The notes under the pieces were generated by a model. It saw nothing but the letters and a program-made list of their open reading frames with translations, ran no database searches and was not told the origin of the DNA. From the NCBI GenBank assembly GCA_028717685.1, contig JAQUNI010000001.1, positions 54,306-118,305 of the forward strand: a stretch of DNA of 64,000 bases. The letters are read 5' to 3'. The position numbers were made by a program, and so were the translations under genes. Shown piece by piece: positions 1 through 64,000 of this stretch. This DNA is from Patescibacteria group bacterium. GTDB taxonomy: Bacteria > Patescibacteriota > JAQUNI01. The stretch's first letter is position 1, and each line of letters begins with the position of its first letter.

Positions 1-199
1 ACTCTTTAGCTATCCTTTGAGGAATAGTGCTTGCAATATTATTTGCAGCTAATACCTCCTCTGAGAATCCCTCACAAATTAGGTCTGCAGAATATTTCTT
101 TATTATTTTGACTAACAAGCATTTAAGGGAATTATTCCTATCTAAACATTGTCTTTTATGATCTATACCTATCAAATTTATTTGTTTATGATTTTTCAT
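1..199 (-). CDS. hypothetical protein, N-terminal fragment (gene runs off window start)
   Basis: Minus-strand ATG at 197-199 opens a frame that stays open to position 1 (MKNHKQINLIGIDHKRQCLD...). It is absent from the ORF track because it is truncated by the edge. No motif recognised. Confidence 0.3.
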   Translation of the reverse strand, partial: MKNHKQINLIGIDHKRQCLDRNNSLKCLLVKIIKKYSADLICEGFSEEVLAANNIASTIPQRIAKE

Positions 200-365
200 T
201 TTGCGCGGTAATAAAACCTACTTCGTATTCGAACTTACCTTCGAACCAATATCTTGGCTAATCTAAGCTCATTTTTGGGAAAATCGTCCGGACTGGGGTA
301 TCGAGGTCTTCGAATTAATATTTTGGCTAAAGAATCGCATTTTCAGGAAATTCGTATGGACTAGC

Positions 366-436
<71 letters not shown>

Positions 437-440
437 AAAG

Positions 441-873
441 ACGAATTACGAAGTACGAATTATAGTTTTAGTAGTTTTAATGAGGCCATTGATCATTTTA
501 CTAAGTTCAATGGTTTGGGTAGCTACAGGGTCAAAATCTTTATTGCTCAAATAGTTTATATCTCTGGCAATTAACAACTGATTTTGAACCTCGGTTAAGG
601 ATCCTAAAGCGCGGCAATAAAACTGCATCTTCTCTTTATAAGAAGGTCTACTAAATCCTTCAGCAATATTAGAAGTGAAAGAAACGGCTGCTCTCCTTAA
701 TTGGCTAGTTAAACCAAAGATTTCTTCTCTGGGAAATTTTTGGGTGACTTTGTAGATCATCAAGACTAATTTGTGTCCTTCTTTCCAAACTCGCAAATCG
801 GTAAAAGATTTAATTTTATTTTGATCCATGAAAATTGTTTATCCGTGATTCGTAATTCGGAATTCGTGATTCG
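441..873 (-). mobile_element. inverted-repeat-bracketed four-helix-bundle cassette (IVS-like), copy 1
   Basis: ORF 446-829 is flanked by inverted gaattac-type heptads. 442-452 cgaattacgaa is the exact reverse complement of 849-859 ttcgtaattcg. The arms extend imperfectly to 441-460 and 844-873, and the left arm overlaps the last codons of the ORF. Confidence 0.5.
446..829 (-). CDS. four-helix-bundle protein (23S rRNA intervening-sequence protein / Avd-like family)
   Basis: 127-aa ORF with the family signature FP.EE.FGLTSQLRRAAVS..SNIAEG and an N-terminal F.DL.VW motif. It is a paralog of ORFs 59104-59463 and 61765-62124. Confidence 0.85.
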   Translation of the reverse strand: MDQNKIKSFTDLRVWKEGHKLVLMIYKVTQKFPREEIFGLTSQLRRAAVSFTSNIAEGFSRPSYKEKMQFYCRALGSLTEVQNQLLIARDINYLSNKDFDPVATQTIELSKMINGLIKTTKTIIRTS

Positions 874-2397
874 CTATTTCACAATCTCCCCTCCCAAAAC
901 CTCCAGTGCTTCTTTAGTTAAATTGTTATTCTGTTGCAATTCTACCTTTTCACATTGAATCTGCCATTTGCCACCTAAGATTTGGTCTAAAACCCCTTCC
1001 ACTGTTTTTTTATTGCGGGCTTGAGAAACCATATCCTTATGGAAATCCCGCGGGAAACCCAAAACTAAAGAGCCATCGCGAAAAGCGACTGGCTGGCAGA
1101 GTTTCAAGAAAGCGCACAAAGAATAATTTAAAGGCTCCACCGCCTTTAACACCTCATTCCATTTACCTACCACCTGTTCTAAATTCATTGTCGGCTTTTG
1201 ATATTCGGGTAAGGAAGGAAATGATGTTTTTTCTTCTTTTTCTTCCAGTTTCGGGCTTTGGATTTTTTCCCGCGCTTCCGCTACCTTACCCATTGCTTCA
1301 CTATATTCTATAATGGCTAACTCCAAAGACAATTGAGGAATTAAAGCCGCATCCAAACTATTCTTCGCGGCCATAAAAAGCCTCACTAAATAGGCTAAAC
1401 TTTTCAGAGAGAAATTTTGGGCGCGAGCAACTAATTCTTCTTTTTGGGCAGAAGAAAAAGAAAGCCCGGCGTGATCCAGCAAAGCGGGCTGAACCTTAGC
1501 CAACATCATTCTGCGGAGATAATCAACAAGCTCGTCCGTAAAATTAAATAAGTCTTGACCATTGGCGACAGTCTCATTTACTTTGCGAATAGCTTGCGCA
1601 CTGTCGCAAGAAGCCAGCATATTCACGAAATCTGATATTAAAGACCAATCGACCGTGCCTAAAAAATCAGCCACTTTGCGGAGCTTGAGCTCTTTTTTGG
1701 GCCAAGAGAGAATCTGACCTAAAACACCTTCGGCATCCCGCTCCCCGCCGTCCGCTTTGATGGCGATCAATCTCAAAATCTCGGGGTTTAAAACGCGCTT
1801 CTCCTCCCTTAAAATCCGCGTTAAGCGGTGTTCAATTTCAGCGACGGTCAATTTTTTAAAATCAAATCTCTGACAGCGCGAGAGAATCGTCTCGGGCACT
1901 TCGTGCACCTCTGTCGTCGCTAAAATGAAAAGAGTATGCGGAGGCGGCTCTTCCAAGGTTTTCAAAAGAGCGTTAAAGGCTTCCCGCGTCAACATATGCG
2001 CTTCATCAATAATATAAACTTTAAAACTATCTCTTTGGGGCGCGAAACGCACATTCTCACGGAGAGCGCGAATTTCATTGATGCCGCGGTTGGAGGCGGC
2101 GTCAATCTCAACCAAATCCAATGACCTGCCAGAGGTAATCTCCTGACAACTCGCGCAACGGTTGCAGGGTTCCACCTTTCCGAGCCTGCGTTCGCGCGCG
2201 CTTTTTTTGTTCTGGCAATTAATCGCCTTAGCGAGAATGCGCGCCACGGTGGTCTTGCCAATGCCGCGAGGACCCGCGAAAATATAAGCATGGGCAATCT
2301 TGCCCAAGCTTAACTCATTCTTTAAAGTTTGGATAATGGCAGTCTGTCCTTCCATTTCAGAAAATTTTTGAGGTCTGTATTTACGATATAAAGTCAT
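874..2397 (-). CDS. dnaX: DNA polymerase III subunit gamma/tau
   Basis: 507 aa. Walker A GPRGIGKTT, zinc module CNRCASCQEI, SRC motif LSRCQRF, and N-terminus MTLYRKYRPQKF typical of DnaX. Confidence 0.95.
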   Translation of the reverse strand: MTLYRKYRPQKFSEMEGQTAIIQTLKNELSLGKIAHAYIFAGPRGIGKTTVARILAKAINCQNKKSARERRLGKVEPCNRCASCQEITSGRSLDLVEIDAASNRGINEIRALRENVRFAPQRDSFKVYIIDEAHMLTREAFNALLKTLEEPPPHTLFILATTEVHEVPETILSRCQRFDFKKLTVAEIEHRLTRILREEKRVLNPEILRLIAIKADGGERDAEGVLGQILSWPKKELKLRKVADFLGTVDWSLISDFVNMLASCDSAQAIRKVNETVANGQDLFNFTDELVDYLRRMMLAKVQPALLDHAGLSFSSAQKEELVARAQNFSLKSLAYLVRLFMAAKNSLDAALIPQLSLELAIIEYSEAMGKVAEAREKIQSPKLEEKEEKTSFPSLPEYQKPTMNLEQVVGKWNEVLKAVEPLNYSLCAFLKLCQPVAFRDGSLVLGFPRDFHKDMVSQARNKKTVEGVLDQILGGKWQIQCEKVELQQNNNLTKEALEVLGGEIVK

Positions 2398-2402
2398 AAA
2401 TT

Positions 2403-2439
2403 GGGAATGGGGAATTAAGAATTAGGAATCAGGAATAAG
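2403..2439. repeat. tandem heptamer array (gggaatg gggaatt aagaatt aggaatc aggaata)
   Basis: Period-7 purine-rich array in the dnaX/gtrA spacer. It uses the same word family as 32563-32696 and 47000-47642. No complementary partner lies nearby. Confidence 0.6.
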
Positions 2440-2440
2440 A

Positions 2441-2923
2441 TTACGAATTACTTATATTTTTGCTTGCTTCTTTTTTATTAAACACAAAAAATTTATAGCC
2501 AATAAAATTCCAGATTAAAGAAACCGCGGTAGCCACAACCTTGACCGCGTTCGCCCATAATCCGACCGAGAGCCCGAAATGCGCGCTTACCACGGTAGTG
2601 CCCAAATAAACAATCGAACTGTTAATCCCCATTCCTATAATTGTCACAAAGATAAACTGGGCATATTGAAAAACTGCCCGCTCCTCTCCTTTATATTTGA
2701 AGGCCCACAGGCGATTCCAAAAGAAACTGTTCGTGGAAGCAATCGCGAAAGAGATCGCATTAAAAACGAAAACCGGCCAGCCGCGGTAAATACTAAAAAC
2801 CCACATCTCTAAATTTAAAATCCCGAAGTCAATCGCCGTGTTTATAAAGCCGACAACCACAAAACGCAAGAATTGACCAATAATGGGATACTTTTGCAAA
2901 AGATTTTTATTTTCTGGACCCAT
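2441..2923 (-). CDS. GtrA-family membrane protein
   Basis: 160 aa with four predicted TM helices. N-terminal RFVVVGFINTAIDFGILN is typical of GtrA-like proteins. Confidence 0.8.
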   Translation of the reverse strand: MGPENKNLLQKYPIIGQFLRFVVVGFINTAIDFGILNLEMWVFSIYRGWPVFVFNAISFAIASTNSFFWNRLWAFKYKGEERAVFQYAQFIFVTIIGMGINSSIVYLGTTVVSAHFGLSVGLWANAVKVVATAVSLIWNFIGYKFFVFNKKEASKNISNS

Positions 2924-3025
2924 AATTTTGTTTTATCTGATTAAAATTAAACAATTTTATTTTAACAAAAAAAAGAGAATCCAGCAATTAAAAAGATTCT
3001 TCGTTTCTGAAATTACGAAATAGGC

Positions 3026-3049
3026 AGAGACGCAAGATTTTGCGTCTCT
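3026..3049 (-). terminator. stem-loop immediately after ORF 3051-3746 (AGAGACGCAA family)
   Basis: Perfect 10-bp stem agagacgcaa / ttgcgtctct with loop gatt, starting 1 nt after the stop codon. The downstream U-tract is only moderate (gcctatttcg). Confidence 0.5.
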
Positions 3050-3050
3050 A

Positions 3051-3746
3051 CTACTCCTCATCTACCAATCCTTCCAAACCTTCCAGCTCGCTGTCCAAGT
3101 CATCCACAATCTGACCGGGAACGACTTCTTTCTCTACCTCGGCAGAAGGCACAGCATTCTCATTTCCCCTTTTTTCTACCATATCTTTCAAACTCGTTTT
3201 CTTGATAATATTCTCCACCGCGCCCCATTCGGATTCGCCTTGAGCGGGAATAACCAATGTTACCTCATCACCAGCTTCGCCTTTAAAATAAGTGACGCTC
3301 GCTAATAAAACTTTGTAGGATTTGTTTTCAACAATTACCTGATACTCCCCTTTATCATCCTGGGAAAGCACGCCTAACACCTTTTTACGCTCCACGGGCC
3401 CAATTTGTTTGTAAATAAAAGAACCGTCCTCGGTAATGGTAAGTTTAAGGGTATCACCCTGAATAATCTTGGATTTAGAGGCATAATTGGCAGGCACGGG
3501 GTATTCTGTGTCGTCCGGCGCGACCATACTCTGACCATTGAAAATTCCCTGAATAATCCGCGTTTTTCCCACAGAAGAGGCTAACTCTTGAGCCTTTTCT
3601 ATAATTTGTTTTTTACTGATTTTTGGCTTGGAGCTTTCCACATCTCCCCCCAAAAATTCAGTCAGAACCTTTTTAGCCTGGGAAAGATTGGACTCCGCTT
3701 GCTCTAATATTTCACGAATTAAAGCGATTTTTTCTAAATCTGCCAT
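3051..3746 (-). CDS. hypothetical protein (N-terminal coiled coil, acidic C-terminus)
   Basis: 231-aa ORF with coding-like composition, followed by a stem-loop. No motif recognised. Confidence 0.6.
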   Translation of the reverse strand: MADLEKIALIREILEQAESNLSQAKKVLTEFLGGDVESSKPKISKKQIIEKAQELASSVGKTRIIQGIFNGQSMVAPDDTEYPVPANYASKSKIIQGDTLKLTITEDGSFIYKQIGPVERKKVLGVLSQDDKGEYQVIVENKSYKVLLASVTYFKGEAGDEVTLVIPAQGESEWGAVENIIKKTSLKDMVEKRGNENAVPSAEVEKEVVPGQIVDDLDSELEGLEGLVDEE

Positions 3747-3873
3747 TTTTTTGCAATTTCTCTTTTATTTTATTTTTGGAGAAATTACCTGTTAATTTTT
3801 AGTTTTTGTTTTTGCGACTTTTTGATAAAAATAATATAGCAAAAAAAAGGGGAAAGGTCAATGATTTGCATTT

Positions 3874-3922
3874 GACCCCACTAGAGAAACATGCCCCACA
3901 CGAATTTCTAACGGGGTTGACC
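3874..3922. repeat. CCCCGTTAGAGAA-type palindromic element (imperfect copy)
   Basis: gaccccactagagaaa...tttctaacggggttgacc. The arms ccccactagagaaa and tttctaacgggg are near-complementary. Confidence 0.6.
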
Positions 3923-3999
3923 TTCCAGAAATAAAGTTTTATAATTAATTTAACAGCACGAAACTTGCCTGTACTTTTTGAAGTTAAGACGAATAATGT

Positions 4000-4027
4000 C
4001 CTCCTTCGTTCTAGCGAACTACGGAGG
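4000..4027 (+). promoter_or_regulatory. possible SD-sequestering hairpin upstream of corA
   Basis: cctcc (4000-4004) can pair with ggagg (4023-4027), which is the SD 8 nt upstream of the corA ATG at 4036. An inner stem ttcg/cgaa lies between them. Confidence 0.3.
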
Positions 4028-4035
4028 GCAAAAAA

Positions 4036-4980
4036 ATGAAAACCAAAAAAATCAGAATCATTAAATCTTATAATCTAACTTGGTATGATCTGGAGGCGCC
4101 GGAAGAAAAAGAATATAAATTTTTGCGTGAGCGTTTTCAATTTCACCCCCTAGATATTCAGGACTGCATTTCACCGGTGCAACGCCCTAAGATGGAAGAA
4201 TATAATCACTATATTTTTTTAATTGTCCGCATACCCTTCTACCAAAAGGAGGAGAGAGTGATTCGCGCTATGGAGATAGATATCTTTGTGGGGCAAAATT
4301 ATCTCGTTACCGCGCATCAGGGCAAAAGCACTACCTTGAAAGACTTTGTCCGCGAATGCCACGATTATCGCACGATTCGGGAAAAATATTTTCAATTTGG
4401 ACCTGGCTTCTTATTATATGAAATCTTAAACCGGATGTTTGACCGCTGCTATTCTCTCCTTGACGCCGTAGGTAGCGAAATTGACCGCGTGGAAAATAAA
4501 ATGTTCAAAGGCCAGGAAGGAGAGATCGTGGAAATCATCGCGGGAATCAAGAGAAATGTAATCAATCTACGCAAAATCATGAAAGCGCACGGACCACTGA
4601 TGAAAAGATTAATCAACAACGAAAAATTCTTTTTAAATTTAAACGGCGCCCGCTTTAACAACAAGGACATTCTTTTTGATAATCTTTCAGACAAGGTCCA
4701 AGACATCTGGGACATCCTTGACGGCCATACGGAAACGATTGCCGCTTTAGAGACTACGAATGAAAATCTGATTTCTCATCGTTTGAATGAAATCATGAAA
4801 ACCCTCACGATTGTCTCATCTATCCTTTTACCAGCAGCGTTGGTGACACAAATCTTCGGCATGTCCTACGACAACGCGCCTCTTTTAACCAATCGGATCG
4901 GATTCATTATTGTTTTCCTTTTAATCTTCTTTTTACCGCTTACTCTCATTCTTTTTTTCAAAAAGAAAAAATGGTTGTAA
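4036..4980 (+). CDS. corA: CorA-family divalent cation transporter (variant GMS motif)
   Basis: 314 aa with a cytoplasmic N-domain and two C-terminal TM helices. The inter-helix loop reads FGMSYDN where the CorA consensus is YGMNF. Confidence 0.85.
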   Translation: MKTKKIRIIKSYNLTWYDLEAPEEKEYKFLRERFQFHPLDIQDCISPVQRPKMEEYNHYIFLIVRIPFYQKEERVIRAMEIDIFVGQNYLVTAHQGKSTTLKDFVRECHDYRTIREKYFQFGPGFLLYEILNRMFDRCYSLLDAVGSEIDRVENKMFKGQEGEIVEIIAGIKRNVINLRKIMKAHGPLMKRLINNEKFFLNLNGARFNNKDILFDNLSDKVQDIWDILDGHTETIAALETTNENLISHRLNEIMKTLTIVSSILLPAALVTQIFGMSYDNAPLLTNRIGFIIVFLLIFFLPLTLILFFKKKKWL

Positions 4981-5084
4981 AATTGATTGACTTACGTTAT
5001 ATTATAAAGGCAGCTTTTTAAAAAATAGCTGTCTTTATTAGTTATGTGCTGTTGGCAAAGAATACCGGAAAGGAGGGATAACTG

Positions 5085-5789
5085 ATGCACCTTGCAAAAA
5101 CTACGGCGGCACTCCATATGGGTTCCGAGCTAATCGGTAAAATATACAGAACCCAAGGAGGCTTAGCGCTAAGGATCGTGCGCGTGGTTCATCAATGGCC
5201 AATTTTCAAATGGGTCACAGCGGATATATTGACAGCAATGCGTATGGTAATTGCATTTACCAATGTCTTGCTGTTTATCCTAGGAATAAAATGGGGCTTA
5301 AAGAATTTTCTTCCTTTCTTGCTAAGCCTTACCATTATTGCCTATGGATCCGACCTCTTTGACGGACAAATGGCCCGCTTGGAAGTAGAAGAAGGGAAAA
5401 AGAAAAAAGATACAAATTTTGGTCCTTGGTTTGACAATATGGCGGACAAAGCCGTATGCATACCAAGTATGTTTTTCATAATGTGGTTGCGGAGAGTTTA
5501 TCTTGCGCCGATTGCAATGCTAATCGTAGATATCACTTTGGGAATTTTTCGCTGGGTGATTGCTCGGAAATATAAAATCCAGCTTAGCGCTAATCATTAT
5601 GGAAAATTCAAAACATGGTTGCAGGGTTTTAGTATCAATTTTGTTTTAGTAGACTACCTTATTCCGGGTATTGGACAGGTGGGATATTACATTTTGCTCT
5701 TTGGGGCTATCCCTGTAGGCATATTAAGCTTCCTAAAACATTATCAGAATGCATATCCTCAAATCAAGAGAGCGCAAAACGGGCTTTGA
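5085..5789 (+). CDS. CDP-alcohol phosphatidyltransferase family protein
   Basis: Multi-TM 234-aa ORF. DLFDGQMAR...GPWFDNMADK matches DG(x2)AR...G(x3)D(x3)D with a Lys-rich insertion. SD ggaaaggaggg lies upstream of the ATG. Confidence 0.6.
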   Translation: MHLAKTTAALHMGSELIGKIYRTQGGLALRIVRVVHQWPIFKWVTADILTAMRMVIAFTNVLLFILGIKWGLKNFLPFLLSLTIIAYGSDLFDGQMARLEVEEGKKKKDTNFGPWFDNMADKAVCIPSMFFIMWLRRVYLAPIAMLIVDITLGIFRWVIARKYKIQLSANHYGKFKTWLQGFSINFVLVDYLIPGIGQVGYYILLFGAIPVGILSFLKHYQNAYPQIKRAQNGL

Positions 5790-5889
5790 AATAAAAGGCC
5801 CTTTTTTTTATCAATTTAATGAGGTAAAATAGGAGAAGGAATGAAATTATTCTACCTTGAATTACGAAATTCATTTGTCTATTAGCAGG

Positions 5890-5964
5890 CTATTCTCCCT
5901 CCCCCTCCAACTCCCCCTCGGGCAGGGGGAGTGTAATCAAGCTTATCGCTAATAGACGATACAT
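5890..5964. repeat. C-tract/G-tract hairpin repeat, copy A (also at 26135-26209)
   Basis: ctattctccctccccctcc..ctccccctcgggcagggggagtgtaatcaagct is shared almost exactly with 26135-26209. It contains the stem ctccccc/gggggag. Upstream, 5853-5880 also resembles 26048-26075. Confidence 0.8.
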
Positions 5965-5992
5965 TTTAGAATAATTAGAAATTTACAAATTT

Positions 5993-7459
5993 ATGCTTCA
6001 ACTCTACAACACTCTAACCAAAAAAAAGGAAACATTTATACCTCTGCATCGCGGCAAAGCAACGATGTATACCTGCGGTCCGACGGTTTATAATTACGCC
6101 CACATTGGCAATTTTCGCGCCTATTTAACCGCGGACATTTTGCGCCGTTTTTTGGAATATTCAGGCTATGAAGTAAAACACGTAAAAAATATTACCGATG
6201 TGGGACACTTAACGTCTGATTCCGACACTGGCGAGGATAAAATTGAAGCAACCGCGAAAAAGAAAAAATTGGATCCTTATGAAATTTCGCGTTTTTACAC
6301 GGAAAGATTTTTAGAGGATGAGGCACGGCTTAATATCCTCCCGGCGCACAAATATCCCCGCGCCACCGCGCATATTCAGGAAATGATTAAAGCAATCGCC
6401 AGTTTAATCAAAAATGGCTACGCCTATGAAAAAAATGGCAATGTATTTTTTGATATTGCGCGCTTTAAAGATTATGGTAAATTATCCGGCAACACTTTGG
6501 AAAAACTAAAACAAGGAGCGCGGATTGAACCCCATCCGGATAAAAAAAATCCTTTTGATTTTGCCCTCTGGAAAAAAGCGGAAAAGGACCATATTATGCG
6601 CTGGGAATCGCCTTGGAGCGCGGGGTATCCCGGGTGGCATATTGAATGTTCAGCAATGAGCATGGAATACCTTGGCGAAACATTAGATATTCACACGGGC
6701 GGAGAGGATAATATCTTTCCTCACCACGAAGATGAAATCGCCCAATCAGAAAGTTTAACAGGCAAGCCCTTTGTCCATTATTGGGCGCATACAAGCTGGC
6801 TCCTTGTGGACAACGAAAAAATGAGCAAATCGCGCGGTAACTTTTACACTTTGCGCGATCTTGTTAAACTTGGCTACTCGCCGATGGCTTTCCGGCTTTT
6901 GGTTTTGCAATCACACTACAAAAGCCATCTCAATTTCACCCATGGGGCAATTGACGCGGCGCAAGAAGGCTTACAAAAAATATACGATTTTACAGAAACT
7001 ATGCTCTTATCCGGCGAACACGAAAAAGGCGGCGCTTCGCCTCAAACAATCCGAAAGTTGATAAAGGAATACGAAAAAAAATTCATAGAAGCGCTGAACG
7101 ACGATTTGAATACGCCCCAAGCCGTAGCCGTATTGTTTGATTTTATACGAAAAATCAATAATCTCGCTCCTCTGCGCAAGCGCGAAGCAAAGCCGATTTA
7201 CAAATTTATATTACATTTGGATCGGGTTTTGGGACTCAAGATAGACAAAGTGGGTCAAGAAAAGCAGGAAATTCCAGAAGAAATAAAAAAGATGGCAGAG
7301 GAAAGAGAAAAGGCGCGCGAGGCAAAAGATTTCGCGCAAGCGGATAACTTGCGAAGGGAAATTAAAAAGGCCGGATTCCTAATCCGCGATACAAAGAAAG
7401 GCGCAATTTTGACTAAAAAAAGAGGGCACTCTCTAAACAGTGCCCACGTAAGGAGCTAA
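5993..7459 (+). CDS. cysS: cysteine--tRNA ligase
   Basis: 488 aa. Class I motifs YAHIGNFR (HIGH-type) and KMSKSRGN (KMSKS), plus CGPTVY near the N-terminus. Confidence 0.95.
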   Translation: MLQLYNTLTKKKETFIPLHRGKATMYTCGPTVYNYAHIGNFRAYLTADILRRFLEYSGYEVKHVKNITDVGHLTSDSDTGEDKIEATAKKKKLDPYEISRFYTERFLEDEARLNILPAHKYPRATAHIQEMIKAIASLIKNGYAYEKNGNVFFDIARFKDYGKLSGNTLEKLKQGARIEPHPDKKNPFDFALWKKAEKDHIMRWESPWSAGYPGWHIECSAMSMEYLGETLDIHTGGEDNIFPHHEDEIAQSESLTGKPFVHYWAHTSWLLVDNEKMSKSRGNFYTLRDLVKLGYSPMAFRLLVLQSHYKSHLNFTHGAIDAAQEGLQKIYDFTETMLLSGEHEKGGASPQTIRKLIKEYEKKFIEALNDDLNTPQAVAVLFDFIRKINNLAPLRKREAKPIYKFILHLDRVLGLKIDKVGQEKQEIPEEIKKMAEEREKAREAKDFAQADNLRREIKKAGFLIRDTKKGAILTKKRGHSLNSAHVRS

Positions 7460-7482
7460 CAATTTTTTAACTTGAATCATTA

Positions 7483-8568
7483 TTAGGACAGGGGTGGGTA
7501 GAAAAAAAACAACTGGACGCGGGGATTGCCCACGATCATATAATCTCTTTCTGATAAACAGTGGGGCATCATTAGGGTCACGCCCGGTTTTAAATAAAGG
7601 TCGGAACCAAATCCCCTTAAGTATCCGCTCCCAGAAGTCACGGCTATTCCATAGAAGAAGCCCTCTTTGCATATTTTAACCTCTGAATTAACCGTAAGGC
7701 GAGAAGCGCCAAAGAATTGCTGTGTACCATCTGGCAGGATGGCGCATTCGTTATTTCCGCCTTCCGCCCAGATGGTGCGGGGCTTCATAAACACTTCACT
7801 TTCAAACTTTTCCCTGTTGAGATAGCCAAAGTCAAGAGAACCTAGGGCTGTTTCCCAGTCCAATCCTAATAGCCCGTCGGCAGCACGAGGCAGACCAAGC
7901 ATCTTCCACTCGGCGAAGATGCTCCAGTCCGTCGGTTCCTGCGGCTCAAGGACACAGCAACCCATCAAGGAATGTGGCACTCCCGCGGGAATATAGAAGA
8001 TATCCCCCCCAATCTCTGGTTCATATATATACATATAGTTGCGCATCGCGTTTCCGTTTTGATCCTTATACCATCCCGTAATGTCACGGCGAGTGATCTG
8101 GCGGTCCCAGCCCACCCATACTTTGGCATCTCTCCTTATTGCTATAATAATCCAGGCTTCCGTCTTCCCAAAAGGAGAGTTTAAATGTTTTTGCGCAAAT
8201 TTGCGATCCGGATGCCAGTGGACAGGGATATAGCTTGCTGTGTCAAAAATCTTTACTAAAATCCCCAGCGCCTGCCCCCATTTTAGTAAATGGTCGGGTC
8301 CTAACATTTCGGCTGGGAATTGCGCAATCAGCTCGGTTAAAAGGACGGTGCCGCCTTCAGGAAGCGCAACCCGCCCAATCCCTTCATTGGGCTCGTTCGT
8401 TCTTCCTGGCGTCATTGCCTTGTTTGTAGAAAGAAACCAGCCTTCGGGGCGGCGATCATCTTTAGGATGAGGTTCGCCAAAGAATTGCGCCCTTAACTTT
8501 CCACCCTGGTAACAATGTGGAAAAACACTGGGGACCAGAACCAACGGACGTTCTAATAAGCTTCCCAT
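7483..8568 (-). CDS. class I mannose-6-phosphate isomerase-like cupin protein
   Basis: 361 aa. IPVHWHP, GKTEAW and PAGVPHS resemble the metal-ligand motifs of type I PMI. Assignment is by motif only. Confidence 0.6.
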   Translation of the reverse strand: MGSLLERPLVLVPSVFPHCYQGGKLRAQFFGEPHPKDDRRPEGWFLSTNKAMTPGRTNEPNEGIGRVALPEGGTVLLTELIAQFPAEMLGPDHLLKWGQALGILVKIFDTASYIPVHWHPDRKFAQKHLNSPFGKTEAWIIIAIRRDAKVWVGWDRQITRRDITGWYKDQNGNAMRNYMYIYEPEIGGDIFYIPAGVPHSLMGCCVLEPQEPTDWSIFAEWKMLGLPRAADGLLGLDWETALGSLDFGYLNREKFESEVFMKPRTIWAEGGNNECAILPDGTQQFFGASRLTVNSEVKICKEGFFYGIAVTSGSGYLRGFGSDLYLKPGVTLMMPHCLSERDYMIVGNPRVQLFFFYPPLS

Positions 8569-8657
8569 CTTTGACCTCCTTGAAAGAGAGTTATTGGTTT
8601 ATAGCGTTGTGAAAAAGAGCCCTCTAGAATTTAAAATTTTAACACTGTCTTATAAAA

Positions 8658-9704
8658 ATGTCTAATTTTTGGCAAAAACTTCCCAAACCCTTTATTTGTC
8701 TGGCTCCCCTGGCAGGGATCTCTGACTCCCCTTTTCGCCAAATCTGCAAGGAATTTGGCGCGGATGCGGTTTTTACCGAAATGATCTCCGCTGAAGGACT
8801 TAGCCGCGAGCAAAATAAAACTCTAGAACTTACTTATTTTTCTCAAAAAGAACGACCCATTATTTTGCAACTCTTTGGTAAAAATCCAGAGAGTTTTGGG
8901 CGCGCCGCGCAAGTGATTCAAAATTTATCGCCTAGGAAAAAACCAGATGGCGTTGATTTAAATCTAGGCTGTCCGGCGCGCAAGGTAAAAACTCACGGTT
9001 CGGGAATCGCTTTGATGCGCGATCCCGATCTTGTTAATAAAATTATCGCCGCAATCACCGCGAACACCGATCTGCCGCTCTCCATTAAAATCCGCGCGGG
9101 AATTAGGAAAGAAGGGATTAAAGCGGCGAGTTTCGCCTCAAAAATCAACTGGCAAAAACTAGCCGCCATTATTGTCCACGGCCGTTATCTAGAACAAGGA
9201 TTTTCCGGACCCATTGATTATACGGAAATTAAAAAAATCAAAATGATTGTGGGCGATAAAACCGTGATTGGAAATGGAGGGATTAATGGCTTAAGAAGCG
9301 CCCAAATAATGTTTAAAAAAACAGATGTTGATGGCATAATGATTGGCAAGGGAGCTTTGGGGAGACCGTGGATTTTTGAAAAAATTAAAAAAGCCTTAAA
9401 AAGAAAGACTCCCCCCTTCCTCCCGGAGGTCAAGGGAGAAATAAATACTCCCCCTCTTGATAAAGAAGGGGAAAGAGAGAGGGTCTTCGCCCCTTTATTG
9501 CCAAACACAATAAAAACCGCCCTCAAGCACGCGAGATTGATGATTGAACTCAATGGCGAGGGAAAGGGAATACGGGAAATGCGGAAACACCTTTTGTGGT
9601 ATTTCCGCGATTTTGAGGGCGCTAAAGGAATAAGAAAAAAACTTACTAAAATTGAAACATTTAGAGATTTGGAGGACACTCTCCTTTATCTTTCCAGCAA
9701 TTAG
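8658..9704 (+). CDS. dus: tRNA-dihydrouridine synthase
   Basis: 348 aa. LAPLAGISDSPFR, DLNLGCP, GNGGI and GRPWIF are typical of the Dus family. It carries an extra Pro/Glu-rich segment encoded by a repeat-like sequence at about 9406-9487. Confidence 0.9.
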   Translation: MSNFWQKLPKPFICLAPLAGISDSPFRQICKEFGADAVFTEMISAEGLSREQNKTLELTYFSQKERPIILQLFGKNPESFGRAAQVIQNLSPRKKPDGVDLNLGCPARKVKTHGSGIALMRDPDLVNKIIAAITANTDLPLSIKIRAGIRKEGIKAASFASKINWQKLAAIIVHGRYLEQGFSGPIDYTEIKKIKMIVGDKTVIGNGGINGLRSAQIMFKKTDVDGIMIGKGALGRPWIFEKIKKALKRKTPPFLPEVKGEINTPPLDKEGERERVFAPLLPNTIKTALKHARLMIELNGEGKGIREMRKHLLWYFRDFEGAKGIRKKLTKIETFRDLEDTLLYLSSN

Positions 9705-9822
9705 CCGCAACAATCATACCGCAAAAGATTAAGGCTGAAAGAATGATGAGCAATTTTATTATAAGCATCCCCCACCTTTTTTTAAAAGATGGGGAACCCT
9801 CTTTCTTTAATAAACGCACCCT

Positions 9823-9851
9823 TTGAACCCCTTCTTTTTCTATGCTATACT
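9823..9851 (+). promoter_or_regulatory. sigma70-like promoter upstream of dnaB
   Basis: TTGAAC (9823-9828), a 17-nt spacer, then TATACT (9846-9851) preceded by TGC (extended -10 like). It lies 33 nt upstream of the dnaB ATG. Confidence 0.5.
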
Positions 9852-9883
9852 AAAATGAATTAACAGGCAAAATCTAGAAGCCT

Positions 9884-11242
9884 ATGGCCGGAACGCAAAA
9901 TCAAAAAGAAATAGAAAAAATGCCGCCTCAAAATATTGAAGCCGAGAAATCGGTTTTAGGGGCGGTGATGCTTGATCAAGACGCAATCATAAAAATCGCG
10001 GACACGATTAATGCCCAGGATTTTTATGTGCAAAAAAACAAACAAATTTTTGAAGTAATGCTTGAGCTTTATGAAAAGAGAGAACCGATTGACATCTTAA
10101 GCCTGTCTAACTGCCTGGAAAACAAAGGCACATTAAAAGAGCTGGGGGGGTCAACGTATTTAACGAGCCTCGTGAATAGCGTGCCTAGCGCCGCGAATAT
10201 TTTGCATTACGCGAAGATTGTTCGGGAAAAAGCGACCTTGCGCAGACTGATTCAAACTGGCCAAAAGATTGTGGAGTTAGGATATCTGGAAGAAGAGGAT
10301 TTGGAAAAATTATTAGATAAAGCAGAGCAAGGATTATTTTCCGTTTCCCAGAAATACTTAAAACACAATTTCATCCCCATCCAGAGTATTTTAACCGAGG
10401 CCTTTGACCGCATTGATGAACTCCACAAACAGAAAGGCAAGCTCCGCGGCTTGCCGACAGGCTTTACAGATTTAGATAATCTCCTGGCAGGTCTGCAAAA
10501 TTCCGACCTTATTGTCCTCGCCGCCAGACCTTCAATGGGGAAAACTTCTTTAGCCCTGGATATTGCCCGCCAAGTAGCCACGCAAACGAAAGTGCCGGTT
10601 GGCATCTTTAGTTTGGAAATGAGTAAAGAACAGCTTGTGGACCGTCTCCTTTGCGCCGAAGCGGGCGTGGACCTTTGGAAAATGCGTACCGGTAAAATTA
10701 AAGAGGATGAATTCCCATATATTGGCGAGGCAATGGGCGTTTTGGCGGAAACGCCGATCTTTTTAGATGATTCCGCAACCAGTAATATTATGGAAATCCG
10801 CACTAAAGCCCGCCGCCTGCAAATGGAGCATAAAGTGGGACTCTTAATTATTGATTATTTGCAGTTGATGGAGGGCCGCACAACTGACAATCGGGTGCAG
10901 GAAGTTTCAGAAATTTCCCGCAATTTAAAGGCAATTGCCAGAGAACTTAATATCCCCGTCCTTGCTTTGTCTCAGCTCTCGCGCGCCGTGGAATCGCGCT
11001 CACCGGCCATTCCTCAACTTTCTGATTTACGCGAATCGGGCAGTATTGAACAAGATGCCGATGTGGTAATATTTATCTATCGGGAAGTAATGTACAAGCG
11101 GGAAACCGAACGCGCTAATATTGCCGACATCTTTATTAAAAAACACCGCAATGGTCCTACTGGCCAACTGGAGCTTTATTTTAACGAAAATCAAGCTTCA
11201 TTCAAAAATCTAGACAGGCAACACAGTGAACTAACTACCTAA
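9884..11242 (+). CDS. dnaB: replicative DNA helicase
   Basis: 452 aa. PPQNIEAEKSVLG at the N-terminus, Walker A ARPSMGKTS, IIDYLQLM and SQLSR. Confidence 0.95.
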   Translation: MAGTQNQKEIEKMPPQNIEAEKSVLGAVMLDQDAIIKIADTINAQDFYVQKNKQIFEVMLELYEKREPIDILSLSNCLENKGTLKELGGSTYLTSLVNSVPSAANILHYAKIVREKATLRRLIQTGQKIVELGYLEEEDLEKLLDKAEQGLFSVSQKYLKHNFIPIQSILTEAFDRIDELHKQKGKLRGLPTGFTDLDNLLAGLQNSDLIVLAARPSMGKTSLALDIARQVATQTKVPVGIFSLEMSKEQLVDRLLCAEAGVDLWKMRTGKIKEDEFPYIGEAMGVLAETPIFLDDSATSNIMEIRTKARRLQMEHKVGLLIIDYLQLMEGRTTDNRVQEVSEISRNLKAIARELNIPVLALSQLSRAVESRSPAIPQLSDLRESGSIEQDADVVIFIYREVMYKRETERANIADIFIKKHRNGPTGQLELYFNENQASFKNLDRQHSELTT

Positions 11243-11328
11243 CTGTCATTTCATAAAGCAGCCTGCCATGGGCGGACTTCGTCACGCCGAAGGCGGACTC
11301 CTCGCGTAATGACATTTATTTACTAACT

Positions 11329-11610
11329 ATGTTTGACTCTCTTAAAAATCTCAACCAATTAAGGCAACAAGCTAAAAAAATCAAAAAAGAATTAGGTAAA
11401 GAAATCTTGATCGGCACCGCGGAAGATGGCAAAATTCAAATCACGATGGACGGCAACCAAGAGGTGAAGGCTGTGCGCGTAGAACCGGATTTGCTTACTT
11501 CCGAAAACAAGGAAAAAATTGAAAAAGGCATCAAAGAAGCGATTACCCAATGCATTACCCAAATGCAAATGGCGATGGCAAGGAAGATGCAGAATGGAGG
11601 AATGTTTTAA
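11329..11610 (+). CDS. ybaB: YbaB/EbfC family nucleoid-associated protein
   Basis: 93 aa. The LKNLNQLRQQAKKIKKEL ... DGKIQITMDGNQEVKAVRVEPDLL pattern fits, as does the conserved position upstream of recR. Confidence 0.85.
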   Translation: MFDSLKNLNQLRQQAKKIKKELGKEILIGTAEDGKIQITMDGNQEVKAVRVEPDLLTSENKEKIEKGIKEAITQCITQMQMAMARKMQNGGMF

Positions 11611-11739
11611 GTTAAAAGTTAAAAGTGCAAAGTGAAAAGTTGAATTTAAAGTTTAAAGTTTCTTTTGTAAAAGCAGCTGCTCCGCAATAATTTTGTACTT
11701 TAAACCGCAATTTTGAACTTTGAATTTTTAACTTTGAAC
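11611..11739. repeat. heptamer-array hairpin (gttaaaa/gtgaaaa words)
   Basis: Left array 11611-11659 (gttaaaa gttaaaa gtgcaaa gtgaaaa ...). Right array 11697-11739 is its imperfect reverse complement, about 26/32 over the outer part. The loop of about 37 nt contains gcagctgc. Confidence 0.7.
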
Positions 11740-11746
11740 TAATTTT

Positions 11747-12352
11747 ATGTCTCTTCTTCCCCAATCCATAAAAGATTTAATAGACGAATTTGCCAAGCTG
11801 CCCGGCATCGGTCCTAAGACCGCGGCTAGGCTTACTTTTTATTTATTAAAACAGCCGGATCAAGAACTGGAACGTTTTGGCGAAACCTTGCAAAATCTAA
11901 AGCAGAAAATCAACCTCTGCCCCACTTGCTTTACATTAGTTCAAAATAACTTCTGTCCTTTTTGCGATAATGTTAACCGCGATTCTGATCTAATCTGCAT
12001 AGTGGAAGAACCTTTGGATATTATTGCCCTGGAAAAAACCAAAGAATACCGCGGGCTTTACCATGTCCTCCACGGCATCATTTCACCGATGGATGGAATC
12101 GGACCCGAACACCTAAAAATCCCCGAGCTAATCTCCCGCATTAAAAAAAATAAACCCAAGGAGATTATCATCGCGACCAATCCCTCTCTTGAGGGAGAGG
12201 CAACGGCGATGTATTTACAACGGATTTTAAAAGATTTCAAGATCAAGCTTACTCGCCTTGGACGGGGATTGCCCACAGGCGGCGAATTGGAATATGCGGA
12301 TGAAATTACCCTAGTGAACGCTCTGCAAGGGCGGAGAGAAATAAAGCTGTAA
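11747..12352 (+). CDS. recR: recombination protein RecR
   Basis: 201 aa. HhH N-terminus LPGIGPKTAARL, C4 zinc finger CPTCFTLVQNNFCPFC, and Toprim ATNPSLEGEATA. Confidence 0.95.
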   Translation: MSLLPQSIKDLIDEFAKLPGIGPKTAARLTFYLLKQPDQELERFGETLQNLKQKINLCPTCFTLVQNNFCPFCDNVNRDSDLICIVEEPLDIIALEKTKEYRGLYHVLHGIISPMDGIGPEHLKIPELISRIKKNKPKEIIIATNPSLEGEATAMYLQRILKDFKIKLTRLGRGLPTGGELEYADEITLVNALQGRREIKL

Positions 12353-12407
12353 AACAAAATATAGAGACGCAATTCATCATATCTCTATAACATATTGATT
12401 CTATTTT

Positions 12408-12448
12408 CTATAGAGACAGGTTTAAAATTTGTCTCTATAGTTTTTTTT
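12408..12448 (+). terminator. Rho-independent terminator after recR
   Basis: Perfect 11-bp stem ctatagagaca / tgtctctatag with an 11-nt loop, followed by eight T (12441-12448). Confidence 0.85.
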
Positions 12449-12453
12449 ATTTA

Positions 12454-12492
12454 CCCCGTTAGATTCGGTTTAGAAATATATTTCTAAACGGG
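12454..12492. repeat. CCCCGTTAGAGAA-type palindromic element
   Basis: ccccgttagattcgg tttagaaatatatttctaaa cggg. The inner 20-nt stretch is a perfect palindrome (12469-12488). Confidence 0.7.
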
Positions 12493-12499
12493 ATTGGAT

Positions 12500-12823
12500 C
12501 TAACCTGGTTTACACACAATCTCTTGCACTTGTAAAACTGTATACTGCGGACGAAAACCTTGCCTTTTGGTATATCGCTTTTTCGCTTTGAATTTCAAAA
12601 TATGCACTTTTTTACCTTTCTTCGCTGGCTCCAAAACCTTGACGGAAACCAAAGCGCCAGAGACGCGCGGCTGACCGATCTTAATCCCTTTGTCATCTGC
12701 ATATGCTAGAACATCATCTAAATTCACGATTTCTTCTTTTTGGACATCCATTTTATCCACTTCTAAAACATCACCCCGCGAAACCATATATTGTTTTCCC
12801 TGAACACGAATAATCGCAAACAT
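12500..12823 (-). CDS. rplU: 50S ribosomal protein L21
   Basis: 107 aa. MFAIIRVQGKQYMVSRGDVLEVDK matches L21. Confidence 0.95.
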   Translation of the reverse strand: MFAIIRVQGKQYMVSRGDVLEVDKMDVQKEEIVNLDDVLAYADDKGIKIGQPRVSGALVSVKVLEPAKKGKKVHILKFKAKKRYTKRQGFRPQYTVLQVQEIVCKPG

Positions 12824-12915
12824 AAAATAAGGTAAATAATAATACGTGTTGAGATTATAGCAAAAAAAGAAAAACTGGTCAAATAAAAATAATACGCGCT
12901 TCTCTAGAAAAGGTG

Positions 12916-14037
12916 CTATAAAGAAACATTACGCGCCTCCTTACGGCGGTACCGCAAAACCAAGGTTAAAGCCAGACTAACCATAACGACGATCATAATG
13001 ATCAGCGCCAAAAGTTTTTCTTTAGCTTGTAGAAACAAACCCGAAACCCCAAAGGCAAAAGATAAAAAATATAGAAAGAGCACGGCTTGACGATGAGTAA
13101 AGCCAATGCCCAAAAGACGGAAATGCAGATGTTTTGCGTCGCCCTTAAATGGCGAACGGTGCTCAAAAAAGACACGGCGGCAAATCACCCACAATGCGTC
13201 TAAAATCGGAATCCCCATAATAAGGAGCGTGGTGGCGATTTTTCCTCCCGCTAAAATAGCAAGCACCGCAAGCATAAAACCAGCGAACGTACTCCCGCCT
13301 TCGCCTAAAAAAATCTTCGCTGGATGGAAATTCAGAACTAAAAACCCCAAGAATGCGCCGGCGCAAATCACGGATAATAAAGCCGTTTCTGGCTGGTGCA
13401 CGGCTTGGCTTAAACTTAAAAAAAACAAAATGCCTGCTCCAATCGCTGTAACCCCCGAAGCCAAACCATCCAAACCATCCAGATATTTCGTAGTGTAGAT
13501 CATGCCCAAAATCCAGAAAAAGGCAAACAAATCCGCAAACAAAGTAAGATAATAAGGAATACCCGCTAAAGTAAAAATATGGATTTTCACCTGATCAAAA
13601 TAAAAAAGCCCACCCAAAGGATTAGTCGCGTATTTGATGCCAATGCCGGAAGCTACGATGGCGGCAGCGGCAAGGAGCGGCCAGATAAACTGCTTCCACG
13701 GTTTCAAATTATATTTGTCGTCTAAAATTCCTCCAATCATTAAAAATAAGCCGCCTATTAAGACGCCAATAATATTTTTCAGCCTAATCGTGCCTGTGGC
13801 TAAACTATGCGTAAAGAAAAGGTAAAATAGAACTACCAAAGCGAAAGCCGCATAAACCGCCAGACCGCCTAAAAGAGGAATCGGCGCCTTTTGAATCTTG
13901 CGTGGTAAAATTGGATAATCCAAAATCTTGAAATGCAAAGCCAACTTGCGTACTAAAAAAGTCAAAATCAAACATAGCAACGCTCCAATGAAAAAGGGAG
14001 GAATAAAACTGGCTAAATTATAATTGAAAGTTGACAT
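12916..14037 (-). CDS. glycosyltransferase family 4 (WecA/TagO/MraY-type polyprenyl-phosphate sugar-1-phosphate transferase)
   Basis: 373 aa with about 10-11 TM helices. Motifs LDDKYNLKP, YLDGLDGLASG and FLGEGGS. It lacks the PTMGG motif of true MraY. Confidence 0.8.
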   Translation of the reverse strand: MSTFNYNLASFIPPFFIGALLCLILTFLVRKLALHFKILDYPILPRKIQKAPIPLLGGLAVYAAFALVVLFYLFFTHSLATGTIRLKNIIGVLIGGLFLMIGGILDDKYNLKPWKQFIWPLLAAAAIVASGIGIKYATNPLGGLFYFDQVKIHIFTLAGIPYYLTLFADLFAFFWILGMIYTTKYLDGLDGLASGVTAIGAGILFFLSLSQAVHQPETALLSVICAGAFLGFLVLNFHPAKIFLGEGGSTFAGFMLAVLAILAGGKIATTLLIMGIPILDALWVICRRVFFEHRSPFKGDAKHLHFRLLGIGFTHRQAVLFLYFLSFAFGVSGLFLQAKEKLLALIIMIVVMVSLALTLVLRYRRKEARNVSL

Positions 14038-14041
14038 TGAA

Positions 14042-14142
14042 AAAAATTAAAAATGAAAAGTGAAAAATGTAAAATTAAATTGAAAACAATTTTTTCATTT
14101 TAGATTGTGATTTTTAATTTTTCATTTTATATTTTACGTTTT
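14042..14142. repeat. heptamer-array hairpin (atgaaaa/gtgaaaa/gtaaaat words)
   Basis: An A-rich array (attaaaa atgaaaa gtgaaaa atgtaaa ...) is followed by a T-rich complementary array (ttttcat, attttac ...). The pairing register is ambiguous because of low complexity. Confidence 0.55.
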
Positions 14143-14145
14143 CTA

Positions 14146-15735
14146 CTACACTTCCTTAAACAGCGCGCTGGAATGGGCTTTTGCGTCTTTGATATTTTCG
14201 GCTTTATGCAGCCGCGGTTTAGGCGTTACTAAAAAGCCCATATATTTTTTTAAGGCAAGTCGCGTCTGGGCGTCAATCGCGGGCACGCTCCCAAAAAAGA
14301 TGGTTACAACGGGCAGTAAAATCCACTGTAAAACCATATAAAAATACTCATAACGCCGATGCCGTTTGGGTCGCGGCGGCACTAAAACTGTGGAAATAAT
14401 CGCGGAAACGAAAATCCCAACCATAGAAAGGGACATTAAAAGCCGCGTCAAATAGGGAAGATTGCGCGCTAACACTGTTTCCCGAAAATCATCGCCTCCC
14501 AGAAATATGGGCATCCAACCGACAACCATTAAAATAATCGCCGTTACCGCCCAAGAATATTTTCCCTCTAACTCCCTGTAAATAATGCGCGTCTTTTTGA
14601 AAAAAGGAATGCCGCGCGTTCTTATGGAACGAAAAATCACATAAGGCAAATTTTCCACGCCCCAACCCCAACGCCTCCGCTGTTTATATTGATTTACAAT
14701 ACTTTCCCAAAAAGATCTGCCCAAAACCGTATCCATAGAGACCGGCATATAAAGAGGAATCACGCGATAGTTCCCGCGATAATGGAAAAAGCATTGATAG
14801 AAAATGCGCGAGTCTTCCGAGACGATATTCGTCTGCCAAAAACCGATTTCCACCGCGGTTTGGAAGCTCATCGCGTGGGAAGAAAAAGTTCCCATTCGCT
14901 CTGGACGCTCCTGCTCCATCATATGCCAAAAGGTAGTGGAAGCGCTAGCCACGCGCGCGAGAGCCGGCGCATCCCAAAGGTTGTTATTAAAGAAAGGAAC
15001 AGGTTGGTAGGAAGCGCGCGTCCGATTTGGTGTCGCAAGATAATGATAGGCAAGACAGGAAAAATATCTGGGGTGGACACAGGTATCGGCGTCAAAAACA
15101 GAAACGATCACATTGTCATAGGGGATACCCTCTCTATCAAGCCATTTTTGGACCTCGCGACCCGCCCAAGTCTCGTTAGAACCCTTGCCGGCAAGTTCGC
15201 CGATAATATCGCCAGGGTGCACCGTAACCATAAATTTATAAAACTTGCTGCCAAATTTTTCTTCTAGGGCACCTGCGTTTTTTAAACCGTTTTCACAATC
15301 CCTCTCTTCCACGCCGAGCACAACAATCATCTTCCCTGTAGGATAATCGGAATCCACTAGGGCTTTAAAAGTGGTTTCTAAAACCTCCAATTCTTCTTTA
15401 TAAGTAGGCAGGATAATCAAATGATAAAGCTCGCTCCATTTTTTATCACCCTGAAAGCTCTGGCATTTTGAGAACCAATCCGTTTTCAGATAGCGCTTCA
15501 TGCGAAAATAAGAAGCAACCTGGTGGATGCAAAGATAAGAAACGCGCAAGAGCCAGTGCAAATCAAAGGCAATAATAAAAATCGCCACGGAGACAGGCTC
15601 AATAAATGAGAATATAATACAAGAAAGAAGCGTGCCCCAAGCCAAAGCCGCAGGAAGAATTTCTAAACTGCGATAAAGAATCCGATCAGAGGGGCTATCT
15701 AAACTTGTGTAGTGAGCGATACCTTTAGGGTCCAT
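14146..15735 (-). CDS. processive family 2 glycosyltransferase with integral membrane domain
   Basis: 529 aa. VFDADT, SEDSR and QRRRWGWG (QxxRW) motifs, flanked by TM helices. Confidence 0.8.
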   Translation of the reverse strand: MDPKGIAHYTSLDSPSDRILYRSLEILPAALAWGTLLSCIIFSFIEPVSVAIFIIAFDLHWLLRVSYLCIHQVASYFRMKRYLKTDWFSKCQSFQGDKKWSELYHLIILPTYKEELEVLETTFKALVDSDYPTGKMIVVLGVEERDCENGLKNAGALEEKFGSKFYKFMVTVHPGDIIGELAGKGSNETWAGREVQKWLDREGIPYDNVIVSVFDADTCVHPRYFSCLAYHYLATPNRTRASYQPVPFFNNNLWDAPALARVASASTTFWHMMEQERPERMGTFSSHAMSFQTAVEIGFWQTNIVSEDSRIFYQCFFHYRGNYRVIPLYMPVSMDTVLGRSFWESIVNQYKQRRRWGWGVENLPYVIFRSIRTRGIPFFKKTRIIYRELEGKYSWAVTAIILMVVGWMPIFLGGDDFRETVLARNLPYLTRLLMSLSMVGIFVSAIISTVLVPPRPKRHRRYEYFYMVLQWILLPVVTIFFGSVPAIDAQTRLALKKYMGFLVTPKPRLHKAENIKDAKAHSSALFKEV

Positions 15736-15759
15736 AAAAAAAATGTAAAATTAAAAATG

Positions 15760-15795
15760 AAAAATGTAAAATAACATTTGAGATTTTACATTTTT
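15760..15795. repeat. perfect AT-rich hairpin (aaaaatgtaaaat / attttacattttt)
   Basis: 13-bp perfect stem (15760-15772 with 15783-15795) and a 10-nt loop. It uses the same words as 14042-14142, and its right arm overlaps the stop codon of ORF 15794-16207. Confidence 0.75.
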
Positions 15796-16207
15796 ACTGG
15801 TTAATATAAATAAGACTTACTGCTCCGATTAAAACAAAAATTTGCACCGTGAACGCGGTTAAAAGTAAAATATAATTTACAAGACGATCTTTCAAATAAA
15901 ACCAAAAACCGAGGACAAAATTCATTAAGATAATGAAGAGCCCGATTAAAGGAAGGGTAAAAACACGGTGATAAGAACCGATTAAATCAATGCCAAAATA
16001 GATATTATAATGAAGAGGAATGGGATATTCCGAGGGTTTGATAAAATAAGCCAAAAAAATCCAACTTAAAATGTTAAAAAATAAGCTCCCCAAAAAAAAT
16101 CCTAAATTAGTTTTATTGCGCCAAAACTGGGCGCGAAAAAAGCTCCGGACATAAGCCCAGAAATGGCGAAAAATATTCGGTTTTTCTTGATTCTGAACTT
16201 CTTGCAT
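15794..16207 (-). CDS. hypothetical small membrane protein
   Basis: 137 aa with about four hydrophobic helices. It sits in the same-strand block as the GT2/GT4 genes. Confidence 0.5.
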   Translation of the reverse strand: MQEVQNQEKPNIFRHFWAYVRSFFRAQFWRNKTNLGFFLGSLFFNILSWIFLAYFIKPSEYPIPLHYNIYFGIDLIGSYHRVFTLPLIGLFIILMNFVLGFWFYLKDRLVNYILLLTAFTVQIFVLIGAVSLIYINQ

Positions 16208-16374
16208 CTTGCTATAACTATATCTAAAAAAGCCTTAAAAGTAAACCCCGTTAGAGAATTTTGTCGTCCTTCGGTTCTTTGAGCTGAGCTCAAAATTATA
16301 TCCCTACTGTTCATAAATTAGATTGCTAAAATGTGGAATATTTTCTATAATAAATACGAAGTGACATCAGTAAA

Positions 16375-16405
16375 CCCCATTAGGGAACGAAGCTTTCTAG
16401 CAGGG
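16375..16405. repeat. CCCCGTTAGAGAA-type palindromic element (degenerate)
   Basis: ccccattagggaa cgaag ctttctagcaggg, flanked by gtaaa / gtaaa. A half site gtaaaccccgttagagaa lies at 16241-16258. Confidence 0.5.
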
Positions 16406-16414
16406 TAAATAAAA

Positions 16415-18019
16415 ATGCACACAAAAAGCAAAATCACAGTAGTTTTATTTTTACTGATTTTGATTCTCGCCGGCGTCTTCCGTTTTTGGCAAATCAGGGA
16501 TCTTCCTGGCGGACTCTACTCGGATGAAGGCGCGAATGGCTTGGATGTTTTGGATATCTTATCCGGCAAGAACCGCGATGTCTTTTATGAGCGCAACTAT
16601 GGTCGGGAGGGATTATTCTTCTACCTGCTCGCTCTCTCGGTTAAAATTTTTGGCATTGGTGTCTGGCAAATGAAAATCGTCTCGGGGATTTTAGGAATCC
16701 TCACGATTATCGGCCTTTATCTCTTGACCAAAACACTTTTTAACCGCACGATCGCCCTTTTAGCCTCTCTATTTGCCGCAGTGTCTATTCCTTATACTTT
16801 CTTGAGCCGCGTGGCTTTCCGCGCCAATATGCTGCCTTTTGTCTCGGTTTTTCTTTTTTATTTCTGCGTGAAGACCCTCAAAGATAAAAAGGATAAATAC
16901 TTTTATTCTTTTTTAGCCGGCATCTTCTTAGCCTTAGGATTTTATACTTATATTTCTTTCCGCATTATCCCCTTCTGCATCATCGCTCTTATTATCCTAT
17001 TTGAAATTATTTGCCGCCGCACTGGCAACCCGAAAGGATTTATTGTCCCTCACCGAAAACAAATTTTCACTGCTCTTATTGCTTTTCTGATTGCCATCGC
17101 GCCTCTTGCTTTCTATTTCTACCAACACCCCTCTTCTTTTTTTGGCCGCGCCAATGATGTTTCTATTTTGAATCCCAATCTAGCGCATGGCCCTTTTTAT
17201 TATCTCCTCCGTAATGTTGGTCTCACCGCAATTATGTTTAATGTCTATGGCGATGCCAATTGGCGCCATAATCTTTCGGAAGCGCCATTTTTTGACCCTG
17301 TGACTGGCGTTCTTTTCTTAGTCGGCTTGATCATCGCGGCGACTATATTTTTAAAAACAGGTTTAAAAGTTTTAAAGCATAAAGACATCGCTTTGCGCGA
17401 AACCTTTGCCGGCTATCTTCTTATTTTTGGCTGGCTTTTCAGCCTCCTTGTTCCGATGATAGCAACAGAAGAAGCAATTCCGCATTTCTTGCGCAGTATT
17501 GGCATTATCCCTGTCGTGTTTATTTTTCCCGCTTTGGGTCTGCGCGCCCTTTTCTTACGCATCCGCTACCGACCAGTGATGCTCGGTTTCCTGCTTCTTC
17601 TTTTAGTTGTCTTTGTGGTTAATTATAATCTCTGGCTATATTTTCAAGTAGCTAAAAACTCTTACGGATATTATACCTCCTATTATGGCGATTTAACTTT
17701 GGTCAGTAACTATATCAATGAAATTAACACGGGTAATACTAAATCCTCTCTCACTACTAGCGCTAATACTTTTCTAGTGCTTGATGATAAGGCTGACCGC
17801 ACTGTCAGCTTCTTAACTGCGCCCGCGAATCCTTATACTTTAATACCAATCAACGCAGAGATAAAAACGACCTATCCCGAAAGCGCGAAAATTATCTTCC
17901 CCTCTTTAAGTTTTAATCGCTTGGCTTCCTTCCAGAATATTTTCCCGGAAGCGAGATTAGTCTACGAAGAATACAATCGGTTTGGGGAAAAGGCGTTTGA
18001 AGTATATACCCTGCAATAA
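16415..18019 (+). CDS. ArnT/PMT-like (GT39/GT83) membrane glycosyltransferase
   Basis: 534 aa with more than 10 TM helices. The N-terminal loop YSDEGANGLD is typical of lipid-carrier dependent glycosyltransferases. Confidence 0.7.
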   Translation: MHTKSKITVVLFLLILILAGVFRFWQIRDLPGGLYSDEGANGLDVLDILSGKNRDVFYERNYGREGLFFYLLALSVKIFGIGVWQMKIVSGILGILTIIGLYLLTKTLFNRTIALLASLFAAVSIPYTFLSRVAFRANMLPFVSVFLFYFCVKTLKDKKDKYFYSFLAGIFLALGFYTYISFRIIPFCIIALIILFEIICRRTGNPKGFIVPHRKQIFTALIAFLIAIAPLAFYFYQHPSSFFGRANDVSILNPNLAHGPFYYLLRNVGLTAIMFNVYGDANWRHNLSEAPFFDPVTGVLFLVGLIIAATIFLKTGLKVLKHKDIALRETFAGYLLIFGWLFSLLVPMIATEEAIPHFLRSIGIIPVVFIFPALGLRALFLRIRYRPVMLGFLLLLLVVFVVNYNLWLYFQVAKNSYGYYTSYYGDLTLVSNYINEINTGNTKSSLTTSANTFLVLDDKADRTVSFLTAPANPYTLIPINAEIKTTYPESAKIIFPSLSFNRLASFQNIFPEARLVYEEYNRFGEKAFEVYTLQ

Positions 18020-18064
18020 TTTTTTTACTATTTATCAAAATTTAATAATTTTCCCTGCGAAAAA

Positions 18065-18176
18065 TTTTCAATTTTCAATTTCTAATTTTTATTAAATTTT
18101 TAATCTTAAAATTTTTAAACATTTAAAATTGATTTATTGAAAATTTAATAAAAATTGAAAATTAGAAATTAAAAAT
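18065..18176. repeat. heptamer-array hairpin element, copy 1 (ttttcaa/tttctaa words)
   Basis: A 17-nt perfect inner stem (aatttttattaaatttt, about 18084-18100, against about 18141-18157) sits inside arms of about 36 nt. The element is about 91-93% identical by eye to 19932-20085. Confidence 0.75.
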
Positions 18177-18181
18177 TACTT

Positions 18182-19933
18182 ATGAAATGGCTCACTAAAT
18201 TTGCTCCTCCTCTTCTGATCACTATAATAGTTTTGGTTTCCTTTTTTTCGGTCCAAAAAGATTCCGCGATTATGGATGAGGTCGCCCATATCCCTGCTGG
18301 CTATTCCTACCTGAAATTTGGAGACTACCGCTTAAATCCCGAGCATCCCCCTTTAGCGAAAATGCTGTCCGCTCTTCCTCTCCTTTTCTTGCACCTCCAA
18401 TTCCCCTTAAACCATCCCACTTGGACAACCGACGTGAATGGTCAATGGGAAGCGGGATATCAGTTTTTATACCACCTTGGCAATGACGCGGATCAAATAC
18501 TCTTTTGGTCGCGCCTGCCGATTATCGCTCTTTTAATCTTGCTGGGGATCTATGTCTGGAAATGGGCAAAAGAGCTCCTGGGGGCAAAATGGGCGCTGGC
18601 GGTTCTGTTTTTGTATGCTTTCTCTCCCACGATTATTGCCCATAGCCACTATGTGACCACTGATTTAGCCGCAACATGTTTTATCTTTATCGCCTTTTAT
18701 TATTTTGTTCATTATTTAAAAAAACCGAGCCTTAAGAATACTCTTTTGGCTGGTCTTGCTCTGGGCTTAGCCGAGGTCGCTAAATTTTCGGCGGTTCTTC
18801 TTTTCCCGTGTTTTGTTCTCCTTGCCCTTATTCCCCTCCTTTTAAACAGGTCTCCCCAAACTTCTTGGCTCAAGCAAACAAAAAACCATATCGGCAAATT
18901 TATCCTCATTTGTTTGATCGCGCTCGGAGTAATCCTTATTGTCTATCAACCCGCGGTCTGGGCTTTCAATTTAGAAAAACAACAAGAATTAATCCGCGGT
19001 TCTATCGGACCGGAAAAAATTGAAAATATTGTGCTCGCTATAAGTAAAATCCCAGGAGCGCAAGGTTTTGCCCAATATATCTTGGGCGTTGTGATGGTCT
19101 TTGCCCGCGTGGGAGGCGGCAACACCAATTACTTCTTGGGTCAGGTTTCTAATCAAGGGTGGTGGTATTATTTCCCAACCTGTTTTTTTCTAAAAGAAAC
19201 AATTTCGGTCTTAATCTTAACAGGATTAGCTTTGCTTTTTGTGATTCGCAAATTTGTCATCAATCTCGTAAAAGACCGTCCGCGCAAATGGCTTCCTTGG
19301 TTTAGGGAATACGCGCTTTGTCATCTGGCGGAAATCTCAATGGTAGTTTTTATCATTGTTTATGGGGTAGTCAGCATGAGAGGCAAACTGAACTTAGGCG
19401 TCCGCCACATTATGGTCCTTTTCCCCTTTATCTATATTTTAATCATTAAAGAATTCAAACGGCGTATAGCAGAAACTGCCTATAAAAAACTTTTCACAGG
19501 AATATTGATTGTTCTCCTTGTTTGGGTTGGCGTGGAAGTCACGATAAATTATCCTTCGTACCTTGCTTATTATAACGAGCTTGGTGGCGGTCCGAAGAAT
19601 GGCTATAAATTGATCACAGATTCCAATCTGGACTGGGGGCAGGATTTAAGACGTATGGCGGAATGGGTGAACGCCAATCCTGAAATCTCAAAAATTAAAG
19701 TAGATTATTTTGGCGGCGGAGTGCCCTCTTATTATCTTGGCGATAAATATCAAGAATGGCATTCGCAAAATGGACCAACAACGGGTTGGATTGCTGTCAG
19801 CGCAAATTATTTTTCTGAAAGTATTTATCGCAAAGATTCCACCTTTGCCACCTCTTACTATTATCTAGAATTAAAAAAGCCCGAAAAAATCTTCGGGCAT
19901 TCCATATTTGTGTATTATATACCGGAGGAATAA
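18182..19933 (+). CDS. GT39-family phospholipid-carrier-dependent glycosyltransferase
   Basis: 583 aa, multi-TM. DEVAHIPAGYSYL ... NPEHPPLAKML is typical of the PMT_2 / GT39 family. Confidence 0.75.
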   Translation: MKWLTKFAPPLLITIIVLVSFFSVQKDSAIMDEVAHIPAGYSYLKFGDYRLNPEHPPLAKMLSALPLLFLHLQFPLNHPTWTTDVNGQWEAGYQFLYHLGNDADQILFWSRLPIIALLILLGIYVWKWAKELLGAKWALAVLFLYAFSPTIIAHSHYVTTDLAATCFIFIAFYYFVHYLKKPSLKNTLLAGLALGLAEVAKFSAVLLFPCFVLLALIPLLLNRSPQTSWLKQTKNHIGKFILICLIALGVILIVYQPAVWAFNLEKQQELIRGSIGPEKIENIVLAISKIPGAQGFAQYILGVVMVFARVGGGNTNYFLGQVSNQGWWYYFPTCFFLKETISVLILTGLALLFVIRKFVINLVKDRPRKWLPWFREYALCHLAEISMVVFIIVYGVVSMRGKLNLGVRHIMVLFPFIYILIIKEFKRRIAETAYKKLFTGILIVLLVWVGVEVTINYPSYLAYYNELGGGPKNGYKLITDSNLDWGQDLRRMAEWVNANPEISKIKVDYFGGGVPSYYLGDKYQEWHSQNGPTTGWIAVSANYFSESIYRKDSTFATSYYYLELKKPEKIFGHSIFVYYIPEE

Positions 19934-20085
19934 ATTTCTAATTTTCAATTTCTAATTTCTATTAAATTTTTAATTTTAAAATTTTCAAACACCATTAGAA
20001 ATGAAAAATTTCTAGACGGGATAAACCTTTTAAAAATTAATTCATTAGAAATTTAATAAAAATTGAAAATTAGAAATTGAAAATT
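19932..20085. repeat. heptamer-array hairpin element, copy 2 (direct repeat of 18065-18176)
   Basis: It has the same arms as copy 1. Its loop carries about 50 extra nt, including a degenerate ttagaaat...atttctag palindrome (19991-20020). Confidence 0.75.
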
Positions 20086-21136
20086 ACTTATAATACACCA
20101 ATCCCTGCACCCTTAAATCAATATAGTATTTAATTTCTTTATTATTTTTCCCAATATCCTCTTTGAAAACTAAGGTTAAAGCTTCAAGTTGGTTTTGCAA
20201 GCTCTGTCTAGTGTCAAAAAATATTTGATAACCTTTGTCCGTTTTTATATACAAGTCGCGGGAATCAGAAATCGGCACAATGAATTCTTGGATTTTCAAA
20301 TCCGTCTTTAGAGATAACAAATCCCGCACTTGAAAAAGGAAACTTAAAAAAGAGGGGTCTAAAATCTGCTCGCGCGGTTCTACTTTTTTAAAAGACTGAT
20401 CATAAAGAACGGGTAATCCCTTTTCCCATACCGTTTCCTCGGGAATTTCCTCGCCGATTATTCCTTCCGCATCTAAAAAGTGATAAAGAATAGTGGGATT
20501 TTCGGGATAGGAGGTTGGAGTCAAGATGGCTTGTGACTCTTTATCTTTAACTTCCCCGATTTCCTCCCTACTCGTAGAATCACTGGCAAAAGCTTCAGGG
20601 GGTAAAAATAAATCCTGCGGCGCGCCATTTGCCCAAATCGCTTTCGGCTCCCTCTCGGTAATGATAATTTTTAAAACATCGGGGAATTCTTTTTTAATGT
20701 CTATTTTCTCAATCTGGGCAAAATGGGCATAGATTACGCTGCTTAAATGCTTTTTACCCGCAATAATCAAATTTTCTTTGGGAAAAATAAAGGCGCGTCC
20801 CTTTAAATTCTCGCGCGCCAAATTTTCCACATCTTCACCCTTGACATTAACATTGCCTACCACTACAATCTCCTTGATTTGCCAGAACGGAAAAAAGAAT
20901 AAAAAATAAACAAGCGAACCTAACGCAAGCAAAAAAAGGAAAAAGGCAATTTTCCGCTGCAAATGTCCCGAAGCCTCGCGGACGCGAAAACGAGGAGTCG
21001 CGAGATAAATCCTCGGGCTCGCTAAGGTCCGCTTTTTCCTAAAAAACCCGCGTTTCCACTCCACTTTCCTTTTGCGGGATTTTTGTTTATACGGGTTTAA
21101 GTATAATTTTTTGCGGCTGGGTTTATGAGAAAACAC
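20084..21136 (-). CDS. FtsQ/DivIB-like cell division protein (POTRA domain)
   Basis: 350 aa with a basic N-tail, a single TM, then the POTRA-like WQIKEIVVVGNVNV...LKIIITEREPKAIW. The ORF-track start is GTG. Confidence 0.65.
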   Translation of the reverse strand: MFSHKPSRKKLYLNPYKQKSRKRKVEWKRGFFRKKRTLASPRIYLATPRFRVREASGHLQRKIAFFLFLLALGSLVYFLFFFPFWQIKEIVVVGNVNVKGEDVENLARENLKGRAFIFPKENLIIAGKKHLSSVIYAHFAQIEKIDIKKEFPDVLKIIITEREPKAIWANGAPQDLFLPPEAFASDSTSREEIGEVKDKESQAILTPTSYPENPTILYHFLDAEGIIGEEIPEETVWEKGLPVLYDQSFKKVEPREQILDPSFLSFLFQVRDLLSLKTDLKIQEFIVPISDSRDLYIKTDKGYQIFFDTRQSLQNQLEALTLVFKEDIGKNNKEIKYYIDLRVQGLVYYK

Positions 21137-21166
21137 TTGACAAAATACTAATGTTTATTATATAAT
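21137..21166 (+). promoter_or_regulatory. near-consensus sigma70 promoter
   Basis: TTGACA (21137-21142), an 18-nt spacer, then TATAAT (21161-21166). It lies 90 nt upstream of ORF 21257. Confidence 0.7.
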
Positions 21167-21256
21167 ATTAACTCGCTCTTTGATGGTACATTCTATATCT
21201 ATATTTAGTTGTGCTTTGAATAGTTACAAAAAATTCTAATAATAAGGAGAGATGTT

Positions 21257-21751
21257 ATGTCTTTTAATAGCGATATATATGATAGTTTTAGGGATATAAC
21301 AACACCATATCAAGAGAAAAAAGTCGTAGCAGAAAAATTAGAAGGGATTATGCAAGAAATAGGAGAAATCTCTGCTAATTTGGTGCAACTCAACTCTGTG
21401 GAATTGTTAAAAGAGATTCTTTCCTTCCTTAAGCAAGATAGGCGAGGAGAAGCAGAGGAAGCCATTGGAAAAGCATGGCCAACTCTGGAACGTGAGTATT
21501 ATAGTCTCGCGGAAGGATCCTCTTCCATCCCTCCTGAAAAGAAAAAAAAATTCTGGAAAATAGCCTCTTTAATAGAAGAGGCTGAGGACGATTTTATAGC
21601 CCAAGGATTAGATACTAACGTGTCTTTTTCTTTGGGCGGGGATAGCCATATAAGAACCATTAAACAGGACATGTGGCTCCCTCCAGACAAAAGAACCTAT
21701 ACGGTTCTTTTGCAAGAATTAATGCAAGCTGTATCTCTTCCGCAACCCTAA
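21257..21751 (+). CDS. hypothetical protein
   Basis: 164 aa. Strong SD (taaggagag) upstream, and its stop codon lies in the loop of terminator 21740-21768. Confidence 0.6.
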   Translation: MSFNSDIYDSFRDITTPYQEKKVVAEKLEGIMQEIGEISANLVQLNSVELLKEILSFLKQDRRGEAEEAIGKAWPTLEREYYSLAEGSSSIPPEKKKKFWKIASLIEEAEDDFIAQGLDTNVSFSLGGDSHIRTIKQDMWLPPDKRTYTVLLQELMQAVSLPQP

Positions 21752-21768
21752 AAGTTGCGGATTTTTTT
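21740..21768 (+). terminator. Rho-independent terminator
   Basis: Stem ccgcaac / gttgcgg with loop cctaaaa, followed by a then seven T. Confidence 0.8.
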
Positions 21769-21861
21769 ATAAGAATTGAAATATGATTTTTCACGATGCG
21801 ATTTCCCAAACACTTGCTCTGTGATTAATCTTCTGCTTTAATATAAACAGGTTTGTTCCTA

Positions 21862-21880
21862 AATGCACCCTTAATGCACC
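21862..21880 (+). promoter_or_regulatory. direct repeat aatgcacc x2, 11-bp spacing (operator-like)
   Basis: aatgcacc occurs at 21862-21869 and 21873-21880, ending 13 nt before the SD aggagg of ORF 21905. Confidence 0.35.
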
Positions 21881-21904
21881 TTGAATATCTTCAGGAGGTG
21901 AAAA

Positions 21905-22165
21905 ATGGCGGAAGGTTTAAATATAAAACTAAGCCCTGTCCAAAGCTTAACAGCAAGAATAATCGCTGGAAAAGAAAATATGACAGGAGAAGAAATAATA
22001 ACTGTCGCCCTAAACCTATATGAAACCGTACAGGGTGAGCTAGACTCATCACCTGACCGAGTAACCTTAGCGTTGGTGAAAAACGATGGAGAAATTTACA
22101 AGGAAATAATTCTCCCTAACCATATTCCTATACTACCCGCCCACACCGATATAATTTCAATATAA
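21905..22165 (+). CDS. hypothetical small protein (paralog of 22194-22469)
   Basis: 86 aa with SD caggagg upstream. It shares the pattern AL.....EL.S......LALV......I.KEI.LP with the next ORF. Confidence 0.55.
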   Translation: MAEGLNIKLSPVQSLTARIIAGKENMTGEEIITVALNLYETVQGELDSSPDRVTLALVKNDGEIYKEIILPNHIPILPAHTDIISI

Positions 22166-22193
22166 AAACCATCATCTTAAGGGAGGTTTAACA

Positions 22194-22469
22194 ATGTCAG
22201 AGTTGAGTATCACATTTAGTAAGAACTGGAGTGCCGAGATAACAAGAATGGCTGAAAAAAGGGGAATAGAACCAAAAAACTTGATTTTAGACGCGCTGAC
22301 TGTATTATCAGCCTTAGAAGAAGAACTAGCTTCTGGAGAGGGAAAACAAGGTTTAGCTTTAGTAAGCCCCCGTTTCCGAATCAGAAAAGAAATAGTGCTT
22401 CCCCGTTATTCCTCTAAACTATTAACAAAGAATGCGCTCACAATAGAGCCCACACTCGCCGTAGACTAA
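22194..22469 (+). CDS. hypothetical small protein, possibly ribbon-helix-helix-like
   Basis: 91 aa with SD agggagg upstream. The N-terminus ITFSKNWSAEITRMAEKRGIEPKNLILDALTVL has a strand-helix-helix look, by pattern only. Confidence 0.55.
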   Translation: MSELSITFSKNWSAEITRMAEKRGIEPKNLILDALTVLSALEEELASGEGKQGLALVSPRFRIRKEIVLPRYSSKLLTKNALTIEPTLAVD

Positions 22470-22485
22470 AAGCTACGGTTTTTTT
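22459..22485 (+). terminator. Rho-independent terminator
   Basis: Stem ccgtag / ctacgg with loop actaaaag containing the stop codon, followed by seven T. Confidence 0.8.
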
Positions 22486-22492
22486 ATTCTAC

Positions 22493-22639
22493 TAGACCCT
22501 TCTCCGCCTCCCGCTTCCCAAGGGGAGAGGAGTTATTATCCCCTCCTTTCCAAGGAGGGGCTAGGGGAGGTTCTGAGTCAGAACCCCACCCATCCTCCCC
22601 TTGGAAAGGGGAGGTGGGGGGAGAAAGGAAGGGGTCTTT
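22493..22639. repeat. C-tract/G-tract nested-hairpin element
   Basis: It is bounded by tagacccttc ... gaaggggtct. Internal stems are cccctcc/ggagggg, ggttctga g tcagaacc (22569-22585) and cctcccc/ggggagg. It abuts the serS stop codon. Confidence 0.7.
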
Positions 22640-23926
22640 CTACCTCTTAATCTCTTTGAACCCACAATACTTCTGCAAAATCTTGGGCACTTCAATGGAA
22701 CCGTCTTTGCGCTGGTAATTTTCCATAATCGCAATTAAAACCCTACCAATCGCAATAGCAGTAGAGTTGATAGTATGGACAAATTTTTTATTCCCTTTCT
22801 CGTCTTTATATTTGATATTCAGACGGCGCGCTTGGAAATCCGTGTCGTGACTCGCCGAAACTACCTCGCGATAACAACTCTCTGACGGCAGCCAAGCTTC
22901 TAAGTCAATTTTTTTAGCATTAGGCGCGCCCAGATCGCCGGTTGCGATATTCACGGCTTGATAATGAATTCCCAAGCCCTGCCAAATTTCTTCCACGATT
23001 TTAACAATCATTTCGTAAACTTGCCACGAATCTTCTTGCGTAGCGAACGCGAACATTTCCAGTTTATCAAATTGATGCCCCCGCAAAATTCCTTTTAAAT
23101 CCTTACCATAAGCGCCAGCCTCCCGCCGAAAGCAAGACGAAAAACCCATATAAAGTTTTGGTTTCCCGGGGGCTAGCCCCAAAATCTCGTCCATATGGTA
23201 CGCTGCAAGCACAACCTCGGCAGTGCCAATTAAATATAATTTTTCTTTTTCATCACCCGTGAGCTCATAAATCTCATTTTTATCCGCGGGGAAGAAGCCT
23301 GTGCCATACATCGCGGCTTCGCGCACGAGCATAGGCGGCAGGATCGGAGTAAAACCTTTTTTAATTAAAATATCTAAGACATATTGTATAAGAGCAAATT
23401 CCAGGCTCACAAGCTCGTTTTTTAGATACCAAAAACGGGCGCCTGAAACCTGCGCGCCTTTTTTAATATCTATTAAATCCAAAGCCTCTCCCAATTCATA
23501 ATGGGATTTGGGTTTAAAATCAAATTTTGATGGCTCTCCCCATTGATGATCCACCGCGTTGCCAGAAGCATCCGACGCCACTGACACAGAATGATCCGAA
23601 AGATTGGGAAATTGATCTAATAAAATTTTGATCTCCGCTTCTTTCTTCTCCAATTCCTCCCTTAAAACCTGCAATTGCTCCTTGTTCTTTTTCATTCCCA
23701 TAATCATCTTGGCTTTTTCCTCCTCGCCCTGCGTCTGCACAACCTTTGCTGAAAATTCGTTCTTGACTTGTTCCAACTCATTTTTCTTTTGAATTAATGC
23801 CCGCCGTTTTTTATCCCAATCTAAAAATTCATCCACTTTTCCTGATGGCATTGCCTTTAAATGGCGATTTTTTAATTCTTGGCGCCAGAGGTCTGGCTGT
23901 TCGCGCAATAATTTTATGTCAATCAT
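22640..23926 (-). CDS. serS: serine--tRNA ligase
   Basis: 428 aa. N-terminal coiled-coil arm and class II motifs CFRREAG and NSTAIAIGRVLIAIMEN. Confidence 0.95.
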   Translation of the reverse strand: MIDIKLLREQPDLWRQELKNRHLKAMPSGKVDEFLDWDKKRRALIQKKNELEQVKNEFSAKVVQTQGEEEKAKMIMGMKKNKEQLQVLREELEKKEAEIKILLDQFPNLSDHSVSVASDASGNAVDHQWGEPSKFDFKPKSHYELGEALDLIDIKKGAQVSGARFWYLKNELVSLEFALIQYVLDILIKKGFTPILPPMLVREAAMYGTGFFPADKNEIYELTGDEKEKLYLIGTAEVVLAAYHMDEILGLAPGKPKLYMGFSSCFRREAGAYGKDLKGILRGHQFDKLEMFAFATQEDSWQVYEMIVKIVEEIWQGLGIHYQAVNIATGDLGAPNAKKIDLEAWLPSESCYREVVSASHDTDFQARRLNIKYKDEKGNKKFVHTINSTAIAIGRVLIAIMENYQRKDGSIEVPKILQKYCGFKEIKR

Positions 23927-23950
23927 AATTTTATCTTTATAACGTGAATA

Positions 23951-26068
23951 TTAAAGTCCTAAATTTTGAGATATATCTTGCATCGCCCGGAGGCCGATTT
24001 TCACAAACTCTTCTAAAGATAAACCAAAGGATTCACAAGAAGTAATTACTTCTCGCCGCGCGCCTTGGGCGAAGGATTTTTCTTTAAATCTCTTTAAGAT
24101 AGACTGCATTGATAAATCAGATAATTTTTTTGATGGCAAAACCAAGGTGGCAGCCACAATCAAACCAGTCAAAGGATCCACAGCGTAAATCGCTTTTTCC
24201 ATCAAGGTTTTGCGAGGCGCGCCGCATTGATCATTATGCGCCTTAATGCCAACCAAAATTACGGGATGCACTCCTTCCTGCTCTAAAATCCCTACGGTGG
24301 TCGGACCGTGTTTTTCCGGCGCTTCGCGATAATCAAACATTTCCATATCTAAGTCGTGCAGAAGACCAGTAAGCCCCCAGACTTCCTTATTCTTTTGAAA
24401 ATGCTTGGCAAGAGCAGCCATTATCGCTTCCGTTGCCAACATATGTTTGCGCGAATTTTCATTCTTCACATATTGGCAAACCAAATCCCAAGCTTTGGCG
24501 CGCGTAATCCCTAGGTTCTCTGCCTCTTCGTTTTGAGCGGGCGCTTTTGTCGCTGGACAGACCTTTTGCGTATTTAATGGTTTCATTAAAGGAAAAAATA
24601 CTGCCTCACGGATGCTCGGAGCGTTGGTTAAAAACATTACCAGACGATCAATACCCATGCCCCAACCCGCGATCGGCGGCATTCCGTATTCCATTGCCCG
24701 CACATAATCTTCATCCATCATATGCGCCTCCGCGTCTCCCGCTTCCCGCATTTCAACCTGTTCTTCAAAACGCCTACGCTGCTCCAGAGGGTCAACTAAC
24801 TCAGAATAAGCATTGACTAATTCCTGCCCTAAAACCACTAACTGAAAACGATCCACAATCTTTGGATTCTGGTCATTCCTGCGCGCCAAGGGCGATAATT
24901 CAATGGGATGACCAGTTAGAAAAAGGGGACCTTTAATTTTCGGCCGCGAAACCTTTTTGTATAATTGATCTACTAAACCCCCAAAGCCTAATTTGCCAAA
25001 GCCTTCAATTTCAATTTTTTTCTTCCGCATTTCCTTTCTAAGTTTCTCCGCGGTATCAGCCTTGTTAATATCAATACCGCAATCTTCCAAAATCAAGCTT
25101 CCAAAATTTTTTCTCTGCCAAGGAGGAGTAAAATCTATTTTCTGACCTTGATAGTCAATCTGCAAGCTCCCAAAAACGCGGTTTAAGAGATAAACCAACA
25201 TTTCTTCAGTTTGCGCCATTAAAAATTCATAATTTTTGTAAGCCCAATAAAATTCCAGCATCGTAAAATCTTGAAGATGGGCGGTGTCCATTCCTTCATT
25301 GCGAAAAACCCGCGCCATCTCAAAAACCTTTTCCAAACCGCCTACAATTAAGCGCTTCAAATATGTTTCCGGCGCAATCCTTAAATACAAGGGAATTTGC
25401 AGGGCTTCGTGCTCTGTAATGAAAGGACGCGCGAGCGCGCCCGAAGCCTTGGTTTGAAGCACTGGCGTCTCCACCTCCAAAAAACCCCTCTCCGTCAGAA
25501 AATCACGCAGGGCATCGCAGATCTCCGCGCGCTTTTTGAAACGCTCACGCACTTCCGGATGAACAAGCAGATCCAAATAACGTTCCCGAAATCTAATCTC
25601 TTGATTAGAGAGACCTTTCCATTTTTCCGGCAAAGGACGGATGGATTTAGCGAGAATTTTATAATCGGAAACGAGGAGGGTTCTTTCCCCTTTCCGAGTG
25701 ACAAATACGGTTCCTTGGAGTTCAATAAAGTCGCCAATGTCAAAATTTTTAAAAAATTTGTATTTCTCCGGACCTGAAATGTCTTTTTTGAGATAAGCTT
25801 GGATTCTGCCGCTTTCATCATCAATATGGATGAAGGTAGAGCCGCCGTGTTCGCGAATGTTGCGTATGCGCCCCGCGACCACAATCTCGCCTTTTTCTTT
25901 TTCTATGGCTTCAAAATCATCCAATATTTTTTTGACTGTATGCGTCCGACGCGAAGAATCAGGGTAAGGATTGATTTCGGCTTTTAAAATTTTATTCAAT
26001 TTTTCTTTGCGATTTTGGATTAAATCTTTAAGCATATATTTTATTATACCTTGAGTTACGAAATTCAT
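23951..26068 (-). CDS. lysS: lysine--tRNA ligase (class II) fused to a C-terminal HD-domain hydrolase
   Basis: 705 aa. OB fold plus class II core (FRNEGMDTAHLQDFTMLE, GWGMGIDRLVM), then about 190 extra residues with H...HD...D (HMLATEA, LLHDLD, HND). The true start may be Met12 (26035). Confidence 0.9.
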   Translation of the reverse strand: MNFVTQGIIKYMLKDLIQNRKEKLNKILKAEINPYPDSSRRTHTVKKILDDFEAIEKEKGEIVVAGRIRNIREHGGSTFIHIDDESGRIQAYLKKDISGPEKYKFFKNFDIGDFIELQGTVFVTRKGERTLLVSDYKILAKSIRPLPEKWKGLSNQEIRFRERYLDLLVHPEVRERFKKRAEICDALRDFLTERGFLEVETPVLQTKASGALARPFITEHEALQIPLYLRIAPETYLKRLIVGGLEKVFEMARVFRNEGMDTAHLQDFTMLEFYWAYKNYEFLMAQTEEMLVYLLNRVFGSLQIDYQGQKIDFTPPWQRKNFGSLILEDCGIDINKADTAEKLRKEMRKKKIEIEGFGKLGFGGLVDQLYKKVSRPKIKGPLFLTGHPIELSPLARRNDQNPKIVDRFQLVVLGQELVNAYSELVDPLEQRRRFEEQVEMREAGDAEAHMMDEDYVRAMEYGMPPIAGWGMGIDRLVMFLTNAPSIREAVFFPLMKPLNTQKVCPATKAPAQNEEAENLGITRAKAWDLVCQYVKNENSRKHMLATEAIMAALAKHFQKNKEVWGLTGLLHDLDMEMFDYREAPEKHGPTTVGILEQEGVHPVILVGIKAHNDQCGAPRKTLMEKAIYAVDPLTGLIVAATLVLPSKKLSDLSMQSILKRFKEKSFAQGARREVITSCESFGLSLEEFVKIGLRAMQDISQNLGL

Positions 26069-26134
26069 TTTGTTATTGTGGGAGATTTTTCCTCCTCTTG
26101 ACCTGCGGGAGACAGGGAGGGGTCTAATAAATGA

Positions 26135-26209
26135 CTATTCTCCCTCCCCCTCCGCCTCCCCCTCGGGCAGGGGGAGTGTAATCAAGCTCCTCGTTAATAG
26201 ATGACATAT
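26135..26209. repeat. C-tract/G-tract hairpin repeat, copy B (see 5890-5964)
   Basis: About 88% identical by eye to 5890-5964 over 75 nt. It lies in the region upstream of lysS, on the opposite strand relative to the gene. Confidence 0.8.
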
Positions 26210-26259
26210 TCCGCAATTCAAGGTCTTTAATATATTATACCAAAAACCGTAAATTTTAC

Positions 26260-26294
26260 CAAACAAAAACAGAGACGCAAAATTTCACGTCTCT
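26260..26294 (-). terminator. Rho-independent terminator after greA (AGAGACG family)
   Basis: The minus strand reads agagacg tgaaattttg cgtctct gtttttgttt. That is a 7-bp stem with a U-rich tail, 29 nt after the greA stop. Confidence 0.65.
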
Positions 26295-26322
26295 ACGCAT
26301 AAAATATTTATCATCCCTCTCC

Positions 26323-26781
26323 TTAAGATATTTCCAAAATTTTGTATTCTATCTTACCACCCGGGGTCTCCACCTCTACTGTATCTCCTTTTTTCTTACC
26401 AAGAAGCGCCTGACCAATCGGGCTTTCATTAGAAATCTTCCCCAATGGAGGGTCAGCCTCGTTGGAGCCGACAATAGTAAATTCCTTCTCGCTGGCATTA
26501 TTTTTCACCTTCACACTGTTTCCCACTGCCACAATATTATGCTGACCATTTTTATCAATAATAACCGCATTTTTAATCGTATTTTCAATCTCTATGATCT
26601 TTCCTTCATTAAAAGCCTGTTCATCCTTTGCGTCTTGGTATTCCGCGTTTTCAGAAAGATCGCCCAGTTCCTTGGCTACTTTAATCCGATTGGCAATTTC
26701 TCTTCTCTTGACTGTCTTGATAAACTCCAATTTTTCTTTTAATTTTTTAAGCCCTTCGGCAGTAATATATTTCTTTGTCAT
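26323..26781 (-). CDS. greA: transcription elongation factor GreA
   Basis: The start is taken at internal Met12 of ORF 26323-26814, giving MTKKYITAEGLKKLKEKLEF. DLSENAEYQDAK and the C-terminal FKBP-like domain fit GreA. Confidence 0.9.
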   Translation of the reverse strand: MTKKYITAEGLKKLKEKLEFIKTVKRREIANRIKVAKELGDLSENAEYQDAKDEQAFNEGKIIEIENTIKNAVIIDKNGQHNIVAVGNSVKVKNNASEKEFTIVGSNEADPPLGKISNESPIGQALLGKKKGDTVEVETPGGKIEYKILEIS

Positions 26782-26947
26782 ATTTTGTAAGTTTTTTAAA
26801 ATGCGCTTACGCACTATATAAGCACATTTCTAGAGTTTTCTATTTAATTTAATATCACCATCATAATCCAAGGAAAAGGTGATGTCAAGAGGATAAATCA
26901 AATGCAAACTTTAAAAATCAAGATGCCTGCCTAAGCTGTTACTTAAG

Positions 26948-27766
26948 CTAACGGGGATTTTTAAACTTTGCATTATTTACCAGTTCCACCAGATTCATAA
27001 GGAGCATCATCACGGTCATTGGTCCGACGCCGCCCGGCACAGGCGCCAGAAAAGAAGCTTTTTTCTTCACGCTCGCCGCTTCCACATCCCCTTGGATTTT
27101 TCCCGCCCTCCAGCTCGTACCGGCATCAATTACGACGGCTCCTTTCTTGATCATCGTCCTGCGAATTAAATTGGGTTTACCCACACCCGAAATAATGATA
27201 TCAGCTTTTTTAACTTGAGCGGCTAGAGCTTTTGTATTTTGATCGTAAACCTTTACGCTTGCGCCTAGTTTTTGCATTAAACGCGCCGTTGGCTCGCCCA
27301 CTAATTTCCCCGCTCCCACTACCGCTACTTTCCGACCCTTCACTCCAATCTTATATTCCGCAAGAAGCGCGGCAATTCCTAAAGCCACAGGCGAGACGAC
27401 AGCGCGATTTTTAAAACCCTCTACGTCCATCTTCTTGGGTATACATTTCAAGACTTGATCTCTATCAATACCTTGAGGCAGGGGCAATTGTACCACTACG
27501 CCGTGAGGTTTTTTTTCTTTAATCGCTAAACGCAATATTTGGCAAATCTTTGGAGCGGGAGAAGAGGGAGGCAAAGTGACTAAGGAAAAGCTGACCCCCA
27601 AGGAATGGCAAATTTCCTTTTTCTTGCGCACAAAAATTCGGGAGGCTCGATCCTGTCCGACCATCAAAACTAAAAGGCGAGGCTTTATAGATAGGCCCTT
27701 TATCTCCTTCTGAAGATAATGAAAAAAATTTCGGGCTAGTTTTTTACCATCTAAAATCTGGAACAT
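26948..27766 (-). CDS. folD: bifunctional methylenetetrahydrofolate dehydrogenase/cyclohydrolase
   Basis: 272 aa. VVGAGKLVGEP and PVPGGVGPMTV motifs. Confidence 0.9.
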   Translation of the reverse strand: MFQILDGKKLARNFFHYLQKEIKGLSIKPRLLVLMVGQDRASRIFVRKKKEICHSLGVSFSLVTLPPSSPAPKICQILRLAIKEKKPHGVVVQLPLPQGIDRDQVLKCIPKKMDVEGFKNRAVVSPVALGIAALLAEYKIGVKGRKVAVVGAGKLVGEPTARLMQKLGASVKVYDQNTKALAAQVKKADIIISGVGKPNLIRRTMIKKGAVVIDAGTSWRAGKIQGDVEAASVKKKASFLAPVPGGVGPMTVMMLLMNLVELVNNAKFKNPR

Positions 27767-27772
27767 AATATT

Positions 27773-27807
27773 GGTAATCAGTAATTAGTAATTAGTAATT
27801 GGTAATC
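27773..27807. repeat. tandem heptamer array (ggtaatc agtaatt agtaatt agtaatt ggtaatc)
   Basis: Five exact-period heptamers starting 7 nt from the folD start codon. An adjacent core of about 50 nt (27836-27890) resembles 32626-32678. Confidence 0.75.
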
Positions 27808-27897
27808 GGGAGTCCTATAAATTACAAAATTTTTGAAAAGGAGTGAGCAAGAAAATTAGAGACAAATACTTAATTCCTGCTTCCTGATTTGTTCTTC

Positions 27898-29823
27898 CTA
27901 CTGCCTATTGAAATACCACTCTAACACATTTTTTGCGATAGGCACGGCTGCTGCTTCACCGCCACCGCCGCCTTCAATTAAAATAGTAAGTGCAATTTTA
28001 GGGTGGTCGTAAGGCGCAAAACCAGTAAACCAAGCATGGGTAGGCTGTCCGCTGCCCGCAAATTGCGCGGTGCCTGTTTTTCCCGCCACCGCCACGGGAA
28101 GGCTATTAAGCAAACGGGCGGAACCTTCGGTCACGGTTTGGCGCATACCTTGCCGCACCACCTCTAAACTTTTGCTACTAATAAAATCTTTTCGGATAAT
28201 CTCGGGGGAGATTTCTGTTTCTTTTTTTTCTATCTCATCAATCATCTTGTAGCCAATCTTTGGCTTGTAAAGAATCCCGCCATTCGCAATAGTAGCAATA
28301 TAATTAGTAAGCTGCAAGGGACTCACTAAAATATCCCCTTGGCCAATACTCGCGTGATAAGTGTCTCCGATGTACCATTGTTCCCCTTTGACTTTTTCTT
28401 TCCATGCCGCATCAGGCACGAGGCCCGCTGCTTCTCCCGGTAAATCCACGCCGAGAGGGGCATTAAAACCAAACTTACTTGCCCAGGCTTTTATTCTATC
28501 TATTCCTAAACCCTCAATTCCAATGTCTTCATTTCCTCCGCCTACCATATAAAAAAACACATTGCAGGACTCGGCAATCGCGCGTCTGACATCCACCGCG
28601 CCGTGGGCTTTCCAGTCCGGAAAATTCCAAACCGTCCCTCCCCAACCTTGGTAAATGAGATTCCCCGGGCAATTCACTACTTCCGACGGGGTAATAATTT
28701 TTTCCTCTAAAGCGGCGGCGGCGATGAGAGGTTTGATAATGGAACCCGGGGGATATTCTCCGGAAATCGCTCGATTAAACAAAGGCTCGCTAGGATCACG
28801 ATTCAACTCGTTCAATTTCTCTTCTGAAATCCCTTGGGTAAAAAGGTTATTATCATAAAAAGGGAAATTAACCAGCGCTAGAATGTGGCCATTCTCCGGA
28901 TCCATAGCCACAACGGCTGCTCTTTCTGTTTTTGTTTGAGAAAGCATTGCCTTAACTTCCTCGGCAATCTTTTTTTCCAATTCTAGGTCCAAAGAGAGCT
29001 GCAAACTGCGACCCGCCTCGGGACTTTCTTGCCCGATGATCTTGGCAATTTGCCCGCGCGAATTTACCTCCGCAATCTTGCGACCATTTTTACCTTTTAA
29101 GACTTGTTCGTAGGAATATTCCACACCTTGTTTGCCAATATAATCGGTTAAAAAATAGCCCTGCTCTTTGTTCGCGGCGTACTCTTCCGGCGAAATCCTG
29201 CCGGTATAACCTATAATATGGGAAATAAGTTCCCCGCCAAGATATTCCCGCACAGGAGAACTAAGAAGACTAATCCCGGGCAGAGAAGATAATTTTGCGT
29301 CCAGAATTAACGCCTGGTCGCGCCCTAAATTACGCACCAAGATTTCCGGTTCATAAGAATGAGGATCCGCCTCCTGAAAAGCGGTCTCAATCTCTGTCGC
29401 GTCTTTCCCTAAAATCTGGGCTAAATTTTCAATAAAACTTTTTCTCTCGGGAGGAGGAGGCAAATCCGCAGGAATGAACACAACCTCGAAATTGGGAATG
29501 TTGCGCACCAATAAGTTACCCTTCTGATCATAAATAACGCCCCGAGGAGCCGCCAGGCTTAAAGTGCGAATCCGATTACTTTCCGCTTCCCTGGTGTAAG
29601 ACTCCCCAGCTAAAATCTGCAGGGAAAAAATACGCCAACCCAAGATCAAAAAACAAATAATCACTACCAATCTGAAAAGACTCAAGCGCCCTAAGCGGAA
29701 ACGCAGATCCGCCGGCCTTAAATCATCCTCTTGCGCAAAACCTTCCTGTCCCTCCCAATCCTTCTCCGCTAAAAACTTTTCGGAAATCTTAAATTCGGAT
29801 TTTGAAAAATTAAAAAAATGCAT
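27898..29823 (-). CDS. mrdA: penicillin-binding protein 2 (elongasome transpeptidase)
   Basis: 641 aa with an N-terminal TM. Transpeptidase motifs SIIK (SxxK), SCN (SxN) and KTGTA. It sits downstream of mreBCD. Confidence 0.9.
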   Translation of the reverse strand: MHFFNFSKSEFKISEKFLAEKDWEGQEGFAQEDDLRPADLRFRLGRLSLFRLVVIICFLILGWRIFSLQILAGESYTREAESNRIRTLSLAAPRGVIYDQKGNLLVRNIPNFEVVFIPADLPPPPERKSFIENLAQILGKDATEIETAFQEADPHSYEPEILVRNLGRDQALILDAKLSSLPGISLLSSPVREYLGGELISHIIGYTGRISPEEYAANKEQGYFLTDYIGKQGVEYSYEQVLKGKNGRKIAEVNSRGQIAKIIGQESPEAGRSLQLSLDLELEKKIAEEVKAMLSQTKTERAAVVAMDPENGHILALVNFPFYDNNLFTQGISEEKLNELNRDPSEPLFNRAISGEYPPGSIIKPLIAAAALEEKIITPSEVVNCPGNLIYQGWGGTVWNFPDWKAHGAVDVRRAIAESCNVFFYMVGGGNEDIGIEGLGIDRIKAWASKFGFNAPLGVDLPGEAAGLVPDAAWKEKVKGEQWYIGDTYHASIGQGDILVSPLQLTNYIATIANGGILYKPKIGYKMIDEIEKKETEISPEIIRKDFISSKSLEVVRQGMRQTVTEGSARLLNSLPVAVAGKTGTAQFAGSGQPTHAWFTGFAPYDHPKIALTILIEGGGGGEAAAVPIAKNVLEWYFNRQ

Positions 29824-29950
29824 TAATGGTTCGGCACAGCTCCTTAAGCTTTGCCCTGTAATCCGCCTAAGGCGGACAGGGCTTTGCCGAAGGATTAAAG
29901 TATAAGTCCGCCCAGCCGTATGGCGTGCGCGGCCTGCCTGCCTCCTTTTT
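29824..29950. other. GC-rich structured spacer inside the mreD-mrdA junction
   Basis: Nested stems are ttcggca/tgccgaa, ccctgt/acaggg, ccgcc/ggcgg and ggcggac/gtccgcc. Composition is very different from the AT-rich heptamer spacers. Confidence 0.4.
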
Positions 29951-30505
29951 TTATTTAATTTGTTCTTCTGTCTTTAATAATACAGAATAACAATATCTTA
30001 ATATCCTGTAGCTCAATATTGTCACCGCTAAATTATAAAATATTGTGGGCAAAACCAGATATTTTAAATCATAAAATAAATCTATTTGAAGATCGCTTAA
30101 GCGCATCCAGCTAAAAAGTTTTACCAAAATAATCAGGGCTAAATTGTAAATCATACTGCCTAAAATAGTCATGAGAATAATCGCGCTCACGCCCCTTTCT
30201 CTGAATAACTTAAGAGATAATATTCTGACCAAGAAGATAACTAAAATAAAACTTAGAGTTACCACCCCGAAAGGAAGACTGGAACTAAAGTCTAAAAAAA
30301 GCAAAAATGGGAAATACCATTTCAAGGTTGTCTTGACTCCGAGGGTAAGAAAACAAATTAAGAAACCAATCAAAATAAAGTTTGGCCTCGCTAATCCAAT
30401 ACTTAAATGAGGTCCCCAAACCAACTCCAGAAAAAGTAAAAATAATAAAATCAGCAAGAAAAAAAATTTATTCATAATAGTTAAGCTTGCGGCAAAATTC
30501 TCCAT
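29951..30505 (-). CDS. mreD: rod shape-determining protein MreD
   Basis: 184 aa with about five TM helices, positioned between mreC and mrdA. The call is by synteny and topology. The start may be Met11. Confidence 0.6.
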   Translation of the reverse strand: MENFAASLTIMNKFFFLLILLFLLFLELVWGPHLSIGLARPNFILIGFLICFLTLGVKTTLKWYFPFLLFLDFSSSLPFGVVTLSFILVIFLVRILSLKLFRERGVSAIILMTILGSMIYNLALIILVKLFSWMRLSDLQIDLFYDLKYLVLPTIFYNLAVTILSYRILRYCYSVLLKTEEQIK

Positions 30506-30579
30506 TTAAAAGATGCGGACCACACCTATCTCCTTAAAATCTTCAATCTGAAGGATTGATGGTTCGGCTTCGCTCACCA

Positions 30580-31410
30580 TTAATCATTGAGCGTAGTTGA
30601 AGAGTTGACATCCGTCACGACCAGCACCTTTTCTAATTTTGAAAAGTTCACATAAGACCGCACTTGGGCTTTTTGGAAAAGTTCACCGCTATTACTTTCC
30701 ACCTTCACAATTTCACCAATCACTAACCCTTTGGGCAATTCACCGGAAAGCCCAGAGGTAATAACTATATCCCCGACCTGCACAATCTCGTTTTGGGGAA
30801 TCATCTCCATTGTCAATCCCAAACCATGCTGACCATAAATATTACCACTTGCTCGCGAATCAATAATTAAAGCGTTCACCACGCTATTTTGATCAGTAAT
30901 TAATAAAACGGTCGCTGTTTTGGAAAAAACTTCAATTACCTTGCCGACCAAAAATCCTTCCCCGAAAATCACGGGCGCGCCAACCCTGACATTATCTTGC
31001 GCGCCGCGATTGATTTTCAGACTCTGAATGAGATTGTCCGGATTCCGCCCAATGACTTCAGCGTCAATTCCTCTCACTCCTCCCTTCTCTTTAAATTTTA
31101 ATTGATCACGTAAAAACACGTTTTCCTTCTCTATTTCTCTTAATCTCACATTTTCCGCAATTAAATGATAATTCTCTTCACTTAAACCTTGGTTTTCCCG
31201 CGCGAGATCTCGGATCGCCGTCAAGAGATGAAAAAAATTATCAATTTTATTGACTGTTTTAAAAGCCGCTCTTTCCACGGACGCAGTAACAACAAAAATC
31301 GCATTTTCCACAGGACGCAAAACCTTCACGTAATGCAAAAAAATGAGCAGTGTAATCACGCCCATTGCTAATAAAATCATACCCGATTTAGAACGAAAAA
31401 AACGAGGCAT
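30580..31410 (-). CDS. mreC: rod shape-determining protein MreC
   Basis: 276 aa with an N-terminal TM, a coiled coil, then beta-barrel repeats (VITSGLSGELPKGLVIGEIV). Confidence 0.85.
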   Translation of the reverse strand: MPRFFRSKSGMILLAMGVITLLIFLHYVKVLRPVENAIFVVTASVERAAFKTVNKIDNFFHLLTAIRDLARENQGLSEENYHLIAENVRLREIEKENVFLRDQLKFKEKGGVRGIDAEVIGRNPDNLIQSLKINRGAQDNVRVGAPVIFGEGFLVGKVIEVFSKTATVLLITDQNSVVNALIIDSRASGNIYGQHGLGLTMEMIPQNEIVQVGDIVITSGLSGELPKGLVIGEIVKVESNSGELFQKAQVRSYVNFSKLEKVLVVTDVNSSTTLND

Positions 31411-31414
31411 AAAA

Positions 31415-31519
31415 AAGCGTAAAGTGAAAAGTGTAAAGCGTAAAGTGTAAAAAATAATAACCCAGTATTTTAAGTTGCACGCTGTTCATTTTATGCTTTA
31501 CGCTTTAAGTTTTAAGCTT
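31415..31519. repeat. heptamer-array hairpin (gtaaagc/gtaaagt words)
   Basis: 31433-31452 gtaaagcgtaaagtgtaaaa pairs with 31489-31508 ttttatgctttacgctttaa at 17/20 positions. The loop is 36 nt. It lies between the mreB stop and the mreC start. Confidence 0.7.
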
Positions 31520-32559
31520 TATTTATACTGCGTGTCCACCAACACCTCGCGCAAGAGGTCTAAATTTTCTAAGACCATGCCCGCGCCCCGAACAACACAA
31601 GTCAAGGGATCATTGGCGATCTGGACGGGCATCTGCGTCTCGCGTGCGACAAGACGGTCAAGACCGCGCAGGAGCGCGCCTCCGCCCGCCAAAATAATAC
31701 CCCGATCCATAATATCCGCGACAAGTTCAGGAGGGGTTTCCTCAATCGTTCCTTTAATATTAGAAACTAGATTTCTGATGGAACGCGATAAGGCTTCGCG
31801 CACCTGACTATCATTAATAATCACCTCCTTTGGCAGACCCGTGACGAGGTCCCGACCGCGCAACTTTGCTTCCAAGGGTTTCTTCAAAGGCCAAGCCGAG
31901 CCAATGGCGATTTTAATTTCTTCGGCTTTCCTTTCGCCGATTAATAAATTAAAGTGGTCGCGGGAATATTGAATAACATTCTCGTTTAATTCATCTCCCG
32001 CAATCCGCAACGATCGCGCCACCACGCCCCCGCCCAGAGAAATTACCGCCATCTCGGTTGTGCCGCCGCCGATATCCACAATCATACTTCCCGAAGCATC
32101 TTGCACGGGAAGGCGGGAACCGATGGCCGCGGCCATCGGTTCTTCAATCAAGAAAGCTTGCCTCGCGCCAGCCGTGCGCGTGGCATCCTCCACCGCTCGC
32201 CGCTCCACTTCGGTGCAGCCCGAAGGAATGCCAATCACTACCCTAGGTCGCGGAATAAGAGTGAACATTCCTTGGTGCACCTTCTGAATAAAATATTTTA
32301 ACATCTGCTCGGTCACTTCAAAATCAGAAATCACCCCGTCCACAAGTGGACGAGTGGCTACAATATGCATCGGCGTTCTTCCCACCATCTTTTTCGCTTC
32401 ATTGCCAATTGCCAAAACCTGACCCGTCTTCGTATTCATAGCCACGACCGAAGGCTCATTGATGACGATGCCTTTCCCACGCACATACACTAAGGTATTC
32501 GCTGTCCCTAAATCAATGCCGATGTCGCGGGAAAAAGCGCCTAAAAAACGATTAAACAT
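31519..32559 (-). CDS. mreB: rod shape-determining protein MreB
   Basis: 346 aa. GIDLGTANTLVYV, DIGGGTTE and GGGALLRGLD. Confidence 0.95.
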   Translation of the reverse strand: MFNRFLGAFSRDIGIDLGTANTLVYVRGKGIVINEPSVVAMNTKTGQVLAIGNEAKKMVGRTPMHIVATRPLVDGVISDFEVTEQMLKYFIQKVHQGMFTLIPRPRVVIGIPSGCTEVERRAVEDATRTAGARQAFLIEEPMAAAIGSRLPVQDASGSMIVDIGGGTTEMAVISLGGGVVARSLRIAGDELNENVIQYSRDHFNLLIGERKAEEIKIAIGSAWPLKKPLEAKLRGRDLVTGLPKEVIINDSQVREALSRSIRNLVSNIKGTIEETPPELVADIMDRGIILAGGGALLRGLDRLVARETQMPVQIANDPLTCVVRGAGMVLENLDLLREVLVDTQYK

Positions 32560-32562
32560 AAT

Positions 32563-32696
32563 TTGGAATTAGGAATAGAGAATAATGAATAAGGAATAAG
32601 GAATTCTGAAAGTTACGCAATTCCTAAAAAAGGAGTAAGCAGAAATCTAAGGCAAACGCTTAACTCCTGCTTCCTAATTCCTGATTCCTGATTCCC
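32563..32696. repeat. heptamer-array hairpin (ggaatta/ggaataa versus attcctg/attccta)
   Basis: 32587-32605 gaataaggaataaggaatt pairs with 32676-32694 at 17/19 positions. The central core of about 50 nt (32626-32678) is about 80% similar to 27836-27890. Confidence 0.65.
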
Positions 32697-32699
32697 AAC

Positions 32700-34187
32700 C
32701 TAGTACGCTTGGGCGAAGAGCCAGCGATATTTCGCGTCTTTGCCGCAGTAAATACATTTACCTCTCTCTTCCTTTACGTCAAGCTCCAAACATCGCGCAG
32801 TCGCACGAGTTTCTTCTTTAATCTTATCCTCGCATTCGCTCTTCTCACACCAAAAGGCGCGCAGAAAACCCCGCTCCTTCTTCATTATATCTTGAAACTC
32901 CGGATAAGAATCAATAAGATGGGTGTGCTCTTGCGTGAATTTTTGGTGCCGCTCGAAAATCTCTTTTTGCATTATCTCCAGAGCCTTGCGAACCATAGAC
33001 GGCAATTCCGCAAGTTTTATTTTCTCTTTAACAAAATTATCGCGCCTGACTAAAGTCGCCGCTCCCGCTTTCATTTCCCGCTCACCAATTTCCACGCGCA
33101 GAGGCACCCCTTTCAATTCCCACTTATTAAATTTAAAACCGGCAGTTTCTCCTTCTCTTAAATCCACTTCCACGCGGAAATCTTGGAGCGACTCTTTCAC
33201 CTTTTCCGCAAAACCCAATACCTTGTCCTGACTTTCTGTTTTGAATATTGGAATAATGATGACCTGTAGGGGCGCGATTTGCGGAGGGAGAACCAAACCA
33301 TTATCATCGCCGCCCGCCATCACAAGACCGCCGATGCTGCGCGTGGAAAGACCCCAGCTGTTCTGCCAAGGATAAAGATCGCGCCGGTCTTTGTTTTGCA
33401 CGGTCCAATGAAAAGCGCGCGAGAAGTTTTGACCCAAATCGTGCGAAGTGCCACCCTGCAGAGCCCTGCCATCCGGCATCAAAATTTCAAAACTAAAAGT
33501 TTTTGCGGCGCCGGCAAATTTTTCTCTCTCGCTCTTCACGCCCGCGATGCCATAAAGAGATAAAAGCTCATTGTAGACTTTTTTGTATGTTTGAAGCGCC
33601 CACGTTACTGTCTCCAGACTCTCTTTCTGGGTCGCGTGCGCGCAGTGCCCTTCCTGCCACAAAAATTCCGAAGTCCTTAAAAATAAATAGGTTCTTTTCT
33701 CCCAGCGCACTACATTATTCCACTGATTAATCATAATCGGCAAGTCGCGCCAAGACTTCACCCATTTTTTGTACATTTCATACATCACAGTTTCCGAGGT
33801 GGGACGAATCACAAGTTTCTCTTTCAGTTTCTCGCCGCCTGCTTCCGTGACAACAGCCATCTCCGGAGCAAATCCCGCCACATGCTCTTTCTCTTTATTT
33901 AAAAAACTTTCCGGAATAAAAAGGGGAAAATAAGCATTTTGGACGCCATGGGTTTTAATTAAAGGGTCAAGAAAGGCTTGGATTTTCTCCCACAAAGCGT
34001 AACCATAAGGCCTAATAACCATACAGCCCTTCACAGGCGCGTAATCCGCGAGTTCCGCTTTCAAAATAACATCTTGATACCACTTTCTTAGATCTTGGCT
34101 CTTTTTGGTAATTTGTTTAACCCTCCCGCTGTTCGCCTCAGATAAACTGTTTGAGGATTTCGCTTGTTCGGTTTTATTTTTAATCAT
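32700..34187 (-). CDS. proS: proline--tRNA ligase (archaeal/eukaryotic-type architecture)
   Basis: 495 aa. Class II core, no bacterial insertion domain, and a C-terminal zinc-binding domain (CIYCGK ... ending in Y). Confidence 0.95.
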   Translation of the reverse strand: MIKNKTEQAKSSNSLSEANSGRVKQITKKSQDLRKWYQDVILKAELADYAPVKGCMVIRPYGYALWEKIQAFLDPLIKTHGVQNAYFPLFIPESFLNKEKEHVAGFAPEMAVVTEAGGEKLKEKLVIRPTSETVMYEMYKKWVKSWRDLPIMINQWNNVVRWEKRTYLFLRTSEFLWQEGHCAHATQKESLETVTWALQTYKKVYNELLSLYGIAGVKSEREKFAGAAKTFSFEILMPDGRALQGGTSHDLGQNFSRAFHWTVQNKDRRDLYPWQNSWGLSTRSIGGLVMAGGDDNGLVLPPQIAPLQVIIIPIFKTESQDKVLGFAEKVKESLQDFRVEVDLREGETAGFKFNKWELKGVPLRVEIGEREMKAGAATLVRRDNFVKEKIKLAELPSMVRKALEIMQKEIFERHQKFTQEHTHLIDSYPEFQDIMKKERGFLRAFWCEKSECEDKIKEETRATARCLELDVKEERGKCIYCGKDAKYRWLFAQAY

Positions 34188-34212
34188 ATGGATGCAAAAA
34201 ACTTGTAGTGAA

Positions 34213-34243
34213 CCCCATTAGAGAATGAAGTTCTCTAACGGGG
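34213..34243. repeat. CCCCGTTAGAGAA-type palindromic element
   Basis: ccccattagagaa tgaag ttctctaacgggg has one mismatch in 13 bp and is flanked by gtgaa / gtaaa. Confidence 0.75.
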
Positions 34244-34258
34244 TAAATTTATTGAATA

Positions 34259-35356
34259 TTAGAAGAACATTTTAATTTTGTCCACAATGCCGAATTTTAA
34301 AACATCACGCGAAGTAATCATCAGCATCAATCCCATCAAAAGCACAAAACCCACTGTATTAGCCCATCTTTCAAACTTCCGATTCAAAGGGCGACGGATG
34401 ATGCTTTCCACGCCTAAAAAGAGCAGACGCCCGCCATCCAAAGCGGGAAAAGGAAGGATATTGATAATCGCGAGATTAATGGAAAGAAGAGCGGTAAACT
34501 GCATCAAATAAACAAACCCTAAAGCAGTCGCGCGCCCCGTCATCACCGCCACGCCCACGGGACCAGACAGGTCCGCGGAAACTTTTCCCGTCATAATAAT
34601 GTTCGCAACGAGATCATACAAAGTCCGCGCAATGAATTTCACGGCATAAGCAGTATCTATAATTCCCGCTTTCACCGCCTGCAGCAGGGGATAAGAAATA
34701 ATCGCGGTTTTTACAAGCCCCACGCCCATAGGACCGTCGCCCTCGGGAAAATTAACGCGCGGCGTCCCTTTAAGGATAATTAATTCCTTACCCCTTTCAA
34801 CGAGGAAGGTGGTTTCGCTACCGCGCGACGCGTTGATTATTTGCTGCATATCCTCTATTTCTTTAATTTCCTTGCCATTAATCTCGCGCACGGTATCGCC
34901 TATTTCCAAACCTGCGGCTTCAGCGGGCGAACCTTTATTAATCTCCAAAATCTGTACTTTAGGATCCCTAATGTTGCCTTTAACCTCGCCCTCCACCGTC
35001 TGCGGCGCGCCAATCTTGTAGCCCGCGGAAATTAAGACAGCAGCTAAAACAAGGTTCATCACGACCCCTGCCACCAAGGTGAGAGCGCGCTTGCCATAAG
35101 ACTTAGAGGTAAAACTGCGCGGATCTTGCTTTTCTCCTCCGTCTTCACCCTGAATCTTAACAAAACCGCCTAGGGGAATAAGATTCATCGAGTAAACCGT
35201 CTCCCCGCGCCGCACAGCAAAAAGACGCGGCGGAAAGCCGAAGCCGAATTCTTCTACCCCCATTCCGAATTTCTTTGCCATCACAAAATGGCCCAACTCG
35301 TGGACAAAAATCAGCAAACCTAAAATTAAAATAAAAACAAAAAGAGTAAAAAACAT
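34259..35356 (-). CDS. rseP: RIP metalloprotease RseP (site-2 protease, M50)
   Basis: 365 aa. HELGHF, a PDZ domain, and NILPFPALDGGR. Confidence 0.9.
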   Translation of the reverse strand: MFFTLFVFILILGLLIFVHELGHFVMAKKFGMGVEEFGFGFPPRLFAVRRGETVYSMNLIPLGGFVKIQGEDGGEKQDPRSFTSKSYGKRALTLVAGVVMNLVLAAVLISAGYKIGAPQTVEGEVKGNIRDPKVQILEINKGSPAEAAGLEIGDTVREINGKEIKEIEDMQQIINASRGSETTFLVERGKELIILKGTPRVNFPEGDGPMGVGLVKTAIISYPLLQAVKAGIIDTAYAVKFIARTLYDLVANIIMTGKVSADLSGPVGVAVMTGRATALGFVYLMQFTALLSINLAIINILPFPALDGGRLLFLGVESIIRRPLNRKFERWANTVGFVLLMGLMLMITSRDVLKFGIVDKIKMFF

Positions 35357-35365
35357 GGAAAATTT

Positions 35366-35470
35366 CTAATTGACCTAATGTCTAATTTCTAAATAATTCC
35401 CAATGTCTAATAACCAATGACTAAAGAAAAATTTTAGACATTAGACATCAGTTATTAGTTAGGTCAATAT
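35366..35470. repeat. heptamer-array hairpin (ctaatgt/ctaattt words)
   Basis: The outer 10-bp perfect stem is attgacctaa (35369-35378) with ttaggtcaat (35457-35466). The inner arms are built from tgtctaa / ttagaca words. Confidence 0.65.
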
Positions 35471-35480
35471 AAAAATTAGA

Positions 35481-36056
35481 TTAATGAGGCATGATTTCCT
35501 TTTCTTTCTTCTCGCTCATCATTTCTAATTTCAGGGTATATTCCTTGGTCTTCTGATCCAATTCCTCTAAACCACGAAACTTTTCATCCTCGGACATAGC
35601 TCCTTGTTTGGTCGCTTCTTGAACCTCTTCCCTGACCTTGTCACGCCAATGCCGCAAAGCAATCCGACTCTGCTCCAGTTTTTCCCTCAAAACCTTGATG
35701 AGCTGCTCCCTCCTCTCCTCCGTAAGATCAGGGAGTTTAATCCGAATAGCGTCCCCTTCTATGCTCGGATTTAAACCTAAGGGGGAACTCGCAATAGCCT
35801 TTTCCACATCCTTAATCACATTTTGATCCCAAGGTCTCACCACTAATATATTCGGTTCCGGAGCGGAAATGCTGCCTAGCTCTCGAATCTGCATCCGCGA
35901 GCCGTAAACCTCTACGACTAAATTTTCCACCAGAGAAGGATTTGCCCTGCCCGTCCGTATCCCCGCCAATTCTTCACCAAAATGCTTTAATGCCGCATCA
36001 AACTCGGGAGCGTATTTTTTAAAAATTGACTCAAACATATAGTAAGTAAACCCCAT
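35481..36056 (-). CDS. frr: ribosome recycling factor
   Basis: 191 aa with IRTGRANPSLVENL. The start may be Met7. Confidence 0.95.
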   Translation of the reverse strand: MGFTYYMFESIFKKYAPEFDAALKHFGEELAGIRTGRANPSLVENLVVEVYGSRMQIRELGSISAPEPNILVVRPWDQNVIKDVEKAIASSPLGLNPSIEGDAIRIKLPDLTEERREQLIKVLREKLEQSRIALRHWRDKVREEVQEATKQGAMSEDEKFRGLEELDQKTKEYTLKLEMMSEKKEKEIMPH

Positions 36057-36165
36057 TAGAGAACTTCTTTTCTCTAACCCCGTTTGGAAATATGTTTCTA
36101 ACGGGGTCAGCGTCTATATTTTTCCCACCACCGACTTTGTCGGCGGCTTTCTCTAACGGGGTAAA
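36046..36165. repeat. cluster of CCCCGTTAGAGAA-type palindromic elements
   Basis: gtaaaccccattagagaa..ttctctaacccc, ccccgtttggaaatatgtttctaacgggg, and a terminal ctttctctaacggggtaaa. That makes three partial or complete copies in 120 nt. Confidence 0.7.
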
Positions 36166-36170
36166 AATAA

Positions 36171-37217
36171 TTATTTCTTGACTGCTCTCAAACCTAAATA
36201 AATAGTGTTGGGATTCACAGGATGATACCTGATGATATGGATCGCTTCAGCCGCATACATTTTGCGCACCTGCCAAGACTCGCCCTCGTTCACCGACTTA
36301 AAGACCGTATTCCCAGCAATAAAAAACAACTCTTCTTGATTCTGGGGATTCACCGCGATCGCCACAATCGGCAAAGAAGCGGAGGGCGTTAAAGTCTTCA
36401 TCGGCGTCCAAGTCCTGCCTCCGTCTTGACTTAAGAGCAAGCCATAGCTCGTCGCCAGATAAAAAGTATTATTCCGCCTATCCCTTTCCAATTGATAAAT
36501 CCACGACCCGCCCTTAAAGGGCTTTAAACCCTCCAGGGCAATTTCCGTCCAGGAAATGCCGCCGTCCTCGCTTTTAAAAATACCCTCGGTAGACGTTACA
36601 TACCACATCATTCTAGAATCCTGCTCGTCCATCTGCAGCCTTCCTGTCTTCGCCGTAAGTTCTGCTAATTTAGTCCATGTTTTGCCCTGATCCTCTGATT
36701 TTAAAATCCCGCCCCAACCCGTGGTGGTAATGATATTATTATGATTATACCAATCAATCACAACATTATAAAGGGGCTGTCCCGCTATCGCGTCGGTAAA
36801 AATCATCTCCCAATTTTCTCCGCCGTCGCGCGTCGCGTATAGCCGGCCTGCCCCGCCCGAAAACACGCTCACATACATAATCTTAGGGTCGTCAGAATCA
36901 ATAGCCATATCCCAAACGTCCCCAATGGTAATTTTCGTTGCCGCCCAGGTGTCCCCATTATTGCGAGAAACATACATTCCCTTGCCTTCCGAACCAAGAT
37001 AAATTGTCTCTTTGTCCACGGGGTCAAAAACAATCTTTAAGATATTTAAAGCGGCAATGCTACTCTTCTCGTCAATCTTCACTTTGAAGGCCCAGGTCTC
37101 ACCCCCGTCATCCGATCGCCAAATCCCCGCCTGCTTGGATTGAAAACAACCTGGCAGGCTTAAACCTAAAAAGAGGAAGGTTATAGGGAGCAAAAGAAGG
37201 AACGATTTTCGGGTCAT
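36171..37217 (-). CDS. BNR/Asp-box repeat beta-propeller lipoprotein
   Basis: 348 aa. Lipobox LSLPGC and seven SxDxGxTW-type repeats (SDDGGETW, RNNGDTW, RDGGENW, SEDQGKTW, SEDGGISW, SQDGGRTW, VNEGESW). Confidence 0.75.
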   Translation of the reverse strand: MTRKSFLLLLPITFLFLGLSLPGCFQSKQAGIWRSDDGGETWAFKVKIDEKSSIAALNILKIVFDPVDKETIYLGSEGKGMYVSRNNGDTWAATKITIGDVWDMAIDSDDPKIMYVSVFSGGAGRLYATRDGGENWEMIFTDAIAGQPLYNVVIDWYNHNNIITTTGWGGILKSEDQGKTWTKLAELTAKTGRLQMDEQDSRMMWYVTSTEGIFKSEDGGISWTEIALEGLKPFKGGSWIYQLERDRRNNTFYLATSYGLLLSQDGGRTWTPMKTLTPSASLPIVAIAVNPQNQEELFFIAGNTVFKSVNEGESWQVRKMYAAEAIHIIRYHPVNPNTIYLGLRAVKK

Positions 37218-37222
37218 AAAAA

Positions 37223-38167
37223 TTAGATATTAATTAACAATGTTTCTAAAGCCAAACGTTTATTAATATTAAATTTCAAATTTTTTAAAATGATTTGCGT
37301 TGTCTGCGCAAGAGACAAAACCTCTCGGCTGGCGTAAGCTTGGCTTGCCTTCACAATCTCCGGAGCAAAATCGGGATTACTCGCTAAATCCAGGCAATTA
37401 TTTTTGGCTAAGATTAAATTGTGATAAAAACCAAGCCACTCTCTTAGCATCTCTTCTAAAGCTTTGCCGTCGCGGGAGACTTTTTCCGCAAAGATAAAAC
37501 GCCTGGCCAGAGAATCACTTTTTAATCGGATCAGATTGCGGACATAATCTATTTTCTTTTCCACTTCCTCGGGATTTTGAAAATAAGTCCAAGCCAATCC
37601 CGGACGCCCTTCCGAAAGATAAGCCAAGACGCGGGCTTGCTCCGAAGAGGCTCCCGCGCTCTTTAAAAAACTTTCTATCTCGCATAGGGCGACGCGGTAA
37701 AACTTAAAAATCTGGCACCGCGAAACAATCGTGGGCAATAAAATTTTTGCAGAGGGAGCGATTAAAATCAAAATCGTCTGCCCCGATGGTTCTTCTAAAA
37801 GCTTCAAAAAAGAATTCGCCGCTGGTCGGTTCATCTTTTCCGCGCAGGGCAGAAAGGCGATTTTATAAGAAGCGAAATAAGGAGTAAGAGCAAGATGATG
37901 TTTTAGTTCCCTCATCTGGTCAATAGTCACCAGTTTTTCTCCCTCCACAATTTTCACATCTGGATGCGCGCTTATTTTTTCCTTGTCTGCCAAATCCAAA
38001 ATTTCCGCGATAAACCGCTTTGCGATTGCTTCTTTTCCTAAATGCGGATCGCCCGCAAAAAGATAGGCATGAGCAAAATTTTTCCGCGCCAAACTATGGC
38101 TCAAAATCTCAAGCTGAATTTTATGTCCCGCAATGCCGGAAAAAACATTCTTTGGAGGATTCGCCAT
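37223..38167 (-). CDS. holB: DNA polymerase III subunit delta prime
   Basis: 314 aa. AHAYLFAGDPHLGK (degenerate P-loop) and SRCQIF. Confidence 0.8.
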   Translation of the reverse strand: MANPPKNVFSGIAGHKIQLEILSHSLARKNFAHAYLFAGDPHLGKEAIAKRFIAEILDLADKEKISAHPDVKIVEGEKLVTIDQMRELKHHLALTPYFASYKIAFLPCAEKMNRPAANSFLKLLEEPSGQTILILIAPSAKILLPTIVSRCQIFKFYRVALCEIESFLKSAGASSEQARVLAYLSEGRPGLAWTYFQNPEEVEKKIDYVRNLIRLKSDSLARRFIFAEKVSRDGKALEEMLREWLGFYHNLILAKNNCLDLASNPDFAPEIVKASQAYASREVLSLAQTTQIILKNLKFNINKRLALETLLINI

Positions 38168-38301
38168 ATTTTCTGTGTCCAGCGCCTTTTTGAACGCCCC
38201 GCCGTCTTTTTCGTCGGAGGAAAAGAAACTACAACTTTTCGGTGAGGCTTTAATAGCTTGCCAAAAAGGGGCTTTAATTTATTATAACATAATTTTGAAA
38301 T

Positions 38302-38329
38302 AAAAAAAGTGCGGGCTAATTGACCGCAC
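38302..38329 (-). terminator. Rho-independent terminator after the IMPase gene
   Basis: The minus strand reads gtgcgg tcaattagc ccgcac followed by seven T. Confidence 0.75.
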
Positions 38330-38380
38330 CTAAACATAAAAAGTCTGTATTCGCAATCTAAATTTCTGTCTGTGGAACAA

Positions 38381-39151
38381 TTATAAAATCTTTAATAACT
38401 GCTCATGAATTTTCGTGCCATTACTCGCCAAAAAGATACTATTTTTATCATTCTTTTCCTGCCTCCCTTTAAAATCGGTGATTAAAGCCCCTGCCTCTTG
38501 AGCAATTAATTTACCCGCAATATAATCGTAAATTTCATTGTCATTATTGATAATCGCCTCAATTTTCCCAGAAGCTAAGAGACAAAAATCCAAGGCGGGC
38601 GACCAATTAGTTAAGACTCTTTTCACTTTTACTGCGTTTAGTTTTCTGGTAAGATTATCGGCGTATTCTCTGGAATTAACATCATTACAAGTATAAACAA
38701 CACTAACTCTTTTGATGTCCGCTTCTTGATTAACTCGCAGTTTTTTATTTTCCAAAAAGGCGCCTTTTCCTTTTTCGGCGCGATAGGTCTGATTTAAGAT
38801 GGGGCTGTGAATCACCGCGGAGATCACCTCATTATTTTTCAATAAAGCGATGCAAACCGAAAAATTGGGAATACCTAAAACAAAATTATTGGAGCCATCC
38901 ATAGGATCAACAACGAAGGTGTAATCTGATTTTTTATCTATTATTCCTTTCTCTTCGGAAAAAATATTGTAATGAGGAAATTCCAGGGAGAGAATCTTTA
39001 AGATTACAGCTTCGGATTCCAAATCCGCCTCTGTACGAAAATCAGAAACAGTGGATTTCTCTTGCAGCTCCATCGTCTTGCCAAAATATTTTTTGAGAAT
39101 TCGGCCGCCATTTTCTGCGGCTTGGATTATTTTTTTTAAGCTAGAATCCAT
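38381..39151 (-). CDS. inositol monophosphatase family protein
   Basis: 256 aa. FSEEKG, VVDPMDGSNNF and WSPALD motifs. Confidence 0.9.
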   Translation of the reverse strand: MDSSLKKIIQAAENGGRILKKYFGKTMELQEKSTVSDFRTEADLESEAVILKILSLEFPHYNIFSEEKGIIDKKSDYTFVVDPMDGSNNFVLGIPNFSVCIALLKNNEVISAVIHSPILNQTYRAEKGKGAFLENKKLRVNQEADIKRVSVVYTCNDVNSREYADNLTRKLNAVKVKRVLTNWSPALDFCLLASGKIEAIINNDNEIYDYIAGKLIAQEAGALITDFKGRQEKNDKNSIFLASNGTKIHEQLLKIL

Positions 39152-39234
39152 ATATCCCTATTTTACCAAAAAATCCTGCTTGCGGATAAAAAAACAGAAT
39201 TATATTCATTTTAAAAAAATAGTTAGCCCTACCT

Positions 39235-40245
39235 TTAAGTTTTACTAGACAGAATACTGTGCTTGTAGAGTTCCAAATTCTCTAGGGCTATGCCCGTGCC
39301 GCGAACCACGCAGAGAAGGGGATCTTCGGCAACATAAGAAGGCACGCCGATTGCTTTGCTCACGAGTTTATCCATATTGCGTAAAAGGGCGCTTCCACCG
39401 GATAAAACCATCCCCCGATCAATCACGTCCGCGGAAAGCTCGGGCGGTGTTTTTTGAAGCACGGATTTAATCACGTTGATAATCTCTCGCAAAGGATCTT
39501 GAATCGCTTCGGTCACTTCATTAGAGGTGATTTCAATGCTGCGCGGCAATCCCCCGACAATGTCGCGACCGCGAATCTCCGTCTTTTTATTTTCCGAAAG
39601 AGGCAAAGCGCTTCCGAGCTTGATTTTTACCGCTTCCGCCGTGGCGTCGCCAATCGCTAAATTATGCTTCGCACGCACATAATCTGTAATCGCTTGATCA
39701 AATTTATTGCCAGCCACGCGCGCAGAATTGGAGGTTACCACCCCTCCCAAAGAAATAATCCCCACCTCGGTCGTCCCGCCGCCGATGTCAATAATCATAT
39801 TCCCCACGGATTGACCGATTGGAATCCCCGCTCCAATTGCCGCCGCCACAGGTTGCTTGATTAAATAAACCGCTTTGGCGCCCGCGTTCATCGTAGCGTC
39901 CACCACCGCTCTCCTCTCTGTGGAAGTAATCCCCACAGGCACAGAGACCATCACTTCCGGACGAAATAACCTGACCCCGCCAGTCGCTTTGTTAATAAAA
40001 TAACGCAGCATCGTTTCGGTAATCCGATAATCCGCAATCACCCCGTCGCGCATTGGCTGGGAAGCTTTGATGTTTTCGTGGGTGCGGCCAAGCATTTGCT
40101 TCGCTTCCAACCCCACCGCTAAAATTTTATTGTCATCTAAAGAAACCGCCACTACTGTCGGTTCGTTAATCACCATTCCCCTCTTCGGCACGCAGACTAG
40201 GGTATTCGCGGTGCCGAGATCAATACCAATGCGTTTTGTGAACAT
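39235..40245 (-). CDS. mreB: MreB-family actin homolog, second paralog
   Basis: 336 aa. GIDLGTANTLVCV and DIGGGTTE. It is clearly homologous to 31519-32559. Confidence 0.9.
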   Translation of the reverse strand: MFTKRIGIDLGTANTLVCVPKRGMVINEPTVVAVSLDDNKILAVGLEAKQMLGRTHENIKASQPMRDGVIADYRITETMLRYFINKATGGVRLFRPEVMVSVPVGITSTERRAVVDATMNAGAKAVYLIKQPVAAAIGAGIPIGQSVGNMIIDIGGGTTEVGIISLGGVVTSNSARVAGNKFDQAITDYVRAKHNLAIGDATAEAVKIKLGSALPLSENKKTEIRGRDIVGGLPRSIEITSNEVTEAIQDPLREIINVIKSVLQKTPPELSADVIDRGMVLSGGSALLRNMDKLVSKAIGVPSYVAEDPLLCVVRGTGIALENLELYKHSILSSKT

Positions 40246-40248
40246 AAT

Positions 40249-40302
40249 GAAAACTTAAAACGAAAAGCGTAAAACGCAAAACTACAATGCAAAACTTAAA
40301 AC
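40249..40302. repeat. tandem heptamer array in the leader of the second mreB
   Basis: tgaaaac ttaaaac gaaaagc gtaaaac gcaaaac tacaatg caaaact taaaac has period 7. It is single-armed and abuts the start codon. Confidence 0.7.
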
Positions 40303-40327
40303 TTTTTTTATCTTACTTGACGCCTTG

Positions 40328-40357
40328 ATTATAGCATAGCGGAAATTGACGAGTCAA
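40328..40357 (-). promoter_or_regulatory. sigma70-like promoter for the second mreB
   Basis: The minus strand reads TTGACT (40357-40352), an 18-nt spacer, then TATAAT (40333-40328) preceded by TGC (extended -10). Confidence 0.65.
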
Positions 40358-40417
40358 AGGAACGAATCTAGCAGTTGGAATTAAGAATCAAGAATTAAGG
40401 GATTGTTATATTTGTTT

Positions 40418-40441
40418 CATTGTTGCATTGTTGCATTGTTG
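40418..40441. repeat. tandem octamer cattgttg x3
   Basis: Three exact copies in a row. Confidence 0.8.
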
Positions 40442-40508
40442 AATTCGTAAATATCTTTTCGACCGTCATTGCGAGGCTATTTCCATAGAATCTTAGAAGC
40501 TACATTAT

Positions 40509-40617
40509 CAACCCCCCTACCCCCTTGCCAGGGGGGTCAATTTTTTCCCCTTAGAAAATGAAGGGTGGGGGCTGGAAAAATTTTCTCCCCTGATAAGGGG
40601 AGAAGCAAGAGGGGTTG
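40509..40617. repeat. C-tract/G-tract nested-hairpin element
   Basis: It is bounded by caacccc ... ggggttg. Internal stems are ccccc ttgcca ggggg and tctcccc tgataa ggggaga (40584-40603). Confidence 0.7.
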
Positions 40618-40630
40618 TAAAATGTAAATC

Positions 40631-40657
40631 AAAAAAGACAAGATTTTTTTTCTTGCC
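40631..40657 (-). terminator. probable Rho-independent terminator downstream of murA
   Basis: The minus strand reads ggcaaga aaaaaaa tcttgtc tttttt. That is a 7-bp stem including one G-U pair, about 90 nt after the murA stop. Confidence 0.5.
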
Positions 40658-40746
40658 TTTTCTGTTGTAACCTCTTGATAATCTAATTTTTTAAAAATAG
40701 AACTTTAAGCCCCTCACTTGGTGGCATGGGGGAGAATTCAGAGAGA

Positions 40747-42021
40747 TTATTTTACTCTTTTTATTTCCGCTCCTAAAGACTTTAATTTTCCTTCTATATT
40801 TTCATATCCCCGATCAATCTCCTCCGCCCGTTCAATGATTGATCGTCCGGAGGCGGCGAGAGCGGCGAGAACCAAGGTCGCGCCAGCGCGCAAATCAAGG
40901 CTCGTAATCTTACGACCGCGAAGTTTGGTCGGACCAAAAATTTTGGCGCGGTGGGCGTCCAGAATCTCCACTCTCGCGCCCATCTTTTTAAGTTCCCCTA
41001 AATATTGCAACCTGCCTTCGTACATTGGATCGTGAACCATACTCTCGCCTTTAGCTTGAGTCAAAAGCACGGCAAAGGGCGCCTGCAAATCTGTAGGAAA
41101 ACCGGGATAGGGCAAGGTTTGGATTTTCAGAGCATTAAAACGGGGCGAGGGTAAAGTCTGCACATAATCCTTGCCCACGACAAAATGAGCGCCTGTTTCT
41201 TCTAACTTCTTCAAAAAAATCTTCAAATGTCCCGGATCCAAATTCTTTACTTTCACTGCGCCACCCGTGATTAAACCCGCGATAATCAATGTTCCCGCTT
41301 CAATCATATCGGGTATAATTTTGTGCCGAACGCCATGCAAAGTCTTGACGCCTTCAATCACAATCGTGTGCGTCCCCGCCCCATGAATCTTGGCTCCCGC
41401 TTGCCTTAAAAAACGCGCCAGATCTTGGACATGGGGCTCCGAGGCGGCAAGCTTAATCACGGTTCTACCCTTGGCCGTCACAGCCGCCATAATTAAATTC
41501 TCAGTTGCCGTCACGCTAAATTCTTCTAAAACCACTTCCGTTCCTCTCAATGCTTTCGTTTCCAAAACATAACAATCTTTCTCATGACGGATTTTCACCC
41601 CTAAGGATTGCAGAGCGTCCAAATGCGTATCTATAGGTCTTGCGCCAATATGACAACCACCAGGGTGAGGAATTTTTACTCTTCCAAAACGCGCGAGGAG
41701 TGACCCCACTAAAAGAATAGAGGAGCGCATCTCCCGCACTTCGGGAAAATTTAAGCCTCGAGATTTGACCGCCATCGCGTTCAATCGCACGCGATGGCTT
41801 CTCAGGTCACTTGCGACCTCTATATTCAGCCGCTCTAAGATTCGCTTCATCTTTTCCACATCCAAAATATTAGGGACATTTTCCAAAACCGTGCTACCCT
41901 GAACAAGTAGGCTTGCTGCCAAAATGGGAGTAGCTGCATTCTTTGCGCCTTGCACAGTAACCTCACCATTTAATTTTTTTCCACCTTGGATAATAAATTT
42001 TGCCATAAATGACTTTGACAA
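40747..42021 (-). CDS. murA: UDP-N-acetylglucosamine 1-carboxyvinyltransferase
   Basis: 424 aa. GAKNAATPILAASLL and active-site loop PGGCHIGARPID. The start may be Met6. Confidence 0.95.
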   Translation of the reverse strand: MSKSFMAKFIIQGGKKLNGEVTVQGAKNAATPILAASLLVQGSTVLENVPNILDVEKMKRILERLNIEVASDLRSHRVRLNAMAVKSRGLNFPEVREMRSSILLVGSLLARFGRVKIPHPGGCHIGARPIDTHLDALQSLGVKIRHEKDCYVLETKALRGTEVVLEEFSVTATENLIMAAVTAKGRTVIKLAASEPHVQDLARFLRQAGAKIHGAGTHTIVIEGVKTLHGVRHKIIPDMIEAGTLIIAGLITGGAVKVKNLDPGHLKIFLKKLEETGAHFVVGKDYVQTLPSPRFNALKIQTLPYPGFPTDLQAPFAVLLTQAKGESMVHDPMYEGRLQYLGELKKMGARVEILDAHRAKIFGPTKLRGRKITSLDLRAGATLVLAALAASGRSIIERAEEIDRGYENIEGKLKSLGAEIKRVK

Positions 42022-42146
42022 TTGGTTCTTAATATGCTAAGTTAAATGCCGCCTTATTTTCCCTTGTTCAATGGCTGGCTGGATTATAATATGGTTAAAT
42101 TCTCAAGAACAAACACTAAAACAGTTAAATAACAAACAATTGATTT

Positions 42147-43505
42147 ATGCCCTATCTTTTCCGCCGCTTTCTTCTATTTCTAATCATCTTCATCTTTCTC
42201 TTGGCTGCCCCTTTAGTCTGTTTTTACGCTCGAGGGTATCGTTTTGATTTCCAAACTTTAGAATTCACGAAAACCGGCACCATCAGCATTAAAACTATTC
42301 CGCGCGGCGCTAGTATTTATCTGAATAATAAACTCTATCAAAACTTAAGCCCGACAAAAATTGATGGCTTAAAACCCAAAGACTACACCCTGAAAGTCAC
42401 CAAACCCGGATACCAAGACTGGCAAGCGACCTTGACCGTAAAGCCCGAACTGGTAACCTCGGCAACACACATTATCCTCTTCCCAGAAAAAATCGAAGAA
42501 GAAGTATTGACAGCCGGCCAAATCAATAATTTTAATTTAAGCCCAGACCAAAAAAAAATTATTTATAATATCGCGCAGGGCGAGGATAAAGGTCTCTGGA
42601 TCTTTGATCTGGACAAAAAACAAAATCTCAAAATTTCTGACATTTATTTTGATGAATTTGATTGGTCAGAGGATAGTCAGAAAGCGATTTTAACAAGAGA
42701 AGAAAAAAGCCAAAAAAGATACGGCATTTTGAATCTGAAGGCAAATGATGCGCCAGATTATTCATTTAAAATTCAAGATTTAGGAAGTGTCTTCCAAAAA
42801 CCAATTGAAGAGGTGCATTGGCAAGCGGGTAATAATCAGAGGCTATTTCTTTTAAGCCAAGGTGATCTTTATGAAGTGAACTTTATAAAACTTGAAATTA
42901 CCTTGCTCCAAAAAAACATTAAAGCCTACGCGCCCAATGCTTACGGCCTTTTCTGGATTCAAGAAGATCAAAGAAATTATTCCCTCGTTGCTCAAGATTA
43001 CCGTCTTCTGAATCGCACCCAAATGATTGCTTCTTTGCCGGCGCGAGAAGAATATAAGATTATCCCGGGCGCAAAAAAAATTGCCGTTCTCGCGGATAAT
43101 GATCTTTTCTTAATCCAAGACGAATCAACCTTGCAAATTGCGTCTAACGTAATAGACGCAATTTGGTCGCCAGACGGACAAAGATTGCTCTATTTTAACG
43201 AGCATCAATTAGGGAATTATTACTTAAAAGATGAAGAGAATATAATCTTAACGCGAGATAGCAGAATTCTAAAAAATGTCGGCTGGTGGCCGCGATCACA
43301 ATATATAACCTTCACTGCGGAAGGAAAATTAAAATTTCTTGACGCAGCGCCAGAGATGAATACCCACTATATTACCGAGATAAAAAACACCCGCATCCCT
43401 GACACCAGAATTTACTGGAATAAAGATACAAAAGGAATCTTTATGCTTTCCCAAAATAGTCAAGAAGAAAGGGAAATTATGGAGATGAGATTAATAGAAG
43501 AATAG
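42147..43505 (+). CDS. PEGA domain membrane-anchored protein with C-terminal beta-propeller-like region
   Basis: 452 aa with an N-terminal TM. PEGA-like PRGASIYLNNK...YTLKVTKPGYQDW is followed by TolB/WD40-like repeats (WSPDGQRLLY). Confidence 0.65.
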   Translation: MPYLFRRFLLFLIIFIFLLAAPLVCFYARGYRFDFQTLEFTKTGTISIKTIPRGASIYLNNKLYQNLSPTKIDGLKPKDYTLKVTKPGYQDWQATLTVKPELVTSATHIILFPEKIEEEVLTAGQINNFNLSPDQKKIIYNIAQGEDKGLWIFDLDKKQNLKISDIYFDEFDWSEDSQKAILTREEKSQKRYGILNLKANDAPDYSFKIQDLGSVFQKPIEEVHWQAGNNQRLFLLSQGDLYEVNFIKLEITLLQKNIKAYAPNAYGLFWIQEDQRNYSLVAQDYRLLNRTQMIASLPAREEYKIIPGAKKIAVLADNDLFLIQDESTLQIASNVIDAIWSPDGQRLLYFNEHQLGNYYLKDEENIILTRDSRILKNVGWWPRSQYITFTAEGKLKFLDAAPEMNTHYITEIKNTRIPDTRIYWNKDTKGIFMLSQNSQEEREIMEMRLIEE

Positions 43506-43532
43506 AATCTTAAGGGCGGCTTCGCCATTTAG

Positions 43533-43559
43533 GGTGTCGCTCGCAAGCGACACCTTTTT
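43533..43559 (+). terminator. Rho-independent terminator
   Basis: Perfect 9-bp stem ggtgtcgct / agcgacacc with loop cgca, followed by five T. Confidence 0.85.
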
Positions 43560-43661
43560 AACAAATTAACAAAAAATTCAGGTTTAAGTTTACCCCCACA
43601 CCAATACATTGATGGTGGGGGCACACCAAAATCTTTGGTGAAGGATTTGGCGCCGCATACT

Positions 43662-44189
43662 TTACCTCTTGGAAAACTGCGGCGCGCGCCGGGCTCCTTT
43701 GAGCCCGTATTTTTTTCTCTCTTTTTTACGCGGATCGCGCTTTAGGAAACCGGCTCGTTTTAGCCTTTTCCGGAAATTGGGCTCAAAAAGGAATAAAGCT
43801 CGCGCAATCCCATGGCGCACTGCTTCGGATTGGCCCTTGACCCCGCCACCCTTGACCTTCACTTCCAAGTCAAAACCCTCCGGACGACCGACACAATTCT
43901 GGGCTTCGCATACTATTTTTTGCAAGCGGGATTCTAAAAAATATTTTGGGTAATCTTTATTATTGACTGTGATCTGACCCTTTCCGACCCTTAATTTGAC
44001 ACACGCAACCGCCTCTTTTCGCCTCCCCACAGCATAAAAATAACGCCCCTTGCGCGATCCCTTGCCCTTGGATACCTTCAGGTCCACTTCCTTCTCCGCT
44101 ATTTGCGCGGGAGTCTCTTTTTTCGATTTAGATCCGGGTTTGACCTTCACCTTTTTGGAAATACTTTTCGTTTTTTTTGAACTCTGCAT
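43662..44189 (-). CDS. rpsI: 30S ribosomal protein S9 (Lys-rich N-terminal extension)
   Basis: 175 aa. The C-terminus GLKGARRAPQFSKR fits S9. About 45 extra basic residues sit at the N-terminus. Confidence 0.95.
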   Translation of the reverse strand: MQSSKKTKSISKKVKVKPGSKSKKETPAQIAEKEVDLKVSKGKGSRKGRYFYAVGRRKEAVACVKLRVGKGQITVNNKDYPKYFLESRLQKIVCEAQNCVGRPEGFDLEVKVKGGGVKGQSEAVRHGIARALFLFEPNFRKRLKRAGFLKRDPRKKERKKYGLKGARRAPQFSKR

Positions 44190-44265
44190 AAATTAATTGT
44201 TCTTTTGAAAACTTAGAAGATAAAAATTTTTTAAGAAATAATAAACCCTTACCACAAACTAAAGC

Positions 44266-44697
44266 TTAAAACGACCTCTGATGTTCTGATAACGAGGTAA
44301 ACTTATTTTGATAAGGATGTTTCTGAGCCGTAAAAATTTTTAACCGTCTTAACATTGTCTTCCTTAATTTATTATCGGGCAGCATTCCCCTCACTGCTCT
44401 TCTTAATACGAGAGACGGATCGCGACCAAAGGCCTTTTTAAATGTTTCCGTCTTTAAACCGCCAGGATAGCCGCTATGACGATAATATTTCTTTTGCTCG
44501 ACCTTTTTGCCTGTGACCCTTATTTGACGCGCGTTAATCACTACCACCCAATCCCCCCGATCTTCATAGAGAACAAATTGGGGCTTGTTTTTCCCCCTTA
44601 AAAGAATAGCAGTCTCACCTGCCAAACGTCCCAGCACTTTATTTTTGGCATCAAGGAGATGCCACTCTCTTTCAATTTCTCTCCCTTTGACTTTCAT
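44266..44697 (-). CDS. rplM: 50S ribosomal protein L13
   Basis: 143 aa with WHLLDAKNKVLGRLA. Confidence 0.95.
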   Translation of the reverse strand: MKVKGREIEREWHLLDAKNKVLGRLAGETAILLRGKNKPQFVLYEDRGDWVVVINARQIRVTGKKVEQKKYYRHSGYPGGLKTETFKKAFGRDPSLVLRRAVRGMLPDNKLRKTMLRRLKIFTAQKHPYQNKFTSLSEHQRSF

Positions 44698-44765
44698 AGA
44701 GATAATATCTAATTTCTAATATTAAATACAATAGCTAATAATTAAAGCTTTTGTAACTTATAGCC

Positions 44766-44809
44766 TATAACTTGTGACTCAAGCCTTGTATTACAAGTTT
44801 CAAGTTATA
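44766..44809. repeat. hairpin within heptamer-like spacer (aacttgt/caagtta words)
   Basis: Perfect 9-bp stem tataacttg (44766-44774) with caagttata (44801-44809), in the rplM/rplQ spacer. Confidence 0.6.
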
Positions 44810-44825
44810 AATTATAAAAATTATT

Positions 44826-45176
44826 TTACACTAATTCTATCTTCACCATTTTTGCACTGTCGCCAGCACGAGAGGAAAGTCTGATTATTCTGGTATAACC
44901 GCCAGGGCGCGTTTTATATTTCGGCCCTAGGACTTTAAAAACTTTTCCAGTCGCTTCTTTGGTCAAAAAGCGCAAAACATAACGCCGGTTCGCCAAACTT
45001 TCCGATTCTTTTCCCCGGGTCACCAATCTCTCCGCTAAAGGCCGCACCGCTTGCGCTCTGGCAGCTGTGGTCACAATTTGGTTATGCAAAATCAAAGCAT
45101 TAGCCAACTGCCTAAGCAAAGCCTTTCTTTCATCGGGAGTTCTTTTTAATTTATTTCCCTTCTTTAAATGACGCAT
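44826..45176 (-). CDS. rplQ: 50S ribosomal protein L17
   Basis: 116 aa with MRHLKKGNKLKRTPDERKALLRQLA. Confidence 0.95.
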   Translation of the reverse strand: MRHLKKGNKLKRTPDERKALLRQLANALILHNQIVTTAARAQAVRPLAERLVTRGKESESLANRRYVLRFLTKEATGKVFKVLGPKYKTRPGGYTRIIRLSSRAGDSAKMVKIELV

Positions 45177-45303
45177 AATAAAATCTTTTTACCCCACACC
45201 TTTGTAAGAAGAGTACCCCGCGAGCCTAGGCTAACGGGTATGAATAGATATCAGTGAAATCCTTGCCTTCCGAGGTTTAATACTTCACGAGAAAGTGCGG
45301 GAT

Positions 45304-46281
45304 TTATTTTTTTTGCTGCAATAAAATTCCTTTCCGACCTAGAATTCTTTTTATCTCTTTTCTCGCCGAATCACCAATGCCGGGGATTTTGCCCAACTTC
45401 TCTTCAGTCATTTTAGCTAAATCTTTCACCTTGGTAACTCTTTTCTTCTTGAGAGCGTTCAACGTCCGCTTAGATAACCTTAGTTCCTCCAAAGACAAAT
45501 CTTCTAAAATGGCGGCGCTTGCCAAAACCGCTTTCTCTCTCTTATCCCCTACGTTCCGTCTCGGAGTCTTTTTAATCATCTCCTTGACTTTAGCCAGTTT
45601 TAACCCTGCCAGACAAGAAAAATGATTCACTAAAATCTTTGCCGCTTCTTCCAAGGCGTCTTTAGGGCTCACTGTACCATCCGTCTCCAAGTCTATATTC
45701 AACTTATCAAAATTCGTCATTTCTCCCACCCGAATATTCTCAATCTTGTAGGATACATTCTTAATAGGAGTAAAAATCGCATCAACGGCAATTTCACCAA
45801 TTTCGCGCTTCTCTTCCTCCCTTTGTTCCACTGGTTTGTACCCCCTCCCTTGACTCACTGTAATTTCCATCTCCAGTTCAGCTTTCTTATCCGTCAAGGT
45901 CGCAATGCGCAAATCGGGATTAGCGATCTCCACATCGCTCCCCGTTTTTATATCACGCGCCTTCACTTCCTTTTCACCCTTAACATTTAAAGTAATCTTG
46001 ACTGGTTCTCTTTTATACACTTTGAACCTCAACTGCTTCAAATTTAAAATGATATCCACCATATCTTCTTTCACAAAAGGCAAAGCGGAAAATTCATGAT
46101 CCACCCCCTTAATCTTTACCGCGGTTACCGCCCCTCCAGGCAAAGAGGAAAGCAATACCCTCCGCAGAGCATTGCCCAGGGTTAAACCGTATCCTGGAAA
46201 ACAGGGCTCAATTACTAAAGTCGCCCGATTCCCTTGGGATTTAATGATTTCCACTTTTTGCGGTAATTGAATTTCCTCCAT
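45304..46281 (-). CDS. rpoA: DNA-directed RNA polymerase subunit alpha
   Basis: 325 aa. NALRRVLLSS in the N-terminal domain and a C-terminal HhH domain (LSKRTLNALKK). Confidence 0.95.
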   Translation of the reverse strand: MEEIQLPQKVEIIKSQGNRATLVIEPCFPGYGLTLGNALRRVLLSSLPGGAVTAVKIKGVDHEFSALPFVKEDMVDIILNLKQLRFKVYKREPVKITLNVKGEKEVKARDIKTGSDVEIANPDLRIATLTDKKAELEMEITVSQGRGYKPVEQREEEKREIGEIAVDAIFTPIKNVSYKIENIRVGEMTNFDKLNIDLETDGTVSPKDALEEAAKILVNHFSCLAGLKLAKVKEMIKKTPRRNVGDKREKAVLASAAILEDLSLEELRLSKRTLNALKKKRVTKVKDLAKMTEEKLGKIPGIGDSARKEIKRILGRKGILLQQKK

Positions 46282-46367
46282 ATTATTTGGTTCTAAAAGA
46301 CACTTCTTGAAGACTTAGGGTAAATTTTTATCTCTAAGCCTTGAAGCGCTTTTTATCTAAAATGTTA

Positions 46368-46994
46368 TTAACGCGAATAGTACTCCACAATCAACGCCAT
46401 ATCCACGGAATGATCGACATCTCTGCGACCTGGTTTTCTTAAAACTGTAATTACCTTAGTTTTAGGCTCTACAGAAAGCCACGTTACGGGTGCTTCCACA
46501 GGCAAATCAAGTTCTTTAAAATACTTATTATTTTGCGCCCTGGGAATTAAGGCAATCTTATCCTTCTCCTTCACCTCATAAGAGGGGATATTAACTTTTT
46601 TACCGTTGACTACAAAAAATTCATGATTCACTAATTGCCTCGCCTGCTGACGCGAACGAGCTAATTGCGCCCGATAAACGACATTGTCCAATCTGGATTC
46701 TAAAATTTGAAACAAAATATCGCCGGTAACTCCTTTTTTTTGACTTGCCACTTTATAATAGCGGCGGAATTGCCGTTCCAGAATACCATAAAGACGGCGC
46801 AGTTTCTGTTTCTCGCGCAAATGAAGACCATATTCGGATAGCCTGGCATTAAAGGCTTTAGGGCCTGTCCTGCCAGGAATATAATTTTTGCGCACCATCG
46901 CGCATTTAGGACTAAGACACCGCCCACCCTTTAAAAAAAGTCTTATTCCTTCACGGCGACAAAGGCGACATTTAGGACCTATTAATTTAGCCAT
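46368..46994 (-). CDS. rpsD: 30S ribosomal protein S4
   Basis: 208 aa with CRLCRREG and an S4 RNA-binding domain. Confidence 0.95.
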   Translation of the reverse strand: MAKLIGPKCRLCRREGIRLFLKGGRCLSPKCAMVRKNYIPGRTGPKAFNARLSEYGLHLREKQKLRRLYGILERQFRRYYKVASQKKGVTGDILFQILESRLDNVVYRAQLARSRQQARQLVNHEFFVVNGKKVNIPSYEVKEKDKIALIPRAQNNKYFKELDLPVEAPVTWLSVEPKTKVITVLRKPGRRDVDHSVDMALIVEYYSR

Positions 46995-46999
46995 AAATT

Positions 47000-47097
47000 C
47001 GGAATTAGGAATAGGGAATTATGAATCATGAATCAGAAATTAGGAAGCGAGGAAAAAAGCTGTTCATCTTTATTCCTGATTCCTGATTCCCACTTCC
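47000..47097. repeat. heptamer-array hairpin in the rpsK/rpsD spacer (ggaatta/gaatcat versus attcctg)
   Basis: The left purine-rich array and right array ctttattcctgattcctgattccc are imperfectly complementary, about 16/20. The core gaaaaaagctgttcatctttattcct is shared with 47598-47635. Confidence 0.65.
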
Positions 47098-47102
47098 TTT
47101 AG

Positions 47103-47561
47103 TTATACTCTTCTTGCTTTGCGCGGCCGACAACCATTGTGAGGAATAGGCGTAACATCCTGAATAGATAGAATAGTTAAACCGTTGGCCGCAAGTGCTC
47201 TCACTGCCGATTCACGCCCCGACCCAATCCCGTTTAAGAAAACGTCCACCTTTTCTAAACCATAAATCTGTGATTTTTCGCAAGCGCTTTGAGCTACTTT
47301 AGAAGCGGCATAAGGCGTGGATTTCTTTGCTCCCCTGAATCCCAAGCGTCCAGCAGAACCTTGGGCAATCACATTACCATGCAAATCGGTCAAACTAATA
47401 ATAGTATTATTATAAGTAGCATAAATGTGTGCTTGACCTTGCGGCACGTATTTCCGAATTTTCTTGCGTTTTCCCTCGGGTTTCGCCTCGCCCGTTTTGG
47501 CTTTCTGCTCTGTATCGTAATCCGCATTAGATTCAATTGTTTTAATCTTCTTTTTGCCCAT
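47103..47561 (-). CDS. rpsK: 30S ribosomal protein S11
   Basis: 152 aa with AHIYATYNNTIISLTD and PHNGCRPRKARRV. Confidence 0.95.
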   Translation of the reverse strand: MGKKKIKTIESNADYDTEQKAKTGEAKPEGKRKKIRKYVPQGQAHIYATYNNTIISLTDLHGNVIAQGSAGRLGFRGAKKSTPYAASKVAQSACEKSQIYGLEKVDVFLNGIGSGRESAVRALAANGLTILSIQDVTPIPHNGCRPRKARRV

Positions 47562-47565
47562 AATG

Positions 47566-47642
47566 TTGGAATTAGGAATTGTGAATCAGGAATTAGGAAA
47601 GAAGAAAAAAGGCTATTCATCTTTATTCCTTATTCAGATTTT
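47566..47642. repeat. heptamer-array hairpin in the rpsM/rpsK spacer
   Basis: ggaatta ggaattg tgaatca ggaatta ggaaag lies opposite ctttattccttattcag. The conserved core is as in 47051-47080. Confidence 0.6.
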
Positions 47643-48030
47643 ATGTTTTTTCTGACGCCGACCTGCGACCGCTGCCTGCTGTTTTACGGACATTGCCCCG
47701 CACTGTCCGAGAGTTGGTGCGGGTACGTTGACCGCGGGCAGGAAGATTCTTCGCGTGCCGCGAGCCCCTATAACTTCCAATTTCTTTAAGACGTTTAATA
47801 TTGGTGGCGACTATCCTTCTTAAATCCCCTTCCACCTTATATTTTTTTTCAATAATATCCCGGAGCCTCCCTTCTTCTTCACTCGTCAGGAGAGACACAT
47901 GTTTATCGACATCCACCCGCGCCTCCACTAAAATTTTTCTAGCCAAAGATTGCCCTATGCCATAAATATAGGTTAAACCAATCTCTATTCTCTTATTGGG
48001 AGGTAAAATAACCCCTGCGATGCGAGCCAT
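47641..48030 (-). CDS. rpsM: 30S ribosomal protein S13
   Basis: 129 aa with MARIAGV and [17 protein letters not shown]. Confidence 0.95.
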
Positions 48031-48036
48031 AAAATT

Positions 48037-48130
48037 GGAATTGTGAATTATGAATTATGAATTATGAAATTTGACAGCACATTCTTAATTTTAGATTTTC
48101 GCGATTCGTAATTCGTAATTCTAGATTCGG
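48037..48130. repeat. paired heptamer arrays in the rpmJ/rpsM spacer (tgaatta x3 versus gtaattc x2)
   Basis: 48037-48071 reads ggaattg tgaatta tgaatta tgaatta tgaaatt. 48101-48130 reads gcgattc gtaattc gtaattc tagattc. They are complementary except for one position per word. Confidence 0.6.
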
Positions 48131-48132
48131 TG

Positions 48133-48246
48133 TTAGCCTTGCCTTTGTTTATGTTTGGGATTTTCACAAATCACAAAAACCCGTCCCCTCCGCCGGACAA
48201 TTTTACATTTTTTGCAAATCTTTTTTACAGAAGGTCTGACTTTCAT
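48133..48246 (-). CDS. rpmJ: 50S ribosomal protein L36
   Basis: Too short for the ORF track. The minus strand translates to [37 protein letters not shown] (37 aa). It holds the conserved position between infA and rpsM. Confidence 0.9.
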
Positions 48247-48261
48247 AATCCAAAATTATTA

Positions 48262-48310
48262 ACTCTTCGGCAAAGTTCAGGCCGTTCAGGTCGTTCAGAC
48301 TCCGAAGAGT
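48262..48310. repeat. hairpin with internal gttcag repeats in the infA/rpmJ spacer
   Basis: Perfect 9-bp stem actcttcgg / ccgaagagt encloses agttcag gccgttcag gtcgttcag. Confidence 0.65.
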
Positions 48311-48364
48311 CTTCAGACTCAAGGAGCTCTGAAAAGGTACTGAACAAAGTCGAAGCATTAAAGA

Positions 48365-48631
48365 CTATAATGATCGATAAACGATGCGGCCGAGGGAAAG
48401 ATCATAAGGACTTAATTCCACGCGAACCCTGTCACCCGGCATAATCCGAATCTTGTTCAGCCGCATTTTACCGGAGAGATGTGCTAAAATCTCATGGCCG
48501 TTTTCCAGTTTCACCTTAAAGGTCGTAGATGGCAAAACTTCGGAAACTTTCCCCTCCATTTCAATTACATCTTTTCTGGACATCCTGCCGGAAAACACAG
48601 GATTATTTTTAGTCTTCTTGAACTTAATCAT
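48365..48631 (-). CDS. infA: translation initiation factor IF-1
   Basis: 88 aa with an S1-like core [35 protein letters not shown]. It has an N-terminal extension of about 18 aa if the first ATG is used. Confidence 0.9.
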
Positions 48632-48738
48632 AGGAAATAAAACCCCTTGAAAATCTTACTTAATGTAACATAAAATACTAAAAAAAACAAGGATTTCTGC
48701 TAAACCCGATTTACCCTGCGTGATAAACCCCGTTAGAT

Positions 48739-48764
48739 CCCGTTAGAAATATATTTCTAACGGG
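48739..48764. repeat. CCCGTTAGAAATA perfect palindrome
   Basis: cccgttagaaata|tatttctaacggg is a 26-nt perfect palindrome, preceded by a partial duplicate aaccccgttagatc. Confidence 0.85.
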
Positions 48765-48931
48765 GCCACGCGTAGTTTAAAAACCACGCTCAAGGTGTTT
48801 TTATATTATATAACCAAAGACACTAAAGAAGCAATACCTCCCAAAGAAATATGACGAAATCCTTATCTCGCGGAGACAAATGCCTTTTAAATATTCTAAC
48901 ATTACAACTTCTTAAATTTACCAACTATTCT

Positions 48932-50686
48932 TTAGGGAAGGGCGCTTAAAACTTGAACTTCTATCTTTTTCTCCAAGGCAGGAACCTTTCGAACCCAAAA
49001 TGGCCAAAGGCGAATATCTACCTGCCGTACCTCCGCAAGCGATTGCAGATATTTTTGAGCCGCTTCTTTGTTTAAATTGACAATCTTTTCCTTAACCTTC
49101 CCCTCGTCAATTTTCCAAAATACCTCCTTTTCTATATGCACCGTCATTAGGGCTTTTTTTTCATTTAAATCAACGCTCTCTAACTTATAACTTACCCCCT
49201 CTTCAGAAAGATTAAGGATATATTTATCGGTTCCCAAAAGACTACTTACCGCGCGCAAGGCCGCATCCCGAGCCTCTTCTTGGGAAAAAATGAGCGCCCT
49301 CATTTGAATTTTAACGACGGTCTCAAATGTATCCGCTTCCTCGTCAACCTTCTTACTGTGTTTCACTTCCGAAACCTCGCTAATAAGCGCCCCCTCGGAT
49401 AAGGTAAACCCAGCAGGGAGATTATTATTAATTTCTGCGCGGGCGCTAGACGTGAGACTCTCAGTAATCGCTTTTTGCGCTTCCTCTAAATCCTTTTGGG
49501 TTACTATTTCTATATCGCGCGAAATTCCACCGACGAATGGATTACTGCTCTTCGCATAAATCTTCTCTTGTTTAGCGGGCGAAAAGGCCACGATGTAAAA
49601 ATCCGATGGTCCGATATTGCCTTCGGGACCAGCCTGATCCGCTACCACGCCGACCTTCACGCTGCCCGGAATCACCTTGCCTTCGCCAGAAACTGACGCA
49701 GGAGGAATAGTCACCTGACTTTCTGTCCGAAATAAAATATTTTCTCGCGACATTAAACGAGTAGTGGGCACAAGGAGCTGACTCACGCCCAATTCATTAT
49801 AAAGGATGACCTCTCCCCGCGCTTTTTCTAAAACCTGTTTCTTTCCCGTAGGTTTAAAAATTCGCGTTTCCTGTTTTTCCAAAGTAATGATCCGCCCGCT
49901 AATGCCCTCTTTTGAATTATCCGTTGCAGGGACGTCAGCTTTCACGACAAGGCTCACGTTCTCGCTCAAAGGTTCACTCTTGGGCACAATCGTAACCGTT
50001 GCCTTTGGTAAAATCAAAAAAATAATCACTAAAATCAGAAAAAAGCTAAAGCCGATAAATCCTAAACCCACTTTTGCCGAAAGAGAGGAAAGCCTTGTTG
50101 TTTTTCGTTTAGATCTCTTCTTTATCCTCCCTCTGTATTCTCTTTCGGGAGAAGGGTCCGGCGGGCGGGAAGAATCAGATTCCACAGGCGACGACCTCCG
50201 CCTTGGATCGGCGAGACTAGTCTGCCCAGAGGAAGAATCTTGCCGTAAAGGGTAAAACTTATTGCTCTTGGCACGGCGAATAATATCAGACACAGAGACC
50301 GCGGCCACGCCATCAGGGGACAAAAATGGATTGGCGGCTCGCGGAGAAGATTGACGCCAATCTTCTCTTTGCGGGATTGGATTTCCCATCTTCGTCTCTT
50401 GCGGCTTTTCAATCTCCGTAGTCAAGACTGCTTGGTTGCCTACTTTTTCTCGGACTTCTAAGCCGGCGCGAGTAGCCAGATGCTTCCCCAGTTGATCGGC
50501 GGTAACAATAATAATCTTTCGGCCTAAAATGTCACCCTGGCTTTTTAAAAGCTTCAGATTGATGAAACTTTGCGAGAGGAGAGCCCTTTGAGGAATTACC
50601 AAAATAATCTCTCTATCGGTAATCTTCCGAATCCGATCAATTACGCTCGTAATCTCTTCATCAATATCAATGTAAATGGTTTTCAT
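48932..50686 (-). CDS. hypothetical bitopic membrane protein (structured N-domain, Pro/Ser/Arg-rich linker, TM, large C-terminal domain)
   Basis: The start is taken at the first ATG (MKTIYIDIDEEITSVIDRIR); the ORF track extends to a TTG at 50707. The TM is LGFIGFSFFLILVIIFLILP. No family recognised. Confidence 0.65.
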   Translation of the reverse strand: MKTIYIDIDEEITSVIDRIRKITDREIILVIPQRALLSQSFINLKLLKSQGDILGRKIIIVTADQLGKHLATRAGLEVREKVGNQAVLTTEIEKPQETKMGNPIPQREDWRQSSPRAANPFLSPDGVAAVSVSDIIRRAKSNKFYPLRQDSSSGQTSLADPRRRSSPVESDSSRPPDPSPEREYRGRIKKRSKRKTTRLSSLSAKVGLGFIGFSFFLILVIIFLILPKATVTIVPKSEPLSENVSLVVKADVPATDNSKEGISGRIITLEKQETRIFKPTGKKQVLEKARGEVILYNELGVSQLLVPTTRLMSRENILFRTESQVTIPPASVSGEGKVIPGSVKVGVVADQAGPEGNIGPSDFYIVAFSPAKQEKIYAKSSNPFVGGISRDIEIVTQKDLEEAQKAITESLTSSARAEINNNLPAGFTLSEGALISEVSEVKHSKKVDEEADTFETVVKIQMRALIFSQEEARDAALRAVSSLLGTDKYILNLSEEGVSYKLESVDLNEKKALMTVHIEKEVFWKIDEGKVKEKIVNLNKEAAQKYLQSLAEVRQVDIRLWPFWVRKVPALEKKIEVQVLSALP

Positions 50687-50736
50687 AATAATAAACTCAA
50701 AGCTCAAATGTCAAAACTCAAAACTACAGGTCAAAA
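50687..50736. repeat. tandem heptamer array (aaactca aagctca aatgtca aaactca aaactac aggtcaa)
   Basis: Period-7 array filling the spacer between ORF 50737-51096 and ORF 48932-50686. Confidence 0.65.
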
Positions 50737-51096
50737 CTAAAAATTTTTCTTTTTATATTTTTTTAAAAGTTGATTTAATATTTTCAATAAAGGTTTTCGC
50801 CAATCATCTTCTAACTGAGATTTGATGAGTTGCACTAATATCTTATCTCCTGAAGTCAGATGCAATTTTTCCAACTTTTTACATTGAGCTAAAATTTCAA
50901 AATCAATATCGGTGGCTAAAACATATTTGCTTTTCTCTAATGGGGTTAACTGAAACTGCTTTGTCAATCTCTGTTTTCTTCTTTGAAGTAATTCCTGATA
51001 ATGCCTATCTTCTTTTAAAACTTTTCTTAATTTATATCCCTGATATCCTAGATTCAGATAAAAATCTTCAATCGCTTGCATTGATTTCTCTTGCAT
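50737..51096 (-). CDS. hypothetical helical protein
   Basis: 119 aa, predicted all-alpha by composition. It is bracketed by heptamer arrays (50687-50736 and 51097-51118). No family motif recognised. Confidence 0.55.
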   Translation of the reverse strand: MQEKSMQAIEDFYLNLGYQGYKLRKVLKEDRHYQELLQRRKQRLTKQFQLTPLEKSKYVLATDIDFEILAQCKKLEKLHLTSGDKILVQLIKSQLEDDWRKPLLKILNQLLKKYKKKNF

Positions 51097-51118
51097 AACT
51101 TTTAACTTTTAACTTATC
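51097..51118. repeat. tandem heptamer array (aactttt aactttt aacttat)
   Basis: It fills the 22-nt spacer between the ftsA stop and the ORF 50737-51096 start. Confidence 0.65.
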
Positions 51119-52381
51119 TCATGTTTGCATCATCCTCACCACGCGCCTTAAAATGCCGCCCATCGCCCCTTCCTCGCCAGCTAAATCCAGAGCCAAGTTT
51201 GCGAGCGCCATTGGCGTCACATCTTGAGTCTGGGTGAGTTTCCCGGTTTGATCCACAATATTTACCACTTCCTCCGGTTTAATAAAACTTACTTGCGGCA
51301 GTTTGGCAAAAGCTAAATCTTCTGACCAGCGAGGATTCACAATACTCGCTTTGATTTCCGGCAAGAGAGAGCCGCCGCCGCAAAGCAGAATCCGCGAAGG
51401 CAATAAATCAGATTCAGTAAACTCTGATAAAGCGAGTTCCAAACCCGACATCCAGACTCGCGTATCGCCGGCCAAAACTTCTTTAACGCGATTGAGCTCT
51501 CTTATATCTAACTGACCTAAGGAATATTTGATTTTTAATTCCTCTGCCTCGGGCAATCCTATCCCTAATTCTTGAGAGATTCTTTTGGTAAAAGCGCGTC
51601 CGCCGAGGGCGAACATTTTGGTCCCCTCCACACCTCCATTGCGCACGACCGCGATATCCGTCGTCCCGCCGCCTACATCAAGAAAAATAGCGGAAAATTC
51701 CGGCGCGTCTTCAAGCCCCAAGGAACGCGCCACGGCGTAAGGCTCGGCGGCGATAGAGAGTAAATCTAAATCTAATTCCGCGGCAATAGTCTGAAGCGCG
51801 CCCAAGTGCACTAAAGGGGCGTAAGCATTGAAGATGCCAATAGAGACATCTTTGCCTTGAAAACCCAAAGGATTAGTCACCCTGTAGCCATCAATCCTGA
51901 CATCCACAATCGCCGCGTTAATCAATTTCACGTCAATCTCCGCGTGCCCTGTTTCCCAAGCAAGCTGCTTCCTTACTTTATCAAAAGCTTTCCATTGCAC
52001 CTTATGCAGAATATTCTTTAATTCCGGCATATCAATCTTGGTTTTAGGCTTCAATCTTTCATAATGCACGGTCGTTGTGGACCCTTTAACAAGTTCGCCA
52101 GCAATACCCAAAATAACCTGCGTGGGGCGAAAACCCACTTCCTTCTCCGCTTCCCGGATCGCTTTCTCGCAGGTAGTGACGACGCCGGCAATATCCGTCA
52201 CCGCGCCTGATTGCATGTCGCCGAAAGCCTGATTCGCGCGACCCACTCCACCAACATAACCTTTACCCTCTTTAGAATCTACCTTGAAAATCAAAGCCTT
52301 TACTACCGCTGTCCCGATATCCAAAGCAAGAGCGTAATGGTTCTTTTCCTTTCTTTTTTTTAATCTTGCCAATAATCCCAT
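51119..52381 (-). CDS. ftsA: cell division protein FtsA (actin-like ATPase)
   Basis: The start is taken at Met13 of ORF 51119-52417 (MGLLARLKK). ALDIGTAVVKA, DVGGGTTDIAV, and a C-terminal amphipathic tail GGILRRVVRMM. Confidence 0.8.
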   Translation of the reverse strand: MGLLARLKKRKEKNHYALALDIGTAVVKALIFKVDSKEGKGYVGGVGRANQAFGDMQSGAVTDIAGVVTTCEKAIREAEKEVGFRPTQVILGIAGELVKGSTTTVHYERLKPKTKIDMPELKNILHKVQWKAFDKVRKQLAWETGHAEIDVKLINAAIVDVRIDGYRVTNPLGFQGKDVSIGIFNAYAPLVHLGALQTIAAELDLDLLSIAAEPYAVARSLGLEDAPEFSAIFLDVGGGTTDIAVVRNGGVEGTKMFALGGRAFTKRISQELGIGLPEAEELKIKYSLGQLDIRELNRVKEVLAGDTRVWMSGLELALSEFTESDLLPSRILLCGGGSLLPEIKASIVNPRWSEDLAFAKLPQVSFIKPEEVVNIVDQTGKLTQTQDVTPMALANLALDLAGEEGAMGGILRRVVRMMQT

Positions 52382-52625
52382 AGTAATCCTCTTAAAAACC
52401 CAAAAATTTCCCCGCAAAATTAGGAGTTGATTTTTATTAACAGATGAGGTTTAAAATCGTTTATTTTTTTATTCAGGCGTTCCTCTCTACTTCATTTCTT
52501 TAAAAAATACAACATATCACAAAAAATATGACCTTCAGCGATAAAATATGTCTCGCCTCTTACTGAAATAATTATACAATTTTTGTCTTGATTTGACAAA
52601 TGTTTATCCACAAAGCCTTCTGCTA

Positions 52626-52654
52626 TTGACTTTTCCTGATTTTTATATTATATT
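52626..52654 (+). promoter_or_regulatory. sigma70-like promoter upstream of the RlpA-like gene
   Basis: TTGACT (52626-52631), a 17-nt spacer, then TATATT (52649-52654). It lies 43 nt upstream of the ATG at 52697, which has SD agggagg. Confidence 0.6.
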
Positions 52655-52696
52655 AAACACTCCCCAAAAACCGAAAAAATAGGGAGGAAAAACAGA

Positions 52697-53281
52697 ATGA
52701 TAAAAGTATGGCTTGTCCTTATTATTTCTATGTTGGCAGGGGTGCTCGTTTATCAACTCACACATCCCGCGATACCCATTACGCCTACGCAGAATTTGCC
52801 GACTCAACGGTCCGAGAAAAAAGAAAATGCGCGGAAAACAATTTTATGTCGTAACGTTCATTATACCATAACAACATCGCGCTTGCCCCGCAGCAAGATA
52901 ATGCAAATTAAAATTGAAGCGCTTGCCAGTTGGTATGGCGAAATATTCCACGGCAAAATAATGGCGAATGGCGAAAAATTTGATAAAAATAATTTCACTA
53001 TTGCCACGAATCTATCAAAAACCATTCTACCTTTAAACCAAAGGGTGACGGTGCAAAACCCGCGGACTAAAAAAGAAGTCATCGCCCGCGTGACCGATCG
53101 CGGACCGTGGGATTGTGCTATGGAGAATGGTAAAATAGAACTAGTATATCTGAATGAACATCTCGTGCCTCATCCCGAAAGAAAGTTTGACCTTTCCGAA
53201 AGGATGGCGCGCGAGTTAGGTTTTTGGGAAAAAGGGGTAGAGAAGATTATTATCCTCTTCTCCATACCCGCAGAGTCTTAA
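52697..53281 (+). CDS. RlpA-like double-psi beta-barrel protein
   Basis: 194 aa with an N-terminal TM/signal. DPBB motifs ASWYGEIFHGKIMANGEKF and RVTDRGPW. Confidence 0.8.
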   Translation: MIKVWLVLIISMLAGVLVYQLTHPAIPITPTQNLPTQRSEKKENARKTILCRNVHYTITTSRLPRSKIMQIKIEALASWYGEIFHGKIMANGEKFDKNNFTIATNLSKTILPLNQRVTVQNPRTKKEVIARVTDRGPWDCAMENGKIELVYLNEHLVPHPERKFDLSERMARELGFWEKGVEKIIILFSIPAES

Positions 53282-53296
53282 AAAAGACTCTTTTTT
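53272..53296 (+). terminator. Rho-independent terminator
   Basis: Stem agagtctt / aagactct with loop aaaa, followed by five T. The stop codon overlaps the stem-loop junction. Confidence 0.8.
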
Positions 53297-53464
53297 ATTT
53301 TATCTTTATCCCTTCGCCTTTTTAGAGAAGAATACTCCGCAGTCTCTGCGGAGTGATAGATTTATATATCAATCCATCAAACAGCTTATCCCCCATTCAA
53401 TCTTTGACAAAATTAATATTCAATTATATAGTATCATCAGAAACTTAAAAAAACAAAAAACCTT

Positions 53465-54166
53465 ATGGAAAAAACAAAAAAATCTCCAACTACCTCTCTT
53501 AAAACAGTCCTGACCTTCATCTTGTTATTGCTTATTACCGCCGTCTTAATTTGCGCTGGTTACTGGTATAAGGATAATAAGACGGATCAAACGCAAAAAT
53601 CCGCTCCCGCGCCAGCAGCAACAACAACCAAAAAAAATAATACAGGAGTCTGGAATACATATGTAAATCAGAGATTTAATTATTCCGTGCAGTATCCCCC
53701 TAAATTAATCTTAATGCCTCTTTCCGAGGGGGATAATCCCTTCACGGACGCTGTAGAAATAGGCGATGAGGGCACCTTCATCGTGGAAAAAACAGAAACA
53801 CCAGGCGAGACGGACAAAACAATGGTTGTTGAGGGCATCTATTTAAACGACCAGAATAAAAATCTCACCCTTAAAGAATTCGCAGAAACCCAAGGTTCAT
53901 TTATTAATCTCTGTCATGAAGATAGACCAGAAAAAACCCAAGAAGTAACCGCTAAAAACGGCGCTAAAGGAATTGAAGCCTGGTATTGGGTTAAAGAGGG
54001 ATGCGAGGGAGCAGAGGCAAGGAAGTTAAATGATCCCTATGTTTTCTTTGACGCGCGACCAACTAACGATGTGATCATTGAATTATATGAAGGTCAAATA
54101 GATGATGTATTTCCCGAAATCGTCTCCACCTTTACTTTTATTGAACCTCGTAACTACGGAGATTAA
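53465..54166 (+). CDS. hypothetical membrane-anchored protein
   Basis: 233 aa with an N-terminal TM (LKTVLTFILLLLITAVLICAGYWY), then a low-complexity linker and a globular region. No family recognised. Confidence 0.6.
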   Translation: MEKTKKSPTTSLKTVLTFILLLLITAVLICAGYWYKDNKTDQTQKSAPAPAATTTKKNNTGVWNTYVNQRFNYSVQYPPKLILMPLSEGDNPFTDAVEIGDEGTFIVEKTETPGETDKTMVVEGIYLNDQNKNLTLKEFAETQGSFINLCHEDRPEKTQEVTAKNGAKGIEAWYWVKEGCEGAEARKLNDPYVFFDARPTNDVIIELYEGQIDDVFPEIVSTFTFIEPRNYGD

Positions 54167-54375
54167 TCCTCGCCCCAATAATCTGAAACCGTAATATATC
54201 GCACTAAAAGAAACGATCGGCGTAAAACATAAGTTTAATTATCAAAAAGGCTTTAAAGCACCATAAATCCCGCGCCTTTGCGAGCGGAATAAAAAGACCT
54301 TGGAAGGTAAGGGATTTTTTGATACCTAACTTGCCTAACGGCAGGTATTCTTCTCTAAAAGGCACGAGATAAACC

Positions 54376-54402
54376 ATTCATCTCTAATGAATAGTTTTTT
54401 TT
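54376..54402 (+). terminator. plus-strand stem-loop with T8 tract, 210 nt downstream of the nearest plus-strand gene
   Basis: Stem attcat / atgaat with loop ctcta, then ag and eight T. Confidence 0.55.
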
Positions 54403-54407
54403 AAATT

Positions 54408-54432
54408 AAAAAACCTAGCAAAAAATGCTAGG
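54408..54432 (-). terminator. Rho-independent terminator for the nitroreductase operon
   Basis: The minus strand reads cctagca ttttt tgctagg tttttt, starting 6 nt after the stop of ORF 54438-54755. Confidence 0.8.
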
Positions 54433-54437
54433 GTAAT

Positions 54438-54755
54438 CTAAGAGATATCAAACACCTGAAAATCACTGCCTATGGCGACGAAGTAACCCGGACGACCGAA
54501 TTCTCCTGCCACTATTGTCCAAAACAAAGACCAAAGCAATAAAGATTGAGATGAACTTTGATGCCGCATACACAATGTGTATAGCGTTTTTGTGGACATC
54601 CCCAGGCTTTGCCGAGAATGACCGCCACCAAGCTCAGTCTCCAGAGCGGGAGGACTAATTATGTCTTCCTCTCTAATCGCATCATACTCGGCGAGTAGCG
54701 CGGATGGCAAATTATTTCGGATCAACTCCTTGTTATTGGTCTCGTTCTTTCCCAT
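54438..54755 (-). CDS. hypothetical protein
   Basis: The start is taken at Met17 of ORF 54438-54803 because gaaggagg lies 7 nt upstream (MGKNETNNK...). It is followed directly by a good terminator. No family recognised. Confidence 0.5.
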   Translation of the reverse strand: MGKNETNNKELIRNNLPSALLAEYDAIREEDIISPPALETELGGGHSRQSLGMSTKTLYTLCMRHQSSSQSLLLWSLFWTIVAGEFGRPGYFVAIGSDFQVFDIS

Positions 54756-54781
54756 ATGAAAACCTCCTTCACAAAAAGAAT

Positions 54782-55291
54782 CTAGCTGAACTTTTCCCAA
54801 CACACAATCTCTGTAATGTTCTTGCGCGGCTTTGCCGCTGGCGTTTCATCTGGAACGCCAATAGGTAAAAGGGCGACTATTTTATATTTCTCCGGCACTT
54901 TTAATATTGCTTCTACTTTCTTTTGATCAAAAGAGCCAATCCAGCAAGCGCCCAATCCTTCCGCGGTGGCTTGCAGCGCCATATGCTCCACGGCAATAGC
55001 CAAGTCTACCGCATAGGCGGGAACTTCGCAAGACATCAGGCTTTTAGGATTCAAAGCCACAGCCGCGATCACAACAGGCGCCTCGGCGATAAAACTTTGG
55101 TTGGCAACAATACTAATCTTCTTGCGAATCTCTGTGTTGCGCACCACAATAAATTTCCAATCCTGGGCATTATGCGCCGAAGGGGCGAGCCGTGCGGCTT
55201 CCAAAATTTTATTCAGTTTTTCTTCAGGCACAGGATCCGCTTTGTACCTTCGAATACTGCGCCGTTCGCGAATTGCTTGCGTAACATCCAT
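54782..55291 (-). CDS. nitroreductase family protein
   Basis: 169 aa with RRSIRRY and APSAHNAQDWKF. Confidence 0.9.
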   Translation of the reverse strand: MDVTQAIRERRSIRRYKADPVPEEKLNKILEAARLAPSAHNAQDWKFIVVRNTEIRKKISIVANQSFIAEAPVVIAAVALNPKSLMSCEVPAYAVDLAIAVEHMALQATAEGLGACWIGSFDQKKVEAILKVPEKYKIVALLPIGVPDETPAAKPRKNITEIVCWEKFS

Positions 55292-55294
55292 ATT

Positions 55295-55702
55295 TTATTT
55301 TTTCACTTTTTTAAAGCCTAAACTTTTTAATACTCTTATTGCCTGAATTAAATCCTTATCCTTCACTAAAATATGATCAGTGGAATAACTGGAAAGGACG
55401 AAAACACTGATCTTTGCCAGAGCTAACGACGTAGTGACTTTTGCCAGAAAACCCACTAATTCAAAGGGGAAAACTAAATCAAAAGTAATTATTTTCCATC
55501 CATTTTCCACGGATATTACACCATATTCAGGAATTTTCTCTTGTTCTATCACGACAGTGGTTTCCTTCTGGTCTTGGATCACCGCAAACGCATTAGGTAA
55601 AGGTCTCTTGGTTTTCAAAACTGCGTAAGTTTCATGGTGGATATAGATTTTTCCCTCCTTAAAATAATTTTTTAGTTCACTTTGATTTTGCTGACGGGCC
55701 AT
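55295..55702 (-). CDS. ACT domain-containing protein (ACT_7/CASTOR-like)
   Basis: 135 aa. The C-terminal GFLAKVTTSLALAKISVFVLSSYSTDHILV pattern fits an ACT domain. Assignment is by pattern only. Confidence 0.55.
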   Translation of the reverse strand: MARQQNQSELKNYFKEGKIYIHHETYAVLKTKRPLPNAFAVIQDQKETTVVIEQEKIPEYGVISVENGWKIITFDLVFPFELVGFLAKVTTSLALAKISVFVLSSYSTDHILVKDKDLIQAIRVLKSLGFKKVKK

Positions 55703-55854
55703 AATGACATTTGCGGGTTTTAATTTTAGAAATCTCTAAATTTTTTCGGTACCGAAAACTTGCCGATGTCCGATACGCCGGCCGACCTTTGCGACTGCCA
55801 ATTTTGGCATAATTTCTCATATCAAAATTATCACCCCTCTTACACTCAATTGCT

Positions 55855-56289
55855 TTACTTTACTTTGCGTGGCACCATGTCTTTTGGCTTATCCTTGATA
55901 TTTAAGAAATCCATAATACCTGATTTTATTCCCTCTAAAGTTTTGCTATTGTGCAGGCCAGCTTTCTCCGCCTGATTATAATCCAAGAATGATAATGCGC
56001 TTTCCCATTGCTCATTGTGGATATTTCCGATATTTTTCAAAGATAATTCCCCCCAAATGGCGTCAGAGGCATTCGTATTGCCTGGTTCACTAAACGATAG
56101 AGTGATTTCTCCCCTATTTTTGAGAGCAAAGTAGATTGGTCCACCCCCTTTTTTTAAAGAATTTCTTAAAAGGTCTTTATTCATAGCAGGCGGATCTATC
56201 CGGAAGGTATAACCTTTTTGCTCTTCGCTTTCAGGAGATAAATCTGGGTCCCCAGCTTCTTCAGGGTTAAATTTGATTTCTTCAGGCAT
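55855..56289 (-). CDS. hypothetical protein
   Basis: 144-aa ORF. An extended -10-like TGATATAAT lies upstream on the minus strand (about 56330-56340). No family recognised. Confidence 0.55.
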   Translation of the reverse strand: MPEEIKFNPEEAGDPDLSPESEEQKGYTFRIDPPAMNKDLLRNSLKKGGGPIYFALKNRGEITLSFSEPGNTNASDAIWGELSLKNIGNIHNEQWESALSFLDYNQAEKAGLHNSKTLEGIKSGIMDFLNIKDKPKDMVPRKVK

Positions 56290-56405
56290 AGATTTGGTTT
56301 TAATTAGTTAAATTAATTGTCTAACTGCTATCCCGCTGCAGAGGCATCTTGCTTATATTATATCAAAAATTTTGGAAATAAAAAGGGCTATACCGCGAAC
56401 TTTTC

Positions 56406-56474
56406 GGAGGTCAGACGAAAGTCTGACAATTACCCTCGCGCGACCTCCGCGTGTCAAGCTTTCGCTTGACCTCC
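56406..56474. other. compact multi-stem structured element (candidate small RNA or regulatory site)
   Basis: gtcagac GAAA gtctgac (56410-56427) and gtcaagc tttc gcttgac (56453-56470) are each preceded or followed by ggagg / cctcc, which can pair long-range. It lies in a 415-nt gene-free region. Confidence 0.35.
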
Positions 56475-56705
56475 TTATGCGCGCCGCAACTTTTTGGAGA
56501 AAATAAAGATAAAACACGAAGCATTCTGCTACTGGGGCGCGTGCGTTTCTGGATTTCTGCTCCCTTGTCTCTTATCAAATATTTTGGTAATATTAGAATG
56601 TGGCAGGCGGTAATGTTCATATATAAAGTATTCCGCAATTTAATATTGCTAATAAATTATAATAAACTCGGGCAAAATCAATATAAAAACGGATAAGGGG
56701 AAAAA

Positions 56706-56861
56706 TTGGCTTATCATAAGGGAAAATTAGCCCATCTTGTCGATGTTTCCAATAATACGGTTACTGACATTAAAGCAGGAAAACAAGGTAATCTCACTAT
56801 AAGAAACTCTAAAAAAATCGCCAAAGCCCTCGGTATATCTGTGGATAATTTTTTAATATAA
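56706..56861 (+). CDS. short XRE-type helix-turn-helix protein, possibly truncated
   Basis: A 51-codon frame opens at TTG (in-frame taa at 56694). (M)AYHKGKLAHLVDVSNNTVTDIKAGKQGNLTIRNSKKIAKALGISVDNFLI matches helices 2-5 of Cro/C1 HTH, but the first helix is missing. It is too short for the ORF track. Confidence 0.35.
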   Translation: MAYHKGKLAHLVDVSNNTVTDIKAGKQGNLTIRNSKKIAKALGISVDNFLI

Positions 56862-56870
56862 TACATTCAT

Positions 56871-57242
56871 ATGGCAACAACAAAGAAAAAAATTCTCATC
56901 ATAGAAGACGAAAAGCCAATGGCACGCGCGCTTGAACTTAAACTCACGCACGCGGGCTTTGAGGTGAAAGCGGTATTTAATGGCGAGGAGGGAATCAAAC
57001 TTCTCCAAGAAGAAACCTACGCGCTCATCCTTCTCGATTTGGTAATGCCCAATGTGGACGGATTTATGGTACTGGAGATCCTTAAAGAGAAAAAAATAAA
57101 AACTCCGGTCATGGTTCTTACTAATTTGAGTCAAGATAAGGATGAGGAGCGTACGAAAGCGCTCGGCGCAAAGGAGTTTTTTATTAAATCCAATACGACA
57201 ATTGCAACCATCGTTGAGAAGGTAATAAAACTTCTAGAATAA
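56871..57242 (+). CDS. stand-alone response regulator receiver domain
   Basis: 123 aa. KKILIIEDE, phospho-acceptor context LILLDLVMPNVDG, and a conserved T (VLTN) and K (FIKS). Confidence 0.9.
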   Translation: MATTKKKILIIEDEKPMARALELKLTHAGFEVKAVFNGEEGIKLLQEETYALILLDLVMPNVDGFMVLEILKEKKIKTPVMVLTNLSQDKDEERTKALGAKEFFIKSNTTIATIVEKVIKLLE

Positions 57243-57312
57243 CTATTTTCTTGTGAACCCCGCTAGAGTTATTTTTATGGTTAAAACGGGGAAAAAAATA
57301 AAAATATAAAAT

Positions 57313-59061
57313 ATGAAGGACAAATTAAAAAACGATACAGTCAATTCCAACGGGGTGAAATTTGACGACAAAACAATAAAGAAGATTCTCTTAAAAGGGA
57401 ACTATATTACTGAAGAAGATGTTAAGAACGCGGATGATTTTGCCACAACGCACCAAGTGTCATTCATAGGGTATCTGCTCCAAGAAAATCTCATCACCAA
57501 GGACCTCTTGGGGCAGGCGATTGCCGAATCGTTCAAGGTTCCCTACGCTGACTTAAATTCAGCACCACCCGCACCTCTGCAGGTGCAAAAAATTCCGGAG
57601 GAGACCGCGAAAAAATATCACGCGGTTATTTTCGCTGAAGAAAAAAACAAAACCGTAGTCGCCACCGATAATCCAGAAGATCCAACACTCCTGCCGGAAT
57701 TAGAAAAGCTGTTTGTCGGCAGGAGGTTGAGCATTGTCTATTCGCTGACCGAGGACATCAACGCGAGCTTTGTGCATTATCAAAAGCCGCTTGAAACCCG
57801 CTTCTCTAAGATTATTGAGAGCAAAGGGCGAGTCGCGCCAGAGCTTTTGGAAGAAATTTTTGATGACGCGCTCGTATATCATGCCTCCGACATCCATTTT
57901 GAACCCAGGCAGAAAGATGTGCTTGTGCGGTTTCGCATTGACGGCGTTTTACAAGAAACCGGCAGGATCCCCAAAGAATATTACGAAAATATTCTTAATC
58001 GCATCAAGGTGCAAAGCGGTTTGCGCATTGATGAACACTTTGCCGCGCAAGACGGTTCGCTCCGGTATGAACCCTCCTCCTTTAAAGCTTCCTCCTACGC
58101 TAACGCTCCAGCGGGCAAAAAGGATAGCGTTGTTGTTGACCTTAGAACCTCAGTTGTCCCCACTGTTGAAGGAGAAAAAGTGGCATTGCGCGTACTCTCG
58201 GCATATGTGCAAGGATTTTCTCTTGGTGATCTTGGTCTTTCGCCGGCACATCAGCAGATACTTGAGCAAGCCGCCACAAAACCATTTGGCATGATTCTCG
58301 TAGCAGGTCCCACTGGTTCCGGAAAAACCACTACGCTTTACGCACTTTTGAAACTTGTAAATAGCCCAGAGGTGAACATCACCACTATTGAGGACCCGGT
58401 GGAGTACAGGGTGCTCGGCGTGAATCAAATTCAAATCAATCCTCTAACAAATCTCACTTTTGCCAAAGGACTGCGTTCTATCGTCCGCCAAGACCCGGAT
58501 ATTATTCTGGTCGGCGAGATTCGCGACGAAGAAACAGCAGAAATCGCCGTAAATGCGGCACTCACCGGCCATCTTCTCTACTCCACATTTCACGCCAACG
58601 ATGCCGCTACCGCCATTCCTCGGCTTCTGGATATGGGCATTGAACCGTTTCTTTTGGCTTCCACGCTTGAGGTTATTGTCGCCCAGCGACTCGTGCGTAA
58701 AATTTGCGAACATTGCCGGCATAGTGTTACCAAATCGGCAAATGATTGGAAGACGCCTCAGCTTCGGTCAGTTATGCCATATCTTTCCAAAAAGTCGATC
58801 ACGCTCTATGAAGGGAAGAAGTGCGAGATGTGCGGCTATACGGGGTACAAAGGACGAACTGCTATTTTTGAATTCATCCAAATCACTCCGGAGATGCGGA
58901 ATCTCATCTTACACTCCCCGTCAACTAAAGAAATCTGGCAACTCGCCAGTAAGGATGGTTCAAAAACACTTTTTGAAGACGGCATTGAAAAAGTTAAGAC
59001 TGGAGTAACCACAATAGAAGAGCTGCTTCGCGTCGCCGAACCGCCGCAGAAGAGTGGGTAG
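57313..59061 (+). CDS. pilB: type IV pilus assembly ATPase (GspE/PilB family)
   Basis: 582 aa. Walker A GPTGSGKTT, Walker B DPDIILVGEIRD, His box TGHLLYSTFH, and a tetracysteine CEHC...CEMC. Confidence 0.9.
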   Translation: MKDKLKNDTVNSNGVKFDDKTIKKILLKGNYITEEDVKNADDFATTHQVSFIGYLLQENLITKDLLGQAIAESFKVPYADLNSAPPAPLQVQKIPEETAKKYHAVIFAEEKNKTVVATDNPEDPTLLPELEKLFVGRRLSIVYSLTEDINASFVHYQKPLETRFSKIIESKGRVAPELLEEIFDDALVYHASDIHFEPRQKDVLVRFRIDGVLQETGRIPKEYYENILNRIKVQSGLRIDEHFAAQDGSLRYEPSSFKASSYANAPAGKKDSVVVDLRTSVVPTVEGEKVALRVLSAYVQGFSLGDLGLSPAHQQILEQAATKPFGMILVAGPTGSGKTTTLYALLKLVNSPEVNITTIEDPVEYRVLGVNQIQINPLTNLTFAKGLRSIVRQDPDIILVGEIRDEETAEIAVNAALTGHLLYSTFHANDAATAIPRLLDMGIEPFLLASTLEVIVAQRLVRKICEHCRHSVTKSANDWKTPQLRSVMPYLSKKSITLYEGKKCEMCGYTGYKGRTAIFEFIQITPEMRNLILHSPSTKEIWQLASKDGSKTLFEDGIEKVKTGVTTIEELLRVAEPPQKSG

Positions 59062-59498
59062 TAGGATTAGTTGGTAGTTTGTAGTGAGTAGTTAGTAGTA
59101 AATATGAAAATTGAATCGTACGAAAATTTAATTGTGTGGCAAAAGTCAATGGATCTGGTGATTGCTGTTTATGCATTGACAGAAAAATTTCCAAAAGAAG
59201 AACTATACGGTTTAACTTCACAAATGCGCCGCGCAACTGTTTCAGTTCCTTCCAATATTGCGGAAGGTAGTAGGCGTGGTTCTCGAAAAAATTTTAGAAA
59301 TTTTTTACTCAATGCGTATGGTTCCAGTGCAGAGCTTGGGACTCAGATCAAAATCGCGAAACGGCTTTCATACGGAAAAACCAAAAATTATGAGCAAGCG
59401 GATGCACTGCTTGATGAAGTAATGCGCATGTTAGACAAATTGACGTATGGGCTCAAAGAATAAAAGTCTACAAACTACCAACTACAAACTACAAACTA
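59059..59498 (+). mobile_element. hairpin-loop four-helix-bundle cassette (IVS-like), copy 2
   Basis: 59068-59084 tagttggtagtttgtag is the exact reverse complement of 59468-59484 ctacaaactaccaacta (17 bp). ORF 59104-59463 fills the loop. Confidence 0.65.
59104..59463 (+). CDS. four-helix-bundle protein (23S rRNA intervening-sequence protein / Avd-like family)
   Basis: 119 aa. YENLIVWQKSMDL, FPKEELYGLTSQMRRATVSVPSNIAEG. It differs from ORF 61765-62124 at 10 of 119 residues. Confidence 0.9.
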   Translation: MKIESYENLIVWQKSMDLVIAVYALTEKFPKEELYGLTSQMRRATVSVPSNIAEGSRRGSRKNFRNFLLNAYGSSAELGTQIKIAKRLSYGKTKNYEQADALLDEVMRMLDKLTYGLKE

Positions 59499-60886
59499 TC
59501 TTCCTAGGCAAAGAACGGGACTATTTTATTGAGAATTTAAGCATGCTGGTCGCCGCTGGCATGCCGATTTTGGGCGTTCTCGACTCCATTGCCAAAGAAC
59601 TGCGCTCGCGCCGCATGAAAAAAATTCTTGCTCTTATTCGGGAATATATTGAATCTGGCTCGCCAATTTGGAAAGCGCTTCAAACAACTAACCTGTTTGC
59701 CGACCACACTATCTCGCTTATCCGCCTTGGCGAAGAATCGGGAAAGCTTACGGAGAACTTAAAAGTGGTCGCGAATGAACAAGAAAAAAATCGGGTGTTC
59801 CACTCCAAGCTTCGTTCCGCCATAATGTATCCTGTATTCGTACTCTCACTCACGGTCATTATCGGTGTGGGCATTGCGTGGTTTATTTTGCCCAAGCTGG
59901 CGCTGGTGTTTGCCCAGCTTAAAATAACCTTGCCCCTTATCACAAAAATTTTGATCGGATCGGGAACATTTCTTGGCGAATATGGCCAATACGTCGTGCC
60001 CGCGGCAGTTATAGCAATATCAGTTATTTTTTTCTTTATTTTCTCATTTCCAAAAACAAAATTTATCGGGCAATTTATTTTATTTTCTTTGCCCGGCGTT
60101 AAACAACTTATTAAGGAAGTGGAGCTGGCGCGGCTCGGTTATCTTTTAGGCACGCTTCTTGACGCTGGACTGCCGGTAACCCAAGCGCTCAACTCGCTCG
60201 CAAGCGCTACCGAGATTGCGCCATACAAAAAACTCTACAAACACCTGCGCGACTCGGTAGAAGACGGCAATCCGTTCCGGAAAAGCTTTATTTCCTTTAA
60301 GCGCACTAATCATCTTATTCCCGAACCTATTCAGCAACTCATCGTCGCTGGTGAACAGTCAGGCACTCTTTCAGCAACTCTTCTTAAAATCGGAGAGACT
60401 TATGAAGCTAAAGCGGACACGACGACAAAAAATTTGACCGTGATTCTGGAGCCGATATTACTCGTCATCGTGTGGCTCGGCGTTGTAGCCGTGGCGTTAG
60501 CAGTGATTTTGCCAATCTACAGCCTTATCGGCGGATTTAACGCCAACCAGCCCGCAGCGGCACAGCCTCCTCCTGCCGAAGAACAGGTAATCAGTCCGCC
60601 GCCAAGTGTGGAAACAACAGCTCCAGATACAGAAACCGTGGAAGTAATACCCCCTCCGGATACAGAAATCATAGAGAAAAAACCAACAACGCTCCGCGTT
60701 CTTCCCACTAGCGTAGGGTATCTTAACGTGCGCGAGAAACCATCATTAACAAGTAAAATCGTCACGCGCGTTAAGCCGGGTGAAACATTTGAATACACTG
60801 AAAAAAACGAGAGCTGGTATAAAATTATTTTGCCGGATGGCAATTCCGGATGGGTGTTTGAAAAATATGTTGAAGAAAATGAATAA
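59447..60886 (+). CDS. pilC: type IV pilus platform protein (GspF/PilC family) with C-terminal Pro-rich linker and SH3b-like domain
   Basis: 479 aa. Two T2SSF-type repeats (FIENLSMLVAAGMPILGVL and LGYLLGTLLDAGLPVTQAL) and three TM helices. The C-terminal YLNVREKPS...SWYKIILPDGNSGWVFEKYV is SH3_3-like. The ATG lies 17 nt inside the preceding ORF. Confidence 0.85.
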   Translation: MGSKNKSLQTTNYKLQTIFLGKERDYFIENLSMLVAAGMPILGVLDSIAKELRSRRMKKILALIREYIESGSPIWKALQTTNLFADHTISLIRLGEESGKLTENLKVVANEQEKNRVFHSKLRSAIMYPVFVLSLTVIIGVGIAWFILPKLALVFAQLKITLPLITKILIGSGTFLGEYGQYVVPAAVIAISVIFFFIFSFPKTKFIGQFILFSLPGVKQLIKEVELARLGYLLGTLLDAGLPVTQALNSLASATEIAPYKKLYKHLRDSVEDGNPFRKSFISFKRTNHLIPEPIQQLIVAGEQSGTLSATLLKIGETYEAKADTTTKNLTVILEPILLVIVWLGVVAVALAVILPIYSLIGGFNANQPAAAQPPPAEEQVISPPPSVETTAPDTETVEVIPPPDTEIIEKKPTTLRVLPTSVGYLNVREKPSLTSKIVTRVKPGETFEYTEKNESWYKIILPDGNSGWVFEKYVEENE

Positions 60887-60892
60887 ACAAAA

Positions 60893-60998
60893 CTAACAAA
60901 TGACACATAACATCTGACACATGACATTTGACACATATGAAACAAAAAAAATTATAGGAAAATAAAAGGGCATCGTCAGATGTTAGGTATCAGATGTT
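60893..60998. repeat. heptamer-array hairpin (ctgacac/atgacat words)
   Basis: The left array is ctaacaa atgacac ataacat ctgacac atgacat ttgacac. 60909-60932 pairs with 60975-60998 at about 19/24 positions. Confidence 0.65.
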
Positions 60999-61013
60999 CC
61001 AAAAGGGTTTACC

Positions 61014-61309
61014 CAGCACCACTTTTTAGATTATAAACATGTATTACGTCTATACCTTAATTAGTAAGTTAAAAAATAAGACAGAAATATATATTGGATC
61101 AACAAATGATCTGAGAAGAAGACTAAGAGATCATAATAATGGTAAAGAAAGATCTACAAAACGTTATAGGACGTGGAATCTGATTTACTACGAAGCATAT
61201 ATAACAGAGAGTCTAGCAAGATTAAGAGAAAAACGATTGAAACATCACGGAAATGCGATGAAAGAATTAAAAAAAAGAATCGGATTATCCGAATGGAAAA
61301 GTGGTGCTG
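61014..61309 (+). mobile_element. GIY-YIG nuclease-carrying element with 13-bp terminal inverted repeats and 8-9-bp flanking direct repeat
   Basis: 61014-61026 cagcaccactttt is the exact reverse complement of 61297-61309 aaaagtggtgctg. ggtttacc lies immediately outside both ends (61006-61013 and 61310-61317). Confidence 0.6.
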
Positions 61310-61731
61310 GGTTTACCTTGCTGGAAGTTCTTCTCTCTATCGCGGCGATCGCGATTATCGCCGTAATTTCTATTCCCATTTATCAGTCGTTTCAGGTGCG
61401 AAACGATCTTGATATCGCGACCATGGAAATTGCCCAAACTTTGCGGCGCGCGCAAGTACTTTCCCAAGCGGTTGATGGCGACACAAGCTGGGGCGTTTCT
61501 CTCGCAAGCGGAAATATCACGCTTTTTAAGGGCGTAAGTTACGCCACCCGCGATACCAATTTTGATGAAGTGTTTGATGTATCAACAAATATCACTCCAT
61601 CGGGACCTTCCGAAATCGTGTTTGTAAAATTTACAGGCTTACCACAGACCACGGGGACAATAATGCTATCCTCCAATATGAATGAAACGAGAAATATAGT
61701 AATTAACCAGAAGGGAATGGTTAATTATTAG
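61039..61731 (+). CDS. GIY-YIG nuclease domain fused in frame to a type IV pseudopilin (GspH/FimT-like)
   Basis: 230 aa with no internal stop. Residues 1-85 read YYVYTL..IYIGSTNDLRRRLRDHNNG..YYEAY..REKRLK (GIY-YIG). Then comes KSGAG|FTLLEVLLSIAAIAIIAV (class III signal with E5). An internal Met74 lies at 61258. Confidence 0.8.
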   Translation: MYYVYTLISKLKNKTEIYIGSTNDLRRRLRDHNNGKERSTKRYRTWNLIYYEAYITESLARLREKRLKHHGNAMKELKKRIGLSEWKSGAGFTLLEVLLSIAAIAIIAVISIPIYQSFQVRNDLDIATMEIAQTLRRAQVLSQAVDGDTSWGVSLASGNITLFKGVSYATRDTNFDEVFDVSTNITPSGPSEIVFVKFTGLPQTTGTIMLSSNMNETRNIVINQKGMVNY

Positions 61732-62158
61732 TTGGTAGTTTGTAGTGGGTAGTTGGTAGTAAATATGAAAATTGAATCATACGAAAATTTAATTGTGTGG
61801 CAAAAGTCAATGGATTTAGTGATTGCTGTTTATGCATTGACAGGAAAATTTCCAAAAGCAGAACTATACGGTTTAACTTCACAAATGCGCCGCGCGGCTG
61901 TTTCAATTCCTTCCAATATCGCGGAGGGGAGCAGGCGCGGTTCTCGGAAGGATTTTAGAAATTTTTTACTCAATGCGTATGGTTCTGGTGCAGAGCTTGA
62001 AACTCAAGTTAAAATTGCGAAACGACTTTCATACGGAAAAACCAAAGATTATGAGCAGGCGGACGCGCTGCTCGATGAAGTAATGCGCATGTTAAACAAA
62101 TTGACGTATGGGCTCAAAGAATAAAAATCTACCCACTACAAACTACAAACTACCCACT
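61729..62158 (+). mobile_element. hairpin-loop four-helix-bundle cassette (IVS-like), copy 3
   Basis: 61735-61752 gtagtttgtagtgggtag is the exact reverse complement of 62129-62146 ctacccactacaaactac (18 bp). ORF 61765-62124 fills the loop. Confidence 0.65.
61765..62124 (+). CDS. four-helix-bundle protein (23S rRNA intervening-sequence protein / Avd-like family)
   Basis: The start is taken at the ATG homologous to 59104 (MKIESYENL). The ORF track begins at a TTG (61753) inside the hairpin arm. Confidence 0.9.
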   Translation: MKIESYENLIVWQKSMDLVIAVYALTGKFPKAELYGLTSQMRRAAVSIPSNIAEGSRRGSRKDFRNFLLNAYGSGAELETQVKIAKRLSYGKTKDYEQADALLDEVMRMLNKLTYGLKE

Positions 62159-62746
62159 CAACAAGGCTTCAGCCTTGTTGAAGTTATTCTCGCCAGCGCG
62201 GTGTTTGTTTTGTTCGTTACCGCGCTTGTCGGAGCGTACCTCTATGGGCAGGAGTCAACCGCGCTTGCCGGCAATCGCGCGCGCGCGACGATTCTTGCCG
62301 AAGAAGGGCTTGAGGCAGTGCGCAATATCCGCGATGCCGGATTTTCTAATCTCACCGACGGCACCTACGGATTGGCTGTTGTCGGCAACCAATGGGCGTT
62401 ATTCGGAACATCAGACACAACGGGTATTTTTACCCGCCAAATTACAATTTCCGCTGTAGATTCAGAACGAAAAAGCGTGACTGCGAATGTCGCTTGGCAA
62501 CAAAATGCCCAGCGCCCGGGAGCAGTTGCCCTGACGACCTATCTTACTAACTGGAAAAAGGCGACTCCTGTCAATTCCTGCGATATTTACTGCCAGTTGT
62601 TGGGAACCTATACCACTGGTACCTGTCGGGAAAATTCCCAACAATGTACTAAGTATGACGAGATTTATGAGGCGGGCGGTGATCCTATTTGTGTGACTAG
62701 TTTTCCTGGCGACGCCAGCCATGATACTTGTTGCTGCAAACCATAA
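62108..62746 (+). CDS. type IV pseudopilin with cysteine-rich C-terminal domain
   Basis: MGSKNKNLPTTNYKLPTQQG|FSLVEVILASAVFVLFV is a class III signal with E5. There are 8 Cys in the last 57 residues. The ATG lies 17 nt inside the preceding ORF. Confidence 0.75.
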   Translation: MGSKNKNLPTTNYKLPTQQGFSLVEVILASAVFVLFVTALVGAYLYGQESTALAGNRARATILAEEGLEAVRNIRDAGFSNLTDGTYGLAVVGNQWALFGTSDTTGIFTRQITISAVDSERKSVTANVAWQQNAQRPGAVALTTYLTNWKKATPVNSCDIYCQLLGTYTTGTCRENSQQCTKYDEIYEAGGDPICVTSFPGDASHDTCCCKP

Positions 62747-62755
62747 TTTAGGGAT

Positions 62756-62814
62756 TAGTTTGTAGTGAGTAGTTGGTAGGTTGTAGTTTTCTACTCACTA
62801 CTCACTACAAACTA
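62756..62814. repeat. unoccupied heptamer hairpin between pseudopilin genes
   Basis: 62756-62772 tagtttgtagtgagtag is the exact reverse complement of 62798-62814 ctactcactacaaacta (17 bp). The 25-nt loop contains a small gtag tttt ctac stem. Confidence 0.8.
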
Positions 62815-62823
62815 CAAACTAAC

Positions 62824-63348
62824 ATGCTACCAACTACAAACTACCAACTACAAACCCAGCGTGGCTTCACGCTAATTGAACTGCTTCTCTATGTTGCCGT
62901 TGCGTCGGCGATACTTTTGGCGATTTCGGTTTTTCTTTCAATCCTCCTTCAGTCGCGCATCAAAAATCAAACTATCGCTGAAGTGGAACAGCAGGGGCTT
63001 CAAGTTATGCAACTCGTTACGCAAACCGCGCGCAACGCCGAGGCAATCACCTCGCCAGCGCAGGGCGCAAGCGCTTCATCTTTGACGCTTGACGTTATTT
63101 CTGCTGCCAGTGACCCCACTATTTTTGATCTCGCAAGCGGCGCGATTCGCGTCAAAGAAGGGGCTGGTTCAGCTACCGCTCTTACTAATTCTCGCGTTAC
63201 CGCTTCCGCTCTCACATTCCAAAATCTCTCTCGCACCGACACTCCGGGCACGGTTCGCGTCCAATTCACCCTCGCACATACAAATCCAGAAGGCAGAAAT
63301 GAATACTCATTTACTAAAACATTTATCGGCTCTGCGAGCCTGCGCTAG
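62824..63348 (+). CDS. type IV pseudopilin (GspJ/PulJ-like)
   Basis: The start is taken at the ATG giving MLPTTNYQLQTQRG|FTLIELLLYVAVASAILL. The ORF track begins at a TTG (62773) inside the hairpin. Confidence 0.75.
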   Translation: MLPTTNYQLQTQRGFTLIELLLYVAVASAILLAISVFLSILLQSRIKNQTIAEVEQQGLQVMQLVTQTARNAEAITSPAQGASASSLTLDVISAASDPTIFDLASGAIRVKEGAGSATALTNSRVTASALTFQNLSRTDTPGTVRVQFTLAHTNPEGRNEYSFTKTFIGSASLR

Positions 63349-63370
63349 TCATAATGCGGCAAATGCCGCA

Positions 63371-63477
63371 ACGACTGACACTTGATACCTAGCACCTGAC
63401 AACTGACCACTAACATCTAACATTTTGTTAGGTGTCAGATGCCAAATGTCAGGTGTTAGGTGCTAGGTGTCAAGTGT
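63371..63477. repeat. long heptamer-array hairpin (ctgacac ttgatac ctagcac ctgacaa ctgacca ctaacat)
   Basis: The outer stem 63376-63395 acacttgatacctagcacct pairs with 63458-63477 aggtgctaggtgtcaagtgt at 19/20. The inner arms are imperfect, with loop tttt near 63423-63426. Confidence 0.75.
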
Positions 63478-63507
63478 TAATTGTATAGAACCAGGTTATT
63501 CACACTC

Positions 63508-63927
63508 ATGATTATTTTAAAATATAAAAAGTGTTATAATAAACAGGAGGATGGGTTCATTACCCTAATAAGTGTCTTGGTGGTTGGAGCGGTTGGAATA
63601 GCCCTCACAATTTCCGTGATTTTGCTCGGGCTTGGGTCGTCGCGAACAAGTTTTACGAATGAGCAGTCAAACCAAGCGAAAGCCCTCACTAACGCCTGTG
63701 CCGAAGAAGCTCTTCAGCAAATTCGTGATTCTGTGAATTTTGAAGGTACCGGTAGCCTTACTTTAGGTCTGGGCAGCTGCACCTATACCGTGACCAAACT
63801 TGTTAGCCAGAACCGAACCGTCACCGCCAGCGGGACAGTGGGAACAATCATAAGAAAAGCAAGTATTGCTCTTGATACAATCAGACCGAGCATCAACATC
63901 ACTTCCTGGCAAGAGGTGGCTGATTAG
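63508..63927 (+). CDS. PilX/minor-pilin-like protein
   Basis: The start is taken at the first ATG, giving MIILKYKKCYNKQEDG|FITLISVLVVGAVGIALTISVILLG. It has a hydrophobic N-terminal helix but no Glu at +5. The ORF track begins at TTG 63481. Confidence 0.55.
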   Translation: MIILKYKKCYNKQEDGFITLISVLVVGAVGIALTISVILLGLGSSRTSFTNEQSNQAKALTNACAEEALQQIRDSVNFEGTGSLTLGLGSCTYTVTKLVSQNRTVTASGTVGTIIRKASIALDTIRPSINITSWQEVAD

Positions 63928-63989
63928 TTAGTAGTTTGTAGTGAGTAGTGAATAAAAAACTACCAACTAACACGCTACCAACTACAAGC
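63925..63989. repeat. heptamer arrays of the pilus-locus family at the window end
   Basis: tagttagtagtttgtagtgagtagtg is followed by actaccaactaacacgctaccaactacaagc. The words match 59059-62857 but complementarity is degenerate. The next gene lies beyond the window. Confidence 0.5.
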
Positions 63990-64000
63990 TAAATAAACAT

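Follow-up and report, generated by a model that had tools for sequence, protein, structure and literature searches.

Intervening sequences (IVS) in the 23S rRNA genes of bacteria such as Coxiella burnetii and Leptospira contain an ORF for the S23p protein and are considered to be selfish, possibly mobile elements of unknown function (PMC4990558). Heptameric repeats have been described in intergenic regions, including the STRR repeats of cyanobacteria, GGGAATC in Xanthomonas, GGGGA(C/T)T in Nostoc and TAACTGA in Beggiatoaceae, Cyanobacteria and Bacteroidetes (PMC4679880, PMC4692102). The known heptamers, repeats of unknown function, often lie a short distance (a few nucleotides) upstream of start codons, where canonical ribosome-binding sites are scarce, and in Xanthomonas 70-75 convergent pairs are able to form stem-loops (PMC4679880, PMC4692102). 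The papers that we found on heptamer repeats do not describe arrays that are translated into signal or leader peptides, and our literature search recovered no paper in which heptamer arrays are connected to four-helix-bundle genes or to the leaders of pilins.

Here we examine a pilus locus of a Patescibacteria group bacterium in which complementary heptamer arrays of the types ctacNaa and NgtagtN surround genes for four-helix-bundle (4HB) proteins and extend into the 5' ends of pilus genes. We conclude that these arrays are probably repeat elements at the nucleic-acid level rather than a pilin-specific regulator. Coordinates refer to the window, that is the whole 64-kb stretch of DNA that was analysed, and all features are on the forward strand.

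Heptamer arrays and four-helix-bundle cassettes

Arrays with a period of 7 nucleotides are abundant in the window, with 44 merged arrays of which nearly all are intergenic. Period 7 accounted for 44 of the 89 rows in the TRF output, and a further 17 had periods of 14 or 21. The density was 23.6 bases per kb as compared to 0-13 in relatives, and 19 of the 49 gaps of at least 50 nt contained such an array. Each neighbourhood has its own heptamer, and heptamer hairpins are located also between ribosomal-protein genes and other genes throughout the window, which argues against a device specific to pilus genes. The ctacNaa arrays and their complements are real and confined to five junctions within 5 kb (59-64 kb): the pattern CTACNAACTACNAACTAC, with at most 2 mismatches, had 22 matches in the window, all at 59067-63992, with none expected and none obtained in shuffled sequences. 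An Rfam scan of 56500-64000 gave just sub-threshold look-alikes of microRNA hairpins, indicating that no known RNA family is present. Intrinsic terminators were rejected as an identity for the heptamer hairpins because the terminator scan showed no T-tail.

The pilus locus contains two copies of a cassette of about 432 bp (59066-59497 and 61726-62158), which align at about 90% and have sharp ends. The first is located between pilB (57313-59061), encoding the type IV pilus assembly ATPase (Pfam T2SSE, E 3e-114), and pilC (59447-60886), the T2SSF domain of which begins at residue 27; the second is located between the pseudopilin genes pp1 and pp2. Cassette 1 consists of a 5' arm of tagtNNg heptamers (59066-59100; inverted repeat I19, complementary to 59468-59498), 4HB gene 1 (59104-59463) in the hairpin loop, and a 3' arm of ctacNaa heptamers (59465-59500). 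Cassette 2 is built likewise, with a 5' arm (61726-61760; I21) that aligns with that of cassette 1, the paralogous 4HB gene 2 (61765-62124) and a 3' arm (62126-62160). The arms are 31 and 30 nt long, 87% complementary and 369 nt apart, and the z scores of the duplexes are -6.7 and -5.0. Stop codons occur in all three frames of the 5' arm of cassette 1 (3, 2 and 2), while the 3' arm is free of stops in all frames. The start of the 4HB gene adjoins the G/U-rich arm, not a G-poor one.

Both genes encode members of the family of 23S rRNA intervening-sequence proteins. The product of gene 1 matched PF05635 (E 8e-39), TIGR02436 (E 2e-36) and the structure of XCC0516 (PDB 2GSC, E 7.5e-26), gene 2 matched PF05635 (E 4e-40), and the family motif RxxxSxxxNxxE is present (RATVSVPSNIAE). 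The two genes differ at 31 nucleotide positions, with a dS value of 0.33 and a dN/dS ratio of 0.11, and the 4HB ORF is under purifying selection. Complementary arms, made of a different heptamer, also flank a third PF05635 gene in the window (446-829). The ends of the cassettes showed no target-site duplication, the region around them gave no match to rRNA, and we recognised no transposase.

A relative, L101, has the same order of pp1, 4HB and pp2 and an array-coded pp2 leader, and contains only one cassette. Its host genes are 69-78% identical to those in the window, and its 4HB protein is 79% identical as compared to 78% for PilB, a level of conservation that is consistent with a useful gene as well as with a selfish one. 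In L001, the same boundary is occupied by a 4HB gene encoding a protein of only 42% identity and surrounded by other heptamers; from this and the one duplication we infer that the cassettes may be mobile.

The association of heptamers with 4HB genes extends beyond this locus. Period-7 arrays were present on both sides of the 4HB ORF in 46 of 69 unrelated metagenome loci with GC contents of 33-67%, an enrichment over control windows with MWU p values of 1e-32 and 1e-39 for the flanks, and the flanks were strongly complementary (z < -3) in 44 of 70 metagenome loci of the family. The gene for XCC0516, the Xanthomonas homologue with a solved structure, adjoins a GGGAATC array. A prepilin gene directly after the cassette was found in 0 of 61 metagenome cassettes; the association of 4HB genes with pilins is specific to this clade.

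Gene junctions and array-coded leaders

The elements are located at the boundaries of the pilus genes. The TAG stop codon of pilB lies at the edge of the first 5' array, and that of pp1 is supplied by the 5' arm of cassette 2. The sole canonical start codon of pilC is an ATG in the tail of 4HB gene 1, giving an overlap of 17 nt, and the start codon of pp2 (62108-62746) is located in the tail of 4HB gene 2. The next hairpin is devoid of an ORF. Its 5' arm (62755-62789) follows directly after the stop codon of pp2 and its proximal 3' arm (62791-62823) ends with ...aactaac before the ATG of pp3 (62824-63348). The arm plus the ATG (62791-62826) matches, without any difference in 36 nt, the 3' end of a 4HB cassette in another sequence, L020. 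A further ctacNaa array, called the distal array (62827-62855), begins right after the ATG and consists of a near-perfect 14-mer repeated twice. In a fourth hairpin of the ctacNaa family (63921-63992), ACG occupies the place of the ATG of the third; this hairpin lies ahead of a fifth pilin gene, which begins past the window end and has array-type leader codons and no canonical in-frame start. Ribosomal bypassing and a polyprotein were considered for this start-less gene and dropped, as no feature supported them.

Two hairpins in the locus consist of other heptamers and are not translated, so the initial annotation went too far in stating that each hairpin of the locus is. One (60896-61001; TRF repeat at 60896-60937; tgacaNN and NNtgtca types; -27.7 kcal/mol for the fold of 60887-61038) precedes pp1 (61039-61731), and the other, a long hairpin of gacacct and aggtgtc (63371-63484; I6; -77.5 kcal/mol for the fold of 63349-63507), precedes pp4 (63508-63927), which has an ordinary leader, MIILKYKKCYNKQEDG↓F.

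The hairpins of cassettes 1 and 2 thus represent the terminal arms of an IVS-type stem-loop that resides in an operon rather than in rRNA, and two further hairpins are ORF-less relatives of the cassette. The elements coincide exactly with gene boundaries, with the 5' arm providing or adjoining the upstream stop codon. The downstream genes lack a start codon of their own and must use an ATG that the element contains or adjoins, located in the 4HB tail for pilC and pp2 and after ...aactaac for pp3; translation must then continue through an array that is free of stops in all frames. Translational coupling of pp2 and pilC to the 4HB ORF is predicted from this arrangement, and the second cassette may have been installed by recombination between homologous arrays.

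Three N-termini are coded by arrays and translate as claimed. In PilC, with the sequence MGSKNKS-LQTTNYKLQT, the array corresponds to codons 8-17, given the start codon at 59447. The leader of pp2 (MGSKNKNLPTTNYKLPTQQG↓F, 20 residues, followed by the mature start in G↓FSLVEV) is mostly coded by the 3' arm of cassette 2 (NLPTTNYKLPT), and that of pp3 (MLPTTNYQLQTQRG↓F, 14 residues, G↓FTLIEL) by the distal array (LPTTNYQLQT). The leader repeats have a period of 7 and comprise 3-4.5 imperfect copies between the ATG and G↓F. Peptides of the LQTTNYK type recur because (CTACAAA)n yields cyclic permutations of the same peptide in all three frames; the array is free of stops, while its complement contains stops in every frame. 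The leader-derived peptide predicted from translation of an array is, for example, GSKNKNLPTTNYK. The initial annotation listed all three N-termini under prepilin leaders, which holds for the two pseudopilins and fails for PilC, which is not a prepilin. Matches to N_methyl or TIGR02532 were obtained for pp1, pp2 and pp3, and a motif scan of the ORFs in the window detected no PilD-like prepilin peptidase motif.

The start codons were inferred from ORF logic, and long ORF calls always run through stop-free arrays, so misassigned starts, or decay of the pilus genes into pseudogenes, could in principle leave the arrays untranslated. PilC could also begin at an in-frame ATC at the array end (59498), the only alternative to 59447; the position of the pilC start ATG in the L001 orthologue reads CAA in the window, and the fifth pilin has no canonical start. 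We regard this explanation as very improbable. Both pp2 and pp3 have an intact G↓F...E motif and full-length bodies that are 65-75% identical to their orthologues, and neither contains any other in-frame ATG, GTG or TTG between the preceding stop codon and G↓F, so that the arrays are necessarily translated if the genes are expressed. The ATG at 62824 is used for pp3 also in an independent gene call and in the NCBI protein, and many genomes preserve the same frame together with the LQ[TA]-x-x-G↓F spacing.

The proposal that cleaved leaders are free to be built from repeats is supported by the arrays inside ORFs, by domain fusions and by the situation in non-pilin contexts. Clear arrays within the 5' end of an ORF were seen in the window for PilC, pp2 and pp3; overlaps at 48932-50707 and 55855-56289 resemble a TTG start called in error and a coding repeat of 21 nt, respectively. 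In 40 unrelated cassettes of the same family in non-pilin contexts, no 3' array (0/40) was located inside the next gene. Whole domains also precede the G↓F site: in pp1, residues 1-75 represent a GIY-YIG domain fused in frame to a pseudopilin with G↓F at residues 91/92, and this insert is bounded by an inverted repeat (60992-61026 and 61297-61331) with GGGTTTACC on both sides. Such fusions were found in six clusters (P0122-P0125, P0143 and P0173), of which three share 57-73% identity with the protein in the window across at least 93% of its length and one shares 48% across 99%. In L001, a 4HB domain is fused in frame to pp2 ahead of G↓F. Prepilins may tolerate the arrays because their leader remains cytoplasmic and the prepilin peptidase cuts it off at G↓F, and PilC may do so because its N-terminus is cytoplasmic.

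Array-type leaders of pp3 were identified in 28 of 116 orthologues. Homologues of the distal array are present in L101 and L105-L108, and three of these (L106-L108) have array-coded leaders with no cassette nearby, indicating that leader arrays need not derive from cassette arms.

Hairpins and expression of the pilus genes

The initial annotation suggested that base pairing with the upstream arm makes the leader codons and the initiation region inaccessible, thereby providing a built-in control of translation or RNA stability. The stem ahead of pp3 is as perfect as described, with 62756-62772 being the exact reverse complement of 62798-62814 (17 bp, 25-nt loop), and it folds strongly (62740-62875: minimum free energy -44.5 kcal/mol, z -5.6); the arm duplexes are also strong, at about -38 kcal/mol. 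However, the stem lies wholly upstream of the ATG at 62824 and is untranslated, while the leader comes from the distal array. The fold is bistable: the 5' arm pairs with the proximal arm in the minimum free energy structure and with the distal array in the centroid, so that the distal array competes for the shared 5' arm just in alternative folds. A modest drop in the mean unpaired probability of the pp3 ATG was predicted when the 5' arm was included, from 0.83-0.97 to 0.52, with the occlusion occurring in the alternative folds. Shine-Dalgarno motifs are scarce in this genome, so structure at start sites could matter.

No consistent effect of the 5' arm was predicted for the other two genes (pp2, 0.57 versus 0.52 and 0.51; pilC, 0.35 versus 0.48 and 0.23), the ATGs of which are located 21 nt upstream of the arm. 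Nor is the upstream arm conserved: among five pp3 orthologues with array-coded leaders for which the DNA was examined, four had no complementary arm (upstream-arm z of -1.3 for L101, +1.5 for L106, +0.7 for L107 and -0.8 for L108), and distant orthologues (L003-L008) are tightly packed and have short basic leaders and no arrays. Only L105 had a complementary upstream arm, in the layout 5' arm, 3' arm, ATG and second array, and the recurrence of this three-array layout makes some selection on the architecture possible. The sense strand had no folding advantage, neither for 18 hairpins in the window (-428 kcal/mol for sense and -463 kcal/mol for antisense) nor for 54 cassettes (28 versus 26, p 0.31), and the same hairpins separate ribosomal-protein and other genes. 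Built-in hairpin control of the pilus genes is not supported by these data and we consider it unlikely. With the arrays read as repeat elements, the stems would be a property of the element and any influence on pilus expression a side effect.

Another explanation is that the arrays serve as start-site translation elements, that is as unstructured, G-poor stretches on which the ribosome or S1 would land, with the complementary arm as an optional antagonist; the arrays would normally be placed just upstream of the ATG and, in tightly packed pilin genes, downstream of it inside the disposable leader. The positions are suggestive: 17 of 26 start-proximal arrays in the window terminate -2 to +7 nt from the start codon, typically 0-7 nt before it, and of 40 cassette 3' arrays in unrelated genomes, 21 terminate within -2 to +10 nt of the next start, although the latter measure takes the nearest possible start and is biased to small values. 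TAACTGA heptamers have the same position, close to start codons, in Beggiatoaceae (PMC4679880). In the window and in L105-L108, the distance from the ATG to the leader array is 0-9 nt, with the ATG abutting the previous gene. Motifs similar to Shine-Dalgarno sequences were found in 0 of 18 array-abutted genes and in 8 of 46 others in the window, but this contrast was not significant. Moreover, some arrays are located between convergent genes (19933-20084) or after stop codons, and the 4HB start adjoins the G/U-rich arm. On balance, we judge a landing-site role to be doubtful.

Least likely, along with the lack of translation discussed above, is phase variation, by which slippage of 7 nt (7 mod 3 = 1) in the leader codons would switch the frame. 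The CTCTT repeats in the opa genes of Neisseria mediate phase variation from within leader codons, and here too the unit is not a multiple of three and is located between the start codon and the mature protein. The near-perfect 14-mer duplication at 62827-62855 and the fifth pilin, with its array-type leader and no in-frame start, would also fit. Yet the array lengths were identical, at the assembly level, in 10-14 independent assemblies of the L101 population that have up to 19 substitutions per kb elsewhere, an independent Logan contig (L009) was identical to the window over 1823 nt, and the units are imperfect and present in only 3-4.5 copies.

Comparison with known repeat systems

The data suggest that two puzzles belong together, namely the excess of heptamers in intergenic regions and the role of the IVS four-helix-bundle proteins. 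It is a tentative idea that 4HB (S23p/PF05635) genes with complementary heptamer arrays constitute a widespread and so far unrecognised class of hairpin-bounded cassettes, of which the 23S rRNA IVS are the rRNA-resident members. If so, cassettes and their ORF-less derivatives would explain much of the heptamer excess in bacteria, the pentameric 4HB protein would recognise heptamer arrays, and the elements would insert exactly where one gene ends and the next begins, contributing stop and start codons. Because they are cytoplasmic and cleaved, prepilin leaders would then be safe harbours, in which an element or a whole domain, such as GIY-YIG or the 4HB itself, becomes part of the translated precursor until the prepilin peptidase releases it. 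Should the stems be cleaved by RNase III, operon mRNAs would also be cut at specific positions by the cassettes.

Tolerance of the leader to repeat DNA is supported, and a prepilin leader can absorb much foreign sequence, be it a repeat array or a whole domain. This matters when genes are called in candidate-phyla-radiation bacteria, because a start that lies within the adjacent gene, or a fusion that is annotated as a GIY-YIG nuclease, is easily misread, and it bears on predictions of how these bacteria express the pili that they are thought to depend on.

The cassettes resemble the 23S rRNA IVS in being units of about 430 nt with a PF05635 ORF in the loop and terminal inverted repeats of about 28-31 bp (PMC4990558). 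In contrast to the IVS, which reside in helix 25 or 45, they are located between protein-coding genes, their arms are tandem heptamer arrays and purifying selection acts on their ORF. If RNase III excised the unit here, the downstream gene would be cut off from its start codon (ATG at 59447 or 62108). Like the known heptamer repeats, the arrays are over-represented, intergenic and near starts, and some form convergent pairs; however, genomes with known heptamers use one or a few, whereas here nearly every site has its own. Similarities to REP elements and MITEs include short palindromic intergenic elements, some of which appear to be ORF-less versions of an ORF-bearing unit, but there is no target-site duplication or transposase and the copies are clustered rather than dispersed.

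As in the opa genes of Neisseria, a gene for a surface structure carries, between its start codon and the mature part, a repeat with a unit that is not a multiple of 3; unlike there, the repeats are imperfect and showed no length polymorphism in the populations sampled as assemblies. Finally, pp2 and pp3 have the hallmarks of type IV prepilins with a class III signal peptide, including Gly, Phe and Glu at positions -1, +1 and +5, respectively, then a hydrophobic helix, and a basic leader that is 14-20 residues long, with a unique ATG in each. They differ from the usual type in that the leader is set by a DNA repeat rather than by selection on the peptide, and in relatives the "leader" may be a whole folded domain, GIY-YIG or 4HB.

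Heptamer arrays and array-coded leaders

The heptamer arrays are a genome-wide feature of this Patescibacteria (candidate phyla radiation) bacterium and not specific to the pilus locus. Tandem Repeats Finder returned 89 rows for the window, with a period of 7 in 44 and of 14 or 21 in 17 more. Merging yielded 44 period-7 arrays, nearly all of them intergenic (for example at 11604-11740, 14042-14142, 18063-18178, 19932-20086, 31414-31521, 32560-32695, 46996-47090, 47568-47599 and 48038-48121). Array hairpins were also found between ribosomal-protein genes and many others, and the heptamer differs from site to site. A separate class consists of a G+C-rich palindrome (CCCCTCC... / ...GGGGAGG) with CCCTCC hexamer repeats (22540-22614, 5897-5919 and 26142-26164).

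In 17 of 26 start-proximal arrays, the distance between the array end and the start codon was -2 to +7 nt. Shine-Dalgarno-like motifs were rare, at none in 18 array-abutted genes and 8 in 46 others, a difference short of significance. One main rival to the account favored below is that the arrays may act as start-site translation elements. Clear cases of an array inside the 5' end of an ORF were PilC and the pseudopilins pp2 and pp3.

The pilus operon, all on the plus strand, comprises pilB (57313-59061), a four-helix-bundle (4HB) gene of the 23S-rRNA-intervening-sequence family PF05635 (59104-59463), pilC (59447-60886), pseudopilin pp1 with a GIY-YIG domain joined in frame to its front (61039-61731), another PF05635 gene (61765-62124), and then pp2, pp3 and pp4 in that order. 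An independent Logan contig (L009) is identical to the final 1823 nt of the window. The pattern CTACNAACTACNAACTAC, allowing up to 2 mismatches, had 22 matches in the window, every one within 59067-63992, and none in shuffled sequence, so the ctacNaa arrays described in the initial annotation are real. The translations of the three array-coded N-termini also came out as it had stated, although PilC, which it grouped with the prepilin leaders, is not a prepilin. Translation of (CTACAAA)n gives cyclic permutations of LQTTNYK in all frames with no stop, and the complementary array has stop codons in all three; the recurring leader peptide is thus an automatic outcome of translating the repeat. 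Since pp2 and pp3 contain no alternative in-frame ATG, GTG or TTG between the preceding stop and the G/F prepilin cleavage site, the array must be translated if these genes are expressed. For PilC, the position of the start ATG in the L001 orthologue is CAA in the window, and the ATG at 59447 is the only canonical start.

At its C-terminus, PilC is extended by a Pro/Glu-rich linker followed by a bacterial SH3 domain (residues 425-476); tblastn alignments with PilC reached the end of the extension (query residues 456-457 of 459) in L001, L003 and L007 and ended at residue 345 in L004-L006. Small perfect palindromes span the cleavage codons of pp2 (62158-62181; TCAACAAGGC-TTCA-GCCTTGTTGA) and pp3 (62856-62875; a 6-bp stem). 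For a fifth, major-type pilin (G/FTLIEILLVVAAIAILAG), whose gene lies just beyond the window (L009 1780-1958, corresponding to window 63957 to about 64135), the leader codons are again of the array type (LQTTNYKPQTHKG/F). It has no in-frame ATG, GTG or TTG and no ATG in any frame in the approximately 125 nt upstream, ATA alone being on offer; in L001 and L101 the orthologous leaders begin normally with ATG.

Hairpin folding and comparison with relatives

The initial annotation proposed that hairpins can sequester the initiation region and leader codons of the pilus genes, and such a switch is the other main rival. The exact stem at 62756-62814 was recovered, 62756-62772 being the reverse complement of 62798-62814 with a 25-nt spacer, and the segment 62740-62875 folds with -44.5 kcal/mol (z -5.6). 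In the minimum-energy fold, however, the partner of the 5' arm (62755-62789) is the proximal 3' arm (62791-62822), an untranslated stretch that stops just short of the ATG at 62824. The pp3 leader codons belong to another, more distal array (62827-62855); it is single-stranded in this fold and pairs with the 5' arm in alternative folds only. The hairpin 62755-62822 is ORF-less, yet 36 nt of it, including the terminal '...aactaacATG', recur identically at the 3' end of a cassette with an ORF in another metagenome (L020).

To quantify the influence of the 5' arm, we calculated the mean unpaired probability around the ATG with the arm present, reversed or deleted. For pp3 the values were 0.52, 0.83 and 0.97, a modest predicted occlusion, whereas the corresponding values were 0.57, 0.52 and 0.51 for pp2 and 0.35, 0.48 and 0.23 for pilC; in the latter two, where the ATG is located 21 nt 5' of the arm, there was no consistent effect. 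Nor was there a folding advantage for the sense strand. The 18 window hairpins summed to -428 kcal/mol in sense versus -463 in antisense, and 54 metagenome cassettes favored sense in 28 cases and antisense in 26 (p 0.31). Such symmetry is expected of DNA-level inverted repeats and lends no support to transcript-level selection.

The gene order pilB-pilC-pp1-pp2-pp3-pp4 is kept in eight related loci. In the distant relatives L003-L008, the genes are tightly packed or overlapping, and the leaders are short and basic with no arrays. The closer locus L101, with host proteins 69-78% identical and a 4HB protein 79% identical to those in the window, has the same arrangement of a cassette (a 4HB ORF between heptamer arms) between pp1 and pp2, and no further cassette. 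Translation of its pp2 would begin at the corresponding ATG within the 4HB gene tail, and the leaders of both pp2 (MNSMNKNLQTTHYKLQTSNG/F) and pp3 (MLPTTNYNLKSYKLQANSG/F) are array-coded, yet the complementary arm upstream of pp3 is absent (z -1.3). We identified leaders with ctacNaa-type words in 28 of 116 pp3 orthologues and inspected four of these 28 at the DNA level. The three-array layout of the window recurs in L105 (z -4.8), while in L106, L107 and L108 the array-coded leaders start 6-9 nt past an ATG adjoining the previous gene, with no upstream arm (z +1.5, +0.7 and -0.8). Judged from these sequences, the array-coded leader is widespread and the stem is unnecessary for it, which argues against the proposed hairpin control and is an outcome that the initial annotation itself had named as refuting it. 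Phase variation by array copy number was not supported, no copy-number difference being seen in 10-14 assemblies of the L101 population.

Within one population (L013 and L015 versus L010; L102 versus L101), the cassette and leader are identical and the pilin bodies part sharply about 30 nt after G/F. This divergence in L013, L015 and L102 suggests recombination breakpoints in the conserved pilin N-terminal region.

Tolerance of prepilin leaders

Among 40 unrelated cassettes, 21 had a 3' array whose end preceded a start by -2 to +10 nt and none had one inside the downstream ORF, which indicates that array translation is special to these pilus genes; a prepilin gene followed next in 0 of 61 cassettes. 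Six protein clusters keep the GIY-YIG::pp1 fusion in frame, and in most of them there is no Met within the protein. Identity to the window protein is 57-73% across 93% or more of its length for three clusters and 48% over 99% for another; for P0143, coverage is 79%. At the pp1-pp2 boundary in L001 (7919-8908), a 4HB gene with no stop before pp2 yields an in-frame 4HB::prepilin fusion ORF. To judge from these ORFs, prepilin leaders in this clade accept whole domains. By what is established for class III signal peptides, the topology of prepilin processing would allow a cytoplasmic N-terminal extension before the membrane helix.

The fusion protein is named at NCBI just 'GIY-YIG nuclease family protein'. 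Its GIY-YIG domain lies ahead of the pp1 G/F, between the two copies of a 16-nt inverted repeat (60992-61026 / 61297-61331), with GGGTTTACC (codons G-F-T) on both sides of the insert. The 4HB at the L001 boundary is only 42% identical, and its heptamer arms differ (gaatatg / caaaatt).

Heptamer arrays as flanks of 4HB genes

The segments 59066-59497 and 61726-62158 align with about 90% identity and sharp boundaries, and in each a PF05635 ORF is enclosed by heptamer arms on its 5' and 3' sides. Between the ORFs there are 31 nt differences, with a dN/dS of 0.11 and a dS of 0.33, indicating that both copies are maintained. A third PF05635 gene (446-829, minus strand) beside tRNA-Gln (364-436) is flanked by complementary gaattac-type arrays, a heptamer unlike that of the pilus locus (region 364-873); the tRNA gene is 5 nt away from the end of the 3' array.

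We also examined 80 metagenome loci (L021-L100) encoding PF05635 proteins 46-63% identical to those in the window, with flanks long enough for complementarity in 70 and for periodicity in 69. Their GC contents of 33 to 67% imply many lineages. Period-7 arrays flank the ORF on both sides in 46 of 69 loci and on one side or both in 61. The periodicity of the flanks was well above that of control windows (p 1e-32 and 1e-39), and flanks were complementary (z < -3) in 44 of 70. This general association of heptamer arrays with PF05635 genes was unexpected, and in the literature searched we found no paper tying the repeats to this gene family. Among solved structures, the nearest to the window 4HB protein is that of XCC0516 from Xanthomonas campestris, a pentamer (2GSC). 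In a paper on Xanthomonas heptamer repeats, a supplementary table places a GGGAATC array overlapping the XCC0516 start, with no mention of the protein family in that paper, and a cas-gene survey described 4HB-family genes lodged between cas genes.

Most likely, the arrays are nucleic-acid-level elements, some of them arms of a cassette of the intervening-sequence type and some ORF-less. In this lineage, such elements would have colonized the junctions between the pilus-operon genes, with downstream genes initiating at ATGs in or beside the element and then reading across the stop-free array. The resulting leader would be thrown away after synthesis, and cleavage may be why prepilins tolerate it. 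Translation of pp2 and pilC may be coupled to the 4HB ORF, which they overlap by 17 nt. The cassette between pilB and pilC was possibly installed by recombination between homologous arrays, as suggested by the ORF-less array pair at this junction in L101. In size and layout, the pilus-operon cassettes match the classical intervening sequence in the 23S rRNA of Coxiella, which measures 428-444 nt, bears an S23p ORF in its loop and is closed by terminal inverted repeats that form a 28-bp stem cut by RNase III (PMC4990558).
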